Source: Patescibacteria group bacterium (GTDB lineage: Bacteria > Patescibacteriota > Dojkabacteria > J137). From it: DNA of 64,000 nt. The stretch covers positions 452,885-516,884 of the forward strand of contig CAUJCN010000002.1 of assembly GCA_963169855.1 (NCBI GenBank), given 5' to 3'. The notes below the pieces were generated by a model, which had not been told where the DNA came from, did no database searches, and worked only from the letters and a program-made list of their open reading frames with translations. The number at the start of each line of letters is the position of its first letter. Within the stretch, counting starts at the first letter, position 1. Of this stretch, positions 1 to 64,000 are shown in pieces. The position numbers were made by a program, and so were the translations under genes.

Positions 1-1
1 T

Positions 2-460
2 TCAGCTGTAGAAGAAGCAACTTTCTTAACAAGATTTGCTACAAAAGTTTATCTAATTCACAGAAGAGACGAATTAAGAGCTAGCAAAATCATGCAAGAA
101 AGATTGTTTGGGAATGAAAAAGTTGAAGTAATTTTAAATACTGAAATTAAAGAAGTTTTGGGAACAACAAAAGTTACAGCGTTGAAATTGTTTAACAATG
201 TAACTAACGAAGAAAGTGAATTACCAACAGACGGATTATTCTTAGCTATCGGGCACATTCCAAACACTGCATTTTTAGATGAACAATTGGAGTTAAATCC
301 AGAGAAATACCTAATTGCAGACCATGGAGTGTACACCGGAATCGACGGAGTATTTGTAGCAGGAGATGTAGAAGATCATATTTATCGACAAGCTATAACT
401 GCGGCAGGAGCTGGATGTAAAGCAGCCATTACAGCAGAAAGATGGTTACAAAGTTTATAA
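2..460 (+). CDS. trxB: Thioredoxin-disulfide reductase, C-terminal part (gene starts upstream of the window)
   Basis: The open frame runs from the window edge. The C-terminus ...GIDGVFVAGDVEDHIYRQAITAAGAGCKAAITAERWL matches the conserved TrxB NADPH-domain and C-terminal signature. Confidence 0.8.
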   Translation, partial: SAVEEATFLTRFATKVYLIHRRDELRASKIMQERLFGNEKVEVILNTEIKEVLGTTKVTALKLFNNVTNEESELPTDGLFLAIGHIPNTAFLDEQLELNPEKYLIADHGVYTGIDGVFVAGDVEDHIYRQAITAAGAGCKAAITAERWLQSL

Positions 461-463
461 ATA

Positions 464-2611
464 ATGCAGAACGCACGATTAGGAAAAACAAATGAAAGTA
501 ACGTTAATTTAATTCCAAAAGTTAAAAAACGAAGCTGGCAAAAAACTCGAAAAATCTTTGGTGTTTTTGCATTTTTTTTTGGAATCGTAATTGTTGCAAT
601 CGGACTGTTATTTACTCATTTCGTTGTGATGCCTGGATTTAAAGTCCTAGGATATTTAGAAAATATTCAAGATAATGCTTCTCTACTCCTACAGGATTTA
701 AGTGTAAAGAATATTGCGAATATAGATACATACTTAACCAATGTCCAGAATGAATTAACGAAAATTGATGCTGAGATTTCAAAGTTTGAATTTTTAAAAA
801 CAATTGATCAGACAAAAGGTTATTACGAGAATTTTAAAACTGGAAGTCGAATATTAGACAGAATCAATACACTGATTGAGTATTCTATTCCAAAGCTAAA
901 GAATATTTTAGTTGCAACTGGATTCTCTACAGACAGAAATTCAGCTTCAGTATTGGGAACTTTAGAAGAAGCTGGCGAAGATGAGGAAAGTTCGATCTCA
1001 CTAATCTTAAAGGAATTCCCACAGTACTTAGAATTATATAGAGATATTGAACCTCAAATTATCGGAATTTTTGAAGAAATCGCCAAGATTGATACTAACC
1101 ATATTCCAGTGTTACCAGGTGTAGACATTGCTGGAAAACTTGGATCAGTAAATGATTTAGGCAAAGAATTCCCTGAGCTCTCAGATAAGACTGTTAGATT
1201 TATTGAAAAAGTTCCACAGCTTCTTGGTTCAAAAGACCCATCTACTTTCTTAGTTGTTATGCAGAATGAAGCAGAAATGAGATCTTCTGGGGGAATTTTA
1301 ACGGCTTATGGAGACATCACTTTAAATAATGGGGAGATCTCAGACGAAATTAAATTAGAAGACACTACTAATCTTCAGCTTTATCTATGGCAACTTGGTG
1401 TAATGATGCCTCATTACAATATTCATGGACAATTGTATTTAATGAACAGCGGTTGTGGAGCTTCGGAAGCAAGAGCCCAGGATGTAGCAATGTATCCTGA
1501 CTTATACGAAAGTATGATGCTTTTCAAAGATTACTATGAAATTGCAAATTTTTATAATCCTGGCGATTTCCCTTCATACGATAATATCGTTATATTAAAT
1601 TTCAACTTTGCTAAGAATTTATTGGGTCTGGTCCAACCTATTATTGTGGAAGGTTTCGGAGAAGTAACTGCTGACACTCTCTTTAGTTTTATTAAAGCAG
1701 AGACTGACAATGAAGATAAGTATCAGGCATACGATAAAGATAGAAAAGAAATTATTGGACAAATTTCTGACGCAGTAAAAGAAAAACTATTTAACTTGCC
1801 TTACTCGGATATTCCAAAGATTGTTGATTTAATTGTCAAATCATTCCAAGCTAGGGATTTAGGATTGGAATCTACAAATCCAGATATGCAAGCATACTTT
1901 GATGAATACGGAATGAGCGGAAGATATGCTAAAGATGTAAAAGGTGATTACTTTAGTTTAGGAGAAGCCCAGAATTGTTCATTAAAACTAAATCAGTGGG
2001 TTAGAAACGATGTTAATCATTATGTAGGAATAAAAGAAGATGGAACTGTTTACAGAGAAGTGAAAGTAAAATGGAGGCAACCTCAAATCTACAATGGAAT
2101 TTTCTACGGACAATATGACTCTACTTTACGATTCGCATATAGAGCTTGGGTTAGATTTATTATGCCAGTTGATTCTTATGAAATTAATTCAGATGGTTTT
2201 AGCAGATCAGGATACTTATACTACTATCCTAAGTCATACTATGATGAAACTTTAAACAAAGAAGTTAGCGATAATATTGTTTGGTTCGACCACAGAAGAT
2301 TTGATGAATCCGATCCAATCGAAAAAGAAGAAATGAATGTTAGTTATGAGTTACCTTCAACAATCAATTATATTAATGATGGAGAATATACATTACTGTT
2401 ACAGAAACACCCAGGAAAGTCTTCTTGGGAAACTCACTATGTAACAGTTCGGGATATAGATGGACAAACATACACGATTGAAACAACGCTTGATAGAGAT
2501 AAGATCGTCAGGTTCAAAGATGGTGTAATTTCTGTAGATAATTACGACCAAAGCCTGGATTGGTTAAAGACCGATATTATCGACAGACTCCCCTTCGATA
2601 AACTTCAATAG
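464..2611 (+). CDS. Large membrane-anchored hypothetical protein (715 aa), with an N-terminal TM helix and a long extracytoplasmic region
   Basis: A long uninterrupted ORF starts 3 nt after the trxB stop. Hydrophobic segment FGVFAFFFGIVIVAIGLLFTHFVV near the N-terminus. No recognisable catalytic motif. Confidence 0.5.
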   Translation: MQNARLGKTNESNVNLIPKVKKRSWQKTRKIFGVFAFFFGIVIVAIGLLFTHFVVMPGFKVLGYLENIQDNASLLLQDLSVKNIANIDTYLTNVQNELTKIDAEISKFEFLKTIDQTKGYYENFKTGSRILDRINTLIEYSIPKLKNILVATGFSTDRNSASVLGTLEEAGEDEESSISLILKEFPQYLELYRDIEPQIIGIFEEIAKIDTNHIPVLPGVDIAGKLGSVNDLGKEFPELSDKTVRFIEKVPQLLGSKDPSTFLVVMQNEAEMRSSGGILTAYGDITLNNGEISDEIKLEDTTNLQLYLWQLGVMMPHYNIHGQLYLMNSGCGASEARAQDVAMYPDLYESMMLFKDYYEIANFYNPGDFPSYDNIVILNFNFAKNLLGLVQPIIVEGFGEVTADTLFSFIKAETDNEDKYQAYDKDRKEIIGQISDAVKEKLFNLPYSDIPKIVDLIVKSFQARDLGLESTNPDMQAYFDEYGMSGRYAKDVKGDYFSLGEAQNCSLKLNQWVRNDVNHYVGIKEDGTVYREVKVKWRQPQIYNGIFYGQYDSTLRFAYRAWVRFIMPVDSYEINSDGFSRSGYLYYYPKSYYDETLNKEVSDNIVWFDHRRFDESDPIEKEEMNVSYELPSTINYINDGEYTLLLQKHPGKSSWETHYVTVRDIDGQTYTIETTLDRDKIVRFKDGVISVDNYDQSLDWLKTDIIDRLPFDKLQ

Positions 2612-2656
2612 TCAGTCTGTATTTACAAACCTATAAGAATCCACTATCATAGTTCT

Positions 2657-2902
2657 ATGGATCAAATTACCAGACAATATTTAATATTCGCAGCAACAAT
2701 TGGAGGAATTATTTCTTTTATTTTCAACTTCTTTATTATTGAATTAGTAAGAAACACGCCACTATACGGGTTTCCCATTGGATTGGGAGAAACAGTGGGT
2801 ATTATAAACCTGCTCTTCAAATTGACTAACACTATCGTAATCGGGGCTGCTTTAACTGTTCCTGTTTACTACGTTCTTATTTGGTTAGAAAGACGAAGAT
2901 AG
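2657..2902 (+). CDS. Small membrane protein (81 aa, about 2 TM helices), hypothetical
   Basis: The ORF has two long hydrophobic stretches and a basic C-terminal tail (ERRR). Confidence 0.35.
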   Translation: MDQITRQYLIFAATIGGIISFIFNFFIIELVRNTPLYGFPIGLGETVGIINLLFKLTNTIVIGAALTVPVYYVLIWLERRR

Positions 2903-3568
2903 TTACGATTCTTCAACAGTGAATTTTGGGGTTTTAAAGTGACCAACAACGCTACCCTGTGCATTCCAACATACAATATCATCTTTATCTATAGTTAGAT
3001 CCATCCCACCTCTCATAGTATTGAAGACTGGAAGAAAATTACTATTGAAACCTATCTGAGATAATTCATCTTTAAGTCCCCTTAATTGATTCATTCTGTA
3101 ATTTATATACTCCATCTCTGTTTTGAATCCCCCAAAGTTACTCCCCTGAAAAATTAAATAAGCTTCCTTTCCCAGTTCTTTAAACGTTTTAACATATCTT
3201 GCAAACTTCCTACCTTGCATGGATTTATGTTTTGGTTCCATACCCCAATCAGGAAAGAAATGATGAAAAACAGTAGAATTTACCCCAGGAATGCAAATCA
3301 AAAAACACATTCTATGGCCTACCGACATGAAGCTATAATTATCTCTGCCTAAGAAAGGCACGCTTGCTTCCGTAAGCTTCTTCATAAAGCAATCTTGATC
3401 TTCAATGTGACTTCGAATTGATATAGCCAAATCTTCTTTATGAATTGGTTCGTATGACAAGGGGACTAAAGAACTATGCCTTTCGTACACATCATCAGGT
3501 AGCCATATAGGTTGTTTTGCGTACCCTCCTAAATCTGGAAATCCGCCATTAAGCTCAATAGAGTTCAT
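2903..3568 (-). CDS. Hypothetical protein (221 aa)
   Basis: Intact ORF convergent with the upstream small gene. No confident family assignment from motifs. Confidence 0.4.
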   Translation of the reverse strand: MNSIELNGGFPDLGGYAKQPIWLPDDVYERHSSLVPLSYEPIHKEDLAISIRSHIEDQDCFMKKLTEASVPFLGRDNYSFMSVGHRMCFLICIPGVNSTVFHHFFPDWGMEPKHKSMQGRKFARYVKTFKELGKEAYLIFQGSNFGGFKTEMEYINYRMNQLRGLKDELSQIGFNSNFLPVFNTMRGGMDLTIDKDDIVCWNAQGSVVGHFKTPKFTVEES

Positions 3569-3594
3569 GGACGGATTATATCTTAGAAAGTCTT

Positions 3595-5259
3595 TTACAC
3601 AAAGCTGATCAAGGTTATGATCATTGGCTCTCTTTCAGTTTCCTCGAAAACTAAGTCAGAAACATCTGCTGTAATTACTTCTCTAACTTCAGCAACTTCT
3701 TTGTAATTCGCCTTCATTGAGTTATAGATTTCTTTAGTTTTATCAACAATGTTTTTAATTAATTCCTGAGAATTCTTAACATAAACAAATCCTCTTGAAA
3801 TTACAAACGGATCTCTAACTAATTCCTTTTCTTTGTTAACAATAATATCAATCACTACGACTCCGTAACTTGCTAGCTGTTCTCTTTCTTTTAGAACCAC
3901 AGACCCAACATCGCCTACTCCAGAACCAGAAACTAGTAATGGTTCGCAAGGGAATTGTTTTATAATCTTATATCCTTGATTTGAGTTTCCTTCAACGATT
4001 GATCCTTTTTTAGTAATCAAGATATTGTTTTCTGCAACTCCTGTAGATTTTGCTGTTTCTCCGTGAGCTCTAAGGAAATATTGATATCCGTGAACTGGCA
4101 TAAAGAATTTTGGTCTTACAAGGTTCAGCATGATTTTTTGGTCTTCTTGATATCCGTGTCCTGATGTGTAAAGGTCTAGATCTTCTGTTTGTCTAACATT
4201 TGCTCCTTTAGACATGATTTGATCAATCATATTTTGAACAGTCCTATCGTTTCCAGCAATAGTTTTTGCAGAAATAATAACTGTATCTCCTTTCTTAACA
4301 GTTACTCCTTTGTAGTCAGTGTAAGCCATTTTTGATAAAGCAGCTTCTTCTTCTCCTTGAGCTCCAGTTGTTAAGATCAAAAGTTTATTTGGGGGAATAT
4401 TATTTACTTGAGCAATATTCACAATCAAGTCTTTTGGCATCTTAAGATATTCAATTTTTTCTGCAATTTCTAAGGTTTTTCTCATGGAGAATCCTGCGAT
4501 AGCAACTTTTCTATTGTATTTCTCTGCGATTGTAATCAATTGATAAAGTCTACCTACAAGACCTGCAAATGAAGCTACAATTACTCTACCTTTTGCTCTT
4601 TCGATAACATCTTCCAGTCCTTTGGCAACTTCGCTCTCAGAAACTGGATGTCCTTTTTTCAAAGAGTTTGTTGAGTCAGAAAGAAGGATATCAATTCCCT
4701 CATCTCCGATTTTCGCAATTCTTCCATAGTCAGCTACTGGTTCGTTAATTGGAGAGTTATCAAATTTAAAGTCTCCTGTGTGAACTGCTTTAGCTGTTGG
4801 AGTTTTAATATAAACACCTACTGCCTGAGGAATACTATGATTAACTCTAAAGAACTCAACTTCAAAATGAGTGAATTTTAGTTTAGAATTCTCATCGATA
4901 ACCTTTAGCTTGTCCTTCATCTTATCCATCAAACCGGCTTCCTCTAACTTAAGTTTAATAAGTTCTAATGTGAATCTAGTTCCATAAATTACTGGGAAAC
5001 CCATGTCCTCTAAATGAAAATGAATTGCACCAATATGGTCCAAGTGTCCGTGAGTAATCACCAGAGCTTTAATCTGTTTTTGTTTTTTCTTTAAATATGA
5101 AATATCTGGAATGATGTAATCAATTCCGTAGTAGTCGTATTCAGAGAAACCTAATCCAACGTCAACAACTAAAATCTCGTCTTTATATTCATATACAGTG
5201 CAGTTTATTCCAACCTCTTCTACACCACCTAGAGGTATAATTTTCAAATTCTCGTTCAT
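3595..5259 (-). CDS. rnj: Ribonuclease J (metallo-beta-lactamase / beta-CASP family RNase)
   Basis: 554 aa. The N-terminal MBL motif VITHGHLDHIGA, the beta-CASP region, the overall length and the motif order are typical of RNase J. Confidence 0.85.
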   Translation of the reverse strand: MNENLKIIPLGGVEEVGINCTVYEYKDEILVVDVGLGFSEYDYYGIDYIIPDISYLKKKQKQIKALVITHGHLDHIGAIHFHLEDMGFPVIYGTRFTLELIKLKLEEAGLMDKMKDKLKVIDENSKLKFTHFEVEFFRVNHSIPQAVGVYIKTPTAKAVHTGDFKFDNSPINEPVADYGRIAKIGDEGIDILLSDSTNSLKKGHPVSESEVAKGLEDVIERAKGRVIVASFAGLVGRLYQLITIAEKYNRKVAIAGFSMRKTLEIAEKIEYLKMPKDLIVNIAQVNNIPPNKLLILTTGAQGEEEAALSKMAYTDYKGVTVKKGDTVIISAKTIAGNDRTVQNMIDQIMSKGANVRQTEDLDLYTSGHGYQEDQKIMLNLVRPKFFMPVHGYQYFLRAHGETAKSTGVAENNILITKKGSIVEGNSNQGYKIIKQFPCEPLLVSGSGVGDVGSVVLKEREQLASYGVVVIDIIVNKEKELVRDPFVISRGFVYVKNSQELIKNIVDKTKEIYNSMKANYKEVAEVREVITADVSDLVFEETEREPMIITLISFV

Positions 5260-5372
5260 GGAATTCGTATCATAAAAAATAATTTTAGCTGGTCATTCTC
5301 TTGATAAATGAAGAAATCTCAGCCTTTTTGTTAAATAACTTGTATAGGTCTAAATTACTTAGCTTAGGATAA

Positions 5373-5510
5373 TTATAACACGAAGTGTTTCATCAATCGA
5401 AAGAATTGGTCAAAATTGATATAACACGAAGTGTTTCATCAATCGAAAAATCGGTCAAAATTGATATAACACGAAGTGTTTCATCAATTCCAAAAAATGC
5501 TCAACATTTT
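5373..5510. repeat. Three tandem copies of a 45-46 bp unit, each carrying an imperfect 25-bp palindrome TGATATAACAC-GAA-GTGTTTCATCA. They lie in the rnj upstream region.
   Basis: The direct repeats ataacacgaagtgtttcatcaatcgaaa(g)aat(t/c)ggtcaaaattgat begin at 5375, 5421 and 5466, with 2-4 mismatches. Each has the core palindrome AACAC-GAA-GTGTT. Confidence 0.8.
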
Positions 5511-5546
5511 TGAGACTGCCAAGTGAGATTTTGCTGGTAGGTAAGG

Positions 5547-6191
5547 CTATTCGAGATTGAATTCGTAAGTCTTTCCTATCTCTAAAGAGCTGAATTTTAT
5601 GCCTTTTTCCTCCAAAATCCGCTTTGGCCAAGAAGCTGCCATTTCCGGATTTTTCAGTCTACCGTCGTGAACTGGAATACATTGCACAGGATTGATTTCT
5701 AAAGCATAGTCTATAGATTCTGAAGACCTCATCCAGGGTCCTTCGACTGGTAAAGCTAAGAGCTTAACTGGTTTCCCAGGATTAGTAAAAGCGTCTCCTG
5801 GATAGAAAAAATTGTTATCTAAAAAGTAGCCTGTGTTTAGCATCTGTGGCATGTTTCCATACACAGTTGCGTGATCTTTACCAAACCCTTCGAATAAAAC
5901 GTCATTTTGAATATGAGATTCGCCCTCCTCTACTTTTGTGAATTCAATTCCTTCTTGAGTTAGAATTTTGCCTACACTTGAGTTTGTAATAACTTTTGCA
6001 TTTGGATTATTCTGCAAAACAGTTTTTAAAGATTCTACATGTAAATGATCAGCATGTTCGTGGGTAATGAGAACTATATGAAGATTTTGTACTTCGTTCT
6101 GCAATGTTGAAAATTCACCTGGATCGGTAAGGATTCTTGTTCCTTTTATTTCTAGTAAAAGACAGCAATGTCCAAATTTGGTAATTTTCAT
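5547..6191 (-). CDS. MBL-fold metal-dependent hydrolase
   Basis: The motif LITHEHADH (HxHxDH) lies in a 214-aa protein, with later His/Asp ligand positions typical of the beta-lactamase fold. Confidence 0.7.
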   Translation of the reverse strand: MKITKFGHCCLLLEIKGTRILTDPGEFSTLQNEVQNLHIVLITHEHADHLHVESLKTVLQNNPNAKVITNSSVGKILTQEGIEFTKVEEGESHIQNDVLFEGFGKDHATVYGNMPQMLNTGYFLDNNFFYPGDAFTNPGKPVKLLALPVEGPWMRSSESIDYALEINPVQCIPVHDGRLKNPEMAASWPKRILEEKGIKFSSLEIGKTYEFNLE

Positions 6192-6209
6192 ACTTACATT
6201 TTACCATTC

Positions 6210-6575
6210 TTATAGATCTTGGAAAAAAGTAACCACTCCCTTCAGAAATCTTTTCTTTTGATCTGGACCAAGTAACTGTAGAGATTTAATTATAAGATGG
6301 TCGATTTGATCCTCAGTTACTGTGGAATTTGGAAAATCGTGACTATGTTTAGCCAACAGTCTTGCGAATGCTGCAGCTAAATTTAATTTGTAGGTTGTTG
6401 ATTCCATTGATATTCCTTCTCTCATTTCTTGATCTTCTGCTAATCGCCAAATTGTCACAATCATTGATAATGAAGAAAGAAATTTTGATCTGTCCGGAGT
6501 TTCGTCCAAATACCCTACAATTTGTTCGACGAGACTTGATGGATTGCTCCACCCCTGATTCCACACTGTCGCCAT
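6210..6575 (-). CDS. Hypothetical protein (121 aa)
   Basis: Intact ORF with a good coding appearance. The overlapping alternative-frame ORFs 6349-6564(-) and 6362-6577(+) are considered spurious. Confidence 0.4.
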   Translation of the reverse strand: MATVWNQGWSNPSSLVEQIVGYLDETPDRSKFLSSLSMIVTIWRLAEDQEMREGISMESTTYKLNLAAAFARLLAKHSHDFPNSTVTEDQIDHLIIKSLQLLGPDQKKRFLKGVVTFFQDL

Positions 6576-6640
6576 AATTCAGCTTCTTTTTATACCGTGA
6601 TTATATCAGAAAATTTCTAAATACAAATATCCCATCGAAA

Positions 6641-8362
6641 TTGTATTCAATTTCCTATAAAATAATAACAATGACACAAAAAGGTAAGATTATAAAAATC
6701 GTATTCATAGGAGTATTGTTTGCAATCAACCTGATTCTAGTTGCAATGTTTGCTCAAAAGACCACAACTTTCATATCTTTGAAAATTGTTTTTGCAGATA
6801 CTCCAAATTCTGGAGCTCAAGGAATTGAGGTGGTATCAAAGGGAGTTTTTGTTGGAAGAACGGATGCAAATGGAAACGTTCTTATTTCTTCTAGTGCTCT
6901 TGGCGAAGATATTACTTTAGGATCAACTGATTCCTACACTTCAACATTAAAAGTAAGCGATCTTAATCCAGGCGATCCTATAAAACTACTTAAGAAAGGA
7001 TTCAACTACATATATGGAGAATTCTTTATCTCTGGGTACAAAGAAACCGTTGACATACTTTTCGATAATCAAACTTTTAAACTCGGAGAAGGCAACAGTT
7101 TCGTATTAATTACTACAAAAACAGGAATCCTCCCAGTAGAATTTCAATCAGATAATCACATAGCAATGAAGGGCGAGATAAATGTTTCTGCTGGAATCAA
7201 CAACTTAGATGCACCATTGAGTTTTGATAATGCAGGTGGCTTATTCTTTAAGAATAGAAGTTACCTCGGTGATCTTCAAGTAGATGGAATAAAAGTTGAA
7301 GCAGAATCTCTAAACGACAAATTCATTAAGTATTCATCAGAAGAAACCAAAATTACAAATCTAACACTTAACGAATATTACATAAGAATTTCGGGTAAAG
7401 ATATAAACAGTCGAGATTACCTAGTAGTTGCTCCTAATAATCTAACTCCTTTTGGGGATGTTCGATTAGTGGAAAAAGGACATTATCCAATCACTAAGAA
7501 AGCTGGGAATGTTTCTACTCTATCTCTTGTGGACTTAGATGGAAAGAAATTAACTGACGTTTTAATCGAAGATGGAGTTAGGATTCAAGATCTGTACATG
7601 GATAACGAAAAAGGAAAATTGTTCTTTAGAGCGAATCAAAGTGGAACAAGATCACATTACCCAGTCTTTGAGTATGATATAAAAACTGGAAACAAAACTA
7701 CTCTTACGACAAGTAACTCTTCTCTATTCGTGAACACCGCAATTGTTAACTACAAAGCGAATCTGGTTGTTACAAGTAGTCGAAACTCTACTGGAACAAA
7801 GCTTAGCCTTTATAAGCTAAATGGTGAATTTATAAGAGAATTATTTGCTACAAATGGTTCTTCAGAAACTGTTGCTAGAATTCTGATTGCTGATGATGGT
7901 CAAACAGTTTTTGTGCAGGCGAATGGAAGATCTTCACAGAATAGAATTGTTGGGGTAAATACTGATAACTCAATCTCAGAAGTTGCTTCTGGAAACATTA
8001 ATTTACTTGCAATAGATCCGAATGGTAGAAATGTTGTTTACAAGGTTGAAGGTTCACCAGATCGAATTCACAATTACAAATTTTTAGATCGACAAGATGC
8101 AGAATTAAATATTCGAGATATAGGTGAGAATTTCCAATTTGATTCCCAAAATAACAACGTACTGTACTACTCCCTTAACGATTCTCAAATTATGAAATAT
8201 TCTTTCGATACAGATTTTGTTGAACAATATATTTCCTTCAATAGATTCGATAATTTTAACTCGATTGTTCAACAAGACGAATATTTGTTCACAATCAAAG
8301 ACGATCGAATTAATATTCTGAATAAAAATATTCCTACAAAATTTAAACTTTTAAGCTTCTAA
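6641..8362 (+). CDS. Membrane-anchored hypothetical protein (573 aa), beta-rich and possibly a beta-propeller
   Basis: N-terminal TM segment IIKIVFIGVLFAINLILVAMFA, followed by a long Ser/Thr/Asn-rich region with repetitive beta-strand-like segments. Confidence 0.5.
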   Translation: MYSISYKIITMTQKGKIIKIVFIGVLFAINLILVAMFAQKTTTFISLKIVFADTPNSGAQGIEVVSKGVFVGRTDANGNVLISSSALGEDITLGSTDSYTSTLKVSDLNPGDPIKLLKKGFNYIYGEFFISGYKETVDILFDNQTFKLGEGNSFVLITTKTGILPVEFQSDNHIAMKGEINVSAGINNLDAPLSFDNAGGLFFKNRSYLGDLQVDGIKVEAESLNDKFIKYSSEETKITNLTLNEYYIRISGKDINSRDYLVVAPNNLTPFGDVRLVEKGHYPITKKAGNVSTLSLVDLDGKKLTDVLIEDGVRIQDLYMDNEKGKLFFRANQSGTRSHYPVFEYDIKTGNKTTLTTSNSSLFVNTAIVNYKANLVVTSSRNSTGTKLSLYKLNGEFIRELFATNGSSETVARILIADDGQTVFVQANGRSSQNRIVGVNTDNSISEVASGNINLLAIDPNGRNVVYKVEGSPDRIHNYKFLDRQDAELNIRDIGENFQFDSQNNNVLYYSLNDSQIMKYSFDTDFVEQYISFNRFDNFNSIVQQDEYLFTIKDDRINILNKNIPTKFKLLSF

Positions 8363-8404
8363 TTAATTAGAAACTATGCTCTAATTGCTTACTCAGAGTT
8401 AAAG

Positions 8405-8437
8405 TTTTCCACAAAAAAATATTATAAGTTATCCACA
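8405..8437 (+). promoter_or_regulatory. Two same-orientation DnaA boxes in the AT-rich dnaA upstream region, TTTTCCACA at 8405-8413 and the consensus TTATCCACA at 8429-8437. This is a putative dnaA autoregulatory site or an oriC-proximal element.
   Basis: Exact 9-mer consensus seen in the sequence. A TATATAAT -10-like element at 8454-8461 lies between the boxes and the dnaA start. Confidence 0.55.
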
Positions 8438-8512
8438 TAAAAAAACTTTTAGTATATAATCAAATTTACTTACGCAAGACCCTGGAAATTTTGTCTAAGA
8501 TTCAAACTTATT

Positions 8513-9907
8513 ATGAGAATTACAGAACCAAAACAACTTTGGAAGGTCGCGCTAGCTCAAATTGAAATTAAACTTGATGCTCCAGCAACTTTCAAAATGT
8601 TTTTTCAAGATACAAGCCTGTTAAGAATTGATGGTAAAACCGCAGTGATTGGCGTTACTAATCCATATACTTCTGAATGGTTGAAATCTAGATATGAAAC
8701 TCTAATTAAAGACACAATTTCTTATGTTTATGGTGATCCACTAACCCCAACTTTCGAAATTATTCAGCACGAAGAACAACCTGTAGCAAAAGATGACGAG
8801 AAATCTCCTTTACTTAATCCAGAAGGAGGTATGTTGGGAGGAATTCTTGATGCTGTAGGGAAATCAGGATTGAATCCAAAATATTCATTGACTACCTATA
8901 TCGTTGGAAATTCAAACAGGATTGCGCATGCAGCTAGTTCAGCTGTTGTTACAAGTCCTGGACAAGTTTACAATCCTCTATTCATTTACGGGAAGACTGG
9001 CGTAGGTAAGACTCACTTAGCTCAAGGTATTGGAAGATCAATTTTAGAAAAAAGTTTAAAAAAAAGAGTTCTTTATGTTTCTTCGGAAACGTTCTTGAAC
9101 GATATGATCAAAAGTATTAAAACAAATACTAATGAGAAGAATAGGAGCAAGTACCGACAGATTGACTGCTTGATTATCGACGACATGCAAATGATTTCCA
9201 AATGGGTGGCGACTCAAACTGAATTCTTCAATACTTTCAATGAACTTTATAATGCTGGGAAGCAAATTATTTTAATTGCAGATAGAAGACCTGATGATAT
9301 TCAAAATATTGAAAGCCGTTTGAAAACAAGAATGCAAGGAGGAATGGTAGTCGAAATTTCACAACCAGATTACGAAACTAGACTTGCAATTTTACAAAAG
9401 AAAAATGATTCCGCTGGTTACAATCTCAGTCTTCATATTATCGAGTTTATTGCAAAGACAGTAACCGATAATGTTAGAGAACTTGAAGGTGCTTTACAAA
9501 AGGTCGCTCTCTTTAATTCAATGAAACCTGATGGAGAGCTATCACTTGAAGAAGTTGCTCATACAATTGGAAAAGATTCTAGATCAAAACGAGAGCAAGT
9601 AAAAGTTCCTCAGATTTTAAAATCTGTAGCTAAGTCGTTTAGCGTTAGCGTTAAAGATTTGAAAGGACCACGCAGAACAAAAGAAGTTGCTTTAGCTCGA
9701 CAAGTTGCTATGTATATACTAAGAGATGAATATAACTACAAATTGGAAGAGATTGCAAAATTCTTAAACCGAGAAGATCACACAACTGTGATGCATGGAA
9801 TTGATAAAGTTAAGAGCAAAGCTATGATCCAAGAAGGGTTTAATTCTCAAATTACAAACTTAATCACTTCCATCCAAGAAGCTGCTGCTGCGGGGCTCGA
9901 CGAATAG
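8513..9907 (+). CDS. dnaA: Chromosomal replication initiator protein DnaA
   Basis: Walker A GKTGVGKTHL, the AAA+ core, and a C-terminal DNA-binding helix region containing HTTVMHGIDKV, which is the DnaA signature. Confidence 0.9.
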   Translation: MRITEPKQLWKVALAQIEIKLDAPATFKMFFQDTSLLRIDGKTAVIGVTNPYTSEWLKSRYETLIKDTISYVYGDPLTPTFEIIQHEEQPVAKDDEKSPLLNPEGGMLGGILDAVGKSGLNPKYSLTTYIVGNSNRIAHAASSAVVTSPGQVYNPLFIYGKTGVGKTHLAQGIGRSILEKSLKKRVLYVSSETFLNDMIKSIKTNTNEKNRSKYRQIDCLIIDDMQMISKWVATQTEFFNTFNELYNAGKQIILIADRRPDDIQNIESRLKTRMQGGMVVEISQPDYETRLAILQKKNDSAGYNLSLHIIEFIAKTVTDNVRELEGALQKVALFNSMKPDGELSLEEVAHTIGKDSRSKREQVKVPQILKSVAKSFSVSVKDLKGPRRTKEVALARQVAMYILRDEYNYKLEEIAKFLNREDHTTVMHGIDKVKSKAMIQEGFNSQITNLITSIQEAAAAGLDE

Positions 9908-9949
9908 TTTTTAAACTTTCTGTAGTATAATAATGGTTATATTGTTTAT

Positions 9950-10648
9950 ATGGAGAACCCACCACCAATAATTGATACAACAAGATCTTTTGAAGCTGAG
10001 CAGCTTCCTAATGTACCGACATTAGAAGCATATACTGAGGATCAGAAGCAGAGTCTACTTATAATATATCTTGCAGATAGTGATCTTCCCGATGTGACTC
10101 CAAATCGAATATTAATGCTAATTCAATACCTCGATCAGTATACCGAGCTTCCACAGCAGACTCGATTTGCCAAGAAACTTGATATGATTAAACAGTACAT
10201 TTTAATGACCACCTCATTAATTTATCTTCACCCAATAGCCAACGAAGAGTATTCAATACCGTTACGTGATTTATCTGGAATCGGAGGAGTTCAAAGTAAT
10301 ACGGATAGACCTGTTGGCATTGATACTGTAATGGCTGAAGGGACTGTTGGTAGAATATATTGGACTAGTGCGGGTGAAAATTTACAAACGTTTGGTGAAT
10401 ATTTAAATGACATTACAAACAATACACTTGGGTTGATTTTTGAAGATACTACAACAGAAGGTGTTAGAGCATATATTCTAACAGCACCAAAACCAGGATC
10501 TGACGTAAAATTACCAGTATTTTCTGCAACAATGCAGAGAGTACTAGACTCAGATGGGAATGTTTATGAAGATATCGATGTATTTTCACTACCTAATAAA
10601 GTTATTATTGATTTTCCTTGGGAGGATCAAAGATCTAATAGTGCCTAA
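9950..10648 (+). CDS. Hypothetical protein (232 aa)
   Basis: Intact ORF. Its 3' end overlaps the convergent comM stop by 4 nt. No recognisable motifs. Confidence 0.4.
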   Translation: MENPPPIIDTTRSFEAEQLPNVPTLEAYTEDQKQSLLIIYLADSDLPDVTPNRILMLIQYLDQYTELPQQTRFAKKLDMIKQYILMTTSLIYLHPIANEEYSIPLRDLSGIGGVQSNTDRPVGIDTVMAEGTVGRIYWTSAGENLQTFGEYLNDITNNTLGLIFEDTTTEGVRAYILTAPKPGSDVKLPVFSATMQRVLDSDGNVYEDIDVFSLPNKVIIDFPWEDQRSNSA

Positions 10649-12174
10649 CCCAGTTCTACCCTGAATCCTAACGCCTCTGAAATATGCTTTGGAAGAACCT
10701 CTACACTCCTATCCATATCAGCGATTGTTCTTGCAACTTTCAAAACTCGATGATAACTCCTTGTACTTAAATTCATCTTTTCTATCGCAAGTGTTAGAAG
10801 CCTTCTACCTTCTTCATCTAAATTTATAAATTCTTCTACTTCCTTCGACCCCATATCAGAGTTTGTCAGCAGTTTACTATCCATAAGACGTTCAGATTGG
10901 ATTCCTCTGCATTCAATAACTCTACTTCTTATCTGTTTACTTGTCTCTGCTGTCGATTGTTTGAACAAAATTTCGTTCTCAACTTTATTAACTCTTACTA
11001 ACAAGTCGATTCTATCTAGAATCGGACCAGAAATTTTCTTCTGATATTTGATTACATCATTTTGTGAACAGGTACACTGTTTCGATGAATCCCCCTTATA
11101 TCCACATTTACAAGGATTCATTGCAGCGATAAGAATAAAATTAGCCGGAAAAGTAAAAGTACCATTTACTCGGGAGACAGTAATCACTTTGTCTTCGAGT
11201 GGTTGTCTTAAAGCTTCTAGTGATTGAGAAGAGAACTCTGTAAACTCATCTAGAAACAAAATTCCTCTGTGAGCGAGTGAGATTTCTCCAGGTTTTGGAA
11301 TGGATCCACCACCCACCAACGCAACTTGAGAGCTTGTATGATGAGGTGAACGAAAAGGTCTCTGTTTAATAAATGGGTTCTTATTGGAAGTAAGCCCTGC
11401 TATGCTGAAAATACTTGTAACTTCTATACTCTCTTCGTAAGTAAGCTCAGGAAGTATTCCGCTAAAAGCTCGGGAAAGCATTGTTTTTCCTGAGCCAGGT
11501 GGACCAAATAACAAGATATTATGCCCACCGCTTGCTGCAATCTCCATAGCCCTTTTCGCATAATCATGACCTTTTACAAATTGAAAGTCGTGATTATTTA
11601 CCACAGGAATGTTTTCAACAAGTTCAGAATTTTTGTACGGTTGAAGAATCGATGTTTTATTAAAGTGCTCAATTATTTGTTTCAGATTTTTGATTGCGTA
11701 AATATTTACATCGGGAACTACCGAGGCTTCCATTGCATTATCAGAGGGAAGATAAATTTCTTCGAAATTACTCTTTTTGGCCATGCTGACAATTGGCAAG
11801 ATTCCTTTAACAGGTTTTACTTCTCCATTTAGTGAAAGCTCACCTATAAACAATTTTTTGTCAGTATCAAACTCTATTTGATCCGAAGCAAGCAAGAAAG
11901 CAATCGCAATTGGGAAATCGTAGGATGGACCAGTTTTAGTAAGCTCAGCTGGAGCTAAATTCACGATGACTCTCATTGGAACAAACTCTGCTCCTGAATT
12001 TTTCAGTGCAGCTGGGATTCTATCTCTAGCTTCTTGAACAGATTTATCCCCCAGACCCACAATCGCCATGTAGGTGTTTCCCTTCCTGTAATCTACTTCG
12101 GCAGTCACTATTTTGCAATCAAATCCATGCAAAGCTGCTGTATATAATTTCGAAACCATATTCAAAATTATCAA
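10645..12174 (-). CDS. comM: Mg-chelatase-like AAA+ ATPase, YifB/ComM family
   Basis: Walker A GPPGSGKT, a length of about 500 aa and a C-terminal ChlI-like domain. The N-terminal region resembles the Lon-protease-like domain typical of ComM. The true start may be M6 (MVSKLY...). Confidence 0.8.
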   Translation of the reverse strand: MIILNMVSKLYTAALHGFDCKIVTAEVDYRKGNTYMAIVGLGDKSVQEARDRIPAALKNSGAEFVPMRVIVNLAPAELTKTGPSYDFPIAIAFLLASDQIEFDTDKKLFIGELSLNGEVKPVKGILPIVSMAKKSNFEEIYLPSDNAMEASVVPDVNIYAIKNLKQIIEHFNKTSILQPYKNSELVENIPVVNNHDFQFVKGHDYAKRAMEIAASGGHNILLFGPPGSGKTMLSRAFSGILPELTYEESIEVTSIFSIAGLTSNKNPFIKQRPFRSPHHTSSQVALVGGGSIPKPGEISLAHRGILFLDEFTEFSSQSLEALRQPLEDKVITVSRVNGTFTFPANFILIAAMNPCKCGYKGDSSKQCTCSQNDVIKYQKKISGPILDRIDLLVRVNKVENEILFKQSTAETSKQIRSRVIECRGIQSERLMDSKLLTNSDMGSKEVEEFINLDEEGRRLLTLAIEKMNLSTRSYHRVLKVARTIADMDRSVEVLPKHISEALGFRVELG

Positions 12175-12235
12175 CTATTAATGAAATTTGAGCATTGGGC
12201 TGCAATACAATTTTTGAGAGAAAGTACTCCTTGAG

Positions 12236-12946
12236 CTATTTACTTACACCTGAGCTAATAACTATCACCCATTCTCCTTTCAAGGTTTTGGTTTTGATTT
12301 GATGCGCTATTTCTTTAATATTCCCAGTTATTACATTCTCGAACTTTTTTGTTAAATCGTTGGAGAGTGAAACCATCGCGTCAGGATACTCATCGCTAAT
12401 TATTTCCACTGTTTTTGCAACTCGAAAAGGAGATTCGTAAATAACTGTAGTAATTCCTGCTTGCATGGAGTTTTCGATTTTTTTCAGAATCTTTCCTCGT
12501 TCTCTTGGGAGGAATCCAAGGAAAGTGAACTTATCGACTGGAAATCCAGAGTAAATGAGTGCTGGTTCAATCGCAGTTGGACCAGGAATAACTTCAATCT
12601 GAACTTCCTTCTCTCTTAGTTCTTTTAAAAGTAAATATCCTGGATCTGAAATAAGAGGCATTCCCGCATCTGTTACGAAAGCTATGTCATTTTGTTCAAG
12701 AACGGAGATAATTTGAGATATAATTCTATCGTGGTTTTGTTCTCTGTAAGAAACAACCTTCTGAGATTCACCAATGCTATCTGTAATGAAGTCTGGGAAT
12801 CTTTCTTTCAATAATGATCTAAGCTTAATATAGTTACGCGTATCCTCACAGACAACTACAGAAGCACGAACGAGCTCATTAAGAGCTCGTATCGAAATGT
12901 CTTCTAAATTCCCAATTGGTGTTCCTACAACCTTTAGTTTAAACAT
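12236..12946 (-). CDS. rsmI: 16S rRNA (cytidine1402-2'-O)-methyltransferase, tetrapyrrole-methylase fold
   Basis: The N-terminus LKVVGTPIGNLEDISIRALNEL...VVVCEDTRN is the RsmI signature. Length 236 aa. Confidence 0.8.
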   Translation of the reverse strand: MFKLKVVGTPIGNLEDISIRALNELVRASVVVCEDTRNYIKLRSLLKERFPDFITDSIGESQKVVSYREQNHDRIISQIISVLEQNDIAFVTDAGMPLISDPGYLLLKELREKEVQIEVIPGPTAIEPALIYSGFPVDKFTFLGFLPRERGKILKKIENSMQAGITTVIYESPFRVAKTVEIISDEYPDAMVSLSNDLTKKFENVITGNIKEIAHQIKTKTLKGEWVIVISSGVSK

Positions 12947-13113
12947 TAGTTCATTCTAAAATCTCTGAAATCAATTGGTTGAGTATTCTGGAGAGTTTCT
13001 GAGATTCTTAAACTAAACACAGATGTTAAAACGACTAAGCAAAGTATGGAAAGAATTTGACAAATAAAGATGCCTAAAATTGTAGCTAAAAGCATTTTTA
13101 AGAATTGTGGCAT
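12946..13113 (-). CDS. Small hydrophobic protein (55 aa, single predicted TM helix), paralog of the next gene, translationally coupled to rsmI through a TAATG overlap
   Basis: Hand translation: MPQFLKMLLATILGIFICQILSILCLVVLTSVFSLRISETLQNTQPIDFRDFRMN. It falls below the 60-aa cutoff of the ORF track. Its stop codon shares one nucleotide with the rsmI ATG. Confidence 0.45.
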   Translation of the reverse strand: MPQFLKMLLATILGIFICQILSILCLVVLTSVFSLRISETLQNTQPIDFRDFRMN

Positions 13114-13131
13114 AAGGTTACTAAATCTAAA

Positions 13132-13293
13132 TTATCTGTAAATAGAGTCTGTTGGATAGTTCACATTGCTTAACTGATTAAGAATCACTCCACCTGTCAC
13201 TGCAGAGAAAATAAATAGACAAGCTACTGATGCGATTACACAAATGAAATAACCTAACATCACAGCTAATACCATTTTGAAAAACTGTCCCAT
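13132..13293 (-). CDS. Small hydrophobic protein (53 aa, single predicted TM helix), tandem paralog of 12946-13113
   Basis: Hand translation: MGQFFKMVLAVMLGYFICVIASVACLFIFSAVTGGVILNQLSNVNYPTDSIYR. It shares the M-x-Q-F-[FL]-K-M-[VL]-L-A...G-x-F-I-C N-terminus with its neighbour. Confidence 0.45.
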   Translation of the reverse strand: MGQFFKMVLAVMLGYFICVIASVACLFIFSAVTGGVILNQLSNVNYPTDSIYR

Positions 13294-13341
13294 ATTTTAT
13301 ATTTTAACAAGTAATAAATAATTATATAAAGCTTGTTTATA

Positions 13342-13629
13342 TTAGTAAACTCCAATCTCATCTATACTTGGAAATATAGTTCTAAGCAAACCTATAAACT
13401 TATCTGCTAATTTGCCCGAATAGCTTCCATAACCTGATCCTTCTGAAGTTCTACATAATTCATCATTGTATTTGTTCACTACTTCCATAAACTTCTCCCC
13501 AACTTCGTTGAACTCTTTTCTATATTTATCGGGCTCTTCAGTAAATTTAGTATGAATGTCTGTAAATTGAGTCCAAAGTTCACCGTTTTCTTCTACAAGT
13601 TTTTTTAATGTTGTTTGATATTTGGTCAT
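13342..13629 (-). CDS. Hypothetical protein (95 aa), coupled to the upstream gene through a 1-nt overlap
   Basis: Intact ORF. Its start overlaps the stop of 13629-14480. Confidence 0.4.
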   Translation of the reverse strand: MTKYQTTLKKLVEENGELWTQFTDIHTKFTEEPDKYRKEFNEVGEKFMEVVNKYNDELCRTSEGSGYGSYSGKLADKFIGLLRTIFPSIDEIGVY

Positions 13630-14480
13630 TAGTAATTATGAGTAATAGTTCTATGATGCGGCTTTAAACCTTGCAAAGTTTTAGAAGCCTTCCATATTAT
13701 ACTATCTAAAACGATAGGATTAATACCATGAATATAGGCAAGCTCTTGAATCGCTACTATTGAGGCACCTCTTATTTCAATCTCCTGAGGGGAACCTTCT
13801 TCTAGGTATAGGCCTGCATCAATAATTTGCTGAAGTTCTTCGGAATATTCTAAGATCCCTATACTATTCAGAAATTGTGGAATTCGATAGTCTGCTAATC
13901 CTGTTAGCGACTTATATACATTGAATGCCGTAATTTTATCTCTAAAAGAATAAATTAAAGCTTGAATTCTTTTGTAAAAATATACTTTCCCGAAACCTGG
14001 AGAGACTCTCTCATCTCGATACTGCGGCATTTTTTTTGTCATATCTTCAATTAAACACTCAATATCGCTAAAAGAGTTTAAGTAATTTTCGATATTAAAT
14101 TGAATAGATTCTAGAAAAGTTATAGTTTCTTGGATAAAGTGAAAACGTTCTTCAGTTAAATACAATGGAGAAAAAACTTCTTTAAATTCTTGTAAGGATA
14201 GAGATTTAAAACCGTCAAATTTTATCTTATTGTACAAAGCTAAAAGTCTTTCTTTTACAACACCCGTGTTTAATGATTGTGAACTATCAAAATTCCAAAA
14301 GCAGAAGTTAATAGCAGAAAAAAGCAATCTAATATCATCGTCCAGCATTGCTTCCGGGGTAACCTCCTCCGAACCAAACTTCTCCCAGTACTCCGTAAAT
14401 GCGTGATAATTCCTCCTGTTGATGGCAACAGAATGAGATTTTTCAGTGATTTTGTATGCAGATTCTAATACCCGATCCAC
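13629..14480 (-). CDS. Hypothetical protein (283 aa), possibly a DUF2419 / Qng1-like queuosine-salvage hydrolase
   Basis: The length, the all-alpha character and an ADYRIPQ-type motif are reminiscent of DUF2419, but this assignment is from memory and is unverified. Confidence 0.3.
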   Translation of the reverse strand: MDRVLESAYKITEKSHSVAINRRNYHAFTEYWEKFGSEEVTPEAMLDDDIRLLFSAINFCFWNFDSSQSLNTGVVKERLLALYNKIKFDGFKSLSLQEFKEVFSPLYLTEERFHFIQETITFLESIQFNIENYLNSFSDIECLIEDMTKKMPQYRDERVSPGFGKVYFYKRIQALIYSFRDKITAFNVYKSLTGLADYRIPQFLNSIGILEYSEELQQIIDAGLYLEEGSPQEIEIRGASIVAIQELAYIHGINPIVLDSIIWKASKTLQGLKPHHRTITHNY

Positions 14481-14500
14481 TTTATTTGTAGTATAATTGG

Positions 14501-15145
14501 ATGAATTATAACATGTTACAAATGGAGTCAGAGCCTACTATTGCTCCAAAATTAGTTAAAGGAGACACAATTACTTTGCCAACTACGGGTGGTTTCCTAA
14601 AGGTTACGCATTACGACACAAGCTATCCAGATCAACCTCTGATGATGTTTGCATCTCTTATTGAGTCGCCAGAAGGTGTTGAAGAGATACCAATCTTGAG
14701 AATGCATTCAAAATGTTTATTTGGGGAATCTTTCGGATCTCAGAAATGCGAGTGTGGGCCACAATTAGAAGAAGGAATTGCTGAAGTTATTACAAATAAG
14801 GGAATCCTTGTCTATCTTGATCAAGAAGGCAGAGGACATAGTTTACACGACAAATTCAGAGAATATAAGCTACAGGAGCAGGGATTAGATACCTTCCAAG
14901 CTAGTGAAGCGCTTGGTTTAAAAGCAGATGCTAGAAGTTATGAAGTAGTTGCAGATATTCTAAAAGAAAGAGGAATAACAAAAGTACGATTGCTTTCAAA
15001 TAACCCAGATAAAGTCTCTCAGTTACGAAACTTTGGTATCGAAGTAGTTGAAAGCGTTGCTTCTGATGTAGAAGTTAATGAATACAACAAAAGATACTTG
15101 GATGCTAAAGCAGCAAGATACTCAAACGATACAAAGAACGTTTAA
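14501..15145 (+). CDS. ribA: GTP cyclohydrolase II
   Basis: RMHSKCLFGESFGSQKCECGPQLEEG matches the GCH II zinc-site signature HSEC..G..FGS..C.CG.QL. Length 214 aa. Confidence 0.75.
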   Translation: MNYNMLQMESEPTIAPKLVKGDTITLPTTGGFLKVTHYDTSYPDQPLMMFASLIESPEGVEEIPILRMHSKCLFGESFGSQKCECGPQLEEGIAEVITNKGILVYLDQEGRGHSLHDKFREYKLQEQGLDTFQASEALGLKADARSYEVVADILKERGITKVRLLSNNPDKVSQLRNFGIEVVESVASDVEVNEYNKRYLDAKAARYSNDTKNV

Positions 15146-15153
15146 TTATCTAT

Positions 15154-15933
15154 CTATTCTAAAATTCCCCAAATAAAGTTGAAGATTGCAATAGAGTTTG
15201 AGTAATAAGCAGGGTCTTCAATAACCACAGCTGATAATCCTCCGTCAAAATTTACTACTGCTACTTTGTTATCGTACATAAGAATATCAACCGCAGATAA
15301 TTCTAATGATTTAGTCGTAACCTTGTGTTGGTAGTTCTTAAATTTTGCAAATTCCGGCGTAAATTCCTGTGTTACCTCTGAACTATCAACAATTTCAAAA
15401 ATTTTCAAACTCTTGTTCTTTTTTAACGCATCCAAAAATAATGCTGTATTATCAGGTAATTCTTGAGTAACCTTTGCAAAATTTACATAGGATCTTAGCT
15501 CTTTCGTCTTTAAAGCTTCTGTATAAACCATTCTTACGCCAGCAGCTCCTCCATAGTACTTAACGTCAACTTTAGCGTTATCCTTCGCCTGAGGAACTAG
15601 TTCGTATATAGTACTAACTAATTCCGGCATTACTTTCTCAAGTTTCTGAACATCCCACTTTCTCTGCTCTAATAAGAATTTCAATTTCTCTGGATCTTCT
15701 GCAATAACCATTCTTCTCTCTCCGTAGTTAGTTTGACTCACCAATCCTTTCTTAATCAATTCTTCAACGTTATTATGAGTAGTAGATCGCTTAATAGCAG
15801 TTTTTCTAGATAAGTCCATAATTGTAGATGGACCTGCCTGTAACAAGTTTAAGTAAATGCTGATTTCTTTGTCGTTTAAACCGAAGTCAACCAAGTAACT
15901 TTTCAATGCTTTCTCTGATACTGTATTTGCCAT
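15154..15933 (-). CDS. TrmB-family transcriptional regulator
   Basis: The N-terminal winged HTH LNDKEISIYLNLLQAGPSTIMDLSRKTAIKRSTTHNNVEELIKKGLV is followed by a C-terminal effector domain. This architecture is typical of TrmB. Confidence 0.65.
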   Translation of the reverse strand: MANTVSEKALKSYLVDFGLNDKEISIYLNLLQAGPSTIMDLSRKTAIKRSTTHNNVEELIKKGLVSQTNYGERRMVIAEDPEKLKFLLEQRKWDVQKLEKVMPELVSTIYELVPQAKDNAKVDVKYYGGAAGVRMVYTEALKTKELRSYVNFAKVTQELPDNTALFLDALKKNKSLKIFEIVDSSEVTQEFTPEFAKFKNYQHKVTTKSLELSAVDILMYDNKVAVVNFDGGLSAVVIEDPAYYSNSIAIFNFIWGILE

Positions 15934-16038
15934 TTTTTAGAATTTAAAAACTTAAAATTATGCATTAGCTTAATAGTGTAGACTATTTCGTGTCTTATTT
16001 CACTAGTAAATCCTGACTATTATAACACACTTTTGTCC

Positions 16039-16068
16039 AAAAAAAATGACACTCCGAGGAGTGTCATT
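16039..16068 (-). terminator. Rho-independent terminator downstream of rpsG
   Basis: On the minus strand, the stem GACACTC/GAGTGTC with a 4-nt loop is followed by a run of 8 T residues. Confidence 0.5.
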
Positions 16069-16086
16069 TCGAAATCAATTAGTGAA

Positions 16087-16554
16087 TCAAGCGAACTGAG
16101 CAAATGCTTTGTTAGCTTCTGCCATCCTAAATACTTCTTCTTTCTTTTTGAATGCAGAACCTTCTTTATTAAATGCACTGAAAAGCTCTCTAGCTAATGA
16201 AACCGAGAATTCAGTATCTTTTCTTCCAGCTCTAGCTGCTTCCAAAATCCATCTGATTGCCAAAGAGTCTTGTCTATAAGCATTAACAGGAACAGGTACT
16301 TGTAAGTTTGCTCCTCCTACTCTTCTAGATCTAACTTCAACCTTAGGTTTAACGTTTTCGAAAGCTTTTTCTAATGCATCTACTGCATCTAATTTTGTCT
16401 TTTTAGCTAATTCTTCGAGGGCTACATATACTAGATTTCTAGCAGTTTCCTTCTTTCCGTGCATCATAACATTGTTGATTAGTCTTGAAACTAATACGCT
16501 GTTAAATTTTGCATCAGCTTTAATATCTCTTTTTGGCGCTTGTTTTCCTCTCAT
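16087..16554 (-). CDS. rpsG: 30S ribosomal protein S7
   Basis: 155 aa. The N-terminus MRGKQAPKRDI and the rest of the sequence are conserved throughout. Confidence 0.9.
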   Translation of the reverse strand: MRGKQAPKRDIKADAKFNSVLVSRLINNVMMHGKKETARNLVYVALEELAKKTKLDAVDALEKAFENVKPKVEVRSRRVGGANLQVPVPVNAYRQDSLAIRWILEAARAGRKDTEFSVSLARELFSAFNKEGSAFKKKEEVFRMAEANKAFAQFA

Positions 16555-16625
16555 TTTATTAATTCTTGGTATAAATTATTCTTCACAAACAGTTACCAAC
16601 TGCTTATTACTATATCTTAGAAATA

Positions 16626-17087
16626 CTACTTCTTTGCTGCCCCTGCCTTAGGTGCTTTTCTTCCGTACTTACTTCTAGCTTGTCTTCTAGCTTCTACTGG
16701 TGCCGCATCGAAAACTCCTCTTACGATCTGGTACTTTACACCTGGTAAGTCTGGTCTTCTTCTTGCTTTTACCAACACAACTGAGTGCTCCTGTAGATTA
16801 TGTGTTTCTCCAGGAATATATGCTGTTACGATCTGTTTGTTAGACAATCTAACTCTAGCAATTTTTCTTTGCGCTGAGTTTGGTTTCTTAGGTGTCATGA
16901 TCTTTACTGCAACGCAAACTCCTCTCTTAAAAGGGTTTTCCTTTTTAAAGTATTTGTTTTGAATAGCGTTGTAGTTAAAGTGCATTGACTTGTACTTTGA
17001 ATTGTCTTTGAAAAGTAGACCTTTGAATCTAACCATCTTTGTCTTTGGTTTTCTTCCTTTTCTAACTAATTGCGATACTCTAGCCAT
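16626..17087 (-). CDS. rpsL: 30S ribosomal protein S12, carrying a lineage-specific insertion of about 20 aa
   Basis: The conserved core KRGVC...[11 protein letters not shown]...NLQEHSVVL...[13 protein letters not shown] is present. An extra segment, [36 protein letters not shown], lies between the N-terminal basic region and the core. Confidence 0.9.
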
Positions 17088-17094
17088 ATTGTTA

Positions 17095-20000
17095 TTAATT
17101 TAAATTATTTTCTTCTAATTGAGCCTCTTCTTCTTTAAGTAGGCCTTGTCTTCTCAAAAGTTCCTTGCCTAATGGAACAGGTCGACCTATTATAACATTC
17201 TCTTTCAATCCTCTCAAGTGATCTACTTTACCTACAAGGGCTGCATCAGTTAGGACCTTAACTTGCTGTTCAAATGAAGCTGCTGATAAGAAACTCTCTG
17301 TTCTCAACGCTGCATTTGTAATTCCAGTAAATACTCTTCTAGCTTTGATTTCCCTCTTTCCTTCAGAAGCCAATACCTTGTTTTCTTTCTCAATGTCTAA
17401 ATGATCGATATAATCTCCAGGTAAGAATGTTTCTGAATCTCCCCCATCTTGAACCAATAGGTATCTACCCATTTGTCTTCCAATGATTTCTAAGTGTCTA
17501 TCATCAACTTCAAGACCCTGGATTCCATAAACATCTTGTACTCCCTGAATAATATATTTCTGTGAGAATTCAATTCCCTTTAATTCTGCTAATTCCTTAG
17601 GATCAATAGAACCGAATGTCAGCTGGTCTCCCTTTTCAACTTTTTGACCATCTTTAACCATAACGTTAATCATGGTTTCGGTTTCTTTCTCAGATTCAAG
17701 AGTTGTATTTCCTTCGATAACCACGAATCCTTCTACAATCTTAACTTTTCCTCCCATTTCAGCTTTTAGTTCTTTTCCATTCTTTACGAAGATAGTTTCA
17801 CCTTCAGCAATTGTAGATCCGTCTTTTACAGCAACTTCATATCCTGCTTTGATTTCAAATTTCTTTAAAGCTTTATCTTTTGATGTAACTCTAATAATTA
17901 TTGATTTCTTGTCATCGATAATTGAAACTGTTCCAGCGATTTCTGCTAACAATGCCTGCGCTCTTGGATTTCTAGCTTCTAATAACTCTTCAACTCTAGG
18001 TAAACCTTGAGTAACGTCTGCCTTAGCAGCTCTAGCGTCTGATTTAGACTTTAGAGTCAACTGAGTTGTAGGTTCTCCAAGCGACTGAGAAGCAATAGTT
18101 CCTACCGCTACTCCGATGTCTACCATCTTTCCTGTACCGTTGTCATATCCATAACACTTAATACAAATTCCATGAGTTGATTGACATTTCATTGGACTTC
18201 TTAAAACAATTCTTTCGATTGCTTCATTCTTGTCGATCAATCGAGAAGCTTCTAAAGTAATAACTTCATCAGCTTTTACTAATACTTCTCCTGTCTTTGT
18301 ATCAACAACATCTTCTAGTGCAACTCTACCTTTAACTCTGTTTCCGAATGACTGAAGTCTAGCTTCGCTTCTAGAAAGAACAACTCCTTCTGTAGCTCCG
18401 CAGTCTTCTTCAACTGTAATAACATCCTGAGCAACATCGTGAAGTCTTCGAGTTAAGTATCCTGAGTCCGCTGTTCTAAGAGCAACGTCCGCGAATCCTT
18501 TTCTAGATCCTCTTGCGTTTACAAAGTATTCAAAGTTAGACAATCCCCTTTCGAAGTTTCCTTTAATAGGAAGGTCTACGATGTTTCCTGATGGGTCTGT
18601 TACGTATCCAACAACTCCAGAAATCTTCTTTACCCAAGATTTTACTGAAACAGCTCCTGAGTTCTGTAGATCCATTAAGTTTTCAGATTCTTTACTTGCA
18701 ATTTCCCAAACAGCATCCTGAATTTCTTCAGATTTAGTTACCCATTTGTCTCTCTTGTTCCATTTGAATTCATTTAGAGTTGCATATCCTTCGTTATAAC
18801 TTTCTGCAAGATCAACTTCGATTTGATCGTATTCTCCTAATTTTTCAGCTAATACTTTGTCAGTTCCGAATTTGAACTCGTTCATTGAGATTGAGAATCC
18901 GTATTTTCCTCCGTATTTAAATCCTAAGTTCTTGATTTGATCTAATACAACGATAGCAACATCACTTCCGTACTTAACGAATAAGTCTGAAGATAAGTTT
19001 GAAATATCTTTGTTGTTCAAAGCTTTGTTAATGAAAGGATATCCTTCAGGTAAAATACTATTGAAAATAGCTCTTCCTGCTGATGTTTCGATAACTTCTC
19101 CATTTACTAATACTTTAGCTGGGTTGAAGAAATCAATCTTTCCTAAGTCATAAGCTGAAATCAAGTTCTTTAAGTCTGGATATAAAGGAGTTCTTCCTTC
19201 TCCACCTCTAGTTTGAGTTAAGAAGTAAACACCCATCGCCATGTCCTTAGACACGTTTACGATTGGAGATCCGTCTCTTAAGTTAAGCATGTTTGACTTA
19301 GCCAACATCTTTGTACTTGCTTCTTCTACAGCAGCTTCTGATAGCGGTAAGTGAACAGCCATCTGGTCTCCGTCGAAGTCTGCGTTAAACCCAGTACATG
19401 TCATTGGGTGAAGTCTAATTGCGTTTCCTTCGATTAAGATAGGGAAGAACGCAATAATACTTTGCTTATGTAAAGTTGGAGCTCTGTTCAAAAGAACAGG
19501 TCTATCCTTAGATACTTCTTCTAAAATGTCGAAAACAATGTCTTCTTTATCTTCAAAAATTACTTTTGCTCTCGAAGGGTTTGGTGCGAATCCTCTTGAG
19601 ATCAATTCTCTTACGATGAATGGTCTAAAGATTTCCAACGCGATACTCTTTGGTAAACCGCACTGGTGGAATTCTAGTTCAGGTCCAGGAACAATAACTG
19701 CGTTTCCAGAGTAGTCTACTCTCTTTCCAAGCAAGTTCTGTCTGAATCTTCCCTGCTTTCCTCTCAACATGTCTGATAAAGACTTGAAAGGTAAACCTCT
19801 TGAGTTTAATGAAGGAGCTCCAGGTTTGTGGTTGTTATCTAACAATGAGTCCACAGCTTCCTGCAACATTCTCTTTTCATTTCTTAGGATGATTTCAGGT
19901 GCACCTAATTGAATCAATCTCTTAAGTCTGTTGTTTCTGTTAATTACTCTTCTATATAAGTCGTTTAAGTCATAAGTTGCGAATCTTCCTCCAGGCAACT

Positions 20001-21003
20001 GAACAATAGGTCTTAGATCTGGGGGAATAACAGGCAATACTTCAATAACCAACCATGAAGGGTGAATTGCTGATTTGTGCATTCCTTTGATCAATCTTAG
20101 TCTTTGAGCAGCCTTGCTCTTTCTAAGTTCTGATCTAGAGTTTCTCATCTCATCTTCTAATTTTACAATTTCTTCAGAAATGTTTAGATTATCAAGAATT
20201 CTTTTAATAGCTTCTGCTCCCATTCCTGCTTCGTAGAAGAAGAATGCGTAGCTTTCCAGTAATTGGTATTCCTCTTCAGAAAGAGTTGTTCCAACACTCA
20301 TTGTTTCTACTAATGATTTTAGGTCTGCGAATTTTCTTTCAACATTATCCTGTTTCTGTTTGTAAGCTGATCTTACTTTTGCAGATTCAGTTTTTTCGTT
20401 GTTTCTAATTCTTTCGATTTGAAGTTCTAACTTAGATTTATCCTTGTTAGACTTCCTAGATTCTTCAATTTCCTGTTCGTAAGAGTCAGAGATTTCTTTT
20501 AATTTTGCATCAAGTTCTGTTGAAACTTCTTCGATTTCAGCTGTCTGAAGATCTTTGATACTTTCAATTGCTTTTGCCCTATCTTCATCAGACACAGAAA
20601 TTACAACGTATCTTGCGTAGTAAAGAACTGTCTCCAATTTTTTCTGTGGAATGTCTAAGATCATTGATAATCTATTTGGAATTCCATTCGAGAACCAAAC
20701 ATGTGCTACAGGAGCCGCAAGTTTGATGTGACCCATTCTTTCTCTTCTAACTCTTTTATGTGTAACTTCAGTTCCGCATCTGTCGCAAACGATTCCTTTA
20801 TATCTTACTTTCTTGTATTTTCCGCAGTAACACTCAAAATCTTTTGTTGGACCGAAGATTTCTTCTGCCATCAATCCCTGAGGTTCAGCTTTAAAAGTTC
20901 TATAGTTGATAGTCTCTGCTTTAGTGACTTCACCATAGGACCAATTCATAACATCTTGAGGAGATGCTATCGATATTTTTAGTGCTTTAAAATCTTTTAT
21001 CAT
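17095..21003 (-). CDS. rpoC: DNA-directed RNA polymerase subunit beta'
   Basis: 1302 aa. Zinc-finger [18 protein letters not shown], the NADFDGD active-site motif and the trigger-loop regions are present. Confidence 0.95.
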
Positions 21004-21021
21004 ATGTTTGTCTATTAAAGC

Positions 21022-24000
21022 TTAATTATTACTATCTTCTACTAAATTGAATCCACGATCATCAACTGTTTCAACAACAATTTTTGATTCGTTTCCTACT
21101 GAATCAACGATTTCTTCAAGAGCCATATCGTCTCTAGTATCATCGTATTCAGCACTTAACTTTTCCAGCTTAATTCCCAATCCTGCAAGTTCTTTATCAA
21201 GAACGTTGAATGATTCTGGAATATATGGAGCAGTTATCTTTTGACCTGTGATGATTGCCTTGTAAGCTGCTGCTCTTCCAACAACATCGTCAGACTTAAT
21301 TGTTAACATTTCGTGTAGTACATTTGGTACTCCATGTGCTTCAAGTCCCCAAACTTCCATTTCTCCGAATCTTCTTCCTCCCTTCTGAGCTTTTCCTCTT
21401 ACAGGTTGCTGAGTAACAAGAGTGTACGGTCCAGTAGATCTAGCATGAACCTTATGGTCTGCTAAGTGGTCCAGCTTGAAGTAATATTTTACTCCAACTG
21501 TTACTTTCTGAGAGTATCTTTCTCCTGTTCTTCCATCGAATAAGTCTACTTTTTCTTCATAATCTACTCCATTATCTTTAGCCATTTGCATTAATTTATC
21601 CAAAGAGTATTCTGCAAAAGGTTGAATTTCAACTTTTACTCCTAATTTCTTTGCCAATGCTCCGATATGAGTTTCGATAAGCTGTCCAAGGTTCATTCTT
21701 CGAACCATAGATGCAGGTCCTATCAACACATCAACAGGATGACCGTCTGCTGTATGAGGCATGTCTTCAACTGGAACAATCTTTGTAACAACTCCCTTAC
21801 CTCCGTGGAAGTCAGTTAGCTTATCTCCGATTGAAATTTTATGAGTTTTTGCAACCCAAACTTTGATTTGCTTCAAAGCTCCAGCGTTTAATTTAGCTCC
21901 CTTTTCTCTGTCCAAAACCTGAACTCCGATAACAACTCCGTGCTCTCCGTTAGGCATTCTCAATGAGTTGTCTCTAACATCTCTAGCGTATTCTCCGAAG
22001 ATTGCTCTCAACAACTTTTCTTCTGCAGTTAACTCAGTTTCTCCCTTTGGAGCGATAATTCCGCAAAGAATATCGTTTGACTGAACACTTGCTCCTAATC
22101 TTACAATTCCTTGTTCATCAAGATTTCTTAATGTGTATTCTCCAACACCTGGGATATCTCTAGTGATTTGTTCATTTCCTAATTTTGTTTCTCTAACTTC
22201 CTGAATATATTCCTGAATATGGATAGAAGTTAAGATATCTTGTTTTACCAATCTATCGCTAACAACAATTCCGTCTTCGAAGTTATATCCATCGTAAACA
22301 ACATAAGCTGCTCTTAAGTTTACACCTAATGCCAACTCTCCATTATCAGTACACGGTCCATCAACTAAGATGTCTCCTTTCTTGAATGTCTGACCAGGCA
22401 TTACAACTGGCTTCTGGCTGAAACAAGTGTTTTGGTTAGTTCTTACAAATTTTTCAATATTGTATCTTTGTTTTCTTGATTTTGATCCTGCGTATTCAAC
22501 AACAACTTTTGCTGAATCAGCTTCAATTACTTTTCCATCTTCTTCTGCAAAGATTGATCTTCCAGATGCTTTAGCAGCGTCTCTTTCAAATCCAGTTCCA
22601 ACAATAGGAGCTTCAGATCTAATTAGAGGAACAGCCTGAGTCTGAGTTTTAGCTCCGATCAAAGTTCTGTTAGGGTCATCGTTTCCAGCAAATGGAATTA
22701 ATGATAGACCTAATCCAGCAATCTGACTTGGAGAAACGTCGATCAAATCGATCTTTGATGTTTCTACTTTTGCATATCCCTGACCTTCTCTAACATAAGC
22801 CATGTAGTCTGTAATGTTTCCTTCTGAGTCTGTTTTTGTACTCGAACTAGCAATACTATGTAATGCCTCATTGTCTGCATCTAAATATTCAACTTCAGTT
22901 TTGTTTACAAAAGGAACAATTCCAACTGCATCAACTTTTGCCTTCTTTGCTTTTTCTACAACTTCTGCAGTCAACTCTACTCCATCCTTAACGAATGAGT
23001 TTCCTTTTGTCATTCTTCCTTTGAATTTCTTTACATCGTCTTTTGCAAGATCGAACTTTGTAACAACTCTAAAGTAAGGAGCTTCTAGGAATCCGTAGTC
23101 ATTAATTCTTGAGTAAATAGCCAATTGGTTAACCATACCGATTGATGGTCCTTCTGGTGTAGTTACTGGACAAAGTCTTGAATAGTGAGAATTGTGAACG
23201 TCTCTAACTGAGAATGTTGCTCTTTCTTTTGTAAGACCTCTTGGTCCTCCAGCAGAAATTTTTCTCTTAACTTCAAGTTCAGAAAGAATGTTTGTCTGAT
23301 CCATGAATCTCATCAATGCTGAGCTTCCAAAGAATTGGTTTACAGCAGACATAATTGGTCTTGTATTGATAAAAACAGCTGGTGTAACTTTCTCATCTGT
23401 TGAGTAAGTTGCCATCTTATCTCGAATATTCTTTTCCATTAAAAGCATTCCTGCTCTTAGCTTTTCTGAAACTAATTCATCCACTCCTCTAATTCTTCTA
23501 TTTGTTAATGAATCAATGTCGTCAGGAGCTTGTAATCCGCTATTTAATCTAACTAGAGATTTAATGACTTCAACAATATCTCTTTTCTTTAGAATATAGT
23601 CAGCAATTTGGATATCTTCGTCAATTCCTAACTTCTTGTTCAACTTATATCTTCCAACTTTTCCTAAGTAGAATCTTCTCTTGTTGAAGAAAATGTTATC
23701 AATCAATGCTTTTGCATTTTCGATTGAAACTGAATCTTCTGGTCTTAATTTTCTGTAGATGTCGATTAATGCCTCTTCTGTATTCTTAGTTGGGTCTTTT
23801 CTTAAAGTTGCTTCTAAGAAACTATTCTCTTCTGTTCCTAATCCACCTAACGCTTTCTGAATTTCTGCATCAGAGCTATATCCTAGTGCTCTCATTAATG
23901 TTGTTAACAAGATTCTTGGTCTCTTTTGTAGAAGTTTGATGCTCATTACTCCGTATTTGTTTACTTCGAATTCATACCAATTTCCTCTATGAGGCATTAA

Positions 24001-24525
24001 CTTTACGCTGTAAAGTTTCTTCTTTGTTGTTGATGATTTGCTTTCAGAGAATAAAAGACCTTCTGATCTTAAAATCTGGAAAACAACAACTCTTTCATTA
24101 CCATTGATCATGAATGATGCTCTATCGCTCATCAAAGGCATGTCGCATAGGTAAAGTTTCTGTTTCTTAATTTCACCACTCTTCTTATTAACTAACTTCA
24201 CATTTACATGAACAGGAGCGTCATAAGTTTGACCTAAGTTCTGTGCGTCTAAAAAGTTAATTTTTGGTTCTCCCCAAGAAATATCTTCGAAGAAGAGTTC
24301 CCATGAAGTACCTGTATAGTCTTTAATTGGATTAATTTCATCGAATAGTTCTTCGAATCCGTTTTCCATAAATTGTCTGAAGAATTTTTTCTGCGCATCT
24401 AAGAAGTCAACATCTAAATGCGGAAGGGGATTTTTTGTAAGAGTTACTCTCTCTGAGTTTGGATTAGTTGCTTTTTTAGCCATACTGCTTTTGTTATAAC
24501 AGGCAAAAAAATTGCGTATTAACAA
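21022..24525 (-). CDS. rpoB: DNA-directed RNA polymerase subunit beta
   Basis: 1167 aa. The conserved rif-region and C-terminal GGQRFGEMEVWALEAYGA-like motifs are present. The gene lies immediately upstream of rpoC. Confidence 0.95.
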   Translation of the reverse strand: MLIRNFFACYNKSSMAKKATNPNSERVTLTKNPLPHLDVDFLDAQKKFFRQFMENGFEELFDEINPIKDYTGTSWELFFEDISWGEPKINFLDAQNLGQTYDAPVHVNVKLVNKKSGEIKKQKLYLCDMPLMSDRASFMINGNERVVVFQILRSEGLLFSESKSSTTKKKLYSVKLMPHRGNWYEFEVNKYGVMSIKLLQKRPRILLTTLMRALGYSSDAEIQKALGGLGTEENSFLEATLRKDPTKNTEEALIDIYRKLRPEDSVSIENAKALIDNIFFNKRRFYLGKVGRYKLNKKLGIDEDIQIADYILKKRDIVEVIKSLVRLNSGLQAPDDIDSLTNRRIRGVDELVSEKLRAGMLLMEKNIRDKMATYSTDEKVTPAVFINTRPIMSAVNQFFGSSALMRFMDQTNILSELEVKRKISAGGPRGLTKERATFSVRDVHNSHYSRLCPVTTPEGPSIGMVNQLAIYSRINDYGFLEAPYFRVVTKFDLAKDDVKKFKGRMTKGNSFVKDGVELTAEVVEKAKKAKVDAVGIVPFVNKTEVEYLDADNEALHSIASSSTKTDSEGNITDYMAYVREGQGYAKVETSKIDLIDVSPSQIAGLGLSLIPFAGNDDPNRTLIGAKTQTQAVPLIRSEAPIVGTGFERDAAKASGRSIFAEEDGKVIEADSAKVVVEYAGSKSRKQRYNIEKFVRTNQNTCFSQKPVVMPGQTFKKGDILVDGPCTDNGELALGVNLRAAYVVYDGYNFEDGIVVSDRLVKQDILTSIHIQEYIQEVRETKLGNEQITRDIPGVGEYTLRNLDEQGIVRLGASVQSNDILCGIIAPKGETELTAEEKLLRAIFGEYARDVRDNSLRMPNGEHGVVIGVQVLDREKGAKLNAGALKQIKVWVAKTHKISIGDKLTDFHGGKGVVTKIVPVEDMPHTADGHPVDVLIGPASMVRRMNLGQLIETHIGALAKKLGVKVEIQPFAEYSLDKLMQMAKDNGVDYEEKVDLFDGRTGERYSQKVTVGVKYYFKLDHLADHKVHARSTGPYTLVTQQPVRGKAQKGGRRFGEMEVWGLEAHGVPNVLHEMLTIKSDDVVGRAAAYKAIITGQKITAPYIPESFNVLDKELAGLGIKLEKLSAEYDDTRDDMALEEIVDSVGNESKIVVETVDDRGFNLVEDSNN

Positions 24526-24683
24526 TTCGAATTAATTGTAAACACGCAAGTTAGCTTGTAAATATTACTGATCTATAAACCATCAGGGGTTTAAGTTTTT
24601 GAGAAATGATTCATGATTATAGCAAAGAAAATGTAGTGAGGTCAAGAAAATAGCCACGAAAAATGGCATCTTTTGAAGATTCT

Positions 24684-25352
24684 TTACTGCTTTTTAAGCC
24701 AATCCGTTGGATCTATGTTATTCACAGTTTGTCCTGATTCAACTTTAATTGTTAATACTTTACCAGAAAGTTGATCTTTATTGCAATTAGCCTCGCCTTT
24801 TTCTTTAACGCACTTAACGAATTCTGTGTACCGTGCAGTATATTCGAGGTTCAAAGAATTGTTTGAAGTAACAATATTTGACATCAAATTATAGTTTCCA
24901 CTTGGTAAAACCAAAGTAAAATCTGACTCGTAAGCTGAAACAGTTACGCAGTATTTTGTACTAGAATTGTTTGTACTTTGAGCACAAACTAATTGATATT
25001 GGCTAAACGATGAATCCCCAACCAATAATGGGAAAATTGAACCCTTGATAGTTCCGTATCCATTCTTAATCTGCCTTTGGAGTTCCGTATCTAATTCAGC
25101 ATTCTCAGCTTTAAGTCTCTCAACTTCGGAATTAAGCTCTCTAAAACTACCTTGAAGGTTATCGATAGTTACCTGACTTTCTTCCTGATTACTATTTAAA
25201 AGCACAGTCGTATCTCTGTATGCACTATTAATATCATTCAATTCTTTAGTTTTTGTATAAAGAAGAACTGCTAAAACAATACTCACTATCACAAAAAATA
25301 AATACAAACCAATTAATAGAATTTTTCTCAGAAGATGAAGAAATTTTTTCAT
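24684..25352 (-). CDS. Membrane-anchored coiled-coil hypothetical protein (222 aa)
   Basis: The N-terminal TM segment ILLIGLYLFFVIVSIVLAVLL is followed by a coiled-coil segment (EVERLKAENAELDTELQRQ). The gene overlaps the upstream gene by 4 nt (ATGA). Confidence 0.45.
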   Translation of the reverse strand: MKKFLHLLRKILLIGLYLFFVIVSIVLAVLLYTKTKELNDINSAYRDTTVLLNSNQEESQVTIDNLQGSFRELNSEVERLKAENAELDTELQRQIKNGYGTIKGSIFPLLVGDSSFSQYQLVCAQSTNNSSTKYCVTVSAYESDFTLVLPSGNYNLMSNIVTSNNSLNLEYTARYTEFVKCVKEKGEANCNKDQLSGKVLTIKVESGQTVNNIDPTDWLKKQ

Positions 25353-25882
25353 AATTCAATAGTAATTTTTACAGTTTCCCACAGACCTGATGCTGCAGAC
25401 GGAAGGAATTCTACTCCGAAAGTTTCTGGCTGGCCAGATTCGGTTATTAGAATTTGTCTATTATTAGAATTACTTACTTCGAAAACTGAATCATTTTTTT
25501 TGAATCTCATTCCTAAAGTATCAAGACTCGCTCCACTAAAAGTGTACGATCCATAAAATGGTTCATTTTGATTACTTACTAAATTGAGGATATTTTGTGA
25601 TCGTGTATTACCATCATTCAAGAAACTGATTGTATACACAAATCTTGAGTCAGAATATCTCTCCAAACTTGTCCTAAACTCGAACACATCCTCAGAAATG
25701 TTTGTGATTGTCGGAAATATAGTTGCCTTGTTTGCCTCAGAATCTGATGCCCCTAAAATTGAGCTATTACCATCGTTCTTTGGGTTAAGAGAGAAAACTG
25801 TCAAGAATGTAAATCCGTAAATGCCCAGGATAGCTGATAACAGCACTGCTGTTTCGGTAAATCTTATCGCTCCTTTAAACAT
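25349..25882 (-). CDS. Hypothetical secreted or membrane protein (177 aa) with a pilin-like hydrophobic N-terminus
   Basis: The N-terminus MFKGAIRFTETAVLLSAILGIYGF resembles a class-III (prepilin-type) signal but is not canonical. Confidence 0.4.
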   Translation of the reverse strand: MFKGAIRFTETAVLLSAILGIYGFTFLTVFSLNPKNDGNSSILGASDSEANKATIFPTITNISEDVFEFRTSLERYSDSRFVYTISFLNDGNTRSQNILNLVSNQNEPFYGSYTFSGASLDTLGMRFKKNDSVFEVSNSNNRQILITESGQPETFGVEFLPSAASGLWETVKITIEL

Positions 25883-25912
25883 TGAATTTTCTTAACTAAT
25901 TATATAGTATAT

Positions 25913-26509
25913 GTGCATATGAAAAATTTCAAGATAGTTCCGACAATATTGGTGGCATTTGCTTTCGGAAGCTTATTTTTAAACCCTGTTTCCACAGAAG
26001 CACTTGAAAGAATATCCACCGAGCTTAAAGAGTATACTCAAAATCCAGAATCTCAAATTGTTAAATACGAAATGATTCTCTCCTCCGAAGTCAGATCAGA
26101 CAATGTGCGAGTGACTTGGACTTTACGAGGAAATGCAAAATTTGTTGATAGCACAAAATCCACAAGAAGATTTGGAGTCGAGACAGGAGAAACATATACT
26201 GTTCCAATCGAGATTTCACCTACAGGACAAGGAACAGCTGAACTTGTGGGAGTTGCTGAAGTATTTCAAATTGACGGAACTCTAACTTCAACAGTAAGAA
26301 CAAACTTTGGATTTAACAGTGCCTGGGAAAAATTACCAATCACAGAAGATTACACAAACTCAAAAAATCTAAGCAATGTAAAAAGAGTTTTAACAACTGT
26401 TGGAGTTTTTGTTGCCGTTGGAGCTGTTGGCTATTTTGGATTTAGAAGATTCAAAAAATGGTATTCAAAGACACCAGAAGTTAAGTTCGAAGAAGTCTCC
26501 GCAATCTAG
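25913..26509 (+). CDS. Hypothetical surface protein (198 aa) with a signal peptide and a C-terminal TM anchor
   Basis: N-terminal signal-like IVPTILVAFAFGSLFL. The C-terminal hydrophobic segment LTTVGVFVAVGAVGYFGF is followed by RRFKKW. Confidence 0.45.
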   Translation: MHMKNFKIVPTILVAFAFGSLFLNPVSTEALERISTELKEYTQNPESQIVKYEMILSSEVRSDNVRVTWTLRGNAKFVDSTKSTRRFGVETGETYTVPIEISPTGQGTAELVGVAEVFQIDGTLTSTVRTNFGFNSAWEKLPITEDYTNSKNLSNVKRVLTTVGVFVAVGAVGYFGFRRFKKWYSKTPEVKFEEVSAI

Positions 26510-26577
26510 ATCCATTACTGATTTCAACTGCTTGTACTGCGATACATTTCATTTTTGAAAGCATCATATATAATGCT

Positions 26578-28245
26578 TTGATGGAATGGATATTACCTGA
26601 TCAAAATCTACCGTTTTTAGAACATCTCTTTTCTCAAAGCAGTGTTTACAATTCCGATTTTTTTACAGATCACAGCATCGACAAATTACACTCAACTACT
26701 CTACTCCACGACTGCACACTAGCCGCGGAAGTTGTTTTGAAAGCTATAAAAGATAATAAAAAAATCTACATTTACGGCGATTATGATGTCGACGGAATAT
26801 GTGCCACTACAATATTATGGCGATTCATTTATTTTGACTTAGGTTATAGGAATGTTTTTCCCTATGTTCCAAATAGATTTGTAGATGGATATGGGCTTAA
26901 TGCAGACAGCATTCAAGATATTATCGATGATGGAGGAAAAATGATAATTACTGTGGACTGCGGAGTTAAAGATATAGAGTTGGTAGCCGAATTTTCCGAG
27001 GAAATTGATTTCGTAATTACGGATCACCACTCTCTTCGACCCCTTTCTGAAGCGCAGTCCGATGATTACAAGATTTCTAGAGATTCAATTTATTCTTCTC
27101 GTGCAAGAGCCGTTGTTCATCCCCAGCTTGAAGATTACCCATTTCCAAATATCTGCGGTGCAGTTGTAGCTTGGAAGTTAGCACGTGGTATGAGCGAGCA
27201 AATCGGAAACCCTAAATTAAGTGAAAAGTATTTACAGTTCGCTGCAATCGGCACAGTTGGCGATATTATGCCCTTAATAAATGAGAATAGATCTATAGTT
27301 TCTTTAGGATTGAATTTAATAAACTCTACGGAATTTGCAGGCATTAACGCTCTTCTATTAGTTTCTGGAGTTCAGAAAGGGAAGGTTAATGCTGAAACTA
27401 TTGGATTCTCAATTGGACCAAGGTTGAACGCCTCAGGACGACTTGATAGCGCTATGACAGCAGTAAAACTTCTCTGCACAAACTCTTCCGATTATGCGAT
27501 GACTCTTGCAGAAGAGCTTGATAGCTTAAACGCAGATAGACAAAATCTTACCAGAAAGTACATGTCTTTAGCAGAGAAAGAATATCTTAGCAATGATTCA
27601 TTATTCTTACCTATTATTGTTGGAGAGGATTGGCCAGAAGGAATAGTTGGACTAATTGCCGGAAGACTAACAGAAAAGTACTACAAACCTTTCATAATAG
27701 GTTCGAGAAACGGAGACACCATCAAAGCATCTGCCAGAAGCATAGAGGAATTGAATATAACCGAAGCATTAAATAGTCACTCTACTCTACTGGAGAAATT
27801 TGGAGGTCATGCCCAAGCAGCAGGAATGACGTTTGACGCCTCTAATTTAAGTTCTTTCTTGGAGAAGCTAAATAATCATGTTTCTGATATTTTCGGAGGC
27901 AAATCACCCCTTAAAACGCTAAGAATCGATGCTTTGAGCGAGCTAAGAGCTCTGGATTTTTCAACTATTAGAACCATCGAAGTATTGGAGCCATTTGGAA
28001 ATTCGAACAAGAAGCCTACAATTGCTCTCATGGGAATCAAATTCGACTCAATCTCCACTATGGGTAAGGATAAGCAGCACTTTAGAGCAAAATTCAAAAA
28101 CATTGAGTTTGTTCAGTTCAATTTTGAAAAACTTCCAAACCTCTCTACTCTCTACGATGTAGCAGGTTTCCCAGAAATTGATACCTGGAATGGACGAGAG
28201 AAAATCTCATTTAAAATTAGAGATATCCGAGAATCCCTTAGCTAG
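26578..28245 (+). CDS. recJ: Single-stranded-DNA-specific exonuclease RecJ (DHH family)
   Basis: DHH motifs IYIYGDYDVDGICAT and ITDHHS, followed by a DHHA1 domain. Length 555 aa. Confidence 0.8.
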   Translation: MMEWILPDQNLPFLEHLFSQSSVYNSDFFTDHSIDKLHSTTLLHDCTLAAEVVLKAIKDNKKIYIYGDYDVDGICATTILWRFIYFDLGYRNVFPYVPNRFVDGYGLNADSIQDIIDDGGKMIITVDCGVKDIELVAEFSEEIDFVITDHHSLRPLSEAQSDDYKISRDSIYSSRARAVVHPQLEDYPFPNICGAVVAWKLARGMSEQIGNPKLSEKYLQFAAIGTVGDIMPLINENRSIVSLGLNLINSTEFAGINALLLVSGVQKGKVNAETIGFSIGPRLNASGRLDSAMTAVKLLCTNSSDYAMTLAEELDSLNADRQNLTRKYMSLAEKEYLSNDSLFLPIIVGEDWPEGIVGLIAGRLTEKYYKPFIIGSRNGDTIKASARSIEELNITEALNSHSTLLEKFGGHAQAAGMTFDASNLSSFLEKLNNHVSDIFGGKSPLKTLRIDALSELRALDFSTIRTIEVLEPFGNSNKKPTIALMGIKFDSISTMGKDKQHFRAKFKNIEFVQFNFEKLPNLSTLYDVAGFPEIDTWNGREKISFKIRDIRESLS

Positions 28246-28326
28246 CAGTTGTTTTCTCTTCTTTCTTACTTCATACCACGTGCTGAATATCCTTTTCTAC
28301 TCTACTCTTTGTTATCTCGCACAGAT

Positions 28327-28372
28327 ATAAAAAAACCCAGGTCCACTTTGGGGAAAGTGGATCGGGCTTTTA
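28327..28372. terminator. Hairpin between the convergent genes recJ and hup, a probable bidirectional terminator
   Basis: A stem GTCCACTTT/AAAGTGGAT with a GGGG loop is flanked by an A7 run on the + strand (a T7 run on the - strand). Confidence 0.4.
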
Positions 28373-28389
28373 AGCTAGAGTCAGTTAAA

Positions 28390-28662
28390 TTATTTAACCA
28401 TGTCTCTGAACTGCTTTCCAGGTCTGAATCTTGGAACGCTTTTTGCAGGAACCTTAACAGGAGCTCCTGTCTTTGGGTTTCTCTTTGTACTAGCCTTTCT
28501 TTTTACAGCAAGGAAAGTTCCAAAGTTAGTTAATGTAATAGCGTCTCCGCTAGATACTGTTTTTGTAACACCTTCAATAAGTGCATCTAAAACTGTAGTA
28601 ACATCTTTTTTTGTCATTCCAGTCTTATTTGCAACCCAGTTTACTAAATCTGCTTTATTCAT
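28390..28662 (-). CDS. hup: DNA-binding protein HU (HU/IHF family)
   Basis: 90 aa. MNKADLV...GDAITLTNFGTF...RNPKTGAPVKVPAKSVPRFRPGK is the canonical HU arm-and-body signature. Confidence 0.85.
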   Translation of the reverse strand: MNKADLVNWVANKTGMTKKDVTTVLDALIEGVTKTVSSGDAITLTNFGTFLAVKRKASTKRNPKTGAPVKVPAKSVPRFRPGKQFRDMVK

Positions 28663-28857
28663 ATAGCAAATAATAATTTTTAAATAGTATAGTTGTACTT
28701 GGCCAAGTTTCCTAATATTAAGCTTTTTGAATAACTAAGTCAACAAAGGCATCCAAAAGATAGTGATGCCTTAAATCGGCGAGAAGCTTTTGTACACAAC
28801 GGTGTTCAAAATAACTATAGGAACAATTACGATTTTGGCCGGGAATAGTGTTACCAG

Positions 28858-28965
28858 ATGGCCATTTTCGGTCAATATATAACCAAGAACATCTGATATA
28901 TAACCGTTAATATTCCAGCCAGACTATAGTTTTAGGCTACTTTAAATATCCTGAAAATGGCCATA
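28858..28965. repeat. The 12-bp inverted repeat ATGGCCATTTTC / GAAAATGGCCAT brackets 84 bp that contain a direct repeat ATATATAACC x2. The element lies in the 350-bp hup upstream region.
   Basis: The arms are at 28858-28869 and 28954-28965. The direct repeats are at 28876-28885 and 28896-28905. The tandem motif TTCACGTAAAAAGAATTTTTCACGTG follows. Confidence 0.5.
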
Positions 28966-29012
28966 TTCTTTCACGTAAAAAGAATTTTTCACGTGGACTT
29001 TTTTCAATTTGG

Positions 29013-29378
29013 CTATTTTTGGGTTATTTTCTTGAAAGCATCCAAAGAGAGAAGAGCACAATTCTTTCTTGAAGTAGTTGGAGTAAACCCAAGCATTTCG
29101 TAGATACTTTGCTCACTGATAGTGATATCTGAGATAGATTTACCCTTTAATTCCTCATAAAGAATAGAAGCTGATGCTATTGAAATTGAGCAACCTTGTG
29201 CATCAAAAGCGATTTGATCTACAAGATTGCCTTCAAACTTGATGTAAAGTGTTAAAGAATCACCGCAAGTTGGGTTTTCTACTGAAACAACTTTATCAGC
29301 ATCCCAAGATGGTTTACCAAAGTTGAGTGGAGAAAGGTAGTGATCTCTTATATTTTCTTGTACTTCTTTGGAATTCAT
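29013..29378 (-). CDS. sufU: Fe-S cluster assembly scaffold protein (SufU/IscU/NifU-like)
   Basis: The conserved cysteines sit in NPTCGDSLTLYIKF...AQGCSISIAS...KNCALL. Length 121 aa. Confidence 0.75.
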   Translation of the reverse strand: MNSKEVQENIRDHYLSPLNFGKPSWDADKVVSVENPTCGDSLTLYIKFEGNLVDQIAFDAQGCSISIASASILYEELKGKSISDITISEQSIYEMLGFTPTTSRKNCALLSLDAFKKITQK

Positions 29379-29405
29379 AGCAATATTTTAACATTCACTG
29401 AATAT

Positions 29406-30041
29406 TTATTCTGGAAGTTCGCCTGTTTTAATAGGATCTAGAACTAAATCCAAGTAACTCTGGGCAATAGAGTAGAGTAGATCTACTTTTCTGATATCAA
29501 TATTTGTAGATTTAGAGAACTCAATAGTTATCTCTTTTGAGTTTTTCTTGGGGTTCTGATCAATAAATTTTATGAATTCTTCCAATGTCTCGTATTTGAT
29601 GGAGCCTAGTAGCGGCGATGTTGATGCTTCAGAAGCGAGATAATTAGTTAGATTCTCTTTAAACAATCTTTCCGAAGACAATCTATAAATTCTACTGAAA
29701 CAATATCCAGCAGCTAGCCATGCAACAAAAATGTATACTCCTGCACGTGGTGTGTCTACATATTTTATCAAAAGATATAAAATGATGAAAAGGGCTACAT
29801 TCATTGCTCCTAAATAGTTATAGAGATTCAATCTATTACTTTTGTACTGAAAAATCTGAGGCTTTGATAAACTTTTTTCCTCAATATTGGTCTGTTTTCT
29901 TTCGAAGTTGAATACCATCAAAATCGAAGATGTAAAAAATGCGAATTCTACCAATGTAAACGTATAGTTTCCAAAAGCATTGAGTACAAAAGCTATAAAG
30001 CAAATAGCCAGTGTTACAAAGTAAAGCTGAAGTCTGTTCAT
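29406..30041 (-). CDS. Integral membrane hypothetical protein (211 aa, about 4 TM helices)
   Basis: Multiple hydrophobic helices in the N-terminal two thirds of the protein. Confidence 0.45.
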   Translation of the reverse strand: MNRLQLYFVTLAICFIAFVLNAFGNYTFTLVEFAFFTSSILMVFNFERKQTNIEEKSLSKPQIFQYKSNRLNLYNYLGAMNVALFIILYLLIKYVDTPRAGVYIFVAWLAAGYCFSRIYRLSSERLFKENLTNYLASEASTSPLLGSIKYETLEEFIKFIDQNPKKNSKEITIEFSKSTNIDIRKVDLLYSIAQSYLDLVLDPIKTGELPE

Positions 30042-30043
30042 AA

Positions 30044-30730
30044 TTGAATAAAAATCCTTTATCTAATAATATATCTAATATGAGAATTTGTCCTGCAATC
30101 CTAACTAATAATGAAGCTCACTTCAGCGAGCTACTGAGAAGTTTCCAGATTTTTGAGGAAATAGATATAGATCTGATTATCCCTGGAAATCTTACCCCAG
30201 AGAAAAAAACTGTTGGGATCGAATTTGTTATTAATGAAATTTCTCGATTCCAAAGTAAGCGATACAAGATTCATCTAATGTGTGATTTTCCATTCGAGGA
30301 AATCAGAAAAGTTATAGACAAAGTTGGATTCTTGGACTTAACCTTTATTATTCATCAAGAGAGTAGCTTTGACATGATGGATGTTGAAAAATGTAAAACG
30401 CCAATAGGCATTGCATTAGAATTCACCACGAAATTAAAGGACATTTACTATTATGAAAACTTTGCTTTAGTGCAAATTATGACAGTTGAGATAGGTGGAC
30501 AAGGAAATGCATTCGAACCGAAGGCAATGAATAAGGTAACAGAATTGAGGGATTTAGGGTATGATAGAGATATTGAAATCGATGGTGGAATTAATCTCGA
30601 CACAATAAGTTACATTGCGAAATTCCCAATAGATATACTTTCTGTTGGATCTTATTTCACAAAATCCTTGAATGTACTAGAAGACAAAAGACTTTTAGAA
30701 GACGAAATAGAATTAATTCTTAAGAAATAG
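30044..30730 (+). CDS. Divergent TIM-barrel protein resembling ribulose-phosphate 3-epimerase
   Basis: The N-terminus ICPAILTNNEAHFSELLRS (compare RPE IAPSILSADFA.LG.EV) and the C-terminus DGGINLDTI...ILSVGSYF (compare the RPE DGG...GA...V.GSAIF) resemble the epimerase. The similarity is weak. Confidence 0.35.
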   Translation: MNKNPLSNNISNMRICPAILTNNEAHFSELLRSFQIFEEIDIDLIIPGNLTPEKKTVGIEFVINEISRFQSKRYKIHLMCDFPFEEIRKVIDKVGFLDLTFIIHQESSFDMMDVEKCKTPIGIALEFTTKLKDIYYYENFALVQIMTVEIGGQGNAFEPKAMNKVTELRDLGYDRDIEIDGGINLDTISYIAKFPIDILSVGSYFTKSLNVLEDKRLLEDEIELILKK

Positions 30731-30732
30731 TT

Positions 30733-32007
30733 ATGCCAACAATTACAGAATTACCAAAGAAAAGTATTACAACAGAGATTCCGCAGAAAAAATCAAAGAT
30801 AGTTCAGAATGTGACTTTCTTTGGAGATTCAGCAATTCCAGAAGGTGATGCGATTTATAATTCAGTTTTTGATGCAGCGAAATTGCTTGCAACAAATGGA
30901 TATACAATTGTAGATGGAGGCGGCCCTGGAATTATGAAAGCAGCAACAGATGGAGCGGAATCAGTAAATGGCAATACTGTTGCGGTTTACTGGGAACCAA
31001 AATTAGCAGCTTTTTTTGAAGGGAAGAATCTAGCAAACCTTGCCGATAAATCGTTAGCAGAATCTAACTATGTGATGAGAACTTTTGGTTTAATAGAACA
31101 GGGAGATGTTTTCGTTGTGTGCAAAGGGGGAACAGGAACAATTTCCGAATTTGGATTAGTTTGGTGTTTAGGAAAACTATATTACGGATGCCACAAGCCT
31201 GTAATTTTATATGGAGATTTTTGGGACGAATTGATTGCCGCATTTCAGAAAACTATGTATATAGATGATGTCGAAATGGCTGTATTGCATAGAGCAAAAA
31301 CGCCAGAAGAATTAGCTGAGTTAATAGAGTCTTTCGAAACAGTATTCGCACACTGCGTTACTGTCGATAACAGAGCTTCAGACGAATTGGCATTCATTAT
31401 AAATGCAAGGAGAGACAAAACTGCAGAAAGTTACGACAAATTTGCATCAGAATATCATGCTTCAAGAATTGGAACACTGCCTTCTCAAACACAGTTGGAT
31501 GAATTCATTGAGCTAGTTCATTCCCCAGCTAGAGTCTTGGATATTGGTAGCGGAACCGGTCAAGACATTGCTTATCTTTCTCAAAAATATTCTACTGATG
31601 GATTAGAAATATCTAAGCGAATGGTTGAGATTTCTAAACTTGAAAGTCCTCACAGCAATATTGTTCAAGGTGATTTAGTAACTAAAGATATCGGTACAAA
31701 TAAATACAAAGGAATTTGGAGTAGAGATGCTATTCATCATATTCACGAAGAAGAATTAGACAATGTTTTCAAAAAGATTTCTAACGCACTTGTGGAAGGT
31801 GGAATCTTCTACTGCTTGGTTAGAGAAGGTGAAGGTGAAATCGTGGAGAATGAGGATAAAGGATATGGAAAAATGGAACGTTTCTATCATTTATTTTCAT
31901 CTGCAGAATTAATCGAGAGAGCAGAGAAGGCAGGGTTAGAATTAGTAAAGTTAGATAGAAACAAAAGAAGTCACATGTGGTTGATTGGAGTCTTCAGAAA
32001 AAAGTAA
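30733..32007 (+). CDS. Fusion protein. The N-terminal LOG-family (TIGR00730-like) Rossmann domain is joined to a C-terminal class I SAM-dependent methyltransferase.
   Basis: LOG motifs VDGGGPGIMKAATDGA and VCKGGTGTISEFGLVW. The methyltransferase motif I VLDIGSGTGQDIAYL and a post-I acidic region follow later. The gene lies 3 nt downstream of the epimerase-like gene. Confidence 0.55.
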   Translation: MPTITELPKKSITTEIPQKKSKIVQNVTFFGDSAIPEGDAIYNSVFDAAKLLATNGYTIVDGGGPGIMKAATDGAESVNGNTVAVYWEPKLAAFFEGKNLANLADKSLAESNYVMRTFGLIEQGDVFVVCKGGTGTISEFGLVWCLGKLYYGCHKPVILYGDFWDELIAAFQKTMYIDDVEMAVLHRAKTPEELAELIESFETVFAHCVTVDNRASDELAFIINARRDKTAESYDKFASEYHASRIGTLPSQTQLDEFIELVHSPARVLDIGSGTGQDIAYLSQKYSTDGLEISKRMVEISKLESPHSNIVQGDLVTKDIGTNKYKGIWSRDAIHHIHEEELDNVFKKISNALVEGGIFYCLVREGEGEIVENEDKGYGKMERFYHLFSSAELIERAEKAGLELVKLDRNKRSHMWLIGVFRKK

Positions 32008-32049
32008 TTTTCCTCAATTAATTTTAAGCATTAAAAAACCCGCCATTGG

Positions 32050-32076
32050 CGGGTTAAAGAATTAAAAAAAGTGAAA
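32050..32076 (-). terminator. Rho-independent terminator of the histone-like gene, a GC-rich hairpin (AACCCGCC-ATT-GGCGGGTT) followed by a T6 run on the minus strand
   Basis: A perfect 8-bp stem lies immediately 3' of the stop codon at 32077-32079. An A-run on the + strand corresponds to the T-run on the - strand. Confidence 0.6.
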
Positions 32077-32250
32077 TTACTTTCTCTTTTTTGCTGCTGA
32101 TTTTTTAGCAGGTTTCTTAGCAACTTTTTTAGCTGCTTTCTTTACAACTCTTTTAGCAACTGACTTCTTTGCAACTTTCTTTTTTGCAACAGTCTTTCTT
32201 GCTACTTTCTTTGTTGCTTTTTTAGCAACTTTTTTCTTGGCAACTGCCAT
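32077..32250 (-). CDS. Small lysine/alanine-rich histone-H1-like (Hc1/AlgP-like) basic protein, 57 aa
   Basis: Hand translation: MAVAKKKVAKKATKKVARKTVAKKKVAKKSVAKRVVKKAAKKVAKKPAKKSAAKKRK. It was missed by the ORF track (<60 aa). Its own terminator lies adjacent. Confidence 0.5.
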   Translation of the reverse strand: MAVAKKKVAKKATKKVARKTVAKKKVAKKSVAKRVVKKAAKKVAKKPAKKSAAKKRK

Positions 32251-32309
32251 AGGTAGGTAACTTAAAAAATAAAAATAGTTATCTTGGTTATATTCTGAGA
32301 TAATTTGAG

Positions 32310-33284
32310 ATGAATGTCAAGTATTTGATAAAATCGAAAACCTCATCTATGAAGAATACTGATAAAAAACAAGATATAATCAAAAAACTCCAAGACATTT
32401 TTGGAGACGGAAAGGCCGAGCAGATAATCAAAAGCATTACTTTCAACAAGCCAAAAACTTTTAGAATTAATCGTTTAAAATTCACTGCTAATGATGATTT
32501 AAACGAGATAAAATCTCACATTAAAAATGCAGATTTTTCTGATAGTTTTATTTCGAGCGAAGAAATTCAAATTTCAAAAACAAAATTAAATGGTGATAAG
32601 AAAATTTACATTCAAGAATTAGCAAGTATGATTCCTGTTGTTGTTTTAAATCCAAAAACTGAAGAGAATATTCTTGATATGTGTGCATCGCCTGGAAGTA
32701 AGACTTCAATGATTCAATCTCTTACAAACAATAAAGCCAATGTAACTGCTGTGGAAAAAAGTTTAGGAAGATTTTACAAACTGAAAGAAATTGTAACTGA
32801 TCAAGGTTGTGAAAATGTAAAGTTCATTCATTCAGATGCAAATTATTTAATTAAAAAATTTCCTGACTTTGCAAATTCATTTGATAAAGTAATGTTAGAT
32901 GCACCTTGTTCTAACGAAGGTGGAATAGTGTTGAGCGAGCCTTCAACATATAAATATTGGAGCTTAAAAGAAGGCAAGCAAATCAGCAAATTGCAGAAAG
33001 GACTCTTAAACAGTGCTGGAAAATTAGTGAAACCCAGAGGCGAAATTATCTATTCTACCTGTACTTTTAGTGTAGAAGAAAACGAGGAAGTTGTGGATTG
33101 GTTTTTACGTAGAAATCCGAATTTCCAACTCGAAGCAATAGATTTAAAGATAGAAAATGCACAGGAGGGAATTACTAAATATAAAGACAAATGCTTCGAT
33201 TCGACTGTCAGCAAGACTCTTCGAATAATTCCCAATGAAAGATTTAAAGGTTTTTTTGTAGCACGCCTAAAACGCTTACAGTAA
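32310..33284 (+). CDS. rRNA (cytosine-C5)-methyltransferase, NOL1/NOP2/Sun (RsmB/RsmF) family
   Basis: Motifs DMCASPGSKT (SAM binding), DAPCSNEGG (the motif IV catalytic Cys) and YSTCT (the motif VI Cys). Confidence 0.75.
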   Translation: MNVKYLIKSKTSSMKNTDKKQDIIKKLQDIFGDGKAEQIIKSITFNKPKTFRINRLKFTANDDLNEIKSHIKNADFSDSFISSEEIQISKTKLNGDKKIYIQELASMIPVVVLNPKTEENILDMCASPGSKTSMIQSLTNNKANVTAVEKSLGRFYKLKEIVTDQGCENVKFIHSDANYLIKKFPDFANSFDKVMLDAPCSNEGGIVLSEPSTYKYWSLKEGKQISKLQKGLLNSAGKLVKPRGEIIYSTCTFSVEENEEVVDWFLRRNPNFQLEAIDLKIENAQEGITKYKDKCFDSTVSKTLRIIPNERFKGFFVARLKRLQ

Positions 33285-33362
33285 TTAGTTTCTGAAAATC
33301 GGAAACAAAGCACCTCTAAGAACTGCTAAAATTATGTTAATATCTACAGTTTAAATTATTGT

Positions 33363-34280
33363 ATGTTAAAAAATTTAGTAATAGCTGTTGTAGTTATTGC
33401 GTTGGTAGCAGGAGCTTTTTCGATTATTAACGGGCAAAAAAAAGATTCTTTTTTCTTAATCCGAGAAGAAGGCGATATCTTTTTTAAAAATACTGAGACG
33501 GAGTCTTACCTAACACTTTCTCAAGACGAGATTTCTCTTCAAAATGGTAGTTATATTAAAACAGGAGAATTCTCTTCGGCACATGTTATTCTTCCAGATA
33601 ATACTGTAATTTCTTTAGACGAGAAGACTGAATTGCAAATCAATCTTGCAGATGAAGGAATCGAGATCTTCCAGTTTCTTGGAAAAACATGGAATAGGGT
33701 AGAAACACTTACAAACGGAAAAAAATTCGAAATTAAATCTGGCGACGCCGTTGCTGCAGTTAGAGGAACAATTTTTCACTTTGAAGTAAATGCCGATGGG
33801 ACAAAAGGAATAAAAGTTGTCGAGCACTCAGTTGCGTTAAGCAATACTGCACAGGAGATTCTTACTAATGAAGAGGAGAGTGGAGTTGTTAGTGTTGAGG
33901 GCAAAATTACCAAAGGGACTATTCCAGAATCATTCTTGAAATCAAGATGGTATATCAGAAATAAAGTTTTGGATCAAATTAAACGAACAGGATTAGATAA
34001 TATTTTTTTGAAAGACAAGATTAAAAAAGAATTTATTAGGGATGAGCTAGTTCAGACTAGATTCAATATCAAAGATACTAGTGTTCAATCTTCTTTATTA
34101 TCTATTGTTATTGATACAAGTGACTCGACTGTTTGTTCGAAAACTGCAGAAATCCCTCCTTATGTGAAATACTCTAAATTTGGTGAATTATATGAAGCTT
34201 TCCTAGGAAGTTGTGCTGATAACAGACTCGAAGAAGTTGAAATCAAGGAATTGGCAAGAATCTACGCCACAATAAAATGA
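33363..34280 (+). CDS. Membrane-anchored protein with a possible FecR-like domain
   Basis: N-terminal TM VIAVVVIALVAGAFSII. The beta-rich segment ...GDAVAAVRGTIFHFEVN resembles FecR-domain strands. The gene overlaps the downstream cyclase gene by 4 nt. Confidence 0.35.
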   Translation: MLKNLVIAVVVIALVAGAFSIINGQKKDSFFLIREEGDIFFKNTETESYLTLSQDEISLQNGSYIKTGEFSSAHVILPDNTVISLDEKTELQINLADEGIEIFQFLGKTWNRVETLTNGKKFEIKSGDAVAAVRGTIFHFEVNADGTKGIKVVEHSVALSNTAQEILTNEEESGVVSVEGKITKGTIPESFLKSRWYIRNKVLDQIKRTGLDNIFLKDKIKKEFIRDELVQTRFNIKDTSVQSSLLSIVIDTSDSTVCSKTAEIPPYVKYSKFGELYEAFLGSCADNRLEEVEIKELARIYATIK

Positions 34281-36175
34281 GAAGAATAGGGATCTACCTA
34301 CTCATCTGCATCTTTGTAATTCCAATCGTTCTATCAGAACCGATAAAAAATTTAAATTTTCTTTTTACTGATAGACTTCATAATTCTGAACCACGCTCAG
34401 AAATTGTTGTCGTTGGGATTGATGATAAGTCACTCCAAAATATAGGTGCTTGGCCATGGAGTAGAGGTGTATTTGCAGATTTTTTGGGTAATCTGATGGA
34501 AGTGAATCCATCTGTAGTTGGGTTCGATGTGATTTTTGGAGAGAGCAGAGAAGGTGATTTAGAACTTCAAAATATTATAGATGTGAATCCAAATAAAATT
34601 GTTTTTGGAAGCAAAGTCATTGATAACAACGAAGTCATAAAACCGGTTTTTAATGTCGCTTCCGGATACGTCAATTTTGTCCAAGACGAGGACGGCAAGA
34701 TTCGAAGAAATACTCCTTTTACTGTGATCGACTCGGTTTGTGAAACCAGTTTCTCATTCAAAATTTTTCTGAGGTATCTTTTTGTACAAAATTTTGTGTG
34801 CGACGAATTAAAATTGAGGAACAAATTTTATCCTTCCGTAAACAATCGTGTTTCTCCAGAATTTACAAAAGAGCAGTTTAAAACAATAAGTTTTGTTGAT
34901 GTTCTAAACAAAAATTTTAAATCTGAGGATTTTAAAAACAAGATAGTTTTGGTGGGTTCCACAGCCATCGATCTTCGTTCAAGTTTAAACGATAATTTTA
35001 CCGATATTTTTGGAAATGCAGTTCCAGGAGTTGCGATTCATGCCAATATTATTAATGGATTTTTAAACGATGATTTACTTAAAGAAGTGGACTACAGTTA
35101 TTCAATTTTGATTCCTCTTTTAATTTCGGTATTTCTATTTGCTATATTTACTAAGTCGGCAAACAAGACTTTGAATCTTTGGTTATTTATAGTTTTGTTC
35201 GTGATCTTGAATCTGATTCTATTGGTTGCAATTGAATTCAATTTCTTACCTGATTTCGTAACTCCTAATGTTTACTTAATCCTTGCATTCGCTTCTTCAG
35301 TTATTCTTAAGTTTTTTGTTCAAAAGAAAGAAAAAGAGTTTGTTGAATTGGCATTCGAACAGTATATGAACAAGAAATTATTGAATGAATTAAAGAAGTC
35401 CCCTCATAAACTGAATCTTGGAGGAGAGACTAAAGAGATCAGCGTTCTATTTAGTGATATTCGAGGATTTACATCTATTTCTGAAAAATTGGATGCTCAT
35501 GGGTTGATTACCTTCATAAACAGTTACTTGGAACACATGAGCAAAATAATTTTGGAGAACGAAGGAACTATCGATAAATATATTGGAGATGCAATTATGG
35601 CTATTTGGAATGCACCTATTGATGTTGTAAATCATGCAGAATTTTCTGTTTTAGCAGCTTTAGCAATGCAAGAAAGCACAGAACAATTTTCAAGTAAGTT
35701 TCCAAATCTACCTAGAATTAAAATTGGAATCGGAATAAATACTGGGAATGTAGTTGTTGGAAACCTGGGTGGGTCGATGCGGTTTGACTACACTGTTATT
35801 GGTGACGATGTTAATTTAGCTTCGAGAGTAGAAAGTCTTACTAAAAAGTATAATTGTACGATTCTGGTGACTGAGAATACTAAAAAGTTGGTTTTGAATG
35901 AAAATATTAAATTTAGGCAAGTAGACGAAGTAATCGTAAAGGGCAGAAGTACCCCGGTCAAAGTTTACGAACCTTACATTGAAGAACGCCCATATTTCAC
36001 TATTTATGAAAAAGCATTTGTATTCTACCAAAATGGAGATTTTCAAGAATCGATTAATGCTTTAAAATCCATCTTAGAAGATCCTGTATCTCAAACTCTT
36101 TTGGAGAGATGCGAAAACCTTATTTTAAATCCACCAAAAGATTGGAATGGATGTTGGGAATGGGACGAAAAATAA
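34277..36175 (+). CDS. CHASE2-sensor membrane-bound class III adenylate/guanylate cyclase
   Basis: An N-terminal TM and periplasmic CHASE2-like region is followed by 3 TM helices. The cyclase catalytic domain then has VLFSDIRGFTSISE...YIGDAIMAIW...GINTGNVVVGNLG...YTVIGDDVNLASRVES. Confidence 0.75.
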   Translation: MRRIGIYLLICIFVIPIVLSEPIKNLNFLFTDRLHNSEPRSEIVVVGIDDKSLQNIGAWPWSRGVFADFLGNLMEVNPSVVGFDVIFGESREGDLELQNIIDVNPNKIVFGSKVIDNNEVIKPVFNVASGYVNFVQDEDGKIRRNTPFTVIDSVCETSFSFKIFLRYLFVQNFVCDELKLRNKFYPSVNNRVSPEFTKEQFKTISFVDVLNKNFKSEDFKNKIVLVGSTAIDLRSSLNDNFTDIFGNAVPGVAIHANIINGFLNDDLLKEVDYSYSILIPLLISVFLFAIFTKSANKTLNLWLFIVLFVILNLILLVAIEFNFLPDFVTPNVYLILAFASSVILKFFVQKKEKEFVELAFEQYMNKKLLNELKKSPHKLNLGGETKEISVLFSDIRGFTSISEKLDAHGLITFINSYLEHMSKIILENEGTIDKYIGDAIMAIWNAPIDVVNHAEFSVLAALAMQESTEQFSSKFPNLPRIKIGIGINTGNVVVGNLGGSMRFDYTVIGDDVNLASRVESLTKKYNCTILVTENTKKLVLNENIKFRQVDEVIVKGRSTPVKVYEPYIEERPYFTIYEKAFVFYQNGDFQESINALKSILEDPVSQTLLERCENLILNPPKDWNGCWEWDEK

Positions 36176-36176
36176 T

Positions 36177-37607
36177 ATGGGAGAAAATAGAGGAGAGGAC
36201 AACTTTGAGGAAGAAATAGATTTAGATGCTACACAATTATCACCAATAATCGTAGAAGAATTTGTGAATGAATCGGAGGTTTTGAAAGAGTATGAATTTC
36301 GTAATTACTTATTCTCTGGGTTAAATATTCCGTTGGGAATGCAATGCATTCTAGAAAGTCTTTTTGTTCTTTACATAAACAGCAAACCCTATGGTAACTT
36401 ACTTATTTCAGAATTTAGCTCGTTTGTATTAGATAAGATTGCTGGATATTTTAACGATGCTAACGATCCCGAATTTCCTAAGCCACTTTCAGAATCCATG
36501 ATAAGCTTGACTCTGGAATCTGGAGTACACGATAGGCTGGACGAAATAATGACAAGACATCTTGCTAACATGTCTATCGCAGAAGTTTCTCAGATAATAA
36601 ACAATTTAAAAAGCAATTACATATTAATTAATGGAGGATATGATCCTTACGAAACAGCTAGGTTATCCGCAGAAGATACTCAAGAATTTCAAGCTGTTAA
36701 ACCTTTTACTTTTACAGTTTTAGATTTCGATAAAATTGCTACGGGAGGTGCTTTAAATTTTGGTTTCACCAAATTCTTATCGAGCTACATTAGTCGTTAC
36801 GATTTGGAAAGAGAGGATGATGCTGGATTTAAACGTGTAGACTTCGCAGAATTCGAAGCATTAATAATCCAAGATTTCGTAGATGCCAGAACTACAATCG
36901 AAGAAAGGTTCGAAAAGCTCAAAGATGGAGCCGACCAAAGCGAAACAGCTCAAAACTTACTTCGGTACAGGATCGTTACCGACCTGATTCCAAAGATTTA
37001 CTTTCCAGCAAATCAAGAGTCACCGGATGCAGCTTATGCATTCATATTTGAATTGTTAACAATGTATCCACAGATGCTAGAAGAGGAATTCCGAAAACTT
37101 GAACAACTTCTTCAGCAACAGGTTATAGTTCACACACCAAAAGAAATGTTAGATTCTACATTGCGACAAATGGATGGTTTCGCTAACTTTAGATATACAA
37201 TGGAAAGTACCTATGATAGGAATTATTCTATGAGTCAAACATTTCTCACAATTTTAAATTGGATAGATACATCCTCTCAGCCAAATCTTGGATACTACTT
37301 CATGTATGTTTATGTTTGCTATAAAGCTTTACTAAATGTTGACATAGAGGAGGGGATTGTGACCGAAAGTATTTGGGATTTCGAAGCTACAGCTTTAGTT
37401 GATTTGTATGAGAAAGCCATAGAAGAAGATCCTAAGAACTGGGTTAAAATTGCTTACGAAAGTTTCAGAGACGAAGCATTTGTATATTTGAATGGAGCAA
37501 GAGAATTTGGGCATATTGATAACGACATGTTTGTAAGAATCTCTGATGGACTTAAACATTTTCAAACAATGTTTATGGAAAGAATGAAAGTTCTGATGGA
37601 GACTTAA
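36177..37607 (+). CDS. Hypothetical cytoplasmic protein (about 476 aa) immediately downstream of the cyclase
   Basis: The ORF-track start at 36147 overlaps the cyclase gene by 29 nt. The ATG at 36177, 1 nt after the cyclase stop, is the more likely start. No recognisable motif. Confidence 0.45.
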   Translation: MGENRGEDNFEEEIDLDATQLSPIIVEEFVNESEVLKEYEFRNYLFSGLNIPLGMQCILESLFVLYINSKPYGNLLISEFSSFVLDKIAGYFNDANDPEFPKPLSESMISLTLESGVHDRLDEIMTRHLANMSIAEVSQIINNLKSNYILINGGYDPYETARLSAEDTQEFQAVKPFTFTVLDFDKIATGGALNFGFTKFLSSYISRYDLEREDDAGFKRVDFAEFEALIIQDFVDARTTIEERFEKLKDGADQSETAQNLLRYRIVTDLIPKIYFPANQESPDAAYAFIFELLTMYPQMLEEEFRKLEQLLQQQVIVHTPKEMLDSTLRQMDGFANFRYTMESTYDRNYSMSQTFLTILNWIDTSSQPNLGYYFMYVYVCYKALLNVDIEEGIVTESIWDFEATALVDLYEKAIEEDPKNWVKIAYESFRDEAFVYLNGAREFGHIDNDMFVRISDGLKHFQTMFMERMKVLMET

Positions 37608-37651
37608 ATTCTCAGCGAAATGTAACTTCATCTATTGTATAATTTCTAAAT

Positions 37652-38920
37652 ATGAGTTTACCCAATTCACCTATAAAAGGAACTGCTGACTGGTTTCCAG
37701 AAGAGTTCAAAATTAGAAAGTATATATTCGATAACTGGAGAAAAGTCTGTGCGTCTTTTGGATACGAAGAATACATGACTCCACTTGTGGAAGATGTAGC
37801 TATCTACAAAGCTAAGTCTGGAGACGAAGTTGGGGGAGTGGAACTGTGGACAATTGAACGAGAAAATGAAGCTTATGCGATTAGACCAGAAATGACACCA
37901 AGTGTAACTAGAATGGTTACAAGATTTTATGAATCGAAGCCAAAGCCTATCAGATTATTCTCGGTTGCAAACTTCATGCGATTTCAGAAACCTCAACGAG
38001 GTAGAAACAGAGAATTCTGGCAATTGAATTTTGATATTTTTGGATCAGAAAAAATCGAAGCTGATATCGAAATTCTTCAAATGGCGTTAGAAATTATGAA
38101 GAGTTTTAATCCTCCAGCAGGATCGTTCACAATGTTTGTAAATGATAGAGTCTTAATTGACTACATTCTATCTGTGGAGTGCGGAGTTGCTGATGAGAAA
38201 AGAAAAGAAGTGGTGAGATTGATGGATAAATCAGAAAAGATGAAAAGAGAGGATTTTGGAACAGCTTTAGAAGAAGTTGGAGTTTCATCTGCTGGGGTTC
38301 AAGCACTGGTTGATTTTTTAAATATTAAAGAAGCCGATAAACTAGTCGAGAGATTTCCTGCGGTTGCAGATAATCTTGGGTTTACAAGAATCATGAAGAT
38401 TCTTGAAAGTCTTAACATTAGAGGATATGGTAATTGGGTTAAATTTCAGCCAAACATTATCCGTGGATTTGATTATTACGATGGAATGGTTTTCGAAGTC
38501 TTTGATAATCATCCTGAAAACAATCGATCGCTTTTTGGAGGAGGACGTTACAATGGACTAGCAGGGATTTTTGGAAAAAATTCCTTCCCTGCTGTTGGAT
38601 GTGCTCCTGGCGACGAAACTTTGAGACTATTCTTAGAGAGTTGGGATTTGTTAGGACAAATGAAAAAAGAAGAATCATATTTCTTACCAAGATTAGCGGG
38701 AGTTTCGGATGAATCTTTTGAAAAACTAGCTTCTAAGTTGAGAGGTGAAGGAAAAATTCTAGTTACAGGATTAGAAGAATCAGGGTTAATGAAAGCTTTC
38801 GATTTTGGAGAGAAGAGAGGAATGAGTTACGTAATAATCTTTGGTGAAGAAGAAAATTCAAAAAGAATTTATAAAGTTAGAGACCTTAAGACAAGAGAAG
38901 AAAAGGAGTTTAGTTTGTGA
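37652..38920 (+). CDS. hisS: Histidine--tRNA ligase (class II aaRS)
   Basis: The N-terminal KGTADWFPEE, motif 2 FRPEMTPS...RFQKPQRGRNREFWQLNFDIFG and motif 3 GGGRYNGL are HisRS-specific signatures. Confidence 0.8.
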   Translation: MSLPNSPIKGTADWFPEEFKIRKYIFDNWRKVCASFGYEEYMTPLVEDVAIYKAKSGDEVGGVELWTIERENEAYAIRPEMTPSVTRMVTRFYESKPKPIRLFSVANFMRFQKPQRGRNREFWQLNFDIFGSEKIEADIEILQMALEIMKSFNPPAGSFTMFVNDRVLIDYILSVECGVADEKRKEVVRLMDKSEKMKREDFGTALEEVGVSSAGVQALVDFLNIKEADKLVERFPAVADNLGFTRIMKILESLNIRGYGNWVKFQPNIIRGFDYYDGMVFEVFDNHPENNRSLFGGGRYNGLAGIFGKNSFPAVGCAPGDETLRLFLESWDLLGQMKKEESYFLPRLAGVSDESFEKLASKLRGEGKILVTGLEESGLMKAFDFGEKRGMSYVIIFGEEENSKRIYKVRDLKTREEKEFSL

Positions 38921-39651
38921 TAGATAGAAAATACTGGACTGAGCAGACGACTGGGTTTCTTCGTACCACTGCATTTATTAACTCCATTCGCGGTGTTATT
39001 GATCAGAATGCTCCCTTGCCAGTTTTCCTGGTTGATGCTGGATGTTCCGAAGGCGTGAGTACAATTGAACTTCGAAGTTTATTCCCGACCTCTCATGTAG
39101 TTTATGGAGTCGATATAAATTTAGAAGCAGATGCTGATTACAGACAGAAGGAAAGAACAGTTCGAGCTTTAGTTAATCAAGGAGAACTGAACTCCGAAGA
39201 TACTAGAATGATTAAATTTTTAGAAAACGATTATTACAAACCAGTATTTAGAAGAAACTCTGTAGATATTTTTTTGATTTTAAATTCAATAAATTACCTT
39301 TATAGATTTCCTCACGATTTTAAAGACAAAATTCCATTTTTAGTACAGTGCCTTGGTAACGCAGCACTTTCTTTAAACCCAAATAAAGGAAGATTAATCT
39401 TAGGGAAGAACGGTAGGGACTCTAAGCCAGGAAATCAATCTCATCTTGATTACACTATTTTAGAAAGAGTAGGTGATGAAATTTCTCTTAAAGGAGATGA
39501 ACAATTTTACGCTGTTGGGGAAGTTCCCTATACAATGAAATTAGATTTTGCAGATGAGATGAATAAAGAGCTTAAATTTCGTATATATGGAGAATCCTAT
39601 TTAAGACGAAAAAGATCGATAGGTGAAATATCGCTGAATGAAGAAGCTTAG
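38917..39651 (+). CDS. Hypothetical protein (244 aa), possibly a SAM-dependent methyltransferase
   Basis: VFLVDAGCSEGVSTIEL resembles methyltransferase motif I. The gene overlaps the hisS stop (ATGA). Confidence 0.3.
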   Translation: MIDRKYWTEQTTGFLRTTAFINSIRGVIDQNAPLPVFLVDAGCSEGVSTIELRSLFPTSHVVYGVDINLEADADYRQKERTVRALVNQGELNSEDTRMIKFLENDYYKPVFRRNSVDIFLILNSINYLYRFPHDFKDKIPFLVQCLGNAALSLNPNKGRLILGKNGRDSKPGNQSHLDYTILERVGDEISLKGDEQFYAVGEVPYTMKLDFADEMNKELKFRIYGESYLRRKRSIGEISLNEEA

Positions 39652-40832
39652 TTTTTACTATAAAATTCGATACACTCTCGAAGTGTTTCAGCGAATTTAA
39701 TAATATCTTCTCTAGAATTATAAACCCCTAAACTAACTCTTACCGTTGCTGGAACTTGTAAAACGTCTCGATGTAAAACTTGAGTACAGTGGTGACCAGC
39801 TCTAACGCAGACTCCGTTATCTCCTAAATACTGAGCAACATCGTGTGGATGAACTTTTTCGTGATAGAAACTTACAACTCCGACTCCATTGTTTGAGTGG
39901 AATATTCTTATATTTTCCAAACTTCTTAATTCCAACATTAAATCAAAAACTAGCTCATCTTCTATTTCCCGGATCATTTCGAATCCTATTTCTTCTACGA
40001 ATTTTATTGCTCTTGCAAGCCCAGAAGCTCCTTCTACATTTGGTGTCCCAGCTTCGAATTTCGATGGAATTTCGTCCCAAATTATTTCGTCTTTTCTGAC
40101 CTCACGAATCATTCCACCTCCAACTTTGAATGGTTCTAATTTTTCTAATAGTGGTTTTTTAACAAACAAAGCTCCAATTCCCATTGGTGAATAAATTTTG
40201 TGACCACTGAAAGCTGCGGCATCAACATCTAAATCTTTCAAATCAACTTTCATATGAGCAACAGATTGAGCAATATCTAAAACAATAATTGCATCTGGAC
40301 AAATCAGTCTTATTTTTTTAATTGGGTGAACAGCTCCCGTAACATTACTAGCGTGACTTAGAGCAATTAGTTTTGGGTTAAAAGCTTTAAGCTTTTCTTC
40401 CCATCCCTCTAAAAGATCACCATTTTCGTCTACTTCTAAATAGTTTACTTTTGAGAAAACTCTTCTCCAGGGAAGTAAATTTGAGTGGTGCTCTAATTCT
40501 GTAATTACACAAACATCTTCAGGGGAAATTACATTGGATCTTAATAATGATTCTGAAAGTAAATTTAATCCTTCAGTTGTTCCGGAAGTAAAAATGATTT
40601 CTTCTTTTTCAACATTAAGAAACCTTGCTACAACTTGCCTTGCACTTTCGTAAGTTTCTGTAGATTCTTCAGCAAGTGGGTAGAGGCCTCGATGCACATT
40701 TGAATTTCGATTTGTATAGTAATTTTGAATTTGATTTAAAACTACATCCGGTTTTTGAGTTGTAGAAGCACTGTCTAAGTAAGCCAAACCTGGCTTAGTC
40801 GCAAACATTGGAAATCGTTCTTTCATATTCAC
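39648..40832 (-). CDS. sufS: Cysteine desulfurase (SufS/NifS, class V aminotransferase)
   Basis: The PLP-lysine region SGHKIYSPMGIGALF and the active-site RAGHHCTQ are present. Length 394 aa. Confidence 0.85.
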   Translation of the reverse strand: MNMKERFPMFATKPGLAYLDSASTTQKPDVVLNQIQNYYTNRNSNVHRGLYPLAEESTETYESARQVVARFLNVEKEEIIFTSGTTEGLNLLSESLLRSNVISPEDVCVITELEHHSNLLPWRRVFSKVNYLEVDENGDLLEGWEEKLKAFNPKLIALSHASNVTGAVHPIKKIRLICPDAIIVLDIAQSVAHMKVDLKDLDVDAAAFSGHKIYSPMGIGALFVKKPLLEKLEPFKVGGGMIREVRKDEIIWDEIPSKFEAGTPNVEGASGLARAIKFVEEIGFEMIREIEDELVFDLMLELRSLENIRIFHSNNGVGVVSFYHEKVHPHDVAQYLGDNGVCVRAGHHCTQVLHRDVLQVPATVRVSLGVYNSREDIIKFAETLRECIEFYSKN

Positions 40833-40854
40833 ATTATAACGTAAATAAATTTAT

Positions 40855-41967
40855 TCATTTAACTTCTGTTACTGCGTTTACTTGTTTGGATTGTGGAGCA
40901 TTACTTTGAATTGCCTGTACAAACCTATTTTCATCTCTTTGTCCAATTAGTTTCACAATATTGTTCATCCCCATGAATTGTTGATAGAAACCCTGCAAAG
41001 TCTTAATCACTTTCAGTTCAGTTTCATTGTTAATAACTTTGCCAATTCCATAAATCTTTAGTTCGTCAGGTGTAATTGGATGTGAATGAGAGTGGTGTTT
41101 TGTTGTAAATTCTTCAACGGCAACGTTAATAAGTTGTTGATCTTTACCCTTCATAGAGAAGTTTTCTAAAGCGTGTTTAATTTGATCTTTAGAGTACCTT
41201 AGTGCCCCTACATAACTACCTAGTAGGTACGGGTCCAAGTTTTCCTCAAACTTCTTTTTTAGTGTTGTTAGCGCCAGTGTGTTAGCTGTAGTTGTCTCAT
41301 CTACTGTTCCGTATGATTGAATGAAGTCTTCAATTGAAGTAGCTGGGATTCTCAACCCTGGATTTGTAGGACTCTGTATAATAGGATCAACCGGTCCTAA
41401 TTCTGATAAACTTGTAAAGTAAATTTCATCTCCGTTTAGAGCTAGTAGCGTCGCAGCACTTTTCGCCATCATCGGTACAATTACTTCATACGTTTCAGCA
41501 TAATGACGAAGAATCGTAGAAAACTTTACTGAAGCCTCTAATATACCTCCTCCACTGTGTAAGAACAAGGTCAATTTTTTGAATTTTTTACCATTGTCCC
41601 CTTTATTAATAGGAATCAGTTTAAACAGCAAATCATCTAAAAAAATACAATCATTTTGATCCAACATGCTAAATGGAGAACCTGGAATAGAAATGTATGA
41701 TATTACATCCCCATAGTAATCTTCCAGTTGAACCACAGCTTCCCTATTACTTATTTCGAAACCTTTAGACAACAACTCAAGATCTTGCTGATAACTATCA
41801 TTTCCTCTATATTCTTCAAAACTTTTTGTCTCGATCTGGTATGTTGAATTACGAGGACTTTGTTCTGCAGATAGTTTACCTTCACGAATCAGTTTTCTAA
41901 TGAAGTGGGGCGTCACTTTAAGACGTTCTGCAGCTTGGGTAACGGAAATAAATTTAGTCTCTTTCAT
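40855..41967 (-). CDS. Fusion of an N-terminal excisionase/MerR-type HTH with a ClpP-fold serine peptidase domain (S49/SDH-like)
   Basis: HTH ISVTQAAERLKVTPHFIRKLIREGKL. The peptidase region LFLHSGGGILEASVKFSTILRHY...MAKSAATLLALNGDEIYFTSLSELGPVDP matches the LHSPGG...SA.T..AL..DEI pattern of the SDH/SppA family. Confidence 0.5.
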   Translation of the reverse strand: MKETKFISVTQAAERLKVTPHFIRKLIREGKLSAEQSPRNSTYQIETKSFEEYRGNDSYQQDLELLSKGFEISNREAVVQLEDYYGDVISYISIPGSPFSMLDQNDCIFLDDLLFKLIPINKGDNGKKFKKLTLFLHSGGGILEASVKFSTILRHYAETYEVIVPMMAKSAATLLALNGDEIYFTSLSELGPVDPIIQSPTNPGLRIPATSIEDFIQSYGTVDETTTANTLALTTLKKKFEENLDPYLLGSYVGALRYSKDQIKHALENFSMKGKDQQLINVAVEEFTTKHHSHSHPITPDELKIYGIGKVINNETELKVIKTLQGFYQQFMGMNNIVKLIGQRDENRFVQAIQSNAPQSKQVNAVTEVK

Positions 41968-41996
41968 GAGTTAATAATTAATAAATATTGTACGCT

Positions 41997-42069
41997 CAGT
42001 TACGAGCAGTTACCATATTCTATCAGAGGCAAAAATTTATGTCAAATTTTAACGTAACTACGCGTAACC
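41997..42069. promoter_or_regulatory. Operator-like array of two GTTAC copies (41999, 42009) and two GTAAC copies (42053, 42064), with 10-11 bp phasing, upstream of the HTH-peptidase gene
   Basis: cagTTACgagcagTTACc ... acGTAACtacgcGTAACc, seen directly in the 104-bp intergenic region. Confidence 0.35.
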
Positions 42070-42071
42070 AA

Positions 42072-43958
42072 CTACACTTCTTGAGGCCGGAGCTCCAGTT
42101 GGCTAAGAATACCATCGATGTATGATAGGCATTCATCTTTCTCTTCTATTGGACTTTTCTCGAAGAATGTCTTTAGTGCTTCCAGCTGAGTAATTAGTGA
42201 TTCGATTATAATATCTCTTTCTGCTGGGAATTGTTCAATTTCTAAATCGAATATTTCTACCCACATATCAATAAATGCTAAGTAGTGAGGTTTTTCAGAA
42301 TCCACCAAATTATACTTTTTTGCTGCATCATACATTGCGTCAATCATCCCGGGATAAAGAACCGTTGGCACAGCGTGTAGTTTTGATTGTTGTTTTCCAA
42401 AATCAGATCTTCCTACAATCCCGAAGTTATATCCTGCATCGATTTCACCTTCTTCTCCAGTTAATCTTGAATGTCCACCTCCATCTGGGCCTATTAATTC
42501 GTAGTTTGTGAACAAAGTCCACATTAATGCAAAAACTACATCAATCCCTTGTTCAGTTAGTCTTTTTATACTATCGAACGCTCCTTCTAAATATTTAACT
42601 TTGTCGTTTAACCTATGTGCTCCAATATCAGCTCCAAATTCTGTAAGTGCGAATGCGTTAATTTGAGGGAAACGTTTTTTTACACTCATTATCACATCAT
42701 AAATTCTCGATGAATTTAAAAGTTGACCGTGTGTTCCTTTCATTGGAGCAACAACTTTTGGATTTTTCTTTTTAGGAGAAGTGAAGGGGAGTTTTAAAAT
42801 CTTTTGAGCGAATTCTTCTATAAGTGTAACCTCATGAATCCAATAAGGTTGAACTCCCAGAACATCGAAGTACATAAGGTCTTCGTGTTGATACATTCGA
42901 ATCTGCATGGTTTTGTCGAAATATTCCGCGAACCATTTCAGAATCTGGTGACCTGAAATTGTCGCGTTCTGAGTATCAAAGTAAGCCATGTTGATTGCTG
43001 TCATGACTGTGACTTTCGTTTCGTTTTCATCCGCAATTAGCTTTGCTAACATGTAAGTATCCTTGGCTACTGACGACATATTTGATTGTCCTTCGAAAAA
43101 TCTAACTAGATTTTTATCATACGGTTGCCATCTTCTTCCTAAGTAACGTGAATCAAGTTCAACATTTGGTTCATTGATTACTATAAAGTTCTGAACACCT
43201 GCAGGAATCAATTCTTGTAAAACGATGTTTGCATATTTTAAAAACTTTGCTCGAATCGACCCAGTTGCCCATTCTGTTTGAGATCCTGTAACAATCTGTT
43301 GAATTGTTTTTACAAGTTTCCCAGGAGTTACGGTTTCGTCTACCCACTGGATACCTTCGGGTAAATCGAAATGATGAAGAACAACAACAGGTTCTAATCC
43401 GTAACGAAGACACATTTCCGCGTGACGTTTGTATCTTACTAATTCTTGCAAGTCCACACCCTCTGGTGTCATCACTTTTTCCCACACTATGCTGAATCTA
43501 AAAGCCTTCAATCCCATTTGCACAGCTACAATCAAATTTTTAGCGAACTCAAGATCTTCTTCCATCTTCATGGATTGGTCTAAGGAAAGCTCTGATTTTA
43601 ATTGTTCTATTTCTTGCTCGGAAAGATGTCTTCTTTCTGCAATTCCTTTAATAATTCTATCGAAATTTGATTCTTCATCTCCCACCTTAAATCCTCCTTG
43701 TGGATGTGTTCCCACATGAAGTTCTGCAATTCCAGCACCCAGAACAGTTGAGTCTGGAATGTATGAATTTAGAAAGTAGTCCTGAAATAATCTATCTGCT
43801 TCTCCTACAGATTGTGCTGACGAAGTATATCCAAGAAATTTATTCTGAAGTTTTGCAGCGAGTCGAGGATTGGCAATACGATTTCCGTATTTAAGATTAA
43901 AGTGAAGTTTAAGTTCACGTTCGGATAAATTGGTCGCAACTACTTCAGAATTATTCAT
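42072..43958 (-). CDS. Glycoside hydrolase family 1-like protein with an N-terminal extension of about 130 aa
   Basis: GH1 hallmarks are present: AFRFSIVWEKV (compare YRFSISWSRI), HHFDLP (compare HWDLP), the NEP acid/base motif in FIVINEPNV, and a TENG-like nucleophile motif LTEFG. Confidence 0.45.
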   Translation of the reverse strand: MNNSEVVATNLSERELKLHFNLKYGNRIANPRLAAKLQNKFLGYTSSAQSVGEADRLFQDYFLNSYIPDSTVLGAGIAELHVGTHPQGGFKVGDEESNFDRIIKGIAERRHLSEQEIEQLKSELSLDQSMKMEEDLEFAKNLIVAVQMGLKAFRFSIVWEKVMTPEGVDLQELVRYKRHAEMCLRYGLEPVVVLHHFDLPEGIQWVDETVTPGKLVKTIQQIVTGSQTEWATGSIRAKFLKYANIVLQELIPAGVQNFIVINEPNVELDSRYLGRRWQPYDKNLVRFFEGQSNMSSVAKDTYMLAKLIADENETKVTVMTAINMAYFDTQNATISGHQILKWFAEYFDKTMQIRMYQHEDLMYFDVLGVQPYWIHEVTLIEEFAQKILKLPFTSPKKKNPKVVAPMKGTHGQLLNSSRIYDVIMSVKKRFPQINAFALTEFGADIGAHRLNDKVKYLEGAFDSIKRLTEQGIDVVFALMWTLFTNYELIGPDGGGHSRLTGEEGEIDAGYNFGIVGRSDFGKQQSKLHAVPTVLYPGMIDAMYDAAKKYNLVDSEKPHYLAFIDMWVEIFDLEIEQFPAERDIIIESLITQLEALKTFFEKSPIEEKDECLSYIDGILSQLELRPQEV

Positions 43959-43960
43959 TA

Positions 43961-44395
43961 TTATTGTTCTACTTGAACTTGTGGAGTTTCTTTTCTTAGT
44001 AGTGGCTCAACTCCAATTACTCGACTTCTAACAGCTTTAACTAAAGCTCCTACAGACAGGAAGTTCTGTTGTTGAAATCTAATTCTGACTGAAGTGTCTG
44101 GATCTATGTTCTTCACTCTTTGTAGTACTTCTTCTGTAAGTTTTGCTAAATTTGAGAAATCACACCCTGCGAATAAACCTCTTAATTCTCTTCTTAATCC
44201 TGCTATATCATCAGAAGCTACGAATTTTGGATCTTCAATTAAATCATCGATTGATCTACCTAAATTATCAGATAAACTGTATTCTTCTTGTTTTGGTAGA
44301 CTATTTCTTCTTTGAGCTTCTTGATTAGCAGCTTCAGCAGCTCTGTGAGCATTTACAGCAGCTTGTGTTTCTGGAGAGGCAATATAAGGATACAT
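43961..44395 (-). CDS. Hypothetical protein (144 aa)
   Basis: Intact ORF 2 nt upstream of the GH1-like gene, probably co-transcribed with it. Confidence 0.4.
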   Translation of the reverse strand: MYPYIASPETQAAVNAHRAAEAANQEAQRRNSLPKQEEYSLSDNLGRSIDDLIEDPKFVASDDIAGLRRELRGLFAGCDFSNLAKLTEEVLQRVKNIDPDTSVRIRFQQQNFLSVGALVKAVRSRVIGVEPLLRKETPQVQVEQ

Positions 44396-44472
44396 GTTAT
44401 TAGTTAATCATTTATTACTGGCAACAAAAAATTGCTCTAAGTTATACCATTTTGAAAGAAAATTTGTAAACC

Positions 44473-45018
44473 TTATTTGAGTTTATTGTAGATTTCGAAG
44501 GATAGAGGAGGAACGTTCTCTGGTAGATTTTCCGAAGTGACTAATTCCCAAATCTGTTCACCATCTGAATCCTTCATATCTACAATGTCGAAACTTACAT
44601 CCCCTTCGAAATCTTGGTAAATTCTAGTAACGTAGAATTGATCAATCAAGTTATGCCTCAGTGCTAAATTGTAAATTTCTGCACCTCCTATAAACCATGA
44701 TTCTTCTCCCCATTTATGTTTCATTTCTTCTAAAAGGTGTTTAAGCTGATCTATAGATGAAACTACGAATGTGTTTCTAAAACCTTTCTCTTGAACATAA
44801 TTTTCTAACTTTTCGGGATTTCTTGTCATTACTATATTTGGTCTTCCCGGTAACTCTCTGCCCATTCCGAATAGAGTACTGCTTCCCATAATTACTGGAT
44901 GCCCCATTGTTAAATCCCTAAACTTCTTCATGTCTGCATCAATTCTTGGCCAAGGGAGCTTTCCTTGATTTCCAATTACACCGTTTTGGGCAACAGCCAT
45001 TATTGCATTGAACTTCAT
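44473..45018 (-). CDS. folA: Dihydrofolate reductase
   Basis: AIMAVAQNGVIGNQGKLPW...DLTMGHPVIMGSSTLFGMGRELPGRPNIVMTRN matches the DHFR N-terminal fold. Length 181 aa. Confidence 0.8.
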   Translation of the reverse strand: MKFNAIMAVAQNGVIGNQGKLPWPRIDADMKKFRDLTMGHPVIMGSSTLFGMGRELPGRPNIVMTRNPEKLENYVQEKGFRNTFVVSSIDQLKHLLEEMKHKWGEESWFIGGAEIYNLALRHNLIDQFYVTRIYQDFEGDVSFDIVDMKDSDGEQIWELVTSENLPENVPPLSFEIYNKLK

Positions 45019-46847
45019 ACCTGTGCGATTTGATAAATTTGATTTAGCTCGAATCCTCTTTTTGCATAGTATTCTCGAGTCCCGATACTAGAGATTACCG
45101 CAAGCTTTGAGAAACCTTTTTCTTTCGACATTTCTTTTGCTTTCTCAATCAACTTTGTTCCTAAGCCTAAGTGTTGAGCTTTACCTTCTGACTCTTTCCC
45201 AAGTTCGAGGCTTGGTCCATAAACATGGACTTCTCTGATAATTGCAGAGCCATTTAGTTCCTCTACAACTTCGTTTTGATGATTTTTTGGAATTGATAAT
45301 CTAAGGAATCCAGCGATTTCTTTTTTAAGAGTTACGTATTGAAGAAAGTACTCTGTAGCTACAGTTGTATCGTATTCAACAATATCTAGGCTTAAATCTT
45401 CCAAACCTACCTTTTTCCCTTTGATTTCTCTCGCTCGAATATTTTCGTTTTTTCTTCCTTCTTTTTTAAGTTTGAATTCTACAGCTTCTCTTAGATTTGT
45501 CGTCTTGTTTCCACCTTCAATTTCTGTAGATGGAATATCTCTAATAATTCTTGTAAGTCTACAATACTCAGGAGTGTACTCAATTAAGTTTGAAAGTAAG
45601 TCGATCAATTCTTCAGTCGTATAAGGAGTATAGAAGCCATCTAGAAAATGTTTATACAATTCAGTGTTCTTGATAACTGATGTTGGGTAAATTTTTAGTT
45701 CATCTGGTTTGAAGTCTGTAGAATCAAAAAGTTCTTTGTAAACTTCCAAATCAATTTCTGGAGTTGATTTGTATAAATTTGGCATCATATGACCGTGAAT
45801 TTTAAATCCAGCAGAGCGGAGTAACTTGAAAGCTTCGACTACATCGGACTTTAATTCACCTCTTTTGTTTGCAATGCTTACTTCATCATTTAAAGTTTGA
45901 ATTCCAATTTGAACTTTTGTTGCTCCAAGTTTTCGCATTCTTACCACCTCTTCTTTGTTGATGACTTCAGGACGAGTTTCCAAAACTAAACCTACGCATC
46001 TAGTTTTGCCTGCTGAGTTAATATCATGTTGCTGATATAAAGATTCCCAAGTAACATCTTCTTCTCTTACAATATTTTTCCCAAACAATTCTTTATATTC
46101 TGGAGTTACTATTAACTGGTTGTAAGGCAAATCTCCTTTGAGTGCACGAATCTGTGAATTAATATCTTTTTGAAGTTCAATTTTGATTGGATTATCGATT
46201 GGTTTATCATCTTCGTTTGGGGTGTAGTTGTTTATTCCAAAATCGTTCATGGCTCTGAAACATTCGTGGATGAACCATATTTTGTATTTTTCTGTGTAGA
46301 AAGACCAAGTTCCTCCTAAAATCAAAAGCTCAATTTTTTCTGTTGGGTGTCCTGTATTTCGATAAGCCATCAATCTGTTATAAACTTGCAGATATGGACT
46401 AAATCGGTTGTACATTGCTCTTTGTGCTCCTGGTTCCGAAGCAATGTAGCTTTTTGGCATAGTAACATCGTTTGGGCAGAAAATACATCTTCCTGGGCAA
46501 GCAAAAGGTTTGGTTAATACTGTAACTGTAGTTACGCCAGAAATAGTTCTGGTTGGCTTCATTCTAATCTGGTGAATGATTTCCGCTGCCGAATCTTTAT
46601 CGATTTCGTCGTTTAAAGCTAAGTATTCAAAACCTCTAACAACGTTGTCTTTACTAAAAACTCCTTTCCCATCGCGCGGGAATTTTCTTAAGATCTTTTC
46701 GAACTTTTCGTCATCGATATCTTCTGTTTGTAGAAGAGCGTTAAAAATATTCAAAAGCTCTGGCTTATAATTTTCAGGACTGAATTGGTACATCTGCATG
46801 GGGGTAATTATATAGCAGGAAGGACAAATATTGAATTGTAAAATCAA
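45015..46847 (-). CDS. elp3: Elp3-like radical SAM / GNAT tRNA wobble-uridine modification enzyme (elongator protein 3 homolog)
   Basis: The radical-SAM cluster motif CPGRCIFCPND and a C-terminal GNAT acetyl-CoA motif (Q/R-x-x-G-x-G/A, here HLGLGTKLIEKAKE) are present. An N-terminal extension of about 90 aa is present. The gene overlaps folA by 4 nt. Confidence 0.75.
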   Translation of the reverse strand: MILQFNICPSCYIITPMQMYQFSPENYKPELLNIFNALLQTEDIDDEKFEKILRKFPRDGKGVFSKDNVVRGFEYLALNDEIDKDSAAEIIHQIRMKPTRTISGVTTVTVLTKPFACPGRCIFCPNDVTMPKSYIASEPGAQRAMYNRFSPYLQVYNRLMAYRNTGHPTEKIELLILGGTWSFYTEKYKIWFIHECFRAMNDFGINNYTPNEDDKPIDNPIKIELQKDINSQIRALKGDLPYNQLIVTPEYKELFGKNIVREEDVTWESLYQQHDINSAGKTRCVGLVLETRPEVINKEEVVRMRKLGATKVQIGIQTLNDEVSIANKRGELKSDVVEAFKLLRSAGFKIHGHMMPNLYKSTPEIDLEVYKELFDSTDFKPDELKIYPTSVIKNTELYKHFLDGFYTPYTTEELIDLLSNLIEYTPEYCRLTRIIRDIPSTEIEGGNKTTNLREAVEFKLKKEGRKNENIRAREIKGKKVGLEDLSLDIVEYDTTVATEYFLQYVTLKKEIAGFLRLSIPKNHQNEVVEELNGSAIIREVHVYGPSLELGKESEGKAQHLGLGTKLIEKAKEMSKEKGFSKLAVISSIGTREYYAKRGFELNQIYQIAQV

Positions 46848-46865
46848 ATTTCCAATCTCAAATAT

Positions 46866-47273
46866 CTAAAGATGCTTCCATGTAGTTAGGTTGTACTTCT
46901 TCAACATGGCTCCGAATATCCTTGTTAGCTGTTTAGACTCATCCAATAGTTGGTCAATAATCTCTGATTCTTCCGCGGAGTTTTTAATAATAGTTAACCA
47001 CAAAGTGGATTCTTTGGACTCCTTCCTACAAATTTGAATCCTATATACAAAATCATTTTTACTTATACTTTCGTTTGCTTCGATGAAGTTAGCAGCTACT
47101 GAACCCGAACTTCTAATTAGTTGTTTAATATCATCGGCATTTGAAATATAGATTTTTAGAGATTTAATAAAAATTCTTATATTTATTGCAAAGGTTGTAG
47201 TTCTTTCTATGAGATCATAGTTCATTCCAGTATAATAACCTCTAGTAGAACACTGCGCTTTGTAATACAGCAC
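46866..47273 (-). CDS. Four-helix-bundle protein of the 23S rRNA intervening-sequence protein family
   Basis: ERTTTFAINI...QLIRSSGSVAANFIEANESISKNDFVYRIQICRKESKESTLWL matches the family signature (QL.RS..S...NIAEG..R.S.KDF..FL.IA.GS..E...). The true start is probably MNYDLIE. Confidence 0.5.
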   Translation of the reverse strand: MLYYKAQCSTRGYYTGMNYDLIERTTTFAINIRIFIKSLKIYISNADDIKQLIRSSGSVAANFIEANESISKNDFVYRIQICRKESKESTLWLTIIKNSAEESEIIDQLLDESKQLTRIFGAMLKKYNLTTWKHL

Positions 47274-47328
47274 AAGAGTTGGAAATTATTTTTGATATTG
47301 GACATTCGATATTTGATATTATCTTTAT

Positions 47329-47994
47329 ATGAAACTTTACGATGAACTAGCAACCGACTTCTCAAATTCTAGAGCTTACCCATGGAAAGGTTGGGGAAAA
47401 GTAAAAGAATATGTAGAGTCAAACTTTACAGAATCTGTGTCCGTTTTGGATTTGGGTTGTGGTAATGGCAGATTTCTTCAGTTTTTAATCGATCAGAAAA
47501 TCAATTTCGCTGATTTTGTTGGCATAGATAGTTCAGACGAATTATTAAAAATTGCAAAAGAAAGATATTCAGACAATGCCGAATTCATTTTCGCGGATTT
47601 AGAAACTGACTGGGAAACAAAGATAATAGAAGAGATACAGGATCCAGTCCGATATGATGTGATAGTTCTTTTTGGAGTAATGCATCACATATCTTCTTTC
47701 GAAAAGAGAGTAGAGATTTTAAGAAAAGCTAGGTCGAAATTAAAGGAAAACGGGGTGATAATGGTAACTTACTGGCAATTTGGAAGTTATCCAAGATTTA
47801 CAGATAAAGCAGAAAATCTTGGCAATAACGACTACATGCTTTCATTTAATGGGGAGAGTGGAGCAAGATTTTGTCATTTTACAGATGAACGCGAGGCAGA
47901 AAAGATTGAAGAGGATTCTAACTGTGAATTAATTTCTTCGTACTATTCTGATGGAGGAGATGAGAAATTGAACTTATACAGATTCTACAAATGA
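47329..47994 (+). CDS. Class I SAM-dependent methyltransferase
   Basis: Motif I VLDLGCGNGRFLQF, the post-I acidic residue and motif II (DVIVLFGVMHHI) are present. Confidence 0.6.
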   Translation: MKLYDELATDFSNSRAYPWKGWGKVKEYVESNFTESVSVLDLGCGNGRFLQFLIDQKINFADFVGIDSSDELLKIAKERYSDNAEFIFADLETDWETKIIEEIQDPVRYDVIVLFGVMHHISSFEKRVEILRKARSKLKENGVIMVTYWQFGSYPRFTDKAENLGNNDYMLSFNGESGARFCHFTDEREAEKIEEDSNCELISSYYSDGGDEKLNLYRFYK

Positions 47995-48581
47995 ACCGAC
48001 AACCGATTTTCATAAAAAGAAAAATCAATGTAATTCGCTGGGACGAATTGTTATTCTCATTGTTTATTAACGTACTTATTTCGCTAGTGATTTTGGTTGG
48101 GTTAGCAGTGTACTCAGTATTCACAGGCAGAACAAACAAAGAGTTCACTCAAGTTCCAGGAGAAATTGATACTGCATTATTAATTTTTAAAACTTCTGAT
48201 TTACAGAATAGCCAAGGTGGTTGGAGGGAGATTGTAAACACTTTTACCGATCTTTATGCAGCAAGCAGCTTAACCAAAGCCAACACTATAATTATCCAAG
48301 ACAATAGTTTTCTAACTGTAGGGGACGAATTTAAACCTTTACTGAAGGACTATACTACAGAAGATTTTGGAGTAGTAGATTCGGTGGAAGAAGTTTGCGA
48401 AAGAACAATCGAAATTAGAAAAACAATTCTTATCAGTTCTAATGATATTGGACCTCGAGTAGCTTTTATGTGTAACTCTGAATCTAATTATTTTGCAGTT
48501 TTAAAATCGAACATCGATATTAGACCAAGAATCGTAAATGTAATCACAGACATTTTTAAAAAGATTTTCAAATTGAATTAA
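47991..48581 (+). CDS. Membrane-anchored hypothetical protein (196 aa)
   Basis: TM segment LLFSLFINVLISLVILVGLAVYSVF. The gene overlaps the upstream methyltransferase gene by 4 nt. Confidence 0.4.
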   Translation: MNRQPIFIKRKINVIRWDELLFSLFINVLISLVILVGLAVYSVFTGRTNKEFTQVPGEIDTALLIFKTSDLQNSQGGWREIVNTFTDLYAASSLTKANTIIIQDNSFLTVGDEFKPLLKDYTTEDFGVVDSVEEVCERTIEIRKTILISSNDIGPRVAFMCNSESNYFAVLKSNIDIRPRIVNVITDIFKKIFKLN

Positions 48582-48618
48582 CGAATTCTGATAGAATCTA
48601 CTTAGATTAAGTTTAATC

Positions 48619-49548
48619 ATGTTTAACAAAGCAACAAATATAATAAGTCTATTGTTAGTATTCGTATTTATTGCGTTGTTGATTATTACCCTTTCCAACA
48701 CAACAAAAACTAACGACGAATCCAACCCAATTTCGTTTTCTGTAGAAGATTCAGTTTCAACTTCTTTTGTTTTGAAAAATGAAAAACCACTTTACGTTTT
48801 TATCAAAAATAAAAATATCTATATAAATTACGATGATGAAAGTTTGATGCCAGTAAAACTAGAAGATAAAGAGTGGAGTAGAGTTTCGCTTTCTCCAGAC
48901 AAAAGCAATTTAGTCTTTTTAGGAAAAGAAACTGGAACAGTAAACGATATGTATCTTTACAATATTGAATCTAAACAATTCAACAAAATTACATTCTTTG
49001 AAAACGAACCTTCTGGAATCACATCATTCTTTTGGTTGAATGACAATTTAATAGCTTTTCACCAAGATCAGTGGCTTCATACTGTTAACGTAGACTCGAG
49101 AGAAATAATCAAAGTACAGTCAGGAGTTAGAGATTTAGTTGGAATTACTGAAGAAAGAATTTTCATGAACAACACTTCAAACAAAGCCGCAGTTTATGAT
49201 TTTGCGGGGAACGATTTTACAGATAATTTCTTCAGTTCCGAAATAAAATCTGTTACTCAAACAGAAGAAGGCTTATTTGTAATTCTTTCTGATGGAACTT
49301 TCAAAATTGAAAATAATTCAGCAAATAAACTTTTCAACAGATCAACAGGACAGATGTGTGGGGAAAAAATTATTGATACAAATGGAGTTTTCGAAATATT
49401 AACTAACGAGAAAGTTAATACTCCTAACTACTCTTCCGCTCTCTGTGTGGCTAACGAAGTTTATTATAACCAAGATTCCAAGTGGTATACTTTGGAAAAT
49501 GAGGAAATTGATAGTCTAGAAAATTCAGTGTTCTTCGATAAATTTTAA
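48619..49548 (+). CDS. Membrane-anchored beta-rich hypothetical protein (309 aa), possibly beta-propeller or TolB-like
   Basis: The N-terminal TM IISLLLVFVFIALLIITL is followed by repetitive beta-strand-like segments. Confidence 0.4.
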   Translation: MFNKATNIISLLLVFVFIALLIITLSNTTKTNDESNPISFSVEDSVSTSFVLKNEKPLYVFIKNKNIYINYDDESLMPVKLEDKEWSRVSLSPDKSNLVFLGKETGTVNDMYLYNIESKQFNKITFFENEPSGITSFFWLNDNLIAFHQDQWLHTVNVDSREIIKVQSGVRDLVGITEERIFMNNTSNKAAVYDFAGNDFTDNFFSSEIKSVTQTEEGLFVILSDGTFKIENNSANKLFNRSTGQMCGEKIIDTNGVFEILTNEKVNTPNYSSALCVANEVYYNQDSKWYTLENEEIDSLENSVFFDKF

Positions 49549-49565
49549 TTTTTTGAAATAATAAT

Positions 49566-49913
49566 ATGCTTCCATCAGAAGACGAATTAATTGCAAATGC
49601 TGAGAAACTACTTTCAGAAGAAGGAAAGCTGAAATCAGGAGAGCAGAGTACCGAAGAAGCATTTAGAGAATTCATTCTTCCAGCCTTAAAAAGTTCTAAA
49701 GACACATTGCACACTATTTATTACAAAGGGTTTGTAAAAGATAGACCGAGTTTTTTTGGAAAATTGAAAAGAATGATTCAAATGAAAATAGTAAATTCTG
49801 TGATTGCGACAATCGAAAAGCAGAGTCAGAAACAACAAAAATTCAACGAACTAACCTATAGAAGTATCGAAATTCTTGTAGAAGAGATCGAGAATTTAAA
49901 AAAGAGTAAATGA
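49566..49913 (+). CDS. Hypothetical protein (115 aa)
   Basis: Intact ORF overlapping the downstream HIT-like gene by 4 nt. Confidence 0.35.
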   Translation: MLPSEDELIANAEKLLSEEGKLKSGEQSTEEAFREFILPALKSSKDTLHTIYYKGFVKDRPSFFGKLKRMIQMKIVNSVIATIEKQSQKQQKFNELTYRSIEILVEEIENLKKSK

Positions 49914-50377
49914 TTTTCGAAGAATCAGAGTGGCCAAAACTTGATATTGCAATGTTGAATGACTGGCGATTAAGTGTGGCAAGTAATCAACATGTTTTAG
50001 GTTGGCTAATTATTTTTCCTCCACTGGATGAAGAAACTTCTATTGTTCACTTGAGCGATGAGCAAATCCTCGAGTTCAAACAAATTGGACTTATTGCAGA
50101 AGAACTTTTGAAAAAAACTTTCAACTCAGAATGGTTTAACTACTTACAGGAAGGAAATGGTGTAAGAAGATTACATATTCATTTAGAACCAAGATATTCT
50201 TCTACAAGAGAATTTGCAGGAAGAACTTTTACCGACGAGGGATGGGGAAGAAAAGTAAAATTTTTGAAAGAAGATTTACCTTCAAAAGAAGTTGTTCTGG
50301 AAATTGTAAAAGTTTTGAGAAAGAATCTCTTAGAAATGAATATCGAGAAATTTAAAGTTGAAATTGCTACCACATAA
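49910..50377 (+). CDS. HIT-family (histidine triad) hydrolase-like protein
   Basis: The histidine-triad-like motif RLHIHLEPR (compare H-phi-H-phi-H-phi-phi) sits near the C-terminal third, as in HIT proteins. Confidence 0.45.
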   Translation: MIFEESEWPKLDIAMLNDWRLSVASNQHVLGWLIIFPPLDEETSIVHLSDEQILEFKQIGLIAEELLKKTFNSEWFNYLQEGNGVRRLHIHLEPRYSSTREFAGRTFTDEGWGRKVKFLKEDLPSKEVVLEIVKVLRKNLLEMNIEKFKVEIATT

Positions 50378-50427
50378 TCTCCGCATGTCATATTGAGCTT
50401 GTCGAAATATAATGCGGATCCTGTTAA

Positions 50428-51573
50428 TTAATTCTTCTTGTACAATTTGAACTTCCTGGAATCCCCAACAATAATTATTTCGGAAAGAAAGTACGGTAAT
50501 TTATCAAAGAAGTGTGGATCCAAAGCAGAAATTACTGCACTCCATTCAATCACTACTATATTATTTGGAACGAAATACTCTTTAAGTCTCAATCTCTCCA
50601 AATCTTCTTTTTCTTTAATTCGCCACGCATCTATATGAATCAACTTTCCTCCGTTGTTTAGTGGATATTCATTTATGTAATTATATGTAGGTGATTTAAC
50701 AACTCGTTCAATACCAAACTGCTGAGCAATTCCTTTTGTGACATGTGTTTTTCCGGCACCCATCTGACCGTCTAAAAGAACAACCTTTGGATTATTTTGT
50801 TGAGCTAAGAGCTCTCCAACTGCCTTTCCAATCTCAATTGTTTCATCTACATTCTGAGACCCAAGATCTTGAATATGCGTTAATTCTGTTGGATTGATTC
50901 TTCCAGAACGATGAACGACCAAATCTTCCGACGAAAAGTCTAAAACAGTTGATGGAGGATTATGAGGTAATTCGTAACCTGGGTCTATTATTGCGTCTAT
51001 TAAGTTAAGTTTAGACTCAGGTAATTTCGCTAAGATGCTTTCTACTGAATAGGGCATAAAACTTCCATCCGAAGCTATAGTTGTCGTAAGTGGATTACCT
51101 AAGAATTGGATAAGTTCTAGAACTTCGGAAAAATTTGGGATTCTGATAGCCAAAGTTCCATTTTCAGCAGGCAATCTTGCATCAGTTTTGCCAAGTGATT
51201 TACCTACAATCGTTACTGCGCCAGGTGTAAAGTTCTTAATTGCAGTTGAAATTTGAGAAGTTACATCTATAAATTCACCTGCCATTTCTAATCCAGAAAC
51301 TGCTACTGGAATAGATCTTCCTAAGATTCTATCTTTAAAATTCAAAAGTTTTGTTACAGCTTCTTGATTATCTGAATAGCAACCCAGGGCAAAACAAGTA
51401 TCGGTAGGGTAGGCGATTAACCCACCATTATCCAAAACCTGCTTAATTTGAATTTTCCAATCGCTTGTTCCATTAAGTTTAATCACTTCCATTCTTGAAT
51501 ATATATGTTTTTCTGTATAAAATATGATCAGTATTATATTTTCATGTTGAGAAATTACAAAATACTTGCACAA
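50428..51573 (-). CDS. Fusion of t6A-biosynthesis proteins. The N-terminal YrdC/Sua5 (TsaC) domain is joined to the C-terminal P-loop ATPase TsaE (YjeE).
   Basis: YrdC region WKIQIKQVLDNGGLIAYPTDTCFALGCY. TsaE region VVLLDGQMGAGKTHVTKGIAQQFGI...SPTYNYINEY...IHIDAWR (compare LxGDLGAGKTT...SPTFTL). The probable true start is MEVIKL at 51492. Confidence 0.6.
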   Translation of the reverse strand: MCKYFVISQHENIILIIFYTEKHIYSRMEVIKLNGTSDWKIQIKQVLDNGGLIAYPTDTCFALGCYSDNQEAVTKLLNFKDRILGRSIPVAVSGLEMAGEFIDVTSQISTAIKNFTPGAVTIVGKSLGKTDARLPAENGTLAIRIPNFSEVLELIQFLGNPLTTTIASDGSFMPYSVESILAKLPESKLNLIDAIIDPGYELPHNPPSTVLDFSSEDLVVHRSGRINPTELTHIQDLGSQNVDETIEIGKAVGELLAQQNNPKVVLLDGQMGAGKTHVTKGIAQQFGIERVVKSPTYNYINEYPLNNGGKLIHIDAWRIKEKEDLERLRLKEYFVPNNIVVIEWSAVISALDPHFFDKLPYFLSEIIIVGDSRKFKLYKKN

Positions 51574-52803
51574 ATTTTACTATTTTTAGCTCTTTTTAGC
51601 ACGGCCGTTGGACCAATTCCTGTATTGGCCGAAGGAGAACAAGAAAGATACGACGAACTTCAGGAGCAAATCGCTGAATTACAAAGACAGCGAGGAGATA
51701 TTCAAAACTTACTAAATTCTAATCAATACACAATTTCTGGTTACAATTCTCAAATTGCTCAATTATTTGGAGAAGCTCAAGTGTATCAAAATCAAATAGA
51801 TGAGTTAAATCTTCAAATTGAACAACTTCAAATTAGAATTCAGAAGCTTGAAAAAGAAATTGCTGAACTTAAAATAGATATAGAAAAGCGAGAAACAGAA
51901 ATTACAGGATTAGAAAAAGAGAGTAATAAGAGAATCAAAACAAGTTACATGAATTACCGAACTTACGGAATTAATTTCGAAGTTGGAAACAATATTTTAT
52001 TCAATGATAGTGTAAATTCCTATTTCAAGAACTCACAATACAAAGAACTTATCCAGAATGATACAAACGATCTTTTAGTAAATCTATTCAATTTGAAGGT
52101 TGAACTTGAAGCTAAGAAAGAAGATTTAGCTACTAAACTTTTAGAAACTCAAAATGATAAAGAAGAAGTTGATATTAAAGTAGCTGATGCTAACGAAAAG
52201 AAAGGAGAACTTGATGTTAAGCTAAACAAGTATTACTACGAGGTTAATCAACTAAATAGTCAGAACGCAAATTATCAAAACTCAATCAATGCTTTAAGTG
52301 ATCAAGAAATGAAAATTCATGCAGAAGCTGTTCTTGTTATGCAAGAAATCATGAGAACTTCTGTTACAACTGGACAATACGTTCTTGCCGGAACTATTAT
52401 CGGAATTCAAGGTTGTACAGGATACTGTTTTGGAGAACACTTACACTTTTCGGTTTATGTTAACGGAAACTCTGTAAATCCATGTTCAATGTTGGAGGGT
52501 GGAGTAGGGTGTGGAAGTGGAGGACCTTTGAAAGCACCTTTAAGAGGAAATGTTTCTTTCAATAGTGGCTACGGAACAAGATGTTTTAACGGAGAATGTG
52601 TTCTACACGACGGAATTGACATTACAGGTTTCCCACTTGGAGGTACATTTGTTTATGCCGCTAATGATGGATACATCCAGAGAGGTCAAGACTGTTGGCA
52701 CTATAATATGGGTTATCAAACAAATGGTTGCGCCAACTATGTAAAAGTATCTAACCCAGACACTGGCGTTACTACTGGATATTGGCACTTGAATTCCTTC
52801 TAA
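51505..52803 (+). CDS. Secreted coiled-coil M23 (LytM-domain) peptidase, EnvC-like
   Basis: A signal peptide is followed by about 250 aa of heptad-rich coiled coil. The C-terminal M23 motifs GIQGCTGYCFGEHLHFSVYVNGNSVNP and HDGIDI are present. The probable true start is M14 (51544). Confidence 0.75.
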   Translation: MFFCIKYDQYYIFMLRNYKILAQILLFLALFSTAVGPIPVLAEGEQERYDELQEQIAELQRQRGDIQNLLNSNQYTISGYNSQIAQLFGEAQVYQNQIDELNLQIEQLQIRIQKLEKEIAELKIDIEKRETEITGLEKESNKRIKTSYMNYRTYGINFEVGNNILFNDSVNSYFKNSQYKELIQNDTNDLLVNLFNLKVELEAKKEDLATKLLETQNDKEEVDIKVADANEKKGELDVKLNKYYYEVNQLNSQNANYQNSINALSDQEMKIHAEAVLVMQEIMRTSVTTGQYVLAGTIIGIQGCTGYCFGEHLHFSVYVNGNSVNPCSMLEGGVGCGSGGPLKAPLRGNVSFNSGYGTRCFNGECVLHDGIDITGFPLGGTFVYAANDGYIQRGQDCWHYNMGYQTNGCANYVKVSNPDTGVTTGYWHLNSF

Positions 52804-52910
52804 AATCACGCAAAGAATTTATCTATTGATGTTTATTCAACTTTGTATAATAATGTAGAAAGGTAAAAGATTTTTTCACTTGTAAATAATAAAAATCTTT
52901 AATATCAATA

Positions 52911-53912
52911 ATGTTTAAAAGAGTAGTCTGCACAACAATTTTAGCTGTTTTCACTGGAGGCTTCATGATGCCTTTTAATCTTGTTTCCGCAGCAGATGTT
53001 TCCGTTACAGTAACCCCAACAAGCATGACATTAGGTGCCACTGGTGTTGGAATGACATTAACTTTTACTCCACCAGTTCCTTTAACTACGAATACAACGA
53101 TCGATGTTGTGTATGATGACGAAGCTTTCGAAGCAGTTTTAACAGATAGTGATATTACAGTAACTGGTACTAATATTATTGGAAGCGCCGAAAGTAACTT
53201 TATGGATGGACGATTCAGATCAACATTAACTGTAGCAGGAGCAACTGCAGGTGTTGTAACAATCACTATTGATAATAATCCGGGGTTCACTAACCCTTCT
53301 GTAGCTGGAAATTTTGCAGTTGGAGTAATCATTGATAATGGTGGATTGGGAATAACTCAAGATTTTGGTGCATCGCTGCTATATTACGGGAATGCTAACC
53401 AAGTTGGCGTTACTGGATCGGTAGTTAGCGCAGTAATTCCAACATGCACTCTCAGAGTAAATATTAAGCCCGAGAAGAGAATCCCTAGAATTGGAAATTG
53501 GGATACTATCCTGACTGTCGAAGTTGCGACTACCTCAAATATCACATTAAGAACTTTCAGCTTCCCTACAAATACTCAAGGGGAGGGTAATTATGATTTG
53601 TGCGGGAATGGAATATACTTCCCCCCAGGAAATTACAATTTCAAAATTAGAGGTTACTCACATTTAAGAAAGGTATTTGAAAACATTCTTGCATTCAACA
53701 CAACTTCAGAATTCTCCATTACTTTCTTGGAAGAAATGCTTGCAGGAGAGACCAGTATTGTCTATGATAATTACATAAACATGATGGACTTTGTAACTCA
53801 GATTCAGGAACTTTATACTGCTGATTACAAAAATGATCTTAATCAAGATGGTTTAGTAAATTCTTTGGATTTTGCTAATACAATAACTAACTTCTACCTC
53901 AATGGAGAATAG
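52911..53912 (+). CDS. Secreted Thr/Val-rich beta protein with a C-terminal dockerin-like Ca-binding repeat
   Basis: Signal peptide ILAVFTGGFMMPFNLVSA. The C-terminus DYKNDLNQDGLVNSLDFANTITNFYL matches the dockerin loop pattern D.N.DG.VN..D...L..Y. Confidence 0.5.
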   Translation: MFKRVVCTTILAVFTGGFMMPFNLVSAADVSVTVTPTSMTLGATGVGMTLTFTPPVPLTTNTTIDVVYDDEAFEAVLTDSDITVTGTNIIGSAESNFMDGRFRSTLTVAGATAGVVTITIDNNPGFTNPSVAGNFAVGVIIDNGGLGITQDFGASLLYYGNANQVGVTGSVVSAVIPTCTLRVNIKPEKRIPRIGNWDTILTVEVATTSNITLRTFSFPTNTQGEGNYDLCGNGIYFPPGNYNFKIRGYSHLRKVFENILAFNTTSEFSITFLEEMLAGETSIVYDNYINMMDFVTQIQELYTADYKNDLNQDGLVNSLDFANTITNFYLNGE

Positions 53913-53940
53913 AAGTAACTATAACTGTTAATTTGGAACA

Positions 53941-55896
53941 ATGCTAAACAAATTTTTGAGATTTTCTGTAATATCAATATTCTTTTTTGTAGGGATTGTT
54001 TCTGCACAAACAGTAAAAGCTGCATCTTTTGAATTTGTACCTCCTACAAACACATACCCTCTTGGATGTCGACAGATTGTGAACATCTTTGCTGATGCAA
54101 CAGGACAAAGTTCGAATGGAGCAGACTTAGAAGTTATGTTTGATCCTAGTCAAGTTGAAATCTTGGACTTGGATCCTAATATCCCTGGAATACAGATTAG
54201 AAGCGGAACAGCTTACGAAACGTATGTTTTTAACGAAGTAGACCCTAACATCGGAAGAATTAGAATGGCGGCGGGATCTTTTGAGAATCCTTTAACGTCA
54301 CGAGAATTGTTTGCGACAGTAGACTTTGCAGGAAGACCTGGGGCTACAGTAGGAAATTTTACAATTAGGGTTAATGGATTCGGTCCAGAGGTTTCCTTAG
54401 ATTCAAATATTGCTGATTCAAATACAAATCTAGACTTACTTACATCAACTGTTGATGGTAGTTACACTTTCGAGACTAGTGAGTGCGAAGATGATCTGAT
54501 TCCTCCAACAAACACATTCATAAATCCAATTGCATATACTGTTAACAACAACTATTTAGATGGAGTTGAAGTTACCGTTAGCGACTTTGGAGTTGGAGTA
54601 GATTTAAGTACAGTTGTGATTATTATTAACGGAGTAGAGTATAGATTCGATTCTCCTGGAGTAACTTATACTGGAGATCCTGCGAGCTATACATTCTTTA
54701 TTACTTTAAGTGAACCTTACCCTATTGATGAGCCTGTAACTGGAGTTATTAGATCCACAGACTTGGCTGGAAATACTTCAACTACACAAATCGTGTTTAA
54801 TATTCCCCCAGGAGCACCTGTTTGTCCTGTTTCCCAACCAATCGTAAACATTAACAATTCCACTAACCTTTGTGAATTTGGGGAGCAGAACTTTGTAAAC
54901 AATTTTTTTGGAGAAGGATCTTTTATCGATCAAATTTTTACTAACGCTGGAACAACAGGAATTGCCGCTGCACTACTTGGAATACTCTCGTTATTGTGGT
55001 TATTACCTTTAATTAACGCTCCTTTACTGTTACTGAATCTATTGAGTGCTTTCTTAGGGAGAAGAACTCGAAGACCATGGGGACTTGTGCTTGACGGAAT
55101 GTCTAGAAAACCAATTTCTTTGGCAACTTGTAGACTATACAAATCTGGAACATTATTCATGGTTTCCCAAACCGTGAGCGACATGGAAGGTAGATATGGA
55201 TTCTCTGTCTCGGATGGAGATTATAGGCTTGAAATTACTAAGGATGGATATCAGAAACATTCTCAAGAGATCCAAATTACGAAAGAAGAGAAAGGGTATA
55301 TCACAGACGTTTTAATGGTTCCTGCTACATTGACAGAAAATAGCAAGAATTCTGAAGGAGGCATCGGATTATTCTTTAAGAGACTTGGTGTTTTCTACAA
55401 GAGAGTTTCACCATTCCTAATGTTTGCTGGATTCATTCTTTCGATTGTAACAATGTTCTTGTTTAGAAATGCATTTAATACGATTATTTTCCTATTATAC
55501 GTATTCAATTACATACTACTTTTGATTGCTAGACTAAGAAGACCCTACAAATCTTCTGCAGTTATTGATTCAAAGACCAAGTTAAGAATTCCATACGCAA
55601 TTATTAAGATCTTTGAAATTTCTACAATGAAGTTAGTAGATACAATGGTTTCTAATGAAAACGGAGAATTCGAATACTTTGGAGAGCCTGGACAATACGG
55701 TATCTTGATAGCAGTTAGAGGATACAACTTCCCATCTGAAGCTCAGACAGATCTTTCTAAAATGGATGGAATTTACAGTGGAATCCTGAAAGTAAATTTG
55801 AACAGAGGAAATAACAAGCTACAGATTTTTGTTGATCCAGTTAGTGATTCTTCTAGTTACCTAGAACAAGGTAATCTAAAGACCCCATTCGGTTGA
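53941..55896 (+). CDS. Membrane-anchored protein (651 aa) with an N-terminal cohesin-like domain, 3-4 central TM helices and two carboxypeptidase-regulatory-like (transthyretin-fold) domains
   Basis: The signal peptide is followed by FEFVPPTNTYPLGCRQIVNIFADATGQSSNGADLEVMFDPSQVEIL...ELFATVDFAGRPGATVGNFTIRVNGF, which resembles the cohesin strand pattern. The TM block is IAAALLGILSLLWLLPLINAPLLLLNLL. The repeated domains resemble CarboxypepD_reg (...RLYKSGTLFMVSQTVSDMEGRYGFSVSDGDYRLEITKDGYQ...). Confidence 0.4.
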   Translation: MLNKFLRFSVISIFFFVGIVSAQTVKAASFEFVPPTNTYPLGCRQIVNIFADATGQSSNGADLEVMFDPSQVEILDLDPNIPGIQIRSGTAYETYVFNEVDPNIGRIRMAAGSFENPLTSRELFATVDFAGRPGATVGNFTIRVNGFGPEVSLDSNIADSNTNLDLLTSTVDGSYTFETSECEDDLIPPTNTFINPIAYTVNNNYLDGVEVTVSDFGVGVDLSTVVIIINGVEYRFDSPGVTYTGDPASYTFFITLSEPYPIDEPVTGVIRSTDLAGNTSTTQIVFNIPPGAPVCPVSQPIVNINNSTNLCEFGEQNFVNNFFGEGSFIDQIFTNAGTTGIAAALLGILSLLWLLPLINAPLLLLNLLSAFLGRRTRRPWGLVLDGMSRKPISLATCRLYKSGTLFMVSQTVSDMEGRYGFSVSDGDYRLEITKDGYQKHSQEIQITKEEKGYITDVLMVPATLTENSKNSEGGIGLFFKRLGVFYKRVSPFLMFAGFILSIVTMFLFRNAFNTIIFLLYVFNYILLLIARLRRPYKSSAVIDSKTKLRIPYAIIKIFEISTMKLVDTMVSNENGEFEYFGEPGQYGILIAVRGYNFPSEAQTDLSKMDGIYSGILKVNLNRGNNKLQIFVDPVSDSSSYLEQGNLKTPFG

Positions 55897-55930
55897 AATT
55901 GATTGATAACTAACCACACATTTTAAAGTC

Positions 55931-55958
55931 ACTCCCGCCTAATGCGGGAGTCTCTTGA
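55931..55958 (+). terminator. GC-rich hairpin (ACTCCCGC-CTAAT-GCGGGAGT) downstream of the cohesin-like gene, a possible terminator lacking a clear U-tract
   Basis: A perfect 8-bp stem is seen. It is followed by CTCTTGAG rather than a T-run. Confidence 0.3.
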
Positions 55959-56044
55959 GAAAGAACAAAGCTGAATGATTTCTCACTTTGTCTCTTTAAA
56001 CTTTTATGATTTTCATGTATATTGTCCTTGGTTAGGACACAAAA

Positions 56045-56836
56045 ATGAAAGATGCGGAACCAGTAATTAAATTTTTATCTCAATTAGGACTAGATTTCTT
56101 TGAATCTAAGGTTTTTATGAACCTTTTAGAGAAAGGGCCTTTAACAGTATTAGCTTTGTCAAGAGAATCTGATGTTAGTAGAACTAACGTTTACAGAATT
56201 ATAGAGAGACTGAAGCAATGGGGACTAGCAGATGAAAGATCCGAAGGGACTAAAAAACTTATTTATGCTACATCCGTTCAGAAATTAGAATTGCTTGTTC
56301 AGGAGCAGGAAAACAAATCAATTATCTTAAGAAAGACTTTGCCAGAAATTAAAAGCCTTTACGAAGGAGTTGAGGAAGCACCTGAAGTCGTTGGAATACC
56401 AGGAACTTCTATACGATTATTGAAAAGCACAGAAGAATCTTTAGCCGAACTTAATCATATTTTGGAGAATAGCAAAGAAATCAAGGCAATTCTTCCGTTT
56501 GACTATGCAACATTATTCAACGAAGAAATTTCTAATACGTTACGTCGAACAATTCAGAAAGAAAAAATTGCCTACTATGAAATTTTATTGGAATCTTACA
56601 CTAAATACGCAAGCGTGGAGGATTTAGTCCTATTTAACTTGAGCAAGACTTTTAAATCTAGAATTTTCGAATACGACTTTGGTATCGATCACATCATTTT
56701 AATCATAGAAGATCGAGTTATAACGCTTTACAAGGCCGATGATACTACTTATGGATATGTAATCGAGAGTGAGGGCGCGGTCGTCTTTAACGAGAATATG
56801 TTCAAACTAGTCTGGGAAAGCTCAAAAGATATATAA
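56045..56836 (+). CDS. TrmB-family transcriptional regulator (second copy in this window)
   Basis: The N-terminal winged HTH ESKVFMNLLEKGPLTVLALSRESDVSRTNVYRIIERLKQWGL is followed by a C-terminal effector domain. The architecture parallels 15154-15933. Confidence 0.6.
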   Translation: MKDAEPVIKFLSQLGLDFFESKVFMNLLEKGPLTVLALSRESDVSRTNVYRIIERLKQWGLADERSEGTKKLIYATSVQKLELLVQEQENKSIILRKTLPEIKSLYEGVEEAPEVVGIPGTSIRLLKSTEESLAELNHILENSKEIKAILPFDYATLFNEEISNTLRRTIQKEKIAYYEILLESYTKYASVEDLVLFNLSKTFKSRIFEYDFGIDHIILIIEDRVITLYKADDTTYGYVIESEGAVVFNENMFKLVWESSKDI

Positions 56837-56988
56837 AAAGAAGTTAGAAGTCTGAAGATCAAAGTATAAAAAGTAGAATCTTTGACAACATAAGCTGTAT
56901 AATTTTTCGATTTTTGCACCTCAAGTTTCATCCCTGAATCTTCTTATCTTATTAGTCTTGTAGGTCATATTGTGGTAAAATCATCAAC

Positions 56989-58542
56989 GTGAATAAAGAA
57001 AAAAGCATCAGACAACCGATAATAGCAGTAATGGGTCATGTAGACCATGGTAAAACCACGTTTTTAGATTCTATTCGAGGAACTCGAGTTGCAGATAAAG
57101 AAGCAGGAGGAATTACTCAGAATACTAGAGCACACGAAGTTGTACGAAAGAGTGGATTCAGAATGACTTTCATTGACACTCCTGGACACGAAGCTTTCAG
57201 TAAAATGAGAGAACGTGGAGCAAATGTAACAGATTTTGTTCTGTTGATTGTTGCCGCTGATGATGGTGTTCAACCTCAAACTAAGCAATCTATTGAATTC
57301 GCTAAAAAAAGCAAAGTTCCTGTGATCGTTGCTATAAACAAAGTTGATATTTCTGGAATCAATACTCAGAAAATCAAAACAGAATTATCAAGTTTTGGGG
57401 TTGCGGTTGAAGAGTACGGAGGAGATACTATGTGCTTTGAAATTTCAGCAAAGAACAAAATGGGACTCGAAGAGTTGCTCGATGGAATTGAGTTATTATC
57501 AGAAATTAATGAACTAAAAAGTGCGGAAGTTAAATACGGAAGCAATGGAGAAGGATTTATTCTTGAATCGAACTTAGACAAAAGATTAGGAAATGTAGCT
57601 CTTTGTATTTTGAAAGCAGGAAATCTTCCTAAAAGTACTTTTGGTGTAACTAAACAAGGCGTATTTAAATCCCGTGCTTACTTAGACGAAGCTCAAAAAC
57701 CAATGGCAGAGGTTCACGAATCAGCACCTTTCTGGATTACAGGATTAAAGGAAACTGTTAATACTGGAGATACTATTTTCTTCTTCGAAGATGAAGCAAA
57801 AGCTAAGGATTTTCATCAACAAATCACTAAAGATGAAATTTCTGAGTACTCAGACGCTACAGAGATGGATGCCGAAAGTCTTTTCGCACAAATGCTTTTG
57901 AAGCAGCAAGAAGATATGGCAGGAATTTCCCAAAAAGAATTGAACGTTGTGGTCAAATCTTCTACTCATGGAACATTAGAAGCAATTATTGCTAAGCTTG
58001 AAACTTTAAGCACAGAAGAAGCTAAGGTAAATATTCTTTTCAGTGGTACTGGAAATGTTACAGAAGACGAAATTAGTAGAGCTAAACTAGCAAAAGCAAT
58101 TGTTGTGACATTCCAATTACCAACACCTAATAATATAGTGAGCATTGCTAGGCAGGAGAAAGTTCTTGTTCGAAATTACGAGGTTATATACGAAATGTTT
58201 GATGAAGTGCAAGAAGTATTGAATTCAATTGGAGAACCACAAGTGGAGGAAATTGAAGTAGCTAGGGCTAAGATTAAACAGCTATTCACGCTGACTAACG
58301 GTGATTTAGTTTTAGGTTCTGAAGTTATCAAAGGAACAATGCTTAGAGGTTACAGAATTTTTGTTGAAAGAGTAATTAAAGGTGAAAAATACGAGGTTGG
58401 TAGAGCTAAGATTTCTTCTCTAAGAGTTAGAAAAGATGAAGTGAAAGAAGTAAAGAAAGGATTAGAGTGCGGAATTATTCTTGATACAAAAATCGAAGGA
58501 ATCACAGAAAACGACGAAGTTGTTGCTTACAGAGTAGAGTAA
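56989..58542 (+). CDS. infB: Translation initiation factor IF-2, a short form lacking the N-terminal domains, with a GTG start
   Basis: The G-domain begins at residue 10: [20 protein letters not shown]...[36 protein letters not shown]...VAINKVD. The C-terminal beta-barrel domains are present. Length 517 aa. Confidence 0.85.
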
Positions 58543-60015
58543 TTAAAACTCCTTTCTAGCCACCCTATTTAAATTCCTAATACTTTGCATACTAGGTCCT
58601 AAATTCTTATCCGGCATTTTCACAGGTACTTTCTTGTGTTTCTTAATTTCTGGTAAATCTGCATCCTCCTCTGAATATACTTTCAGATAACTTTTATCTC
58701 TTGTTGCAAGTACAAAGTGCCAAAACACGTACATGAATGCATTGCGAACAACCAAATCTTTCATAGGATTTCTACCCGAATATTGAAATTGATGTTCCAA
58801 TCCAGATGGCATTAAATAGTCTGGATCAGGTAATCTTCCGTTTTGTAAGTTGCTCATTAAGTTCTGAGAAATGTGCAACTCATATCCTCGATTGAAAATG
58901 TCTGCAACATTTTGAATAAAGGCACCAACCCATGTCTCATTCTCTTGTAGAGCTTTATCCAACATTTCACTTTTTCTTATTATCTCCAGATCTTCATCTT
59001 CGATTAACCTGCGAAGCTTTGGTTTAGATTGATTCACTAGTTCAGGTTCAGTGTTAGATTCTTGTACACCTCGATTGTCAAGAATATTTCTGGAAGATAT
59101 CACTTTAACTTTATCCTTCAATCCTAAGATCATGTAATAATCGTGTTCACCAAGAACGATTTTCATAAAAGTTTTTGCAAACTTTACAACGATGCTTAAA
59201 TTACGATTATTTCTTAGAATAGTGGCAATTGCTTTGTAATACTGATTTTCACTCGTATCTAAAAAATTCAGAAATTTTTCTGGCAGGCTGTCTGGAAAAT
59301 CAAATAATGACCCTTGCCTTAACAGATGAAAGTCGTTAGGATTCAGTACGATTTCAAGATTCTGGGTTTGAATGAAATCATTAATCATTTGTGCAATTGC
59401 TGCTTGAAAAGGGAATATATCGAATTTTATTTTCCCCTCAAGTATCATCAAAGTAGGTAAAACATCTTCAGATCTATCAAATACAAATTTGTTAGCTTTA
59501 GAGTTTTTTGAAAAATCTGGCTTAACTTCCGCTCCAATTACTTGAGAAAGAGTAAATGCAGTTTCGATTTCCACAGAGTCTAGTGATGGATCAATTTCAA
59601 ATTTTACTTTACCAGGTGAGGCAATTGTATTTCTAAAAACAGCGACCATATCCTGCCATAGACCGTACGCAAACAGTTTTGTAAACAGTAAATCTTCTTG
59701 CCTAAGTAATTCTAACAGTGTTCCTGAGTCTTCTATCGTTTCCAGGAAAGCCATAAACTCAGTTGGAATCCTCAAGAAAGTCGGAGGACGTATTCCAAGA
59801 TTAGAAAGTAATTCAAATTCTTGGTTTGAAACTTTTACGTTAATTGATCCTGCTACAAAAAGATTGTAAAAGAATCCACCCATTTCTCTAATTTTCACTC
59901 TGGAAGCAGCAGTATTAATATCTTTCCCCTCTAAAACATCTGCTATGTAGTTCCTATTCAAGCTCAGGGATCGCCGAACTCTTATATTCCTTTCCATTCG
60001 TGGATCGCCTTCCAT
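58543..60015 (-). CDS. Hypothetical protein (490 aa)
   Basis: Long intact ORF. Its stop abuts the infB stop with no gap (convergent). No recognisable motif. Confidence 0.45.
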   Translation of the reverse strand: MEGDPRMERNIRVRRSLSLNRNYIADVLEGKDINTAASRVKIREMGGFFYNLFVAGSINVKVSNQEFELLSNLGIRPPTFLRIPTEFMAFLETIEDSGTLLELLRQEDLLFTKLFAYGLWQDMVAVFRNTIASPGKVKFEIDPSLDSVEIETAFTLSQVIGAEVKPDFSKNSKANKFVFDRSEDVLPTLMILEGKIKFDIFPFQAAIAQMINDFIQTQNLEIVLNPNDFHLLRQGSLFDFPDSLPEKFLNFLDTSENQYYKAIATILRNNRNLSIVVKFAKTFMKIVLGEHDYYMILGLKDKVKVISSRNILDNRGVQESNTEPELVNQSKPKLRRLIEDEDLEIIRKSEMLDKALQENETWVGAFIQNVADIFNRGYELHISQNLMSNLQNGRLPDPDYLMPSGLEHQFQYSGRNPMKDLVVRNAFMYVFWHFVLATRDKSYLKVYSEEDADLPEIKKHKKVPVKMPDKNLGPSMQSIRNLNRVARKEF

Positions 60016-60087
60016 GCGTTTTGTTCTTGAAAATTATTAACAAAGATAATAACATATACCTGCTTTTATAAATTAAATTGAACCTCT

Positions 60088-61329
60088 ATGAAAATCACAA
60101 AAGTACATGCAAGGCAAATCATTGACTCTAGAGCTACTCCAACTTTGGAAGTAGATTTATATTTAGAAGATGGGTCAATGGGTAGAGCAGCAGTCCCAAG
60201 TGGAGCATCCACAGGTGCTCACGAAGCTTTAGAATTAAGAGATGGGGATAAATCAAATTATTTGGGAAAATCCGTTTTAAAGGCTGTAGCAAATGTAGCT
60301 AAAATTAATGAACTTATCTCTGGAAAAGGATTCGAAACGCAGGAAGCTTTAGACTCATTCTTGCTGATGGAAGATGGAACTGAGAACAAATCAAATTTTG
60401 GTGCAAATGCAATCTTAGGAATCTCTTTAGCATTTGCTCACGCAATGGCCAACTCAAGAAAAGTTCCTTTGTTCAGATATATAAATGAAATTTACGGTGG
60501 CTCTGAAATGAAACTTCCTACTCCAATGTTCAATATTATGAACGGAGGAAAGCACGCAAACTGGGCGACTGACATTCAGGAGTTTATGATCATGATTCCT
60601 AATAAAGATTATGCTGAACAGTTGAGAGCTAGTTGCGAAATTTTCATGTGTCTGGGAAAGATCTTGGAAGCTAGAGGATTGAATACAAATATCGGAAATG
60701 AGGGAGGATATGCTCCTGGATTCGCAAACAACGAAGAAGCATTCGAAGTGATCTCCGAAGCGATTGCTAAAGCTGGATATAAGTTGGGTGAAGACGTATT
60801 CTTTGCTCTTGATGTTGCATCGACTGAATTCTTTAATGCTGAAAATGGAACATATACTTTAAAAACTGAAGATAGAACTCTTTCTGCGGATGAATGGATG
60901 GATGTTTTAGAAGGATGGACAAAGAAGTATCCGTTCTTAAGTATAGAAGATCCGTTCGCAGAAGATGACTGGGCAAACTGGACAAAATTTACTTCTAAAG
61001 TTGGAAAAGATCTTCAAGTTGTTGGAGACGATCTTTTAGTTACAAATTCTCAGAGAGTTGAAAAAGCTATAGAAGAAAAAGCTTGTAACGCACTTTTGGT
61101 AAAAGTGAATCAAATTGGAACACTGACTGAAACTATCAATGCGATGAAGATGGGTCAAAAGAATGGATGGAATAATGTACTTTCACACAGGAGTGGTGAA
61201 ACAGAAGATGTAACAATTTCTCACATTGCCGTTGGAACTGGATGCGGACAAATCAAAACTGGAGCACCGAGCAGAGGAGAACGAACAGCTAAATACAATG
61301 AATTGTTGAGAATCTCGGAAGTTCTTTAA
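60088..61329 (+). CDS. eno: Enolase (phosphopyruvate hydratase)
   Basis: MKITKVHARQIIDSRATPTLEVDLYLEDGSMGRAAVPSGASTGAHEALELRDGDKS is the canonical enolase N-terminus. The metal-binding and catalytic residues are conserved. Confidence 0.95.
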   Translation: MKITKVHARQIIDSRATPTLEVDLYLEDGSMGRAAVPSGASTGAHEALELRDGDKSNYLGKSVLKAVANVAKINELISGKGFETQEALDSFLLMEDGTENKSNFGANAILGISLAFAHAMANSRKVPLFRYINEIYGGSEMKLPTPMFNIMNGGKHANWATDIQEFMIMIPNKDYAEQLRASCEIFMCLGKILEARGLNTNIGNEGGYAPGFANNEEAFEVISEAIAKAGYKLGEDVFFALDVASTEFFNAENGTYTLKTEDRTLSADEWMDVLEGWTKKYPFLSIEDPFAEDDWANWTKFTSKVGKDLQVVGDDLLVTNSQRVEKAIEEKACNALLVKVNQIGTLTETINAMKMGQKNGWNNVLSHRSGETEDVTISHIAVGTGCGQIKTGAPSRGERTAKYNELLRISEVL

Positions 61330-61350
61330 TCAAAGTCTGATATCCCAATG

Positions 61351-61378
61351 AAGGTGCCTCGCAAGAGGCATTTTCTAT
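61351..61378 (+). terminator. Rho-independent terminator after eno. The stem TGCCTC/GAGGCA with a GNRA loop (GCAA) is followed by a TTTTCT tract.
   Basis: Seen at 61355-61370, with T residues at 61371-61374. Confidence 0.5.
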
Positions 61379-61420
61379 ATACAGATGGGAGTTCCTTGCT
61401 ATAATTGCCGTCAGTAAAAT

Positions 61421-62320
61421 ATGGAGACATTATCAAAACCCTTTTTTGAGAAAGGCAGTTCAATAATAAGAGAGTTACAAAGCTACTTAACCAACGGTGG
61501 AAGAAGGGCCGACCTAATCTCTCTTTACCTGATAGGCACATCCCTAGAGAATCTTCCTCCAGTAGTTAAGAATCAAGTCCATTCTATTTTTCCAGAAAAC
61601 AGTTTCACTTACGTCGATAGCAATGTTGGACTACAGAGAAACAAAGAGACTGGTAGATTCGCCCCTTGTGATTTAGCAGATACTCATTTTACAAATCTAA
61701 GGACTGGTCTGGAAAAATCCTTTCGTTCTCACATAGAATCTAATTACCCAGCACTAGATCCCGACACAGGCTTTACAGTTACCATTCCTGGCTACGAAAA
61801 TCTTTTGCAACACGGGATACTTAAAGCAACTGGCTATATTTGTTTTCTTCCAAGTAGAAATCTAGTTTTATCAGATGGTGGTCGGTTGTTCCAAGGTGTG
61901 ATATACCGATTGGTTTTATCAGAAGACCAAGTACGTTTCGTTACGACAAGAAATCTTTTTGCTTTTATACACACCTATATTGAAGATATTTGCGAACTTC
62001 TTGATAACCTAAATAGTGGATATCCTTTGTTTGATCACAAGAAGAAAGGTTTTCTAAAAAAGCTTTGTGACAATTTAACAGCTTTTTTCCCGCAAGATTA
62101 TAATTTTCTAGAGAAAGTCCTGGATGCAACTAGAGATCAGGATATTGATGAAGATCAACGAAATGAAATACTCAGAGTTTTTCAGAATTACTTACGAAAG
62201 CTAATTTCTGAACTTCCTAATGACGTATCAATTGATCTTTTTAACAAAGAGATAACTTTAAATCTACCCAATCTCAAGCTCGAAACTGGAAGAATGTGGA
62301 AACCAACTCAAGAATCTTAA
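61421..62320 (+). CDS. Hypothetical protein (299 aa), paralog A of a tandem pair
   Basis: It shares a collinear core with 62296-63252 (KATGYICFLPSRNLVLSDGGRLFQGVIYRL versus KPYGYFTLLPTKHIVLSNGVVLFENVLYRL). The two C-termini also match (LNLPNLKLETGRMWK versus LDTPTLVLETGRKVK). Confidence 0.45.
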   Translation: METLSKPFFEKGSSIIRELQSYLTNGGRRADLISLYLIGTSLENLPPVVKNQVHSIFPENSFTYVDSNVGLQRNKETGRFAPCDLADTHFTNLRTGLEKSFRSHIESNYPALDPDTGFTVTIPGYENLLQHGILKATGYICFLPSRNLVLSDGGRLFQGVIYRLVLSEDQVRFVTTRNLFAFIHTYIEDICELLDNLNSGYPLFDHKKKGFLKKLCDNLTAFFPQDYNFLEKVLDATRDQDIDEDQRNEILRVFQNYLRKLISELPNDVSIDLFNKEITLNLPNLKLETGRMWKPTQES

Positions 62321-63252
62321 TCAGTTGTATAATCCAGCAAATGGACGCAATAAAAATCGAACCAAAAGTAAATTCAAGGAATTTGTTAGAAGCATTACAT
62401 AGAAGCCCGCCGCACTACGAAAGTCTTTCTTTCCAACTAGTACCTAATTCGCTTCAAACTTTTGATTCGGATACTCATGATGAGGTTATGAAGTTACTTG
62501 AGAAAGATGGTTTAGTAAAACTAGACCTAGCAAACATTTCCTTAAAGAGGGCTCCAAAAGATACTAAATTTGATCCATGTTACTTATCCAACGAGCATTT
62601 TGCCCACTTTTTTAATCCTAGCTTCGACCCAAAATTACCTTATTATTTATTCCATCATTACGGAGCTTTCGTCCCTGAATGTTTGTTTAAAATAAGAATT
62701 ATTGGAATGAGCGAACTTTCTGATTACGCCATCATTAAGCCTTACGGATACTTTACTTTGTTACCAACTAAACACATTGTTCTTTCAAACGGAGTTGTAT
62801 TATTTGAGAATGTTCTATACAGATTAAGTGTTTCAGATAAATTAAAAGCCGAAATTCAGAAACTATCTCTTTTTGCCTTTGTAAGAAAGTTCGATCAACA
62901 GATTAAACATTGGTTAGCTAATTTACCTCGAGGTAGTAGAGGTGCTTTAAATTCTGTAGACTTTTTCTTTAGACAGCTCTTTGATCTTATTAAGAACCTA
63001 GGAACTCTGAATAGTATTGTTGAAGACTCAGCTAACATAGATAAGGCTTTACAAGTTATTTTTAAGAGTGCGGCTACTGGAGGTCTTACAGAAACTTCGG
63101 AAATAATATTCCTACAAGAAGTCATCGATACTGTTGTTAAAGCTGCAGAACAGAATCCTTCTATAGATTTTATGAACAAAGAGTTTCTTATTGAATTAGA
63201 TACTCCTACTTTAGTGCTAGAAACAGGGAGGAAGGTGAAATTAGAACCATAG
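62296..63252 (+). CDS. Hypothetical protein (318 aa), paralog B of a tandem pair
   Basis: See paralog A. This gene overlaps the 3' end of A by about 25 nt in a different frame. An alternative start at MDAIKIEP (62341) would remove the overlap. Confidence 0.45.
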   Translation: METNSRILISCIIQQMDAIKIEPKVNSRNLLEALHRSPPHYESLSFQLVPNSLQTFDSDTHDEVMKLLEKDGLVKLDLANISLKRAPKDTKFDPCYLSNEHFAHFFNPSFDPKLPYYLFHHYGAFVPECLFKIRIIGMSELSDYAIIKPYGYFTLLPTKHIVLSNGVVLFENVLYRLSVSDKLKAEIQKLSLFAFVRKFDQQIKHWLANLPRGSRGALNSVDFFFRQLFDLIKNLGTLNSIVEDSANIDKALQVIFKSAATGGLTETSEIIFLQEVIDTVVKAAEQNPSIDFMNKEFLIELDTPTLVLETGRKVKLEP

Positions 63253-63302
63253 GACTGTTACAGTAGTGTTAGCAATTTTTTGTAACAAAAGTCTTGATTG
63301 TA

Positions 63303-63430
63303 CATTTATCACCCTCTTCGATGGTGGTATATGCTTGGACTGCTAACATTCTTCGATGCTGCGTTGTAAACATCAGAATTATTCCAAGTTTTTTGGAAAT
63401 GCATTTATCACCCTCTTCGATGGTGGTATA
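63303..63430. repeat. A perfect 29-bp direct repeat CATTTATCACCCTCTTCGATGGTGGTATA occurs twice (63303-63331 and 63402-63430) in the pyk upstream region. Each copy contains the palindromic core CACC-N9-GGTG.
   Basis: Seen directly, with a period of 99 bp. A partial third match, TTCTTCGATG, lies at 63350-63359. Confidence 0.8.
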
Positions 63431-63460
63431 ATCAATCCGATAAATAATATACATTTCCAT

Positions 63461-64000
63461 ATGAATTTAAAGAAAACAAAGATTGTTTGTACAATCGGTC
63501 CTGCTTCATGGGATCCAGAAGTAATGAAGAACATGATTGATGCTGGTATGAACTGCGCCAGAGTAAACGGTGCTTTTGCAGACGAAGCTGAGTTAGATAA
63601 GGTGACGAAACTAGTTAGAGATGTTTCAGATAGCGTTTCTCTAATGATGGATGTTAAAGGTCCCGAAGTTAGAATGAACAAATTTGCAGCTGCAAAACCT
63701 ATCAAGCCGGGAGACGAAATTATTATAGGAAACGATGATTCTTCAGAGATCTACCCTGGAAACTATCCTGATTTATACAAACATTTAGAAGTTGGACAGA
63801 GAGTAGTGATCGGAGACGGCGATACTGAGTTAGTAATTACTAAAATCGAAGGAGACAAAATGATTACTGAAGTAGTTTTCGGAGAAGCTTTGAAACCTGG
63901 AAAAGCAATGAACTTACCAGGGGCTGCAATTACTTCTCAAATTTTGACTGAGAAAGACAAAACAAATTTAGCTTATGCAATGAAATTAGGCTGGGATTTT
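63461..64000 (+). CDS. pyk: Pyruvate kinase, N-terminal part (gene continues beyond the window)
   Basis: Hand translation from the ATG at 63461: MNLKKTKIVCTIGPASWDPEVMKNMIDAGMNCARVNGAFADEAELDK...MMDVKGPEVR. The KIVCTIGPAS...AGMNVAR...DTKGPEIR signature of pyruvate kinase is present. It is in frame to the window end. Confidence 0.85.
   Translation, partial: MNLKKTKIVCTIGPASWDPEVMKNMIDAGMNCARVNGAFADEAELDKVTKLVRDVSDSVSLMMDVKGPEVRMNKFAAAKPIKPGDEIIIGNDDSSEIYPGNYPDLYKHLEVGQRVVIGDGDTELVITKIEGDKMITEVVFGEALKPGKAMNLPGAAITSQILTEKDKTNLAYAMKLGWDF

Follow-up and report, generated by a model that had tools for sequence, protein, structure and literature searches.

Two small genes, pepA and pepB, lie in tandem directly upstream of the rRNA methyltransferase gene rsmI in a 64,000-nucleotide stretch of DNA from a member of Candidatus Dojkabacteria (the window, meaning here the whole of that stretch). 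They code for paralogous peptides of 53 and 55 amino acids, each with a hydrophobic helix, that are under purifying selection. The explanation that we favor, with a probability of about 0.55, is that both peptides are membrane-resident micro-proteins of an orphan family, expressed along with rsmI from a compact genome. They would remain in the membrane, where they might oligomerize or bind a partner; each might act by itself, both might act jointly, or they might serve a larger membrane protein as accessory subunits or modulators, a function suggested by their architecture. Readings of the peptides as type I toxins, as bacteriocins or pheromones, or as regulatory leaders were judged less likely than the membrane-resident one.

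Two paralogous genes and the selection acting on them

The gene pepA (13293..13132, minus strand) codes for a predicted small membrane protein of 53 amino acids, with its ATG at 13293 and its TAA stop codon at 13134..13132. Its paralog pepB (13113..12946, minus strand) codes for a predicted membrane protein of 55 amino acids, with its ATG at 13113 and its TAA at 12948..12946. Re-translation of the minus strand reproduced exactly the coordinates and translations proposed in a sequence-only reading of the window. That reading had also considered both peptides as missed by the open reading frame track, which holds only relative to that track, since both were already gene calls in NCBI and Logan (P0001 and P0002); on a pair of short contigs identical in DNA, the gene caller left pepB out. 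The paralogy claimed for the two peptides was confirmed by BLASTP, which aligned them with 45% identity over 49 residues (E 4e-12), and by their local alignment score of 93, as compared with 29.8 +/- 6.0 in 5000 shuffles in which the N-terminal, hydrophobic, and tail segments were kept separate (z 10.5; none of the 5000 scored as high). Both genes are in the same frame in the window, with one stop codon and six codons between them, and a read-through fusion of the two was considered and rejected. The shared frame was regarded as a coincidence because in two relatives, L006 and L016, the genes are offset by 187 nt.

Relatives were reached through RsmI homologs and the contigs that carry them, a first genome scan with RsmI only having been empty. 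Four relative lineages, whose RsmI proteins are 73-79% identical to that of the window, contain pep open reading frames in the same place. Orthologs of pepA were located in L006 (3647..3811) and L016 (2350..2514), and orthologs of pepB in L006 (3834..4001), L016 (2537..2704), and L010 (3828..4001), together with a C-terminal piece in L011 (1..63). The pepA/pepB pair is not obligatory, because L010 contains a single pep copy. Contigs with the exact peptides were all 100% identical in DNA and L006 to L009 were mutually identical, population variation being therefore uninformative.

According to the sequence-only reading, frames not conserved in related genomes, with synonymous and non-synonymous changes occurring equally, would speak against these peptides being encoded at all; the comparison of the relatives clearly favored coding. 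Between L006 and L016, pepA showed nine synonymous and no non-synonymous differences, and pepB a dN/dS of 0.09. Comparisons of the window with its relatives gave dN/dS values of 0.28-0.43 (0.28 for pepA against L006, and about 0.3-0.4 for pepB), at amino acid identities of 58% for PepA and 27-36% for PepB. Purifying selection at the amino acid level spans the entire peptide, including PepA, whose gene is not adjacent to rsmI, and the residues M1 and F4 are invariant despite synonymous TTT/TTC variation. By these sequence comparisons, pepA and pepB are real coding genes under purifying selection.

It could still be argued that they are non-functional chance open frames or decaying remnants: both are short, without a Shine-Dalgarno site and unmatched by any database family, and the gene caller passed over one of them on short contigs. 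At the base composition of this DNA, the chance that a frame stays open over 53 codons or more is about 2%. However, the frames are intact in five lineages with synonymous sites near saturation, the 9:0 ratio in pepA would have a probability of about 1e-6 if changes were random with about 21% synonymous sites, and both the dN/dS values (0.09-0.43) and the paralogy score are at odds with drifting frames. This explanation, to which we give almost no credence, is effectively refuted already by the dN/dS comparison.

Peptide architecture and the possibility of release

In each peptide, six N-terminal residues that include one lysine lead into a hydrophobic helix at least about 27 residues long, and the last 15-20 residues form a polar tail. 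The single hydrophobic helix with a polar tail previously proposed for each of them was borne out by Kyte-Doolittle profiles and AF2 modeling. In PepA, the 19-residue Kyte-Doolittle maximum was 2.64, residues 7-48 formed an uncharged run, and the AF2 model (pLDDT 81.5) contained a helix from residue 2 to residue 43; for the peptides together, the 19-residue maxima were 2.5-2.8 and the uncharged run extended from residue 7 to residues 35-51. With 53 and 55 amino acids, each from its own ATG, both peptides are below the size of about 60 amino acids that delimits small single-pass membrane proteins, a generic class and not a homology family, and they have a hydrophobic segment long enough for a bilayer. 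Since the hydrophobic helix exceeds the length of a cleaved signal peptide, the peptides should be signal anchors, with membrane residence and topology predicted from these profiles. Of the candidate roles offered in the sequence-only reading, a putative one as small membrane proteins fits this architecture best.

Alignment of six family sequences revealed the invariant residues M1, F4, K6, M7, A10, F16, C18, and C25. Residues 1-18 are the best conserved, with the pattern M-x-x-F-Φ-K-M-Φ-Φ-A-x-M-Φ-G-Φ-F-Φ-C, to which a second cysteine is added seven residues on (C25). Conservation to this degree would not be anticipated in a simple signal peptide. The tails carry type-specific motifs: GG-Φ-I-Φ-N-Q-L-S-N in PepA, and in PepB a C-terminal D-(F/Y/M)-R-x-N (D-Φ-R-Φ-N) placed right at the stop codon and kept through synonymous codon changes. 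No helical periodicity emerged when conservation along the helix was subjected to Fourier analysis (permutation p ~0.49), and a single conserved helix-helix interface, be it one face of the helix or a heptad pattern, is therefore without statistical support. No lipobox ([LVI][ASTVI][GAS]C) was found at C18 or C25 in the six sequences: C18 is preceded by F-I/F-L and C25 by SVA, SVL, SIL, MIA, LLA, or TFV, at most one of the six being near a lipobox.

A permissive small-x-small site (S-G-G, L-G-A, or V-F-S) occurs near residues 33-35 in all six sequences, at which the tail may be cleaved and released. The peptides could accordingly be secreted precursors, in which residues 1 to about 35 would form a Gram-positive-type Sec signal peptide and a released C-terminal peptide of 18-22 residues would act extracellularly. 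Variants of this idea include a Phr/PapR-type pheromone-like signal, a bacteriocin, and an effector that an episymbiotic CPR cell directs at its host. The short lysine-bearing N-region followed by a hydrophobic core and then by the small-x-small site, the polar tails with conserved motifs that reach the extreme C-terminus of PepB, and the quick divergence of PepB are all in keeping with such precursors, and some leaderless and two-peptide bacteriocins are typically encoded by small paralogous genes in tandem. Nevertheless, the hydrophobic run comprises at least 27 residues within what AF2 models as a single continuous helix, and runs of such length favor an uncleaved anchor. The portion that would serve as signal is also the best conserved one, with two invariant cysteines, and there is no N-terminal double-glycine leader.

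The neighborhood and the composition of the peptides were equally unfavorable to secretion. Within about 20 kb of the pep genes, no C39/ABC exporter, immunity, RiPP enzyme or other processing gene was found, nor any gene for a receptor of the TPR/RNPP or two-component type, and the peptides are not cationic-amphipathic, with a net tail charge of 0 to -1. The locus resembles those of class IIb two-peptide and class IId leaderless bacteriocins such as enterocin L50A/B in having two small adjacent genes, and the enterocin L50A/B peptides are likewise paralogous, being leaderless and starting with MG-. In contrast to those bacteriocins, the pep peptides show strong hydrophobicity and hardly any charge, share no sequence similarity with them, and have no immunity or export genes nearby. 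The bacteriocin or pheromone role put forward earlier therefore received no support, and secretion of a cleaved precursor is considered unlikely.

A related and more speculative proposal, which we hold to be a long shot, is a CPR-specific system of exported or surface-exposed peptides in which the conserved, hydrophobic N-terminal half with its cysteines would target or process the peptide, the variable tails would be released or displayed toward neighbors or a host, and production would be tied to ribosome biogenesis, in the form of rsmI expression, through the gene overlap. In such a system, the fast-evolving PepB tail with its D-Φ-R-Φ-N motif would be foremost as the acting part. The rapid divergence of PepB, a point against the membrane-resident explanation, would also fit a loosely constrained or a diversifying peptide.

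Linkage to rsmI and signals for expression

The downstream gene of the unit, rsmI (12236..12946, minus strand), codes for a 236-amino-acid 16S rRNA (cytidine1402-2'-O)-methyltransferase (Pfam TP_methylase, E 3.9e-34); its homologs carry the name RsmI in their source records, and the best named matches belong to Candidatus Dojkabacteria. As had been read from the sequence, the stop codon of pepB and the start codon of rsmI share one nucleotide, the last A of TAA being the A of ATG (12946) in the overlap TAATG (12944..12948, minus strand). This overlap is present in five lineages (the window, L006, L016, L010, and L011), and translational coupling of pepB to rsmI is suggested by it. Upstream of pepA lies p95 (13342..13629, minus strand), an orphan gene coding for 95 amino acids with no match in Pfam, NCBIfam, or PDB, and the gaps along p95-pepA-pepB-rsmI are 48, 18, and -1 nt.

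The spacer between pepA and pepB (13114..13131, minus strand; 18 nt) is AT-rich, TTTAGATTTAGTAACCTT, and has no Shine-Dalgarno sequence. The purine tract AAGGTTACT, which had been indicated as a ribosome binding site before 13293, turned out to be plus-strand text at 13114-13122, adjoining the start of pepB; it is the reverse complement of the last nine bases of the spacer and reads AGTAACCTT on the coding strand, which is not a ribosome binding site. Shine-Dalgarno sites are almost absent from this genome, with motifs of that kind before three of 52 proxy genes. A candidate internal promoter, TTTACT-17-TATAAT (13321..13349, minus strand), stops 28 nt before the ATG of pepA and matches the consensus at 10 of 12 positions. 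Promoter-like sites are not enriched, nine being found as against 12.9 expected from shuffles. Ahead of pepA in L006 and L016, conservation covers a TATAAT box and about 60 nt, the remainder of their long spacer not being alignable, and a promoter for pepA-pepB-rsmI is predicted on these grounds. A GC-rich piece and repeats in that long spacer were considered as an RNA element and discarded (no Rfam match; fold z-score -0.96).

These expression signals bear on the suggestion that pepA and pepB, as tandem duplicates, encode membrane-damaging products akin to type I toxins or holins, which an antisense RNA or strict control of translation would restrain. Their length of 53-55 amino acids, single hydrophobic helix, short polar tail, tandem copies, and narrow phylogenetic spread are traits shared by toxins of the Hok/Ldr/TxpA type, and the likeness to Hok, Ldr, TisB, Fst, and TxpA extends to size, the single transmembrane helix, and, in some loci, tandem copies. 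However, neither the 396-nt sense RNA (z +1.15) nor its antisense (z +1.59) folded better than shuffled sequences, antisense promoter and terminator signals were not above chance in shuffles, and Rfam gave no match. Unlike those toxin genes, the pep genes have no structured mRNA, antisense signal, or family match, and they overlap a housekeeping gene. Their leaders are short and AT-rich (at most 48 nt) inside a housekeeping unit, and the overlap with rsmI is found in five lineages; because the pepB stop overlaps the rsmI start, coupled translation of rsmI would require synthesis of the toxin. Occupation of one stable chromosomal site under purifying selection in reduced 0.8-Mb genomes also argues against a toxin, as do the lack of a PADLOC or NCBIfam toxin match and of plasmid or phage copies; no mobile-element signals were found at the pep genes. 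A type I toxin role, also raised in the initial interpretation, was thus without support, and we rate it very improbable.

A further reading is that pepB, and perhaps pepA, is mainly a regulatory upstream open reading frame that tunes translation of rsmI, either in the manner of MifM, SecM, or VemP or as a simple coupling leader; the signal would then be translation itself, membrane targeting, or a C-terminal nascent-chain motif. Maintenance of the stop/start overlap in five lineages, the conserved D-Φ-R-Φ-N directly at the stop codon, and the position of rsmI, which in Dojkabacteria is always tight behind another gene, are consistent with this, and in a genome that almost lacks Shine-Dalgarno sites, translation of a gene may hinge on that of the one before it. 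The arrangement recalls MifM-yidC2, SecM-secA, and VemP-secDF2, in which a small open reading frame lies directly upstream of the next gene and is translationally linked to it, and MifM, too, carries a membrane helix at its N-terminus. By contrast with these systems, the gene downstream of pepB encodes an rRNA methylase and not a membrane-biogenesis factor, the junction is a 1-nt stop/start overlap with no stable structure instead of a hairpin opened by stalling, and the entire peptide is conserved rather than just an arrest motif. Monitoring of membrane insertion is without evident logic because RsmI is a cytoplasmic enzyme. Further points against regulation are that selection acts on the whole peptide and on PepA as well, that no RNA structure masking the rsmI start was seen, that rsmI follows p95 or a glycosyltransferase gene, and is expressed there, in relatives that have no pep genes, and that 1- and 4-nt overlaps are frequent in the window and commonplace in this compact genome. 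A regulatory leader is, on balance, quite improbable.

Under the membrane-resident explanation that we prefer, the pep genes would have been inserted between a conserved p95-rsmI pair and duplicated in most lineages, and pepA and pepB would be the first genes of a pepA-pepB-rsmI(-comM) expression unit. The TAATG overlap would let ribosomes that end pepB restart on rsmI in a genome nearly devoid of Shine-Dalgarno sites, and the link to rsmI would reflect the expression economy of a compact genome and not a common function.

Distribution of the family and its relation to known small membrane proteins

A full HMMER scan of 1.84 billion representative sequences recovered three family members, namely the pair from the window and the one from L010; the profile of the six sequences, run as a word-index search, found these same three peptides only. 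Two matches at E ~1e-3 to 1e-4 were dismissed as spurious, being long repetitive proteins aligned over 20 residues. No pep family match was obtained in the metagenome and viral scans or in tblastn searches of plasmids and phages, and nothing above noise was found in Pfam, NCBIfam, PADLOC, PHROGs, or PDB sequences; sub-threshold matches to PspC-TM and DUF6256 (E 0.014-0.018) involved a single member each and were rejected. Homologs of p95 lie upstream of rsmI in L006, L016, L010, L013, and L014, making it a conserved neighbor of rsmI in Dojkabacteria. The pep genes themselves are absent from the more distant Dojkabacteria L012, L013, and L014, and in L013 the p95 homolog abuts rsmI. On this distribution, the pep peptides form an orphan family that appears restricted to a single narrow clade within Candidatus Dojkabacteria (CPR/Patescibacteria). 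Genes neighboring them include those for Q salvage, p95, RsmI, ComM, DnaA, RibA, TrmB, ribosomal proteins, and RpoBC.

Operon-encoded small membrane proteins are represented by AcrZ, KdpF, CydX, and MgtS of Escherichia coli and SpoVM of Bacillus subtilis. The pep peptides resemble them in size (30-60 amino acids), in pairing a single hydrophobic helix with a short polar terminus, and in being products of tiny operon genes that are frequently missed by annotation and frequently lineage-restricted. They differ in lacking sequence similarity (no Pfam or NCBIfam match), in the absence from their operon of a gene for a membrane-protein partner, the neighbors being p95, rsmI, and comM, and in their two invariant intramembrane cysteines and tandem paralogs, which are specific to the pep family. 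A supposed resemblance to AcrZ and to the anchors at the SppA N-terminus was dropped, as the searches gave it no support.

Small membrane proteins are under-annotated everywhere, and to our knowledge almost nothing has been reported on those of CPR/Patescibacteria. In other respects the pep family is an ordinary orphan that alters no current view, and the few lineages in which it occurs limit its reach. It also exemplifies how genes are strung together through stop/start overlaps in a genome nearly without Shine-Dalgarno sites. CPR genomes of 0.8 Mb retain few dispensable genes, and most of their lineage-specific genes offer no handle; the pep genes do offer one, as a selected, duplicated pair at one site that overlaps rsmI wherever it is present, and thus a well-delimited candidate for experiments.

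Two small paralogous genes upstream of rsmI

The minus strand contains two small open reading frames just upstream of rsmI (12236..12946): pepA (13293..13132; 53 aa, MGQFFKMVLAVMLGYFICVIASVACLFIFSAVTGGVILNQLSNVNYPTDSIYR) and pepB (13113..12946; 55 aa, MPQFLKMLLATILGIFICQILSILCLVVLTSVFSLRISETLQNTQPIDFRDFRMN). Both are present exactly as written in an earlier sequence-only reading. An AT-rich spacer of 18 bases separates them, and the pepB stop and the rsmI start form TAATG, in which base 12946 is common to both, as had been claimed. That reading had considered the peptides missed by the ORF track, but both were already in public gene calls, as unnamed NCBI and Logan proteins. Two short contigs (L004, 523-705; L005, 1156-1338) match the window exactly in DNA, yet there the public caller took pepA and skipped pepB, so such ORFs are marginal for automatic annotation.

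The two peptides showed 45% identity across 49 residues (E 4e-12). Since hydrophobic segments can align on composition alone, each segment of pepB (N-terminal, hydrophobic, tail) was shuffled separately, 5000 times over; the alignment score was 93, versus 29.8 ± 6.0 in the shuffles, none of which scored as high, and the proposed paralogy was upheld. The chance of a 53-codon open frame is about 2% given the base composition.

All contigs with the exact peptides were identical in DNA, and relatives were therefore sought by way of RsmI. The family occurs at the equivalent position in four further lineages: L006 (3647..3811 and 3834..4001, in tandem; RsmI 77% identical to that of the window), L016 (2350..2514 and 2537..2704; 79%), which came up when genomes were scanned with the peptide profile, L010 (a single ORF, 3828..4001; 73%), and L011 (76%), a contig starting inside a pep gene with the last 20 codons visible (...TIDDFRFN). 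In all four the last pep gene joins rsmI via TAATG. Substitutions were counted by the Nei-Gojobori method. Between L006 and L016, pepA showed nine synonymous and no non-synonymous differences, a split with a chance probability of about 1e-6 when some 21% of sites are synonymous, and pepB showed a dN/dS of 0.09. Between the window and its relatives, dN/dS of the pep genes was 0.28-0.43, with synonymous sites near saturation. The values for the comparison genes rsmI and p95 (a 95-aa orphan gene upstream of pepA) were 0.04-0.11. Frame conservation and the balance of substitutions were the test named in the sequence-only reading; the frames are kept and evolve under purifying selection. We are thus highly confident that pepA and pepB are real translated genes, and their dismissal as non-genes, refuted by these counts, retains practically no probability.

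Expression signals and the overlap with rsmI

The text previously proposed as a ribosome binding site, AAGGTTACT, turned out to be plus-strand text adjoining the pepB start; the coding strand reads AGTAACCTT and contains no such site. A Shine-Dalgarno-like tetramer precedes just 3 of the 52 long proxy genes in the window, and many of the 52 have a TATAAT box 5-15 nt before the start, which suggests that leaderless or very short-leader mRNAs are widespread in this genome. Given this scarcity, pep genes lacking a ribosome binding site would be unexceptional. Overlaps of stop and start codons are common (TAATG at 13627-13631, between the Q-salvage gene and p95; 4-nt overlaps at 25349-25352, 34277-34280, 45015-45018 and 47991-47994), and so the pepB-rsmI overlap is typical of the genome.

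Upstream of pepA, a TTTACT-17-TATAAT match stops 28 nt short of the ATG, although promoter-like matches show no enrichment in DNA as AT-rich as this. The p95-pepA spacer is 48 nt in the window versus 270-355 nt in L006 (3291-3646) and L016 (2077-2349), where it is repeat-rich and unalignable except for the last ~60 nt, which include a TATAAT box. This conserved end suggests that pepA may begin its own transcription unit. The spacer repeats are short and in tandem (GCTCAAA x7.9 in L016; 20- and 41-nt units in L006), and the L006 spacer also holds a GC-rich piece of ~120 nt (3478-3600) with no Rfam match and an unremarkable fold (z -0.96). Nucleotide identity between L006 and L016 (L006 2990-4720) is mosaic, with 100% over 3111-3230 in p95, 90-98% in pepA and the 60 nt upstream, 65-78% in pepB, and 72-95% in rsmI, a pattern for which recombination between the lineages and uneven constraint are both possible causes.

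The sequence-only reading had offered several roles, among which a small membrane protein is now favoured and a toxin or a bacteriocin/pheromone is less likely. The size and tandem copies of the peptides would suit type I toxins, but neither an antisense nor a structural signal was found (folding of the 396-nt sense RNA and of its complement was no more stable than that of shuffled sequences; z +1.15 and +1.59, respectively), and pepB overlaps a housekeeping gene in reduced genomes, making this identity improbable. It is slightly less doubtful, though still unlikely, that the pep genes are a regulatory leader for rsmI: the conserved overlap and the C-terminal motif of pepB would fit, but the entire peptide and pepA are under selection and relatives manage without pep genes.

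Genomic setting and spread of the family

The product of the gene downstream of pepB has the TP_methylase fold (Pfam E 3.9e-34), and its homologs carry the name RsmI in their source records; the best named ones belong to Candidatus Dojkabacteria (WS6, CPR/Patescibacteria). The largest contig bearing the peptides has 817,811 bp. The window has a G+C content of 32-38%, and neither tRNA genes nor Rfam families at the gathering threshold were found across its 64 kb (1-64000). The minus-strand order is Q-salvage, p95, pepA, pepB, rsmI and comM, with dnaA, ribA, a TrmB-type regulator gene, rpsG, rpsL and rpoBC also nearby. Elsewhere in the window (33363-36175, plus strand), a FecR-domain gene overlaps a CHASE2-adenylate/guanylate cyclase gene by 4 nt, a sensor-cyclase pair noteworthy in a 0.8-Mb CPR genome.

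The p95 gene (13342-13629, minus strand) has no match in Pfam, NCBIfam or PDB. The protein and its homologs (90-95 aa; L013, 2724-2996; L014, 501-773) share invariant C59, E63 and G68 and a D-E-x-G C-terminus. Throughout Dojkabacteria, to an RsmI identity as low as 52%, the gene is found upstream of rsmI; p95-rsmI looks like a conserved gene pair. In Dojkabacteria with RsmI at 52-55% identity pep genes were not found: the p95 homolog of L013 adjoins rsmI directly, and the gene adjoining rsmI in L012 is that of a glycosyltransferase. The place that pep genes take in the window's clade is filled in L014 by an unrelated membrane protein of 178 aa, YflT-like and rich in glycine (866-1402), flanked by the p95 homolog and rsmI. 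The lack of pep genes in these distant relatives and the arrangement in L013 indicate that the pep genes are a recent insertion into the p95-rsmI pair. Copy number is visible in four lineages, three of which have the pep gene in duplicate, and no further paralog was found in the window or the fetched loci.

Only the two window peptides and that of L010 were recovered when 1.84 billion representatives were scanned with HMMER (filter-only) and when 5.8 billion clusters were searched by word index, using a profile of six sequences. The family was not found in two metagenome scans, one viral scan, or plasmid or phage tblastn searches, and no matching family exists in Pfam, NCBIfam, PADLOC, PHROGs or PDB sequences.

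Peptide anatomy and proposed role

The six full-length sequences all have a 6-residue N-terminus with K6, followed by a stretch free of charged residues that begins at residue 7 and reaches 35 or beyond, with Kyte-Doolittle 19-residue maxima of 2.5-2.8. The AF2 model (pLDDT 81.5) is a single helix over residues 2-43, the last ten residues being disordered. M1, F4, K6, M7, A10, F16, C18 and C25 are invariant, G14 and M12 nearly so, and conservation concentrates in residues 1-18. No helical periodicity of conservation was found (permutation p ~0.49), and hence a single conserved helix face cannot be claimed. Two tail types separate pepA (GG-Φ-I-Φ-N-Q-L-S-N; the tails of window and L006 are 60% identical) from pepB, whose C-terminus is D-(F/Y/M)-R-x-N. 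This C-terminus persists despite synonymous changes (GAT/GAC, AGA/AGG, AAC/AAT) and is thus selected at the protein level, and pepB is the faster-evolving gene (27-36% versus 58% identity between the window and relatives). These results supported the core of the sequence-only reading, namely coding, paralogous, single-helix peptides, the second overlapping rsmI.

The most economical reading is that both are resident single-pass membrane micro-proteins, since the hydrophobic stretch has the length of a signal anchor and not of a signal peptide, and is the best conserved part, with both invariant cysteines inside it; such conservation is not expected of a disposable signal sequence. Secreted precursors would be consistent with the permissive small-x-small site near residue 33-35 in all members and with the specifically conserved tails; against this, the hydrophobic part is long and conserved, and no exporter, peptidase, immunity-like gene, RiPP enzyme or peptide receptor was found within ~20 kb. 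We consider secretion unlikely, albeit the least so of the alternatives. For the membrane-resident peptides, the link to rsmI would be one of expression economy, because rsmI lies at most 20 nt behind a same-strand upstream gene in every Dojkabacteria locus examined, Shine-Dalgarno sites are scarce, and 1- and 4-nt overlaps are frequent; translation of rsmI by termination-reinitiation at TAATG is plausible. Small membrane proteins usually oligomerise with themselves or with others, or modulate a larger membrane protein, and our guess is that the pep peptides may do likewise. To this reading as a whole, role included, our analysis assigns a probability of roughly 0.55.

The pep genes constitute an orphan family of small membrane proteins, very narrow in its spread within Dojkabacteria and not described before, though of a kind that is itself well known. 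The family would not surprise a specialist, and it makes a neat subject for experiments in a phylum that is poorly understood.

Follow-up and report, generated by a model that had tools for sequence, protein, structure and literature searches.

The gene at positions 30733–32007 (plus strand) of the window, i.e., the whole 64,000-nucleotide stretch of DNA analyzed, encodes a fusion of a LOG domain with a class I SAM-dependent methyltransferase (LOG-MT), and the gene directly in front of it is the positional orthologue of the ribulose-phosphate 3-epimerase (RPE) gene in the RpiB-RPE-LOG-TKT operons of CPR bacteria. The best explanation overall, to which we give somewhat better than even chances, is that the pair was left behind by a pentose-phosphate operon, with LOG cleaving nucleoside monophosphates (NMPs) and their ribose feeding central metabolism. 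What is new here is the operon context, which links LOG to genes of glycolysis and to RpiB, RPE and transketolase (TKT) of the pentose-phosphate pathway (PPP).

Structure of the Locus

Both the RPE-like and the LOG-MT open reading frames are present as originally predicted, and the latter (424 aa) is free of internal stops. Together they form a two-gene unit on the chromosome of a Dojkabacteria-type CPR bacterium. The features of the locus are as follows:

30042..30079, no strand assigned: short divergent intergenic region between a minus-strand membrane-protein gene (29406–30041) and the RPE-like gene
30080..30730, plus strand: RPE-like gene, 216 aa (Pfam PF00834, NCBIfam PRK05581, operon position in relatives)
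30733..32007, plus strand: LOG-methyltransferase fusion gene, 424 aa (ORF, Pfam/NCBIfam, homologues)
30805..31347, plus strand: LOG domain, residues ~25–205 (Pfam/NCBIfam, alignment to type II LOGs, AlphaFold)
31348..31416, plus strand: inter-domain linker, residues ~206–228 (low pLDDT; variable and gapped in the orthologue alignment)
31417..32004, plus strand: class I SAM-dependent methyltransferase domain, residues ~229–424 (Pfam, PDB sequence and fold matches)
32037..32055, no strand assigned: GC-rich hairpin CCCGCC-ATTG-GCGGG between the LOG-MT stop codon and a convergent small minus-strand ORF

The two genes are adjacent, as had been reported, but the spacer between them is 2 nt rather than 3 (position 30730 is the last base of the TAG stop codon, and the ATG begins at 30733). 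The RPE-like gene had been assigned a TTG start at 30044 (228 aa). Since this codon is only 2 nt away from the start codon of the divergent neighbor, and since the orthologues all start with M-x-I-x-PAILTN and gene callers picked position 30080, the ATG at 30080 (216 aa) is the more likely start. The region 30042..30079 is the presumed promoter region of the RPE and LOG-MT unit; a scan for σ70 promoters around the pair retrieved 13 promoter-like sites versus 11.5 expected, none of them convincing in this region. The LOG-MT transcript is predicted to end at the hairpin at 32037..32055, which has a T-run on the minus strand only and is thus terminator-like for that strand and possibly bidirectional.

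The LOG-MT protein is identical on 7–8 contigs on record, the longest of 817,811 bp. Its 24 N-terminal residues are disordered and variable. In the AlphaFold model, pLDDT falls below 50 at linker residues 209–218 and 224–227, and the pTM of the full model is 0.50, i.e., the inter-domain geometry is unreliable.

The LOG Domain

In agreement with the original prediction of a LOG domain followed by a complete class I methyltransferase, the Pfam scan of the gene product passed the cut-offs of Lysine_decarbox/LOG (PF03641; residues 68–196, 42.5 bits, cut-off 27) and of Methyltransf_23/25/11 (residues 263–406, 43–49 bits, cut-offs 21–27). LDcluster4/SLOG (PF18306) was matched at residues 27–149 (48.3 bits, cut-off 26.3); this match overlaps that of LOG, and both families belong to one superfamily. 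NCBIfam scores of the LOG half were below the cut-offs both for TIGR00730 (52.8 versus 96.35 bits) and for TIGR00725 (34.4 versus 106.9 bits).

The motifs GGGPGIM and KGGTGTISE are found where they had been noticed, at residues 62–68 and 131–139. Invariant in all 33 aligned orthologues are G62–G66, M68, N112, Y113, R116, T117 and K131–E139. The best solved relatives of the LOG half are the type II LOGs 5wq3 (Corynebacterium glutamicum Cg1261), 5zi9 and 1wek (Thermus thermophilus TT1465), with which it shares the Rossmann-type LOG fold (pLDDT 80–94 across the core), the GGGPG(I/L)M loop (aligned with GGGPGLM of 5wq3), the xGGxGTxxE motif with the catalytic Glu (Glu139), the Arg of (A/M)R(K/T) and an inter-motif segment of similar length. 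The Arg in question, Arg116, sits in NYxMRT and aligns with that of FFARK in 5wq3 and FFVRK in 5zi9. Judged by its motifs, the LOG half is thus catalytically intact and type-II-like. Assignment of the N-terminal domain to DprA or a TIR-like SLOG, an outcome that the original prediction had allowed for, is ruled out by the intact LOG motifs, by the invariant catalytic Arg and Glu and by LOGs being the best solved relatives.

There are also differences from type II LOGs. All members of the clade have Lys instead of the Pro of PGGxGTxxE, and this Lys, in the pattern KGGTGT[IV]SE, defines the CPR clade; a methyltransferase follows at the C-terminus; and the gene belongs to a PPP/glycolysis operon or derives from one. 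Given the Pro-to-Lys replacement and the score under the TIGR00730 cut-off, the enzyme could accept other substrates than known LOGs do.

LOG and PpnN domains split NMPs into base and ribose-5-phosphate (PMC6717881). In E. coli PpnN (YgdH), a LOG-type domain cleaves ordinary NMPs, tying nucleotide pools to ribose-5-phosphate supply, and is flanked by the PAG1 (DUF4478) and PAG2 (DUF3412) domains (PMC6717881); the enzyme is regulated by (p)ppGpp. LOG-MT shares the LOG-type catalytic domain, and we use PpnN chemistry as a working model; unlike PpnN, its accessory domain is a methyltransferase, and neither PAG1 nor PAG2 was detected in it by the Pfam scan. By analogy, the LOG half most likely hydrolyzes nucleoside 5′-monophosphates to base and ribose-5-phosphate. 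No other part of the locus is as conserved as this half: across Dojkabacteria, median identity to the window protein is 71% for LOG, 54.5% for the methyltransferase and 36% for RPE. Such conservation in organisms with roughly 600–1200 genes suggests that the function of LOG-MT is probably important.

The Methyltransferase Domain

Motif I, VLDIGSGTGQ (residues 268–277, continuing as VLDIGSGTGQD), is likewise present as first read, with D270, G272 and G276 invariant. All orthologues have an acidic residue (E or D) after strand 2, and 30 of 33 have D314. Further signatures are W329-x-R331-D332-x-x-H335-H336, R364-E365-G366, R383-F-Y385-H386 and R412-S-H414-x-W416. With these features, the C-terminal half is an intact class I SAM methyltransferase that looks catalytically competent.

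Its best fold matches are the small-molecule methyltransferases 3e23, 5ufm and 3h2b (target-normalized TM-scores of 0.8 for 3e23 and 3h2b); a PDB fold search with the full model returned generic small-molecule methyltransferases only and gave no clue to the substrate. The closest PDB sequences are phosphoethanolamine N-methyltransferases (PMTs; 4mwz, 4iv0 and 3uj6, 60–67 bits). In PfPMT, Tyr19 and His132 form the catalytic dyad, and Tyr27, Tyr160, Tyr175, Tyr181, Arg179 and Lys247 the phosphobase site (PMC6705855). In the alignment with LOG-MT, Y27 corresponds to Y234, R127 to R331, D128 to D332, H132 to H336, Y175 to Y378, R179 to R383 and Y181 to Y385, all of them conserved; at R383, the 33 orthologues have R in 26 cases, K in six and Y in one, and Y234, together with Y241 and H242 of the same N-terminal helix, is missing in deep-branching fusions. 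The methyltransferase half thus shares with PMTs (PfPMT, 3uj6; P. vivax, 4mwz and 4iv0; P. knowlesi, 4iv8) the (S/A)RDxxxH block and counterparts of Tyr27, Tyr175, Arg179, Tyr181 and His132. It differs from them in having no counterparts of Tyr160, which aligns with Val363, or of Tyr19 and Lys247, which lie outside the aligned region, as well as in its length (~200 versus 266 aa), in the low identity of the Foldseek structural alignment (~16–19%) and in its fusion to LOG. As judged from the alignment, it has a basic pocket that resembles that of a PMT.

In relatives of this methyltransferase family, the fusion partners are NUDIX, adenosine deaminase and a CPT-like kinase, all of them nucleotide- or phosphoryl-handling enzymes. 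NCBIfam scanning of the closest stand-alone methyltransferases revealed no equivalog, the top match being the DVU_1556 family, under its cut-off. The gene for the closest stand-alone relative (P0159) lies among ribosomal and RNA genes, an uninformative neighborhood. We suggest, with low confidence, that the domain may N-methylate either the purine base that LOG releases or a small molecule carrying a phosphate.

Distribution of the Fusion

A search with LOG-MT retrieved 213 homologues, the best 120 of which are all 411–446 aa long with one and the same domain set. More than 200 are full-length orthologues (55–84% identity). Those with a reliable name all come from Candidatus Dojkabacteria (CPR/WS6), and the fusion is carried by 45 species-representative genomes. 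The two halves are split at one locus only, L055 of WS6 OLB20. An artefactual fusion, be it a frameshift or two genes read as one, is thus ruled out, and the single gene of the original prediction stands.

The domain-architecture search that had been proposed for such fusions found them, among the matches listed, in this family only. A profile search of 1.84 billion representatives (matches listed down to ~109 bits) yielded, among the best 150 matches, one full-length LOG-MT (P0046) and fragments, one of which (P0136) clusters with a 405-aa full-length member (P0310); the other matches among these 150 were single-domain, LOG-LOG, MT-MT or methyltransferases with another partner, with no further LOG-MT. 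Searches of the PDB and the literature revealed no characterized LOG-MT fusion, as had been supposed, and the literature search retrieved nothing relevant on LOG in CPR carbon metabolism. The methyltransferase half is a Dojkabacteria-specific addition to LOG.

The RPE-like Gene

The description of the upstream protein as weakly RPE-like is apt: it matches Pfam Ribul_P_3_epim (PF00834) with 58.8 bits (cut-off 21.1) and is under all NCBIfam RPE cut-offs (TIGR01163, 50.7 versus 212.6; PRK05581, 88.8 versus 165). As in Rpe, both catalytic Asp residues are present (25 of 25 Dojkabacteria sequences), the His of the DVHLM block and the Glu of HxE are found, and the canonical GG, DGG and GS motifs retain their Gly/Ser positions. 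Of the metal ligands His, Asp, His and Asp, the second His is kept in 24 of 25 Dojkabacteria sequences, whereas the first is replaced, by Asp in 23 of 25 Dojkabacteria and by Gln in 15 of 29 Microgenomates orthologues; the window protein has Asp in place of the first His and keeps the second. The Dojkabacteria proteins have also lost the Asp of the VMDG block and, unlike Rpe, evolve fast (the 36% median identity is within one phylum) in organisms most of which apparently miss the rest of the PPP. Related genomes have an RPE-like gene at the same operon position, beside RpiB and TKT. We therefore regard the gene as probably encoding the divergent ribulose-phosphate 3-epimerase of this lineage.

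Genomic Context in Relatives

Genomic context was compared at 80 loci, 45 with the fusion and 35 with stand-alone LOG orthologues (41–51% identity) from Microgenomates species genomes. Around stand-alone LOG, the genes are collinear in the order TIM-RpiB-PGK-GAPDH-RPE-LOG-transketolase-FBA-PfkB kinase-2-hydroxyacid dehydrogenase, FBA being of class I. RPE is directly upstream of LOG at 27 of the 35 loci, RpiB is in the locus at 28 and TKT at 26; none of the 35 has a methyltransferase gene. Among fusion loci, RPE is directly upstream in 24 of 45, and about 20 have no adjacent RPE. RPE and LOG are moreover fused into a single ORF in two lineages: in P0140, RPE occupies residues 3–191 and LOG residues 227–402, with RpiB ending 2 nt upstream, and a second such ORF is present at locus L079. 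The coupling to an epimerase-like gene that had been proposed from the window is thus borne out.

The deep-branching LOG-MT loci L049, L051 and L052 have the order RpiB-RPE-LOG-MT-TKT-TKT. Most Dojkabacteria loci retain only RPE and LOG-MT, which remain adjacent as other neighbors vary. A tblastn search of the 64-kb window, which covers this stretch rather than the whole genome, found no RpiB, TKT, GAPDH, PGK, TIM, FBA, PfkB or 2-hydroxyacid dehydrogenase. Transketolases do exist in Dojkabacteria; none of the top 120 matches is on a large contig with RPE and LOG-MT, which is suggestive only. No RuBisCO-pathway genes were seen at the 80 loci.

Alternative Explanations

The original prediction viewed the pair as a small nucleotide tailoring cassette, in which LOG would free a base or sugar phosphate, the methyltransferase would methylate it and the RPE-like barrel would act on the sugar phosphate, yielding a methylated specialized metabolite or signal. 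The retention of the fusion in >200 orthologues, a methyltransferase pocket rich in conserved basic and aromatic residues, the joining of this methyltransferase family also to adenosine deaminase and NUDIX, and the persistence of RPE and LOG-MT where the rest of the PPP appears missing are all consistent with such a cassette. However, RPE-LOG is older than the methyltransferase and belongs to the glycolysis/PPP operon of Microgenomates, the pair has no conserved neighbors with further tailoring, export or regulatory functions, and we know of no methylated product. Since RPE and LOG are orthologous to members of that operon, are fused to each other in some genomes and occur in RpiB-RPE-LOG-MT-TKT arrays in deep-branching fusions, an operon remnant is the better reading, and we consider a tailoring cassette rather unlikely. 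An RNA-modifying enzyme, with the methyltransferase acting on tRNA or rRNA and LOG/SLOG binding nucleic acid or nucleotides in the manner of DprA/Smf-type SLOG proteins, is very unlikely. Dojkabacteria loci are indeed found near genes for an RsmB/F-type rRNA methyltransferase (12 of 45), HisRS (12 of 45) and a Sua5-TsaE fusion (L006/L035), and the Pfam score of LDcluster4/SLOG is slightly over that of Lysine_decarbox; these neighbors are, however, not conserved in deep-branching fusions or stand-alone orthologues, the catalytic Arg and Glu of LOG are invariant, LOG-MT has no RNA-binding domain, and the nearest methyltransferase relatives by sequence and fold act on small molecules, Trm9 and METTL6 being no more than two of many generic fold matches.

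The annotation of the closest solved structures is cytokinin riboside 5′-monophosphate phosphoribohydrolase, and a Saccharibacteria LOG has been interpreted as cytokinin-type (PMC6031116), so that LOG might activate an N6-modified adenine signal (cytokinin or an analogue), which the methyltransferase would modify. We give this little credence: the solved bacterial LOGs owe their names to homology-based deposition, none of the 80 loci has an isopentenyltransferase or other cytokinin gene, LOG shares its operon with enzymes of glycolysis and the PPP, and the named sources of relative loci include groundwater, with no plant association indicated. It is equally improbable that the C-terminal half is a genuine PMT making phosphocholine (e.g., for surface decoration) and joined to LOG fortuitously. 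PMTs are its top PDB sequence matches, and five of the nine phosphobase and catalytic residues of PfPMT (PMC6705855), plus R127 and D128, align to conserved residues, but Tyr19, Tyr160 and Lys247 are without counterparts, no PMT-specific NCBIfam or Pfam model matches, choline or Lic-type genes are absent nearby, and this reading offers no reason for the fusion to LOG.

Proposed Role and Origin of the Pair

The activities of both enzymes and their metabolic role are predictions built on the observed gene structure, domains, motif conservation, operon context and fusions. On the operon-remnant reading, RPE and LOG were already paired in the ancestor of this part of the CPR; in Microgenomates, stand-alone LOG is a fixed member of the glycolysis/non-oxidative pentose-phosphate operon. 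Its product, ribose-5-phosphate, would be the entry metabolite for RpiB, RPE and TKT, so the most likely role of LOG is to pass ribose from scavenged nucleotides on to central carbon metabolism; it would also free bases for salvage. In Dojkabacteria, a class I SAM methyltransferase would have been joined to the C-terminus of LOG while the gene was still in the operon (as at L049, L051 and L052), and RpiB and TKT would later have been lost from the neighborhood in most of the phylum, RPE and LOG-MT being kept. The ribose-feeding model alone leaves the methyltransferase fusion unexplained, and since most Dojkabacteria reportedly lack the rest of the PPP and none of the top 120 TKT matches is on a large contig with RPE and LOG-MT, so are the fate of ribose-5-phosphate and the role of the "orphan" RPE in this genome.

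CPR/Patescibacteria are generally regarded as scavengers of host metabolites. To our knowledge, the AMP-phosphorylase/RuBisCO pathway is the only nucleotide-ribose route described in them. Most Dojkabacteria reportedly lack the other parts of the PPP (PMC5113843), and CPR bacteria, Dojkabacteria in particular, have a minimal metabolism and have been proposed to live on nucleotide ribose (PMC5113843; PMC7304191). Like the archaeal/CPR pathway of AMP phosphorylase, ribose-1,5-bisphosphate isomerase and RuBisCO, which is known also from Dojkabacteria (PMC5113843), the proposed LOG route would use nucleotide ribose as a carbon and energy source. The former is phosphorolytic and proceeds via ribose-1,5-bisphosphate and RuBP, whereas the latter would be hydrolytic and lead via ribose-5-phosphate to RpiB, RPE and TKT. 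If so, the LOG of the Microgenomates operon would constitute a second, hydrolytic entry from NMP to ribose-5-phosphate, inherited by Dojkabacteria as RPE and LOG-MT.

A more speculative extension, which we regard as doubtful, is that in Dojkabacteria without RpiB, TKT and the rest of the PPP, RPE and LOG-MT might form a route of nucleotide processing that is new to science. After cleavage of an NMP, possibly a modified one, by LOG, N-methylation by the PMT-like domain would act on the freed purine or on an intermediate bearing a phosphate. The methylated product could serve in the episymbiont–host relationship as a signal or cofactor precursor, or be a base that is detoxified or excreted; the Lys-variant LOG clade at large would provide an unrecognized hydrolytic ribose entry into CPR central carbon parallel to RuBisCO/AMP-phosphorylase.

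If LOG does have the metabolic role proposed, CPR genes annotated as "LOG", "lysine decarboxylase" or "cytokinin-activating" would in part have to be reassigned to central metabolism. The methyltransferase half, for its part, may reveal a new acceptor for PMT-like methyltransferases.

The LOG-MT gene and its RPE-like neighbour

Two co-directional ORFs occupy the locus: a gene for a protein resembling ribulose-phosphate 3-epimerase (RPE) and, starting 2 nt past its TAG codon, the fusion gene LOG-MT, which joins a LOG domain to a class I SAM methyltransferase (MT). Their features are:

30044/30080-30730, + strand: RPE-like gene; Pfam Ribul_P_3_epim, 58.8 bits (cut-off 21.1)
30733-32007, + strand: LOG-MT gene; 424 aa, uninterrupted
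LOG-MT residues 27-149: LDcluster4/SLOG; Pfam, 48.3 bits
LOG-MT residues 68-196: Lysine_decarbox/LOG; Pfam, 42.5 bits
LOG-MT residues 263-406: Methyltransf_23/25/11; Pfam, 43-49 bits

ATG 30080 is the more likely start of the RPE-like gene, because TTG 30044 and the start codon of a divergent membrane-protein gene (29406-30041) are just 2 nt apart, every orthologue starts M-x-I-x-PAILTN, and public gene calls take the ATG. The protein scores under all NCBIfam RPE cut-offs (top model PRK05581, 88.8 bits vs. 165), and LOG-MT scores under that of TIGR00730 (52.8 bits). Every LOG and MT motif cited in the original prediction is present in the LOG-MT ORF.

Distribution of the fusion

A word-indexed search of 5.8 billion proteins yielded 213 LOG-MT homologues. 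The best 120 of these are all 411-446 aa long, share 55-84% identity and have the identical domain combination, which, together with the uninterrupted 424-aa frame, bears out the earlier reading of LOG-MT as one gene, not two. All those with a named source among the best 120 come from Candidatus Dojkabacteria (WS6), and database names of the homologues are only “methyltransferase domain-containing protein” or “TIGR00725 family”. LOG, MT and epimerase are known families, and public databases already list the fusion, if only generically named, but we know of no fusion member that has been characterised. When 1.84 billion representatives at 50% identity were searched with a profile, P0046 was the sole full-length representative found. 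Some fragments also matched, and one of these, P0136, shares a cluster with P0310, a full-length protein of 405 aa; the other matches among the top 150 were to the LOG half alone or the MT half alone.

In locus L055 of WS6 bacterium OLB20 (JYNZ01000003.1), LOG-MT is split into two overlapping ORFs, 5803-6948 and 6924-7274, at about profile position 309, within the MT domain; the probable cause is a frameshift or an assembly error, a pseudogene being a further option. Many “binchicken” MAG records (L014, L018, L020-L022, L059, L060, L066 and others) are titled uncultured Candidatus Saccharibacteria, Gammaproteobacteria or Pseudomonadales, but their gene orders are of Dojkabacteria or Microgenomates type and the titles look taxonomically unreliable. 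The L049 record is titled Doudnabacteria.

The LOG half

Across 33 aligned orthologues, GGGPG-M (62-68), N112, Y113, R116, T117 and K131-G-G-T-G-T-x-S-E139 are invariant. The closest solved relatives are type II LOGs (5wq3, 5zi9, 9us2 and 1wek), on which GGGPGIM aligns with GGGPGLM, KGGTGTISE with PGGFGTLDE and MRT with ARK. These alignments put the catalytic Glu and Arg in position, so that the active-site comparison proposed earlier supports a LOG. The sole motif change is Pro to Lys, and this Lys is common to stand-alone LOG orthologues of CPR bacteria (KGGTGT[IV]SE pattern). Pfam detected none of the PAG domains specific to PpnN in LOG-MT. The AlphaFold model is confident in the LOG core and poor at residues 87-111, a strongly conserved stretch that is the counterpart of the IELPxEQxxNPY segment of type II LOGs.

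The methyltransferase half

SAM motif I, the acidic residue following strand 2 and the D(I/V) motif are conserved. The top fold matches are generic small-molecule MTs (RPA2492, toxoflavin N-MT, Cg3271 and DhpI), and the top PDB sequence matches are Plasmodium phosphoethanolamine N-methyltransferases (60-67 bits). Residues of one such enzyme, PfPMT, were mapped by profile alignment to 3uj6, with conservation counted over 33 orthologues. PMC6705855 describes what the Tyr residues, His132, Arg179 and Lys247 do in PfPMT but is silent on Arg127 and Asp128.

Correspondence of PfPMT residues to LOG-MT
Tyr27: Y234, invariant
Arg127: R331, invariant
Asp128: D332, 29/33
His132: H336, invariant
Tyr175: Y378, 32/33
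Arg179: R383, R in 26, K in 6, Y in 1
Tyr181: Y385, Y in 29, F in 4
Tyr160: Val363, unmatched
Tyr19 and Lys247: beyond the aligned region, unmatched

Further basic residues are invariant (H335, R364 and H414) or nearly so (R412), which suggests a methyl acceptor that is anionic and possibly phosphorylated. The nearest stand-alone relatives form a large family of roughly 205 aa and uncharacterised function, which has the fold and the EGxGE, RF and W motifs in common with the MT half but lacks its R331, D332, H335, H386, R412 and H414. Members of this family are fused to NUDIX, adenosine deaminase, CPT-like (chloramphenicol-phosphotransferase-like) kinase and GNAT domains. Such fusions of MT relatives, and also tandem LOG-LOG and MT-MT proteins, are found among P0208, P0224, P0179, P0167, P0212, P0156 and P0227. 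The helix carrying Y234, Y241 and H242 is missing from deep-branching LOG-MT fusions.

Genomic context and origin of the pair

When one genome per GTDB species was scanned, 142 relatives emerged. Of the best 80, 45 are fusion loci and the other 35 are stand-alone LOG loci, which encode a LOG orthologue without MT. ORFs were called in 93 loci and searched with HMMs built from the RPE-like and LOG-MT alignments; the remaining ORFs were clustered, and cluster representatives were annotated with Pfam.

The order of genes around the stand-alone LOG is strikingly constant: TIM-RpiB-PGK-GAPDH-RPE-LOG-TKT(N)-TKT(C)-class I FBA-PfkB kinase-2-hydroxyacid dehydrogenase, where TKT is transketolase. It is seen in Woese-, Collier-, Chisholm-, Beckwith- and Daviesbacteria, among others. 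RPE is immediately 5′ of LOG in 27 of the 35 loci, RpiB is present in 28 and TKT in 26; none contains an MT gene. This collinear Microgenomates central-carbon operon occurs in L059-L093 (e.g., L065 261-11300, L066 1914-11500 and L093 1560-12500). No transaldolase was seen in these operon loci, and a sedoheptulose-bisphosphate bypass might run through their FBA and PfkB kinase; the closest models to the kinase, each of them under cut-off, are those for ribokinase, IolC, nucleoside kinase and ribose-1-P kinase. In two separate lineages RPE and LOG are fused in a single ORF, namely P0140 (L007 6001-7221 and L008 2775-3995) and L079 5296-6582; in L007 and L008 RpiB ends 2 nt 5′ of the fusion.

The most divergent LOG-MT loci (L049, L051 and L052; 49-53% identity) have the order RpiB-RPE-LOG-MT-TKT-TKT. 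It follows that MT was added while the gene was still within the operon. The rest of the fusion loci are of two kinds. In one, which includes the window, RPE and LOG-MT are preceded by RecJ, HU, SufU and membrane-protein genes and followed by RsmB and HisRS genes; in the other, LOG-MT has no adjoining RPE. The RPE-like gene is the only neighbour of LOG-MT that persists while all others change. Both genes of the pair occur in the complete Dojkabacteria genomes AP024679.1, CP129475.1, OZ246402.1 and OY969472.1. [quoted passage not shown]

A close stand-alone LOG relative of 298 aa (L012 463-5897, the context of P0271) is preceded by a ROK kinase, a GH15 glucoamylase, a GT5/GT4 glycogen-synthase-like gene and a GH57 gene, which is again a setting of carbohydrate metabolism, though not of the PPP.

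The RPE-like protein was aligned with canonical RPEs and those of the operon. Among Dojkabacteria proteins both catalytic Asp residues are kept in 25/25 and the second metal His in 24/25. The HxE Glu is also retained, and so are the Gly/Ser positions of the GG, DGG and GS motifs of canonical RPEs, with Gln in place of the first Gly in GG. Where canonical RPEs have the first metal His, 23/25 have Asp. Since this residue is Gln in 15/29 Microgenomates orthologues, divergence at this position is older than Dojkabacteria. Compared with the window proteins across Dojkabacteria, the LOG half has a median identity of 71%, the MT half 54.5% and RPE 36%; the RPE-like gene thus evolves much faster than its partner.

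Proposed role

RpiB acts on ribose-5-P, and transketolase uses it together with the xylulose-5-P that RPE makes. LOG and PpnN domains hydrolyse nucleoside 5′-monophosphates to base and ribose-5-P (PMC6717881). LOG would accordingly be an entry enzyme through which ribose from scavenged nucleotides reaches glycolysis and the non-oxidative PPP, and it would also free bases for salvage. Homology and context most simply suggest this activity and role, because a catalytically intact LOG is fixed between RPE and TKT and is sometimes fused to RPE. The proposal fits the physiology put forward for CPR bacteria (PMC5113843, PMC7304191). For the MT half, a phosphorylated amine and a purine base are the leading guesses as substrate.

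The original prediction saw in the pair a cassette for nucleotide or nucleoside tailoring. For crown Dojkabacteria this is possible, but it leaves the origin of the pair unaccounted for. The PDB matches of the MT half invite its reading as a true phosphoethanolamine N-methyltransferase, which is only partly supported, as residue-level agreement with PfPMT is partial. An RNA methyltransferase would be suggested solely by neighbouring genes, which are not conserved, and a cytokinin-related function of the LOG half solely by the names of solved homologues.

Feeding of the PPP by LOG also has a difficulty of its own. The remainder of this pathway is reported missing in most Dojkabacteria (PMC5113843). 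Dojkabacteria transketolases exist, one of them in OLB20 (P0338, on a different contig from L055), but none of the top 120 transketolase matches lies on a large contig carrying RPE and LOG-MT. A simple feeding model thus leaves unexplained why a tightly coupled RPE and LOG-MT with intact motifs are retained in PPP-poor genomes, and it is here that a new function could hide.

Other features of the window

The window is an ordinary piece of chromosome from a small-genome bacterium with a low GC content (about 35%), with genes for dnaA, rpoB/rpoC, RNase J, RecJ, HU, SufU, HisRS, IF-2 and a Sua5-TsaE fusion. The cumulative GC-skew minimum is at ~24000-26000, between rpoB and recJ, about 15 kb from dnaA (8513-9907). 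Four ORFs, 6641-8362, 36147-37607, 38917-39651 and 58543-60015 (573, 486, 244 and 490 aa, respectively), had no Pfam match at E <= 1e-5. A 628-aa ORF (42072-43958, − strand) matches Glyco_hydro_1 across only about 90 residues (113-204), and encodes a GH1-like protein that is either highly divergent or partial. At 33363-36175 (+ strand), a FecR-domain gene overlaps a CHASE2 and adenylate/guanylate cyclase gene by 4 nt, which looks like a sensor-cyclase pair in an otherwise signalling-poor genome. A queuosine-salvage family protein (Q_salvage, PF10343) is encoded at 13629-14480 (− strand) and is a further nucleoside/base-scavenging function in this minimal genome. The Sua5/YrdC and TsaE single-ORF fusion (t6A synthesis) is located at 50428-51573 (− strand); in another Dojkabacteria genome (L006 3724-4806), such a fusion lies directly 5′ of LOG-MT, at the place of RPE.

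Follow-up and report, generated by a model that had tools for sequence, protein, structure and literature searches.

The 64-kb stretch of DNA analysed here (the window; GC content ~35%) carries on its minus strand a small gene of 57 codons, which lies between a convergently oriented gene for a SLOG/LOG-like methyltransferase fusion and a divergently oriented gene for an RNA methyltransferase of the RsmB/F family (Table 1). The translation of the small ORF is identical to the 57-aa sequence quoted in a first-pass annotation of this DNA, which had regarded the gene as unannotated. This is true only under the 60-aa cutoff of its reader; on 9 public contigs the ORF for the identical 57-aa product had already been called as a gene. 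The identical contig occurs in the samples ERR10655381, ERR10655379 and ERR10655370. The flanks of 300 bp that had also been assigned to the gene are wrong: 69 nt separate it from the convergent stop codon at 32007, and on the promoter side the distance is either 59 nt or 98 nt, depending on whether the RsmB/F gene starts at 32310 or at 32349. Both the ORF list and the public gene calls start the RsmB/F-like ORF at ATG 32310 (324 aa), and its orthologues (311-315 aa) align from ATG 32349, which is probably the true start of the gene. A call from 32310 would overlap the -35 box of the small gene. The convergent neighbour (30733-32007) encodes an unusual 424-aa fusion of a SLOG/LOG-like part (“lysine decarboxylase”-like, LDcluster4) and a class I SAM methyltransferase.

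Table 1. Features at the locus (positions in the window) and orthologues of the small gene at related loci (L numbers).
Feature	Position	Strand	Details
Small gene, CDS	32077..32250	minus	57 aa + stop; MAVAKKKVAKKATKKVARKTVAKKKVAKKSVAKRVVKKAAKKVAKKPAKKSAAKKRK; ORF listing and translation
-35 box of small gene	32315..32320	minus	TTGACA; promoter scan
-10 box of small gene	32292..32297	minus	CAGAAT, exactly 17 nt past -35 box; promoter scan
Leader, -10 box to ATG	32251..32291	minus	41 nt, A/U-rich; U-rich motif TATTTTTATTTTTTAA at 32262-32277
Intrinsic terminator	32033..32055	minus	AACCCGCC-AAT-GGCGGGTT + T-run; ~-13 kcal/mol
Divergent neighbour, RsmB/F-family RNA m5C methyltransferase	32310..33284	plus	Pfam PF01189, 6.7e-45
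Convergent neighbour, SLOG/LOG-like + class I SAM methyltransferase fusion	30733..32007	plus	PF18306, PF03641, PF13489
HU (Bac_DNA_binding) gene, context only, outside the unit	28390..28662	minus	PF00216 on identical public contig
Orthologue, L005			58 aa
Orthologue, L023			59 aa
Orthologue, L029			70 aa
Orthologue, L026			57 aa
Orthologue, L008			52 aa
Orthologue, L004			61 aa; identical in L006 and L028
Orthologue, L030			58 aa
Orthologue, L019			43 aa
Orthologue, L025			51 aa
Orthologue, L024			46 aa
Orthologue, L031			38 aa
Orthologue, L009			36 aa, apparently truncated by +1 shift in A9 run

The HU gene that had been noted at 28390 is real, as confirmed by its PF00216 match and its translation. 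It has its own promoter (TTGACT-N17-TAATAT) and its own terminator, and the encoded HU is without a KPAA/PAKK-type tail (translation of 28390-28662). Elsewhere in the window a 45-nt tandem repeat (2.7 copies, 94% identity) occupies positions 5374-5496, and an Rfam scan of the whole window at gathering thresholds returned no match.

The closest relatives of the neighbouring genes were found in MAGs labelled Candidatus Dojkabacteria (WS6, candidate phyla radiation) and in one labelled Saccharibacteria, and an identical copy of the RsmB-like protein is encoded on an 818-kb contig. The locus with the label “Candidatus Saccharibacteria” (L005, CAZYSE010000004.1) is the closest relative, its neighbours being 84% and 68% identical; the label is probably wrong, because the next relatives are all labelled Dojkabacteria.

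The product of the small gene has a mass of 6.2 kDa and a net charge of +28. It is composed of 25 K, 14 A, 9 V, 3 R, 2 T, 2 S, 1 P and 1 M, i.e., 44% Lys, 25% Ala and 16% Val with a single Pro among the 57 residues (2%), and D, E, F, W, Y, H and C are all absent. K and R together make up a fraction of 0.49 (0.74 with A), and no other ORF of 25 aa or more in the 64-kb window exceeds a K+R fraction of 0.36, the next-highest value. The whole protein is of low complexity: basic doublets recur every 4-5 residues (autocorrelation), and the CDS consists at the DNA level of degenerate 12- and 15-nt repeats, equal to units of 4-5 aa. AlphaFold2, run on the single sequence, predicted one uninterrupted helix (residues 2-56, pLDDT 87). 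Neither a signal peptide nor a hydrophobic segment was detected in the protein, the hydrophobic moment of which is ~0.04 at 100 degrees; S/TPKK motifs do not occur in it and KKPAKK occurs once.

Orthologues and transcription signals

Orthologues were gathered by neighbour-based retrieval, which yielded 12 further distinct Dojkabacteria-like loci (13 with the window). Each has a small K/R/A-rich ORF (36-70 aa) in the same strand orientation with respect to the neighbouring genes. Common to them are an N-terminus of the type MAV(A)K(K/R)K and a C-terminal K(K/R)K, and (R/K)KPAA(K/R)K motifs are present, with 1-4 KPA(A/K) units in each orthologue. The family is essentially without acidic or aromatic residues (D/E = 0 in the six orthologues analysed), and its net charge ranges from +15 to +29. 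Mean column identity is ~50% within this single clade; the differences in length represent gain or loss of repeats, and through them the charge and the near-absence of acidic residues are kept. At the locus with the shortest orthologue (L009:3840-4025, minus strand), removal of one A from the A9 run gives a K-rich ORF of ~53 aa; an error of assembly, decay to a pseudogene or a site of slippage could account for the frameshift.

The small gene adjoins RsmB/F in 12 of the 13 loci and is divergent in 11 of the 13 (it is not in divergent position at L024 and L031). At L023 it stays beside RsmB/F though the other neighbour moves. The SLOG/LOG-SAM-methyltransferase fusion is syntenic in most loci, and throughout the clade it stays next to Rpe and the small gene. 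At every readable locus with an RsmB orthologue of ~43% identity or more, the small gene was found. No such ORF was detected within ~1.5 kb on either side of RsmB at a WWE3 locus (L027), nor within ~8-10 kb of RsmB in a Patescibacteria lineage of 42% GC (L032). Judged from these loci, the family is lineage-wide.

Upstream of the small gene a perfect TTGACA occurs in all 13 distinct loci. The spacer that follows is exactly 17 nt long in every orthologous locus and unconserved in sequence, and the -10 box reads CAGAAT, CACACT or CACAAT across loci, i.e., CA(G/C)A(A/C)T. When both strands of the window were scanned, TTGACA-N17-CA[GC]A[AC]T was found once. The -10 box of the small gene (CAGAAT or CACACT) is no strong consensus match, and for this reason the suggestion of the first-pass annotation that the gene is highly expressed is not established; high expression seems plausible. 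Elsewhere in the window there is one other promoter-like site of the form TTGACA-N17-nAnnnT (TTGACA-17-TAGAAT; 41968-42045, minus strand). It precedes a 370-aa ORF (40855-41967), whose leader has both a hairpin and an AU-rich stretch ahead of the ATG and is similar in style to the leader of the small gene.

The distance from the -10 box to the ATG is 31-45 nt among the orthologues, and all of their leaders contain a TTTTATTT(T/A)TTA-like run. We infer a transcription start ~7 nt past the -10 box, which would give a transcribed leader of ~34 nt, and the U-rich motif within it may have an enhancer role. A Shine-Dalgarno sequence was found neither in the window leader nor in those of the orthologous loci, which is normal for this genome because only 3 of the 40 long ORFs in the window (at least 150 aa) have one. 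In addition, hexamers resembling a -10 box cluster 5-8 nt before the ATG in 14 of 48 window ORFs (~30%), which suggests that leaderless mRNAs are widespread in the source genome.

An 8-bp GC hairpin with a T6 run had been reported to follow the gene directly. Both the hairpin and the T-run are present (stem 32055-32048/32044-37 with 8 pairs, 6 of them G-C; 3-nt loop; T6 at 32038-32033), but they begin 21 nt past the stop codon and not directly behind it. With a GC-rich hairpin followed at once by a U-run, past the stop codon and on the coding strand, the locus has the arrangement of a Rho-independent terminator. In 11 of the 13 distinct loci (window counted) a GC hairpin with T5-8 lies 37-61 nt past the stop; the orthologous hairpins have energies of -8.8 to -16 kcal/mol and their stem sequences vary between loci, so that the terminator is conserved as a structure and not as a sequence. 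The terminators at L004, L008, L019, L024, L025, L026, L029 and L030 are mostly symmetric (A-run, hairpin, T-run), and the symmetric terminator of most relatives could serve the two convergent genes alike. The window has a T-run solely on the minus-strand side, which leaves the SLOG-methyltransferase gene without an obvious terminator. The earlier proposal of an independent transcription unit agrees with the conserved promoter and terminator that the small gene has to itself; as read from these signals, the gene is an autonomous monocistronic cassette of promoter, leader, CDS and terminator.

Coding status of the reading frame

The ORF is almost certainly a real protein-coding gene. It is more than a chance ORF because it is conserved in 13 distinct loci under purifying selection. 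Between the window and L005, the method NG86 gave dN 0.092, dS 0.92 and omega 0.10; there are 15 synonymous and 10 non-synonymous codon differences, and codon position 3 accounts for 19 of the 32 differing nucleotides. The median omega over all alignable pairs is 0.21 (low-complexity sequences such as these align ambiguously). All indels among the orthologues are in frame, the codon choice matches that of the genome (GCA/GCT, GTT and AGA preferred), and AAG is somewhat enriched in the CDS, holding A-runs to at most 6.

That the ORF is non-coding, whether it arose by chance in A-rich DNA, represents a small RNA or is the complement of a functional antisense frame, is extremely improbable and already largely refuted. 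It might be favoured by the antisense +1 frame, which is stop-free over 61 codons, and by the nature of the ORF sequence as low-complexity tandem repeat DNA. In the antisense frame, however, the first ATG, GTG or TTG comes only 7 codons before the end and dN/dS is higher, and promoter and T-run alike have the orientation that a minus-strand gene requires. The positions of ATG and stop, the in-frame indels and the low dN/dS favour the sense frame, which has the lowest omega and the highest amino acid identity of the six frames, and a small RNA finds no counterpart in an Rfam match. An antisense gene was rejected: its open frame is the compositional mirror of the A-rich sense strand, without a usable start codon. 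The other possibility raised in the first-pass annotation, that the region is the 3' UTR of an upstream gene, was likewise rejected, as no same-strand upstream gene exists (the neighbour upstream being encoded on the opposite strand) and the promoter has been conserved; an autonomous monocistronic cassette is not a 3' UTR.

Relation to H1-like and tail proteins

When the 57-aa protein was used as a phmmer query, no match at E<=1e-3 was found among 5.8 billion clustered proteins (at E<=10, two unrelated ORFs with K/A-rich ends appeared), and 0 matches were found among 1.84 billion representatives. There was no match in PHROGs, and 0 chains of the PDB matched at E<=10, a null result that is weakened by the bias filtering of HMMER. 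In an exact-sequence cluster look-up the protein was not in the collection, though the gene-position index has it. The null results of HMMER arise because its bias correction cancels low-complexity scores, and they are not evidence of absent relatives; as such searches are uninformative on low-complexity sequence, the phyletic breadth of the family is known via synteny alone.

The resemblance to H1-like proteins seen at first pass (Hc1/Hc2, BpH1, AlgP tails and the H1 C-terminal domain) holds for composition, but all profile scores are below their cut-offs. The only Pfam family giving any match was Hc2 (PF07382), with 15.6 bits against a cut-off of 40. Among eight other orthologues tested, six matched this family with 14-23 bits at shifting profile positions and two did not match; the shifting positions indicate compositional similarity, not homology. 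The NCBIfam models for Hc2 (NF038052) and for the H1-like proteins of Burkholderiales (NF038053) scored 8.1 against a cut-off of 135 and 8.5 bits against a cut-off of 80, respectively. No Pfam match was obtained to Hc1/HctA (PF07432, E<=0.1) or to the winged-helix globular domain of linker histones H1/H5 (PF00538), and the protein matches none of the HU or ribosomal protein models of Pfam and NCBIfam. It may therefore be called H1 tail-like in its chemistry and appears to be no demonstrable member of a curated H1-like family. It does correspond to stand-alone H1-CTD-like proteins in being small, basic and wholly of K/A-rich low complexity, a class that is defined by composition and not by homology.

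Measured against the eukaryotic H1/H5 tail, the protein is similar in K (44%) and A (25%) but not in P (2%), in V (16%, unusually high) or in S/TPKK motifs, which are absent; proline is typical of H1 and AlgP tails and rare in the window protein. The H1-like proteins of Bordetella and other Burkholderiales (BpH1) are also bacterial and Lys/Ala-rich, but proteins of the BpH1 type have ~180-200 aa compared with 57 aa here. In trypanosomatids and Toxoplasma, H1-like proteins that lack a globular domain and amount to the C-terminal domain alone are associated with chromatin; TgH1-like has 91 aa (PMC9769792). They are likewise small stand-alone Lys/Ala-rich polycations without a folded domain, and the same mode of action, a disordered-to-helical transition with non-specific DNA binding, would be expected of both (PMC9769792). 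In contrast to TgH1-like, the 57-aa protein is bacterial (and thus has no nucleosomes to bind), shorter, Val-rich, Pro-poor and without S/TPKK phosphorylation motifs.

Chlamydial Hc2 (HctB) is described as a protein of 165-237 aa with many lysine-rich pentamer repeats, and it shares with the small-gene family Lys/Ala-rich tandem repeats of 4-5 residues and variation in length through repeat number (PMC2848022). The window protein is ~1/4 of the size of Hc2, the family spans 36-70 aa, and the phylum is unrelated. KPAA-repeat peptides and AlgP's C-terminal domain bind DNA (PMC9239181), and the KPAA/PAKK tails of AlgP, PhaF, mycobacterial HupB (Hlp) and Ku are reported to bind DNA electrostatically (PMC9239181, PMC3553676). 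The small-gene orthologues resemble these tails in their (R/K)KPAA(K/R)K units. In AlgP, PhaF, HupB and Ku, however, the tails are appendages of folded domains (AlgP and PhaF combine an N-terminal helical or phasin domain with a long KPAA tail), whereas the 57-aa protein has no N-terminal domain and the tail is the entire protein.

Function and significance of the small basic protein

The composition of the 57-aa protein points strongly to binding of polyanions in general, which we consider very probable. That it is a stand-alone, abundant polycation that coats or condenses DNA non-specifically and acts beside HU is a roughly even proposition; this role supposes that DNA is the principal target, that it is compacted and that the gene is highly expressed. 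By analogy with the H1 C-terminal domain, the free peptide would be disordered through charge repulsion and would form a long helix on a polyanion, its Lys and Arg side chains neutralising the backbone phosphates; at a charge of +28, the predicted helix is stable only when neutralised. Its binding to nucleic acid would be independent of sequence, and in abundance the peptide would condense or bridge DNA, as a functional counterpart to the C-terminal domain of histone H1 and to the KPAA/PAKK tails of bacteria that works alongside HU in a small-genome organism. Charge is conserved in the family but sequence and length are not, so that non-specific electrostatic binding fits better than a specific docking site; the pattern does not seem to fit a sequence-specific or stoichiometric structural role. 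On chemical grounds, an H1-like nucleoid protein would be a reasonable interpretation. Counting against it, the same chemistry would bind RNA, ribosomes or polyphosphate as well, and the conserved neighbour of the gene encodes an rRNA methyltransferase.

Unlikely, in our view, is an RNA- or ribosome-associated basic protein that neutralises rRNA charge, be it a ribosomal protein specific to the lineage, a chaperone of assembly or an accessory factor that binds rRNA. The ribosomes of the clade are known to be atypical, late-discovered ribosomal proteins are typically small and extremely basic, and the small gene is head-to-head with the RsmB/F rRNA methyltransferase in 11 of the 13 loci, an association kept at L023; TgH1-like also associates with the nucleolus and with ribosomal proteins (PMC9769792). 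Yet ribosomal proteins are conserved in sequence and length, whereas this family varies from 36 to 70 aa at ~50% identity, and neither a ribosomal model of Pfam or NCBIfam (bTHX, bS21, bS22, bL34-37 etc.) nor a PDB entry is matched. Moreover, synteny among close relatives is weak functional evidence, and the gene is non-divergent at L024 and L031. Quite improbable is a general counter-ion or tether of polyanions, e.g., on polyphosphate granules or as a link between granule and nucleoid like AlgP/PhaF. The (R/K)KPAA(K/R)K motifs of the orthologues resemble the KPAA repeats of AlgP/PhaF, and in AlgP the C-terminal domain is localised at polyphosphate granules (PMC9239181), but the N-terminal domain of AlgP/PhaF is absent, the window protein has a single KKPAKK, and no polyphosphate or PHA genes were noted in the neighbourhood of the small gene.

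An exported or cell-penetrating polycationic peptide directed against a host or competitors would suit the life of CPR bacteria as episymbionts, and the 57-aa protein is small, cationic and predicted to be helical. Such a role is very improbable: the protein has no signal peptide or hydrophobic segment, with +28 over 57 residues it is far more highly charged than typical antimicrobial peptides, and transporter or immunity genes are not adjacent.

Bacterial Lys/Ala-rich polycations resembling H1 tails have been known for decades, so that the presence of one in Dojkabacteria is no conceptual surprise, and the small gene is a new lineage-specific example of them. A literature search for H1-like or nucleoid proteins in Patescibacteria, CPR bacteria and Dojkabacteria found nothing relevant; the kind of protein is familiar and is not yet described in the Dojkabacteria-like group. 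HMMER-based pipelines miss Lys/Ala-rich polycations completely, and such genes are therefore systematically under-annotated; whether the protein belongs to chromatin or to the ribosome, the family is invisible to profile-based annotation. In CPR bacteria (Patescibacteria) the cells are tiny, the genomes reduced and recognised nucleoid proteins few, and a conserved, autonomously transcribed polycation is a candidate for a second architectural protein beside HU. It is unlikely that the protein is the principal chromatin or counter-ion protein in Dojkabacteria (and perhaps in other ultra-small CPR bacteria) or a previously unseen lineage-specific component of the ribosome. If the former were true, it would represent a free-living bacterial H1 C-terminal domain and would bear on the proposed eubacterial origin of the linker-histone tail.

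Follow-up and report, generated by a model that had tools for sequence, protein, structure and literature searches.

The locus described here raises the question of whether a gene lying immediately downstream of a membrane-bound nucleotidyl cyclase takes part in cyclic nucleotide signaling, or is simply a neighbor of the genes that do. We analyzed a 64-kb stretch of DNA (the window) from a candidate-phylum, Dojkabacteria-like bacterium, in which ORF calls place three genes in a row on the plus strand: one coding for a FecR-like protein (33363-34280; 305 aa), one for a CHASE2-class III adenylate cyclase (34277-36175; 632 aa), and a third, here called G3 (36177-37607; 476 aa, or 486 aa if translation starts at 36147). 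The initial annotation treated these as a three-gene cassette and proposed that the third gene encodes a novel effector or receptor for the cyclic nucleotide.

The FecR stop codon and the cyclase start codon share the sequence ATGA, confirming the 4-nt overlap reported in the initial annotation and, with the membrane segment of the FecR-like protein described below, its view of translational coupling between the cyclase and a membrane-anchored FecR-like protein. The longest G3 open reading frame is 36147-37607 (486 aa), and the 476-aa form results from a start at the internal ATG, 36177. The cyclase stop codon (TAA) occupies 36173-36175, and the ATG at 36177 follows 1 nt further on; the third protein is therefore 'overlapping', as it had been called, only in its 486-aa form, which would share 29 nt with the cyclase gene, and not in its 476-aa form. 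We looked for a terminator-like site at the cyclase/G3 junction and saw none, which together with the 1-nt spacing (or overlap) makes it likely that G3 is co-translated with the cyclase. Tight gene coupling often signals shared function, and this counts against G3 standing outside the pathway.

Both flanks are occupied by housekeeping genes on the same strand that lie outside the signaling module. An RsmB/F-type rRNA methyltransferase gene (32310-33284; PF01189, E 6.7e-45) ends 78 nt before the FecR gene, and the histidyl-tRNA synthetase gene hisS (37652-38920; PF13393, E 2.2e-39) begins 44 nt after G3. All of these belong to a run of eight co-directional genes (30044-39651), and G3 is probably co-transcribed with its co-directional neighbors from the cyclase to hisS. 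The three genes are thus placed as the cassette description had them, but because they form part of this longer run the sequence itself sets no boundary around them.

The cyclase contains a CHASE2 domain at aa 12-271 (nt 34310-35089; PF05226, E 7.5e-46, 157.2 bits against a cut-off of 26.3) followed by a catalytic domain at aa 385-559 (nt 35429-35953; Guanylate_cyc, PF00211, E 2.6e-29, 102.5 bits against a cut-off of 21.9). Hydropathy indicates one transmembrane (TM) segment at aa 1-26 and three within aa 271-350, so that CHASE2 is flanked by TM segments and lies N-terminal to the output domain, as expected of an extracytoplasmic CHASE2 sensor. The C-terminal tail is helical and conserved, with WDEK as its last residues. 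The catalytic domain carries the motifs FSDIRGFT (aa 392-399), IDKYIGDAIMAIW (aa 432-444), GNVVVGNLG (aa 490-498), and DYTVIGDDVNLASRVES (aa 504-520). Within these are the metal-binding aspartates D394 (in FSDIRGFT) and D438 (in GDAIMA), the substrate pair K434 and T506, and the transition-state residues N513 and R517 (in DDVNLASRVES), and each of the six is unchanged in 25 of 25 CPR homologues.

The nearest solved structure is that of Pseudomonas aeruginosa CyaB (PDB 3r5g, E 2.1e-34), in which the metal Asp residues, the Lys/Thr pair, and the Asn and Arg all align with those of the window cyclase. The counterpart of K434 is Lys in CyaB and in an adenylate-converted Cya2 variant (6fht), and Glu in the guanylate cyclase Cya2 (2w01); that of T506 is Thr in CyaB. 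In the classification of Linder and Schultz, class IIIb enzymes have Thr where other adenylate cyclases have Asp, and guanylate cyclases are marked by Glu/Cys or Glu/Gly. From the six catalytic residues, and with CyaB as the closest solved relative, we predict that this protein is a class IIIb adenylate cyclase with cAMP as its product. The membrane sensor of CyaB is MASE2 rather than CHASE2, and CyaB is not known to have a FecR partner. The earlier statement that all class III catalytic motifs lie behind a CHASE2 sensor is therefore well founded in the Pfam matches, the motifs, and the six residues; the aspartates on which it had been made to depend are both present, and the substrate pair, which it had recommended for inspection, is that of adenylate cyclases of class IIIb.

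The FecR-like protein matches PF04773 at aa 65-155 (nt 33555-33827; E 4.3e-11, 43.6 bits against a cut-off of 24) and has a single hydrophobic TM segment by hydropathy, at its N-terminus (aa 1-26; nt 33363-33440); the predicted topology would place the FecR domain outside the cell. Its C-terminal region is conserved, with no function assigned. It shares the periplasmic FecR domain with E. coli FecR, the anti-sigma factor of the FecI/FecA iron-citrate system, but begins at the membrane helix and is without the cytoplasmic anti-sigma domain, and nearby genes encode neither an ECF sigma factor nor a TonB-dependent receptor; Pfam scans of the window proteins found no sigma-70 region 2 or 4 and no TonB receptor families. 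A role as a FecR-type anti-sigma factor (FecIRA) was rejected on these grounds, notwithstanding the PF04773 match. The closest named relatives are the Leptospira FecR-domain surface proteins Lsa33 and LipL45, to which NCBIfam similarity is weak and falls far under their cut-offs.

FecR and the CHASE2 cyclase are a recurrent pair. A FecR gene lies directly upstream of the cyclase in all 11 CPR loci where an upstream gene is visible (the window, L005, L006, L008, L010, L014, and L088-L092), and FecR is the commonest family directly upstream of diverse CHASE2 cyclases (13 of 74). In a set of 86 CHASE2-cyclase loci drawn from many phyla, approximately 33 have a FecR-domain ORF within the flanks. 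The best 120 cyclase homologues show 33-73% identity along the full length, and since the named sources among them are Dojkabacteria, WWE3, Gracilibacteria, and other Patescibacteria, the pair is common in the Patescibacteria radiation. Cyclic nucleotide signaling had been thought unexpected in a streamlined genome, but given these homologues cAMP signaling is not unusual in these genomes. The housekeeping context of the pair differs between CPR loci, and the gene downstream of the cyclase is a different one in every more distant CPR locus; among 71 downstream genes sampled at CHASE2-cyclase loci, nine are PDEase_II. The conserved unit is FecR plus the CHASE2 cyclase, an ordinary and widespread two-gene sensor, and not the three genes. 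Within the collection of papers searched, there is no discussion of a cAMP-making FecR-CHASE2 sensor pair in CPR/Patescibacteria.

The G3 product is acidic (pI 4.4) and soluble, with no TM segment or signal peptide. Searches gave no match above threshold in Pfam (E<=0.1 for the window protein and E<=0.01 for its relatives) or NCBIfam and none in PADLOC or PHROGs, and hence no cNMP-binding, GAF, HD, TIR, or other family assignment; PDEase_II, Lactamase_B, and TPR are likewise without a Pfam match in G3 or its relatives at these same cut-offs. Two AlphaFold (AF2) models are almost exclusively helical by DSSP, both at low confidence with pLDDT values of 52.6 and 54.6, and a fold search returned no significant match. 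The low confidence of these models leaves room for a novel nucleotide-binding fold. Across the four G3 family members 58 columns are invariant, none of them His or Cys. CAP-type cNMP-binding domains are beta barrels, and a CAP/CNB receptor was rejected because there is no PF00027 match (E<=0.1), no similarity to CRP, and a near-all-helical structure in the models; with the models at low confidence, this verdict leans mainly on the sequence searches and secondary structure. An HD, HD-GYP, or metallo-beta-lactamase phosphodiesterase was rejected for want of an invariant His or Cys and of any Pfam match.

Only three relatives of G3 were found among 1.84e9 representative proteins, all of them close kin, and none in JGI metagenomes. 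Syntenic homologues with 23-25% identity are present at L005 (2515-4041) and L007 (8001-9524), and in both hisS directly follows G3 (81-82% identity); the rsmB-like gene is in the same place in L007 (68%). Between the window and L007 the neighboring genes are 84, 84, 81, 68, and 57% identical and G3 is 25% identical, the lowest of the neighbors being the FecR-like gene (L007 6871-7788), which is 68% identical to a fragment in L005. G3 is thus a clade-restricted and very fast-diverging orphan. In the window and L005, two of the three G3-bearing genomes, it comes right behind the cyclase. The third, L007, has the order RsmB-FecR-G3-HisS; its genes for FecR (305 aa) and G3 (507 aa) are intact but the cyclase is absent, and the 212-bp AT-rich spacer between FecR and G3 contains no cyclase remnant. 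The adjacency of G3 and the cyclase appears to reflect local synteny among close relatives rather than a conserved partnership.

These observations make it quite unlikely that the three genes are one cassette in which G3 is a new cytoplasmic receptor or effector for the cyclic nucleotide. That reading draws on the close junction, with the G3 start 1 nt past the cyclase stop or 29 nt inside the cyclase gene and nothing resembling a terminator between, on the same gene order in L005, and on the lack of a CAP-type receptor in the window. However, the fold and family searches that had been suggested for the product of 36177-37607 returned no cNMP-binding, GAF, HD, or other match, the models are near-all-helical, there is no invariant His or Cys, and a G3 family profile found no relative at approximately 85 other CHASE2-cyclase loci. 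Co-occurrence of the three genes across genomes, also proposed as a check, holds for FecR and the cyclase but not for G3. G3 is moreover kept at the L007 locus, which has no cyclase, and this comes close to the circumstance under which the initial annotation would have abandoned the idea, namely that the downstream protein is found elsewhere without a cyclase; this is not proof of cAMP independence, since another L007 cyclase may lie elsewhere.

The missing receptor carries little weight in this argument. Pfam scans and a CRP phmmer search found no cNMP-binding protein in the 64-kb window, in agreement with what had been noted before; the phmmer search took in all 58 called window proteins, and the Pfam scans the same set apart from the pair of large ORFs at 17095-24525 and three proteins with families taken from precomputed annotation. 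The contig is at least 818 kb long and the window makes up less than 8% of it, and so the absence says little.

A narrower proposal, in which G3 and its three relatives form a new fast-evolving cytoplasmic cAMP-responsive family of one Dojkabacteria clade, with a fold unrelated to CAP, GAF, or PilZ-like domains and translational coupling to the cyclase, L007 using a cyclase elsewhere, we regard as very unlikely. It is highly improbable that G3 instead partners the FecR-like protein, with FecR and G3 as the clade's conserved pair and the cyclase dispensable. FecR is upstream in all three genomes that have G3, and L007 retains both without a cyclase, but general synteny among close relatives (rsmB ... 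hisS) explains the order equally well, and ten other CPR loci have FecR and the cyclase with no G3. Almost nothing of the FecR-like protein lies in the cytoplasm, with a TM segment at aa 1-26 and the remainder predicted to be outside, and since G3 lacks both a signal peptide and a TM segment, direct contact between the two is unlikely. There is scarcely any prospect that the locus is a Pycsar-like anti-phage pair, with an infection-triggered cyclic (pyrimidine) nucleotide cyclase and G3 as a fast-evolving effector: the cyclase domain does match PADLOC PycC models (best E 6.8e-27) and the downstream orphan diverges fast, like many defense genes, but the match extends no further than the catalytic domain common to class III enzymes, adenylate cyclases head the solved relatives (CyaB, E 2e-34) in a table that lists adenylate/guanylate-type cyclases only, the Lys/Thr pair is typical of adenylate cyclases, G3 has no PADLOC match, TM segment, or TIR domain where a Pycsar effector joins a cNMP-binding domain to a TM segment or a TIR domain, and a CHASE2 sensor with a conserved FecR partner in varied CPR housekeeping contexts does not fit the pattern of mobile defense islands.

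We therefore favor, as the probable explanation overall, a two-gene extracytoplasmic cAMP-making sensor of which G3 is not a conserved partner. The FecR-like protein would be anchored by its one N-terminal helix with the FecR domain extracellular; because this CPR bacterium probably has no outer membrane, the protein would sit in the membrane and not in an outer membrane. The CHASE2 domain would lie outside, between TM1 and the three-helix bundle, and the catalytic domain inside. The FecR-like protein may act as a co-sensor or modulator that touches, or presents a ligand to, CHASE2, and the membrane helices would relay the signal to a homodimeric class IIIb cyclase with two symmetric active sites, in each of which Asp394 and Asp438 would hold two metals, Lys434 and Thr506 would select adenine, and Asn513 and Arg517 would stabilize the transition state. 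The cAMP presumably produced would act on a receptor encoded outside the 64-kb window, and G3 would stand outside the cAMP pathway.

The FecR/cyclase pairing is already known from Campylobacterota, where a gene cluster of FecR, CHASE2 cyclase, phosphodiesterase, and TPR genes has been described (PMC9239204). There, as in the window and the examined CPR loci, a CHASE2 class III adenylate cyclase is next to a FecR-domain gene, but the window locus is without the class II (metallo-beta-lactamase type) phosphodiesterase and the TPR protein, has rsmB-like and hisS flanks, and belongs to a CPR bacterium. The Sinorhizobium meliloti cyclases CyaD1, CyaD2, and CyaK have the same CHASE2 plus class III architecture and convert an extracellular cue to cAMP, the signal being perceived via NsrA and the output passing through the CRP-like regulator Clr (PMC13001267; PMC5498481). 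The regulon also includes the FecR-domain gene smc02177. In that pathway an outer-membrane beta-barrel protein takes part and the CRP-type receptor is known, whereas the window shows neither component.

These comparisons correct a tempting inference of guilt by adjacency: FecR and the CHASE2 cyclase are conserved, G3 is not, and the idea of G3 as an effector is unsupported. G3 is one more fast-evolving unannotatable protein of the sort that fills CPR genomes, and alone raises no new question. The sensor pair, predicted to produce cAMP, is a regular feature of CPR/Patescibacteria, occurring in Dojkabacteria, WWE3, Saccharibacteria, and Gracilibacteria-labelled MAGs. Attachment to host cells is the presumed lifestyle of CPR bacteria, and a conserved cAMP-making sensor at the surface is therefore a reasonable candidate for sensing of the host or the environment.

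The interval 33363-37607 contains three co-directional ORFs within an eight-gene plus-strand run (30044-39651). The first is a 305-aa ORF encoding a FecR-like protein (33363-34280, +), followed by a 632-aa ORF encoding a CHASE2 cyclase (34277-36175, +); the cyclase ATG and the stop codon of the FecR-like gene share the sequence ATGA, giving a 4-nt overlap. The third gene (G3) is an orphan, and in its longest form is a 486-aa ORF (36147-37607, +) that overlaps the cyclase gene by 29 nt. An ATG inside this ORF, at 36177 (+) and one base beyond the cyclase stop codon (TAA, 36173-36175), starts the shorter 476-aa version of the initial annotation; either start is compatible with the alignment of homologues. 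An RsmB/F-type methyltransferase gene ends 78 nt 5' of the three-gene stretch, and hisS begins 44 nt 3' of it. A promoter/terminator scan found no terminator-like or above-chance promoter-like signal bounding a three-gene unit, and is uninformative, with fewer sites than in shuffled sequence. The G+C content of the window is 32-38%, and an Rfam search of the window returned no match.

The first gene product matches Pfam family FecR (PF04773, E 4.3e-11), and the second matches both CHASE2 (PF05226, 7.5e-46) and Guanylate_cyc (PF00211, 2.6e-29). Hydropathy identifies a single membrane helix at the extreme N-terminus of the FecR-like protein, and in the cyclase one ahead of CHASE2 and three behind. 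This layout predicts an extracytoplasmic position for both the FecR domain and CHASE2, and a cytoplasmic one for the catalytic domain. Four previously described cyclase motifs are located at residues 392-399, 432-444, 490-498 and 504-520, and the ORFs, domains and motifs of this locus are confirmed as first reported. Among relatives of solved structure the nearest is P. aeruginosa CyaB, a class IIIb adenylate cyclase (3r5g, E 2.1e-34). Alignment with it places D394 and D438 as the metal-binding aspartates and K434 at the CyaB substrate lysine, and pairs T506 with a threonine of CyaB; a DVNLASR motif contains N513 and R517. At the position of K434, the adenylate-converted Cya2 variant (6fht) likewise has Lys, and the guanylate cyclase Cya2 (2w01) has Glu. 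All six catalytic residues are invariant across 25 homologues with 35-73% identity. Class III cyclases in which a single chain has all of these residues form two active sites as homodimers; this chain has them all, and the same arrangement is therefore expected here, with cAMP as the predicted product. The interpretation of the cyclase and FecR genes is not only borne out but sharpened, the Lys/Thr pair pointing to an adenylate cyclase. Residues 565-632 of the cyclase form a C-terminal helical tail whose conservation extends to the final residue (W..WDEK); K632 is invariant among the 25 homologues, and the longer G3 ORF, if used, would begin inside the sequence encoding this tail.

Cyclic-nucleotide signalling of this type had been considered unexpected in a streamlined genome, a view that the distribution of the enzyme does not support. 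All of the best 120 homologues retain the full CHASE2 plus cyclase architecture, and those named are from MAGs of Candidatus Dojkabacteria, WWE3, Gracilibacteria and 'Patescibacteria group'; judged by these homologues, the CHASE2 cyclase is common in the candidate phyla radiation (CPR) and not an oddity of one genome. Together with the G+C content, the named homologues place the window in a CPR bacterium, most likely a member of the Dojkabacteria. We compared gene neighborhoods at ten CPR loci: L005 (cyclase 73% identical to that of the window), L006, L088, L089 and L090 (44-47%), L091 (WWE3), L092 (Gracilibacteria-labelled), L008 (Saccharibacteria), and L010 and L014 (Patescibacteria where named). 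A FecR-domain gene lies immediately upstream of the cyclase in all ten, often with the same 4-nt overlap. Apart from L005 the gene 3' of the cyclase varies, and includes uncharacterized opposite-strand genes (L006 and L088), uncharacterized proteins of 231 aa (L089, after a 430-nt gap) and 250 aa (L090), a glucose dehydrogenase-like gene (L091), and an alternative oxidase on the opposite strand (L092).

A genome scan with the cyclase alignment provided a broader sample of 80 CHASE2-cyclase loci from many phyla among the matches listed, mostly non-CPR and with no Dojkabacteria among those matches, which serves for FecR statistics and not for the close clade. Among the matches listed, FecR is the commonest Pfam family of the directly upstream gene (13/74), followed by FHA (8), and the class II cAMP phosphodiesterase/metallo-beta-lactamase type is the commonest directly downstream (9/71). 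With an iterated FecR-domain profile, a FecR ORF was found within the flanks of approximately 33 of 86 sampled CHASE2-cyclase loci. These neighborhoods agree with a published Campylobacterota cluster in which a CHASE2 adenylate cyclase is grouped with a phosphodiesterase, a FecR-domain protein and a TPR protein (PMC9239204), and they also fit the S. meliloti CHASE2 cyclases CyaD1, CyaD2 and CyaK, which work via the CRP-like regulator Clr (PMC13001267; PMC5498481). The FecR-cyclase pair is a known, widespread module to which this locus adds one further case.

Contigs labelled Woesearchaeota or Methanosarcinales (L009, L011, L013 and L087) also carry CHASE2 cyclases, with 31-35% identity to that of the window and with FecR directly upstream in L009, L013 and L087; the explanation is either misbinning of CPR DNA or gene transfer to archaea. 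In more distant Dojkabacteria, a protein of ~300 aa is encoded 5' of the FecR-cyclase pair (L006, 4054-4944; L088, 2952-3917; L089, 3097-3963), with a hydrophobic N-terminal stretch and weak PKD/Ig-like matches, the three copies being 24-28% identical mutually. If the pair has a recurrent third partner in this phylum, it seems to be this upstream gene and not a gene on the downstream side; the window lacks it.

Relatives of G3 sit in syntenic loci of close kin. L005 has the order cyclase, 39-nt gap, G3 and hisS, and L007 (GCA_964650085.1) has ribulose-phosphate epimerase, SLOG-methyltransferase, RsmB, FecR (305 aa), a 212-bp AT-rich spacer, G3 (507 aa) and HisRS. No cyclase trace was found by tblastn in the whole 17.5 kb of the L007 locus, and because the FecR-cyclase pair is present in more distant Dojkabacteria, the L007 lineage most likely lost the cyclase, with FecR and G3 left intact. 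G3 can persist without an adjoining cyclase, as at this locus. That three lineages of an AT-rich genome have retained an ORF of ~1.4-1.5 kb shows G3 to be a real gene. Window-to-L007 identity is 84% for both the SLOG-methyltransferase and the aminotransferase, 81% for HisRS, 68% for RsmB, 57% for FecR and 25% for G3, and the L005 and L007 G3 proteins are 46% identical; by these comparisons G3 is evolving far faster than all of the surrounding genes.

Searches of Pfam, NCBIfam, PADLOC and PHROGs gave no match to G3, and its relatives likewise have none in family searches including Pfam, PADLOC and PHROGs. A word-indexed search of 5.8e9 proteins returned only G3 itself, and the same search with a four-member G3 profile only P0122 and itself; an exhaustive HMMER scan of 1.84e9 representatives recovered only three relatives (26-28% identity), and JGI metagenomes scanned with the G3 alignment yielded none. 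The four-member profile found nothing near any other cyclase locus, and a search of PDB sequences with the G3 profile gave nothing below E 0.1. Two AlphaFold2 runs with three-sequence alignments have pLDDT values of 52.6 and 54.6, too low for fold assignment. Assignment of G3 to the TPR proteins, phosphodiesterases, CAP-type receptors or Pycsar effectors was considered and rejected against the defining features of each group.

The initial annotation proposed a three-gene cassette in which G3, directly 3' of the cyclase gene, is a candidate effector or receptor of the cyclic nucleotide. This is not supported: G3 matches no family in the databases searched, its family profile finds nothing beside the other cyclase loci scanned, and it is kept in L007 without an adjoining cyclase. 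CAP-type cyclic-nucleotide-binding domains are beta barrels and GAF domains are alpha/beta; neither fits the all-helical prediction for G3, an argument that depends on how reliable that prediction of secondary structure is, and we regard a novel cAMP effector as improbable. A partnership between FecR and G3, the two genes left in L007, is disfavored by topology and seems very unlikely. A Pycsar-like defence pair is scarcely credible, as the PADLOC PycC matches span only the shared catalytic domain.

The L007 HisRS is called at 9517-11085 (522 aa; compare 37652-39651 in the window), and its 5' end is probably over-extended, with homology to the window HisRS starting near 9598. It has a Pfam FtsK_gamma match that the 422-aa window HisRS lacks, and its extra segment appears C-terminal; an overlapping 244-aa methyltransferase-like gene in the window (38917-39651) is absent in L007. 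The 424-aa product of the window gene at 30733-32007 (+) joins a SLOG/LOG-like domain (PF18306, PF03641) to a SAM-dependent methyltransferase, an unusual fusion that is 84% conserved in L007. In a single 381-aa protein (50428-51573, -), Sua5/YrdC is fused to TsaE; both act in t6A tRNA modification. With dnaA in the window (8513-9907, +), the replication origin may lie nearby; GC skew has several sign changes along the window.

No CAP/cNMP-binding receptor is visible in the window, an earlier statement that is correct but weak, the window being less than one-tenth of the contig (up to 818 kb). Among the called window proteins other than two large ORFs at 17095-24525, Pfam identifies no family of cNMP-binding, GAF or cyclic-nucleotide phosphodiesterase type (three proteins at 39648-43958 were judged from precomputed annotation), and a CRP search of all 58 window proteins gave no match. 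Class II cAMP phosphodiesterases share the metallo-beta-lactamase fold. A small protein of this fold (PF13483, 214 aa) is encoded at 5547-6191 (-), 28 kb from the cyclase, and nothing links it to the cyclase.

We think it probable that the locus encodes a two-gene FecR/CHASE2 adenylate cyclase sensor. The membrane-anchored FecR-like ectodomain would modulate the CHASE2 sensor of the cyclase, a homodimeric class IIIb adenylate cyclase would make cAMP, and cAMP would act on a receptor encoded elsewhere, with G3 a putatively co-transcribed, clade-specific and functionally unassigned protein. We found no discussion of the FecR-CHASE2 adenylate cyclase pair in the CPR in the searchable literature; its wider interest is that it seems to recur regularly across CPR genomes.
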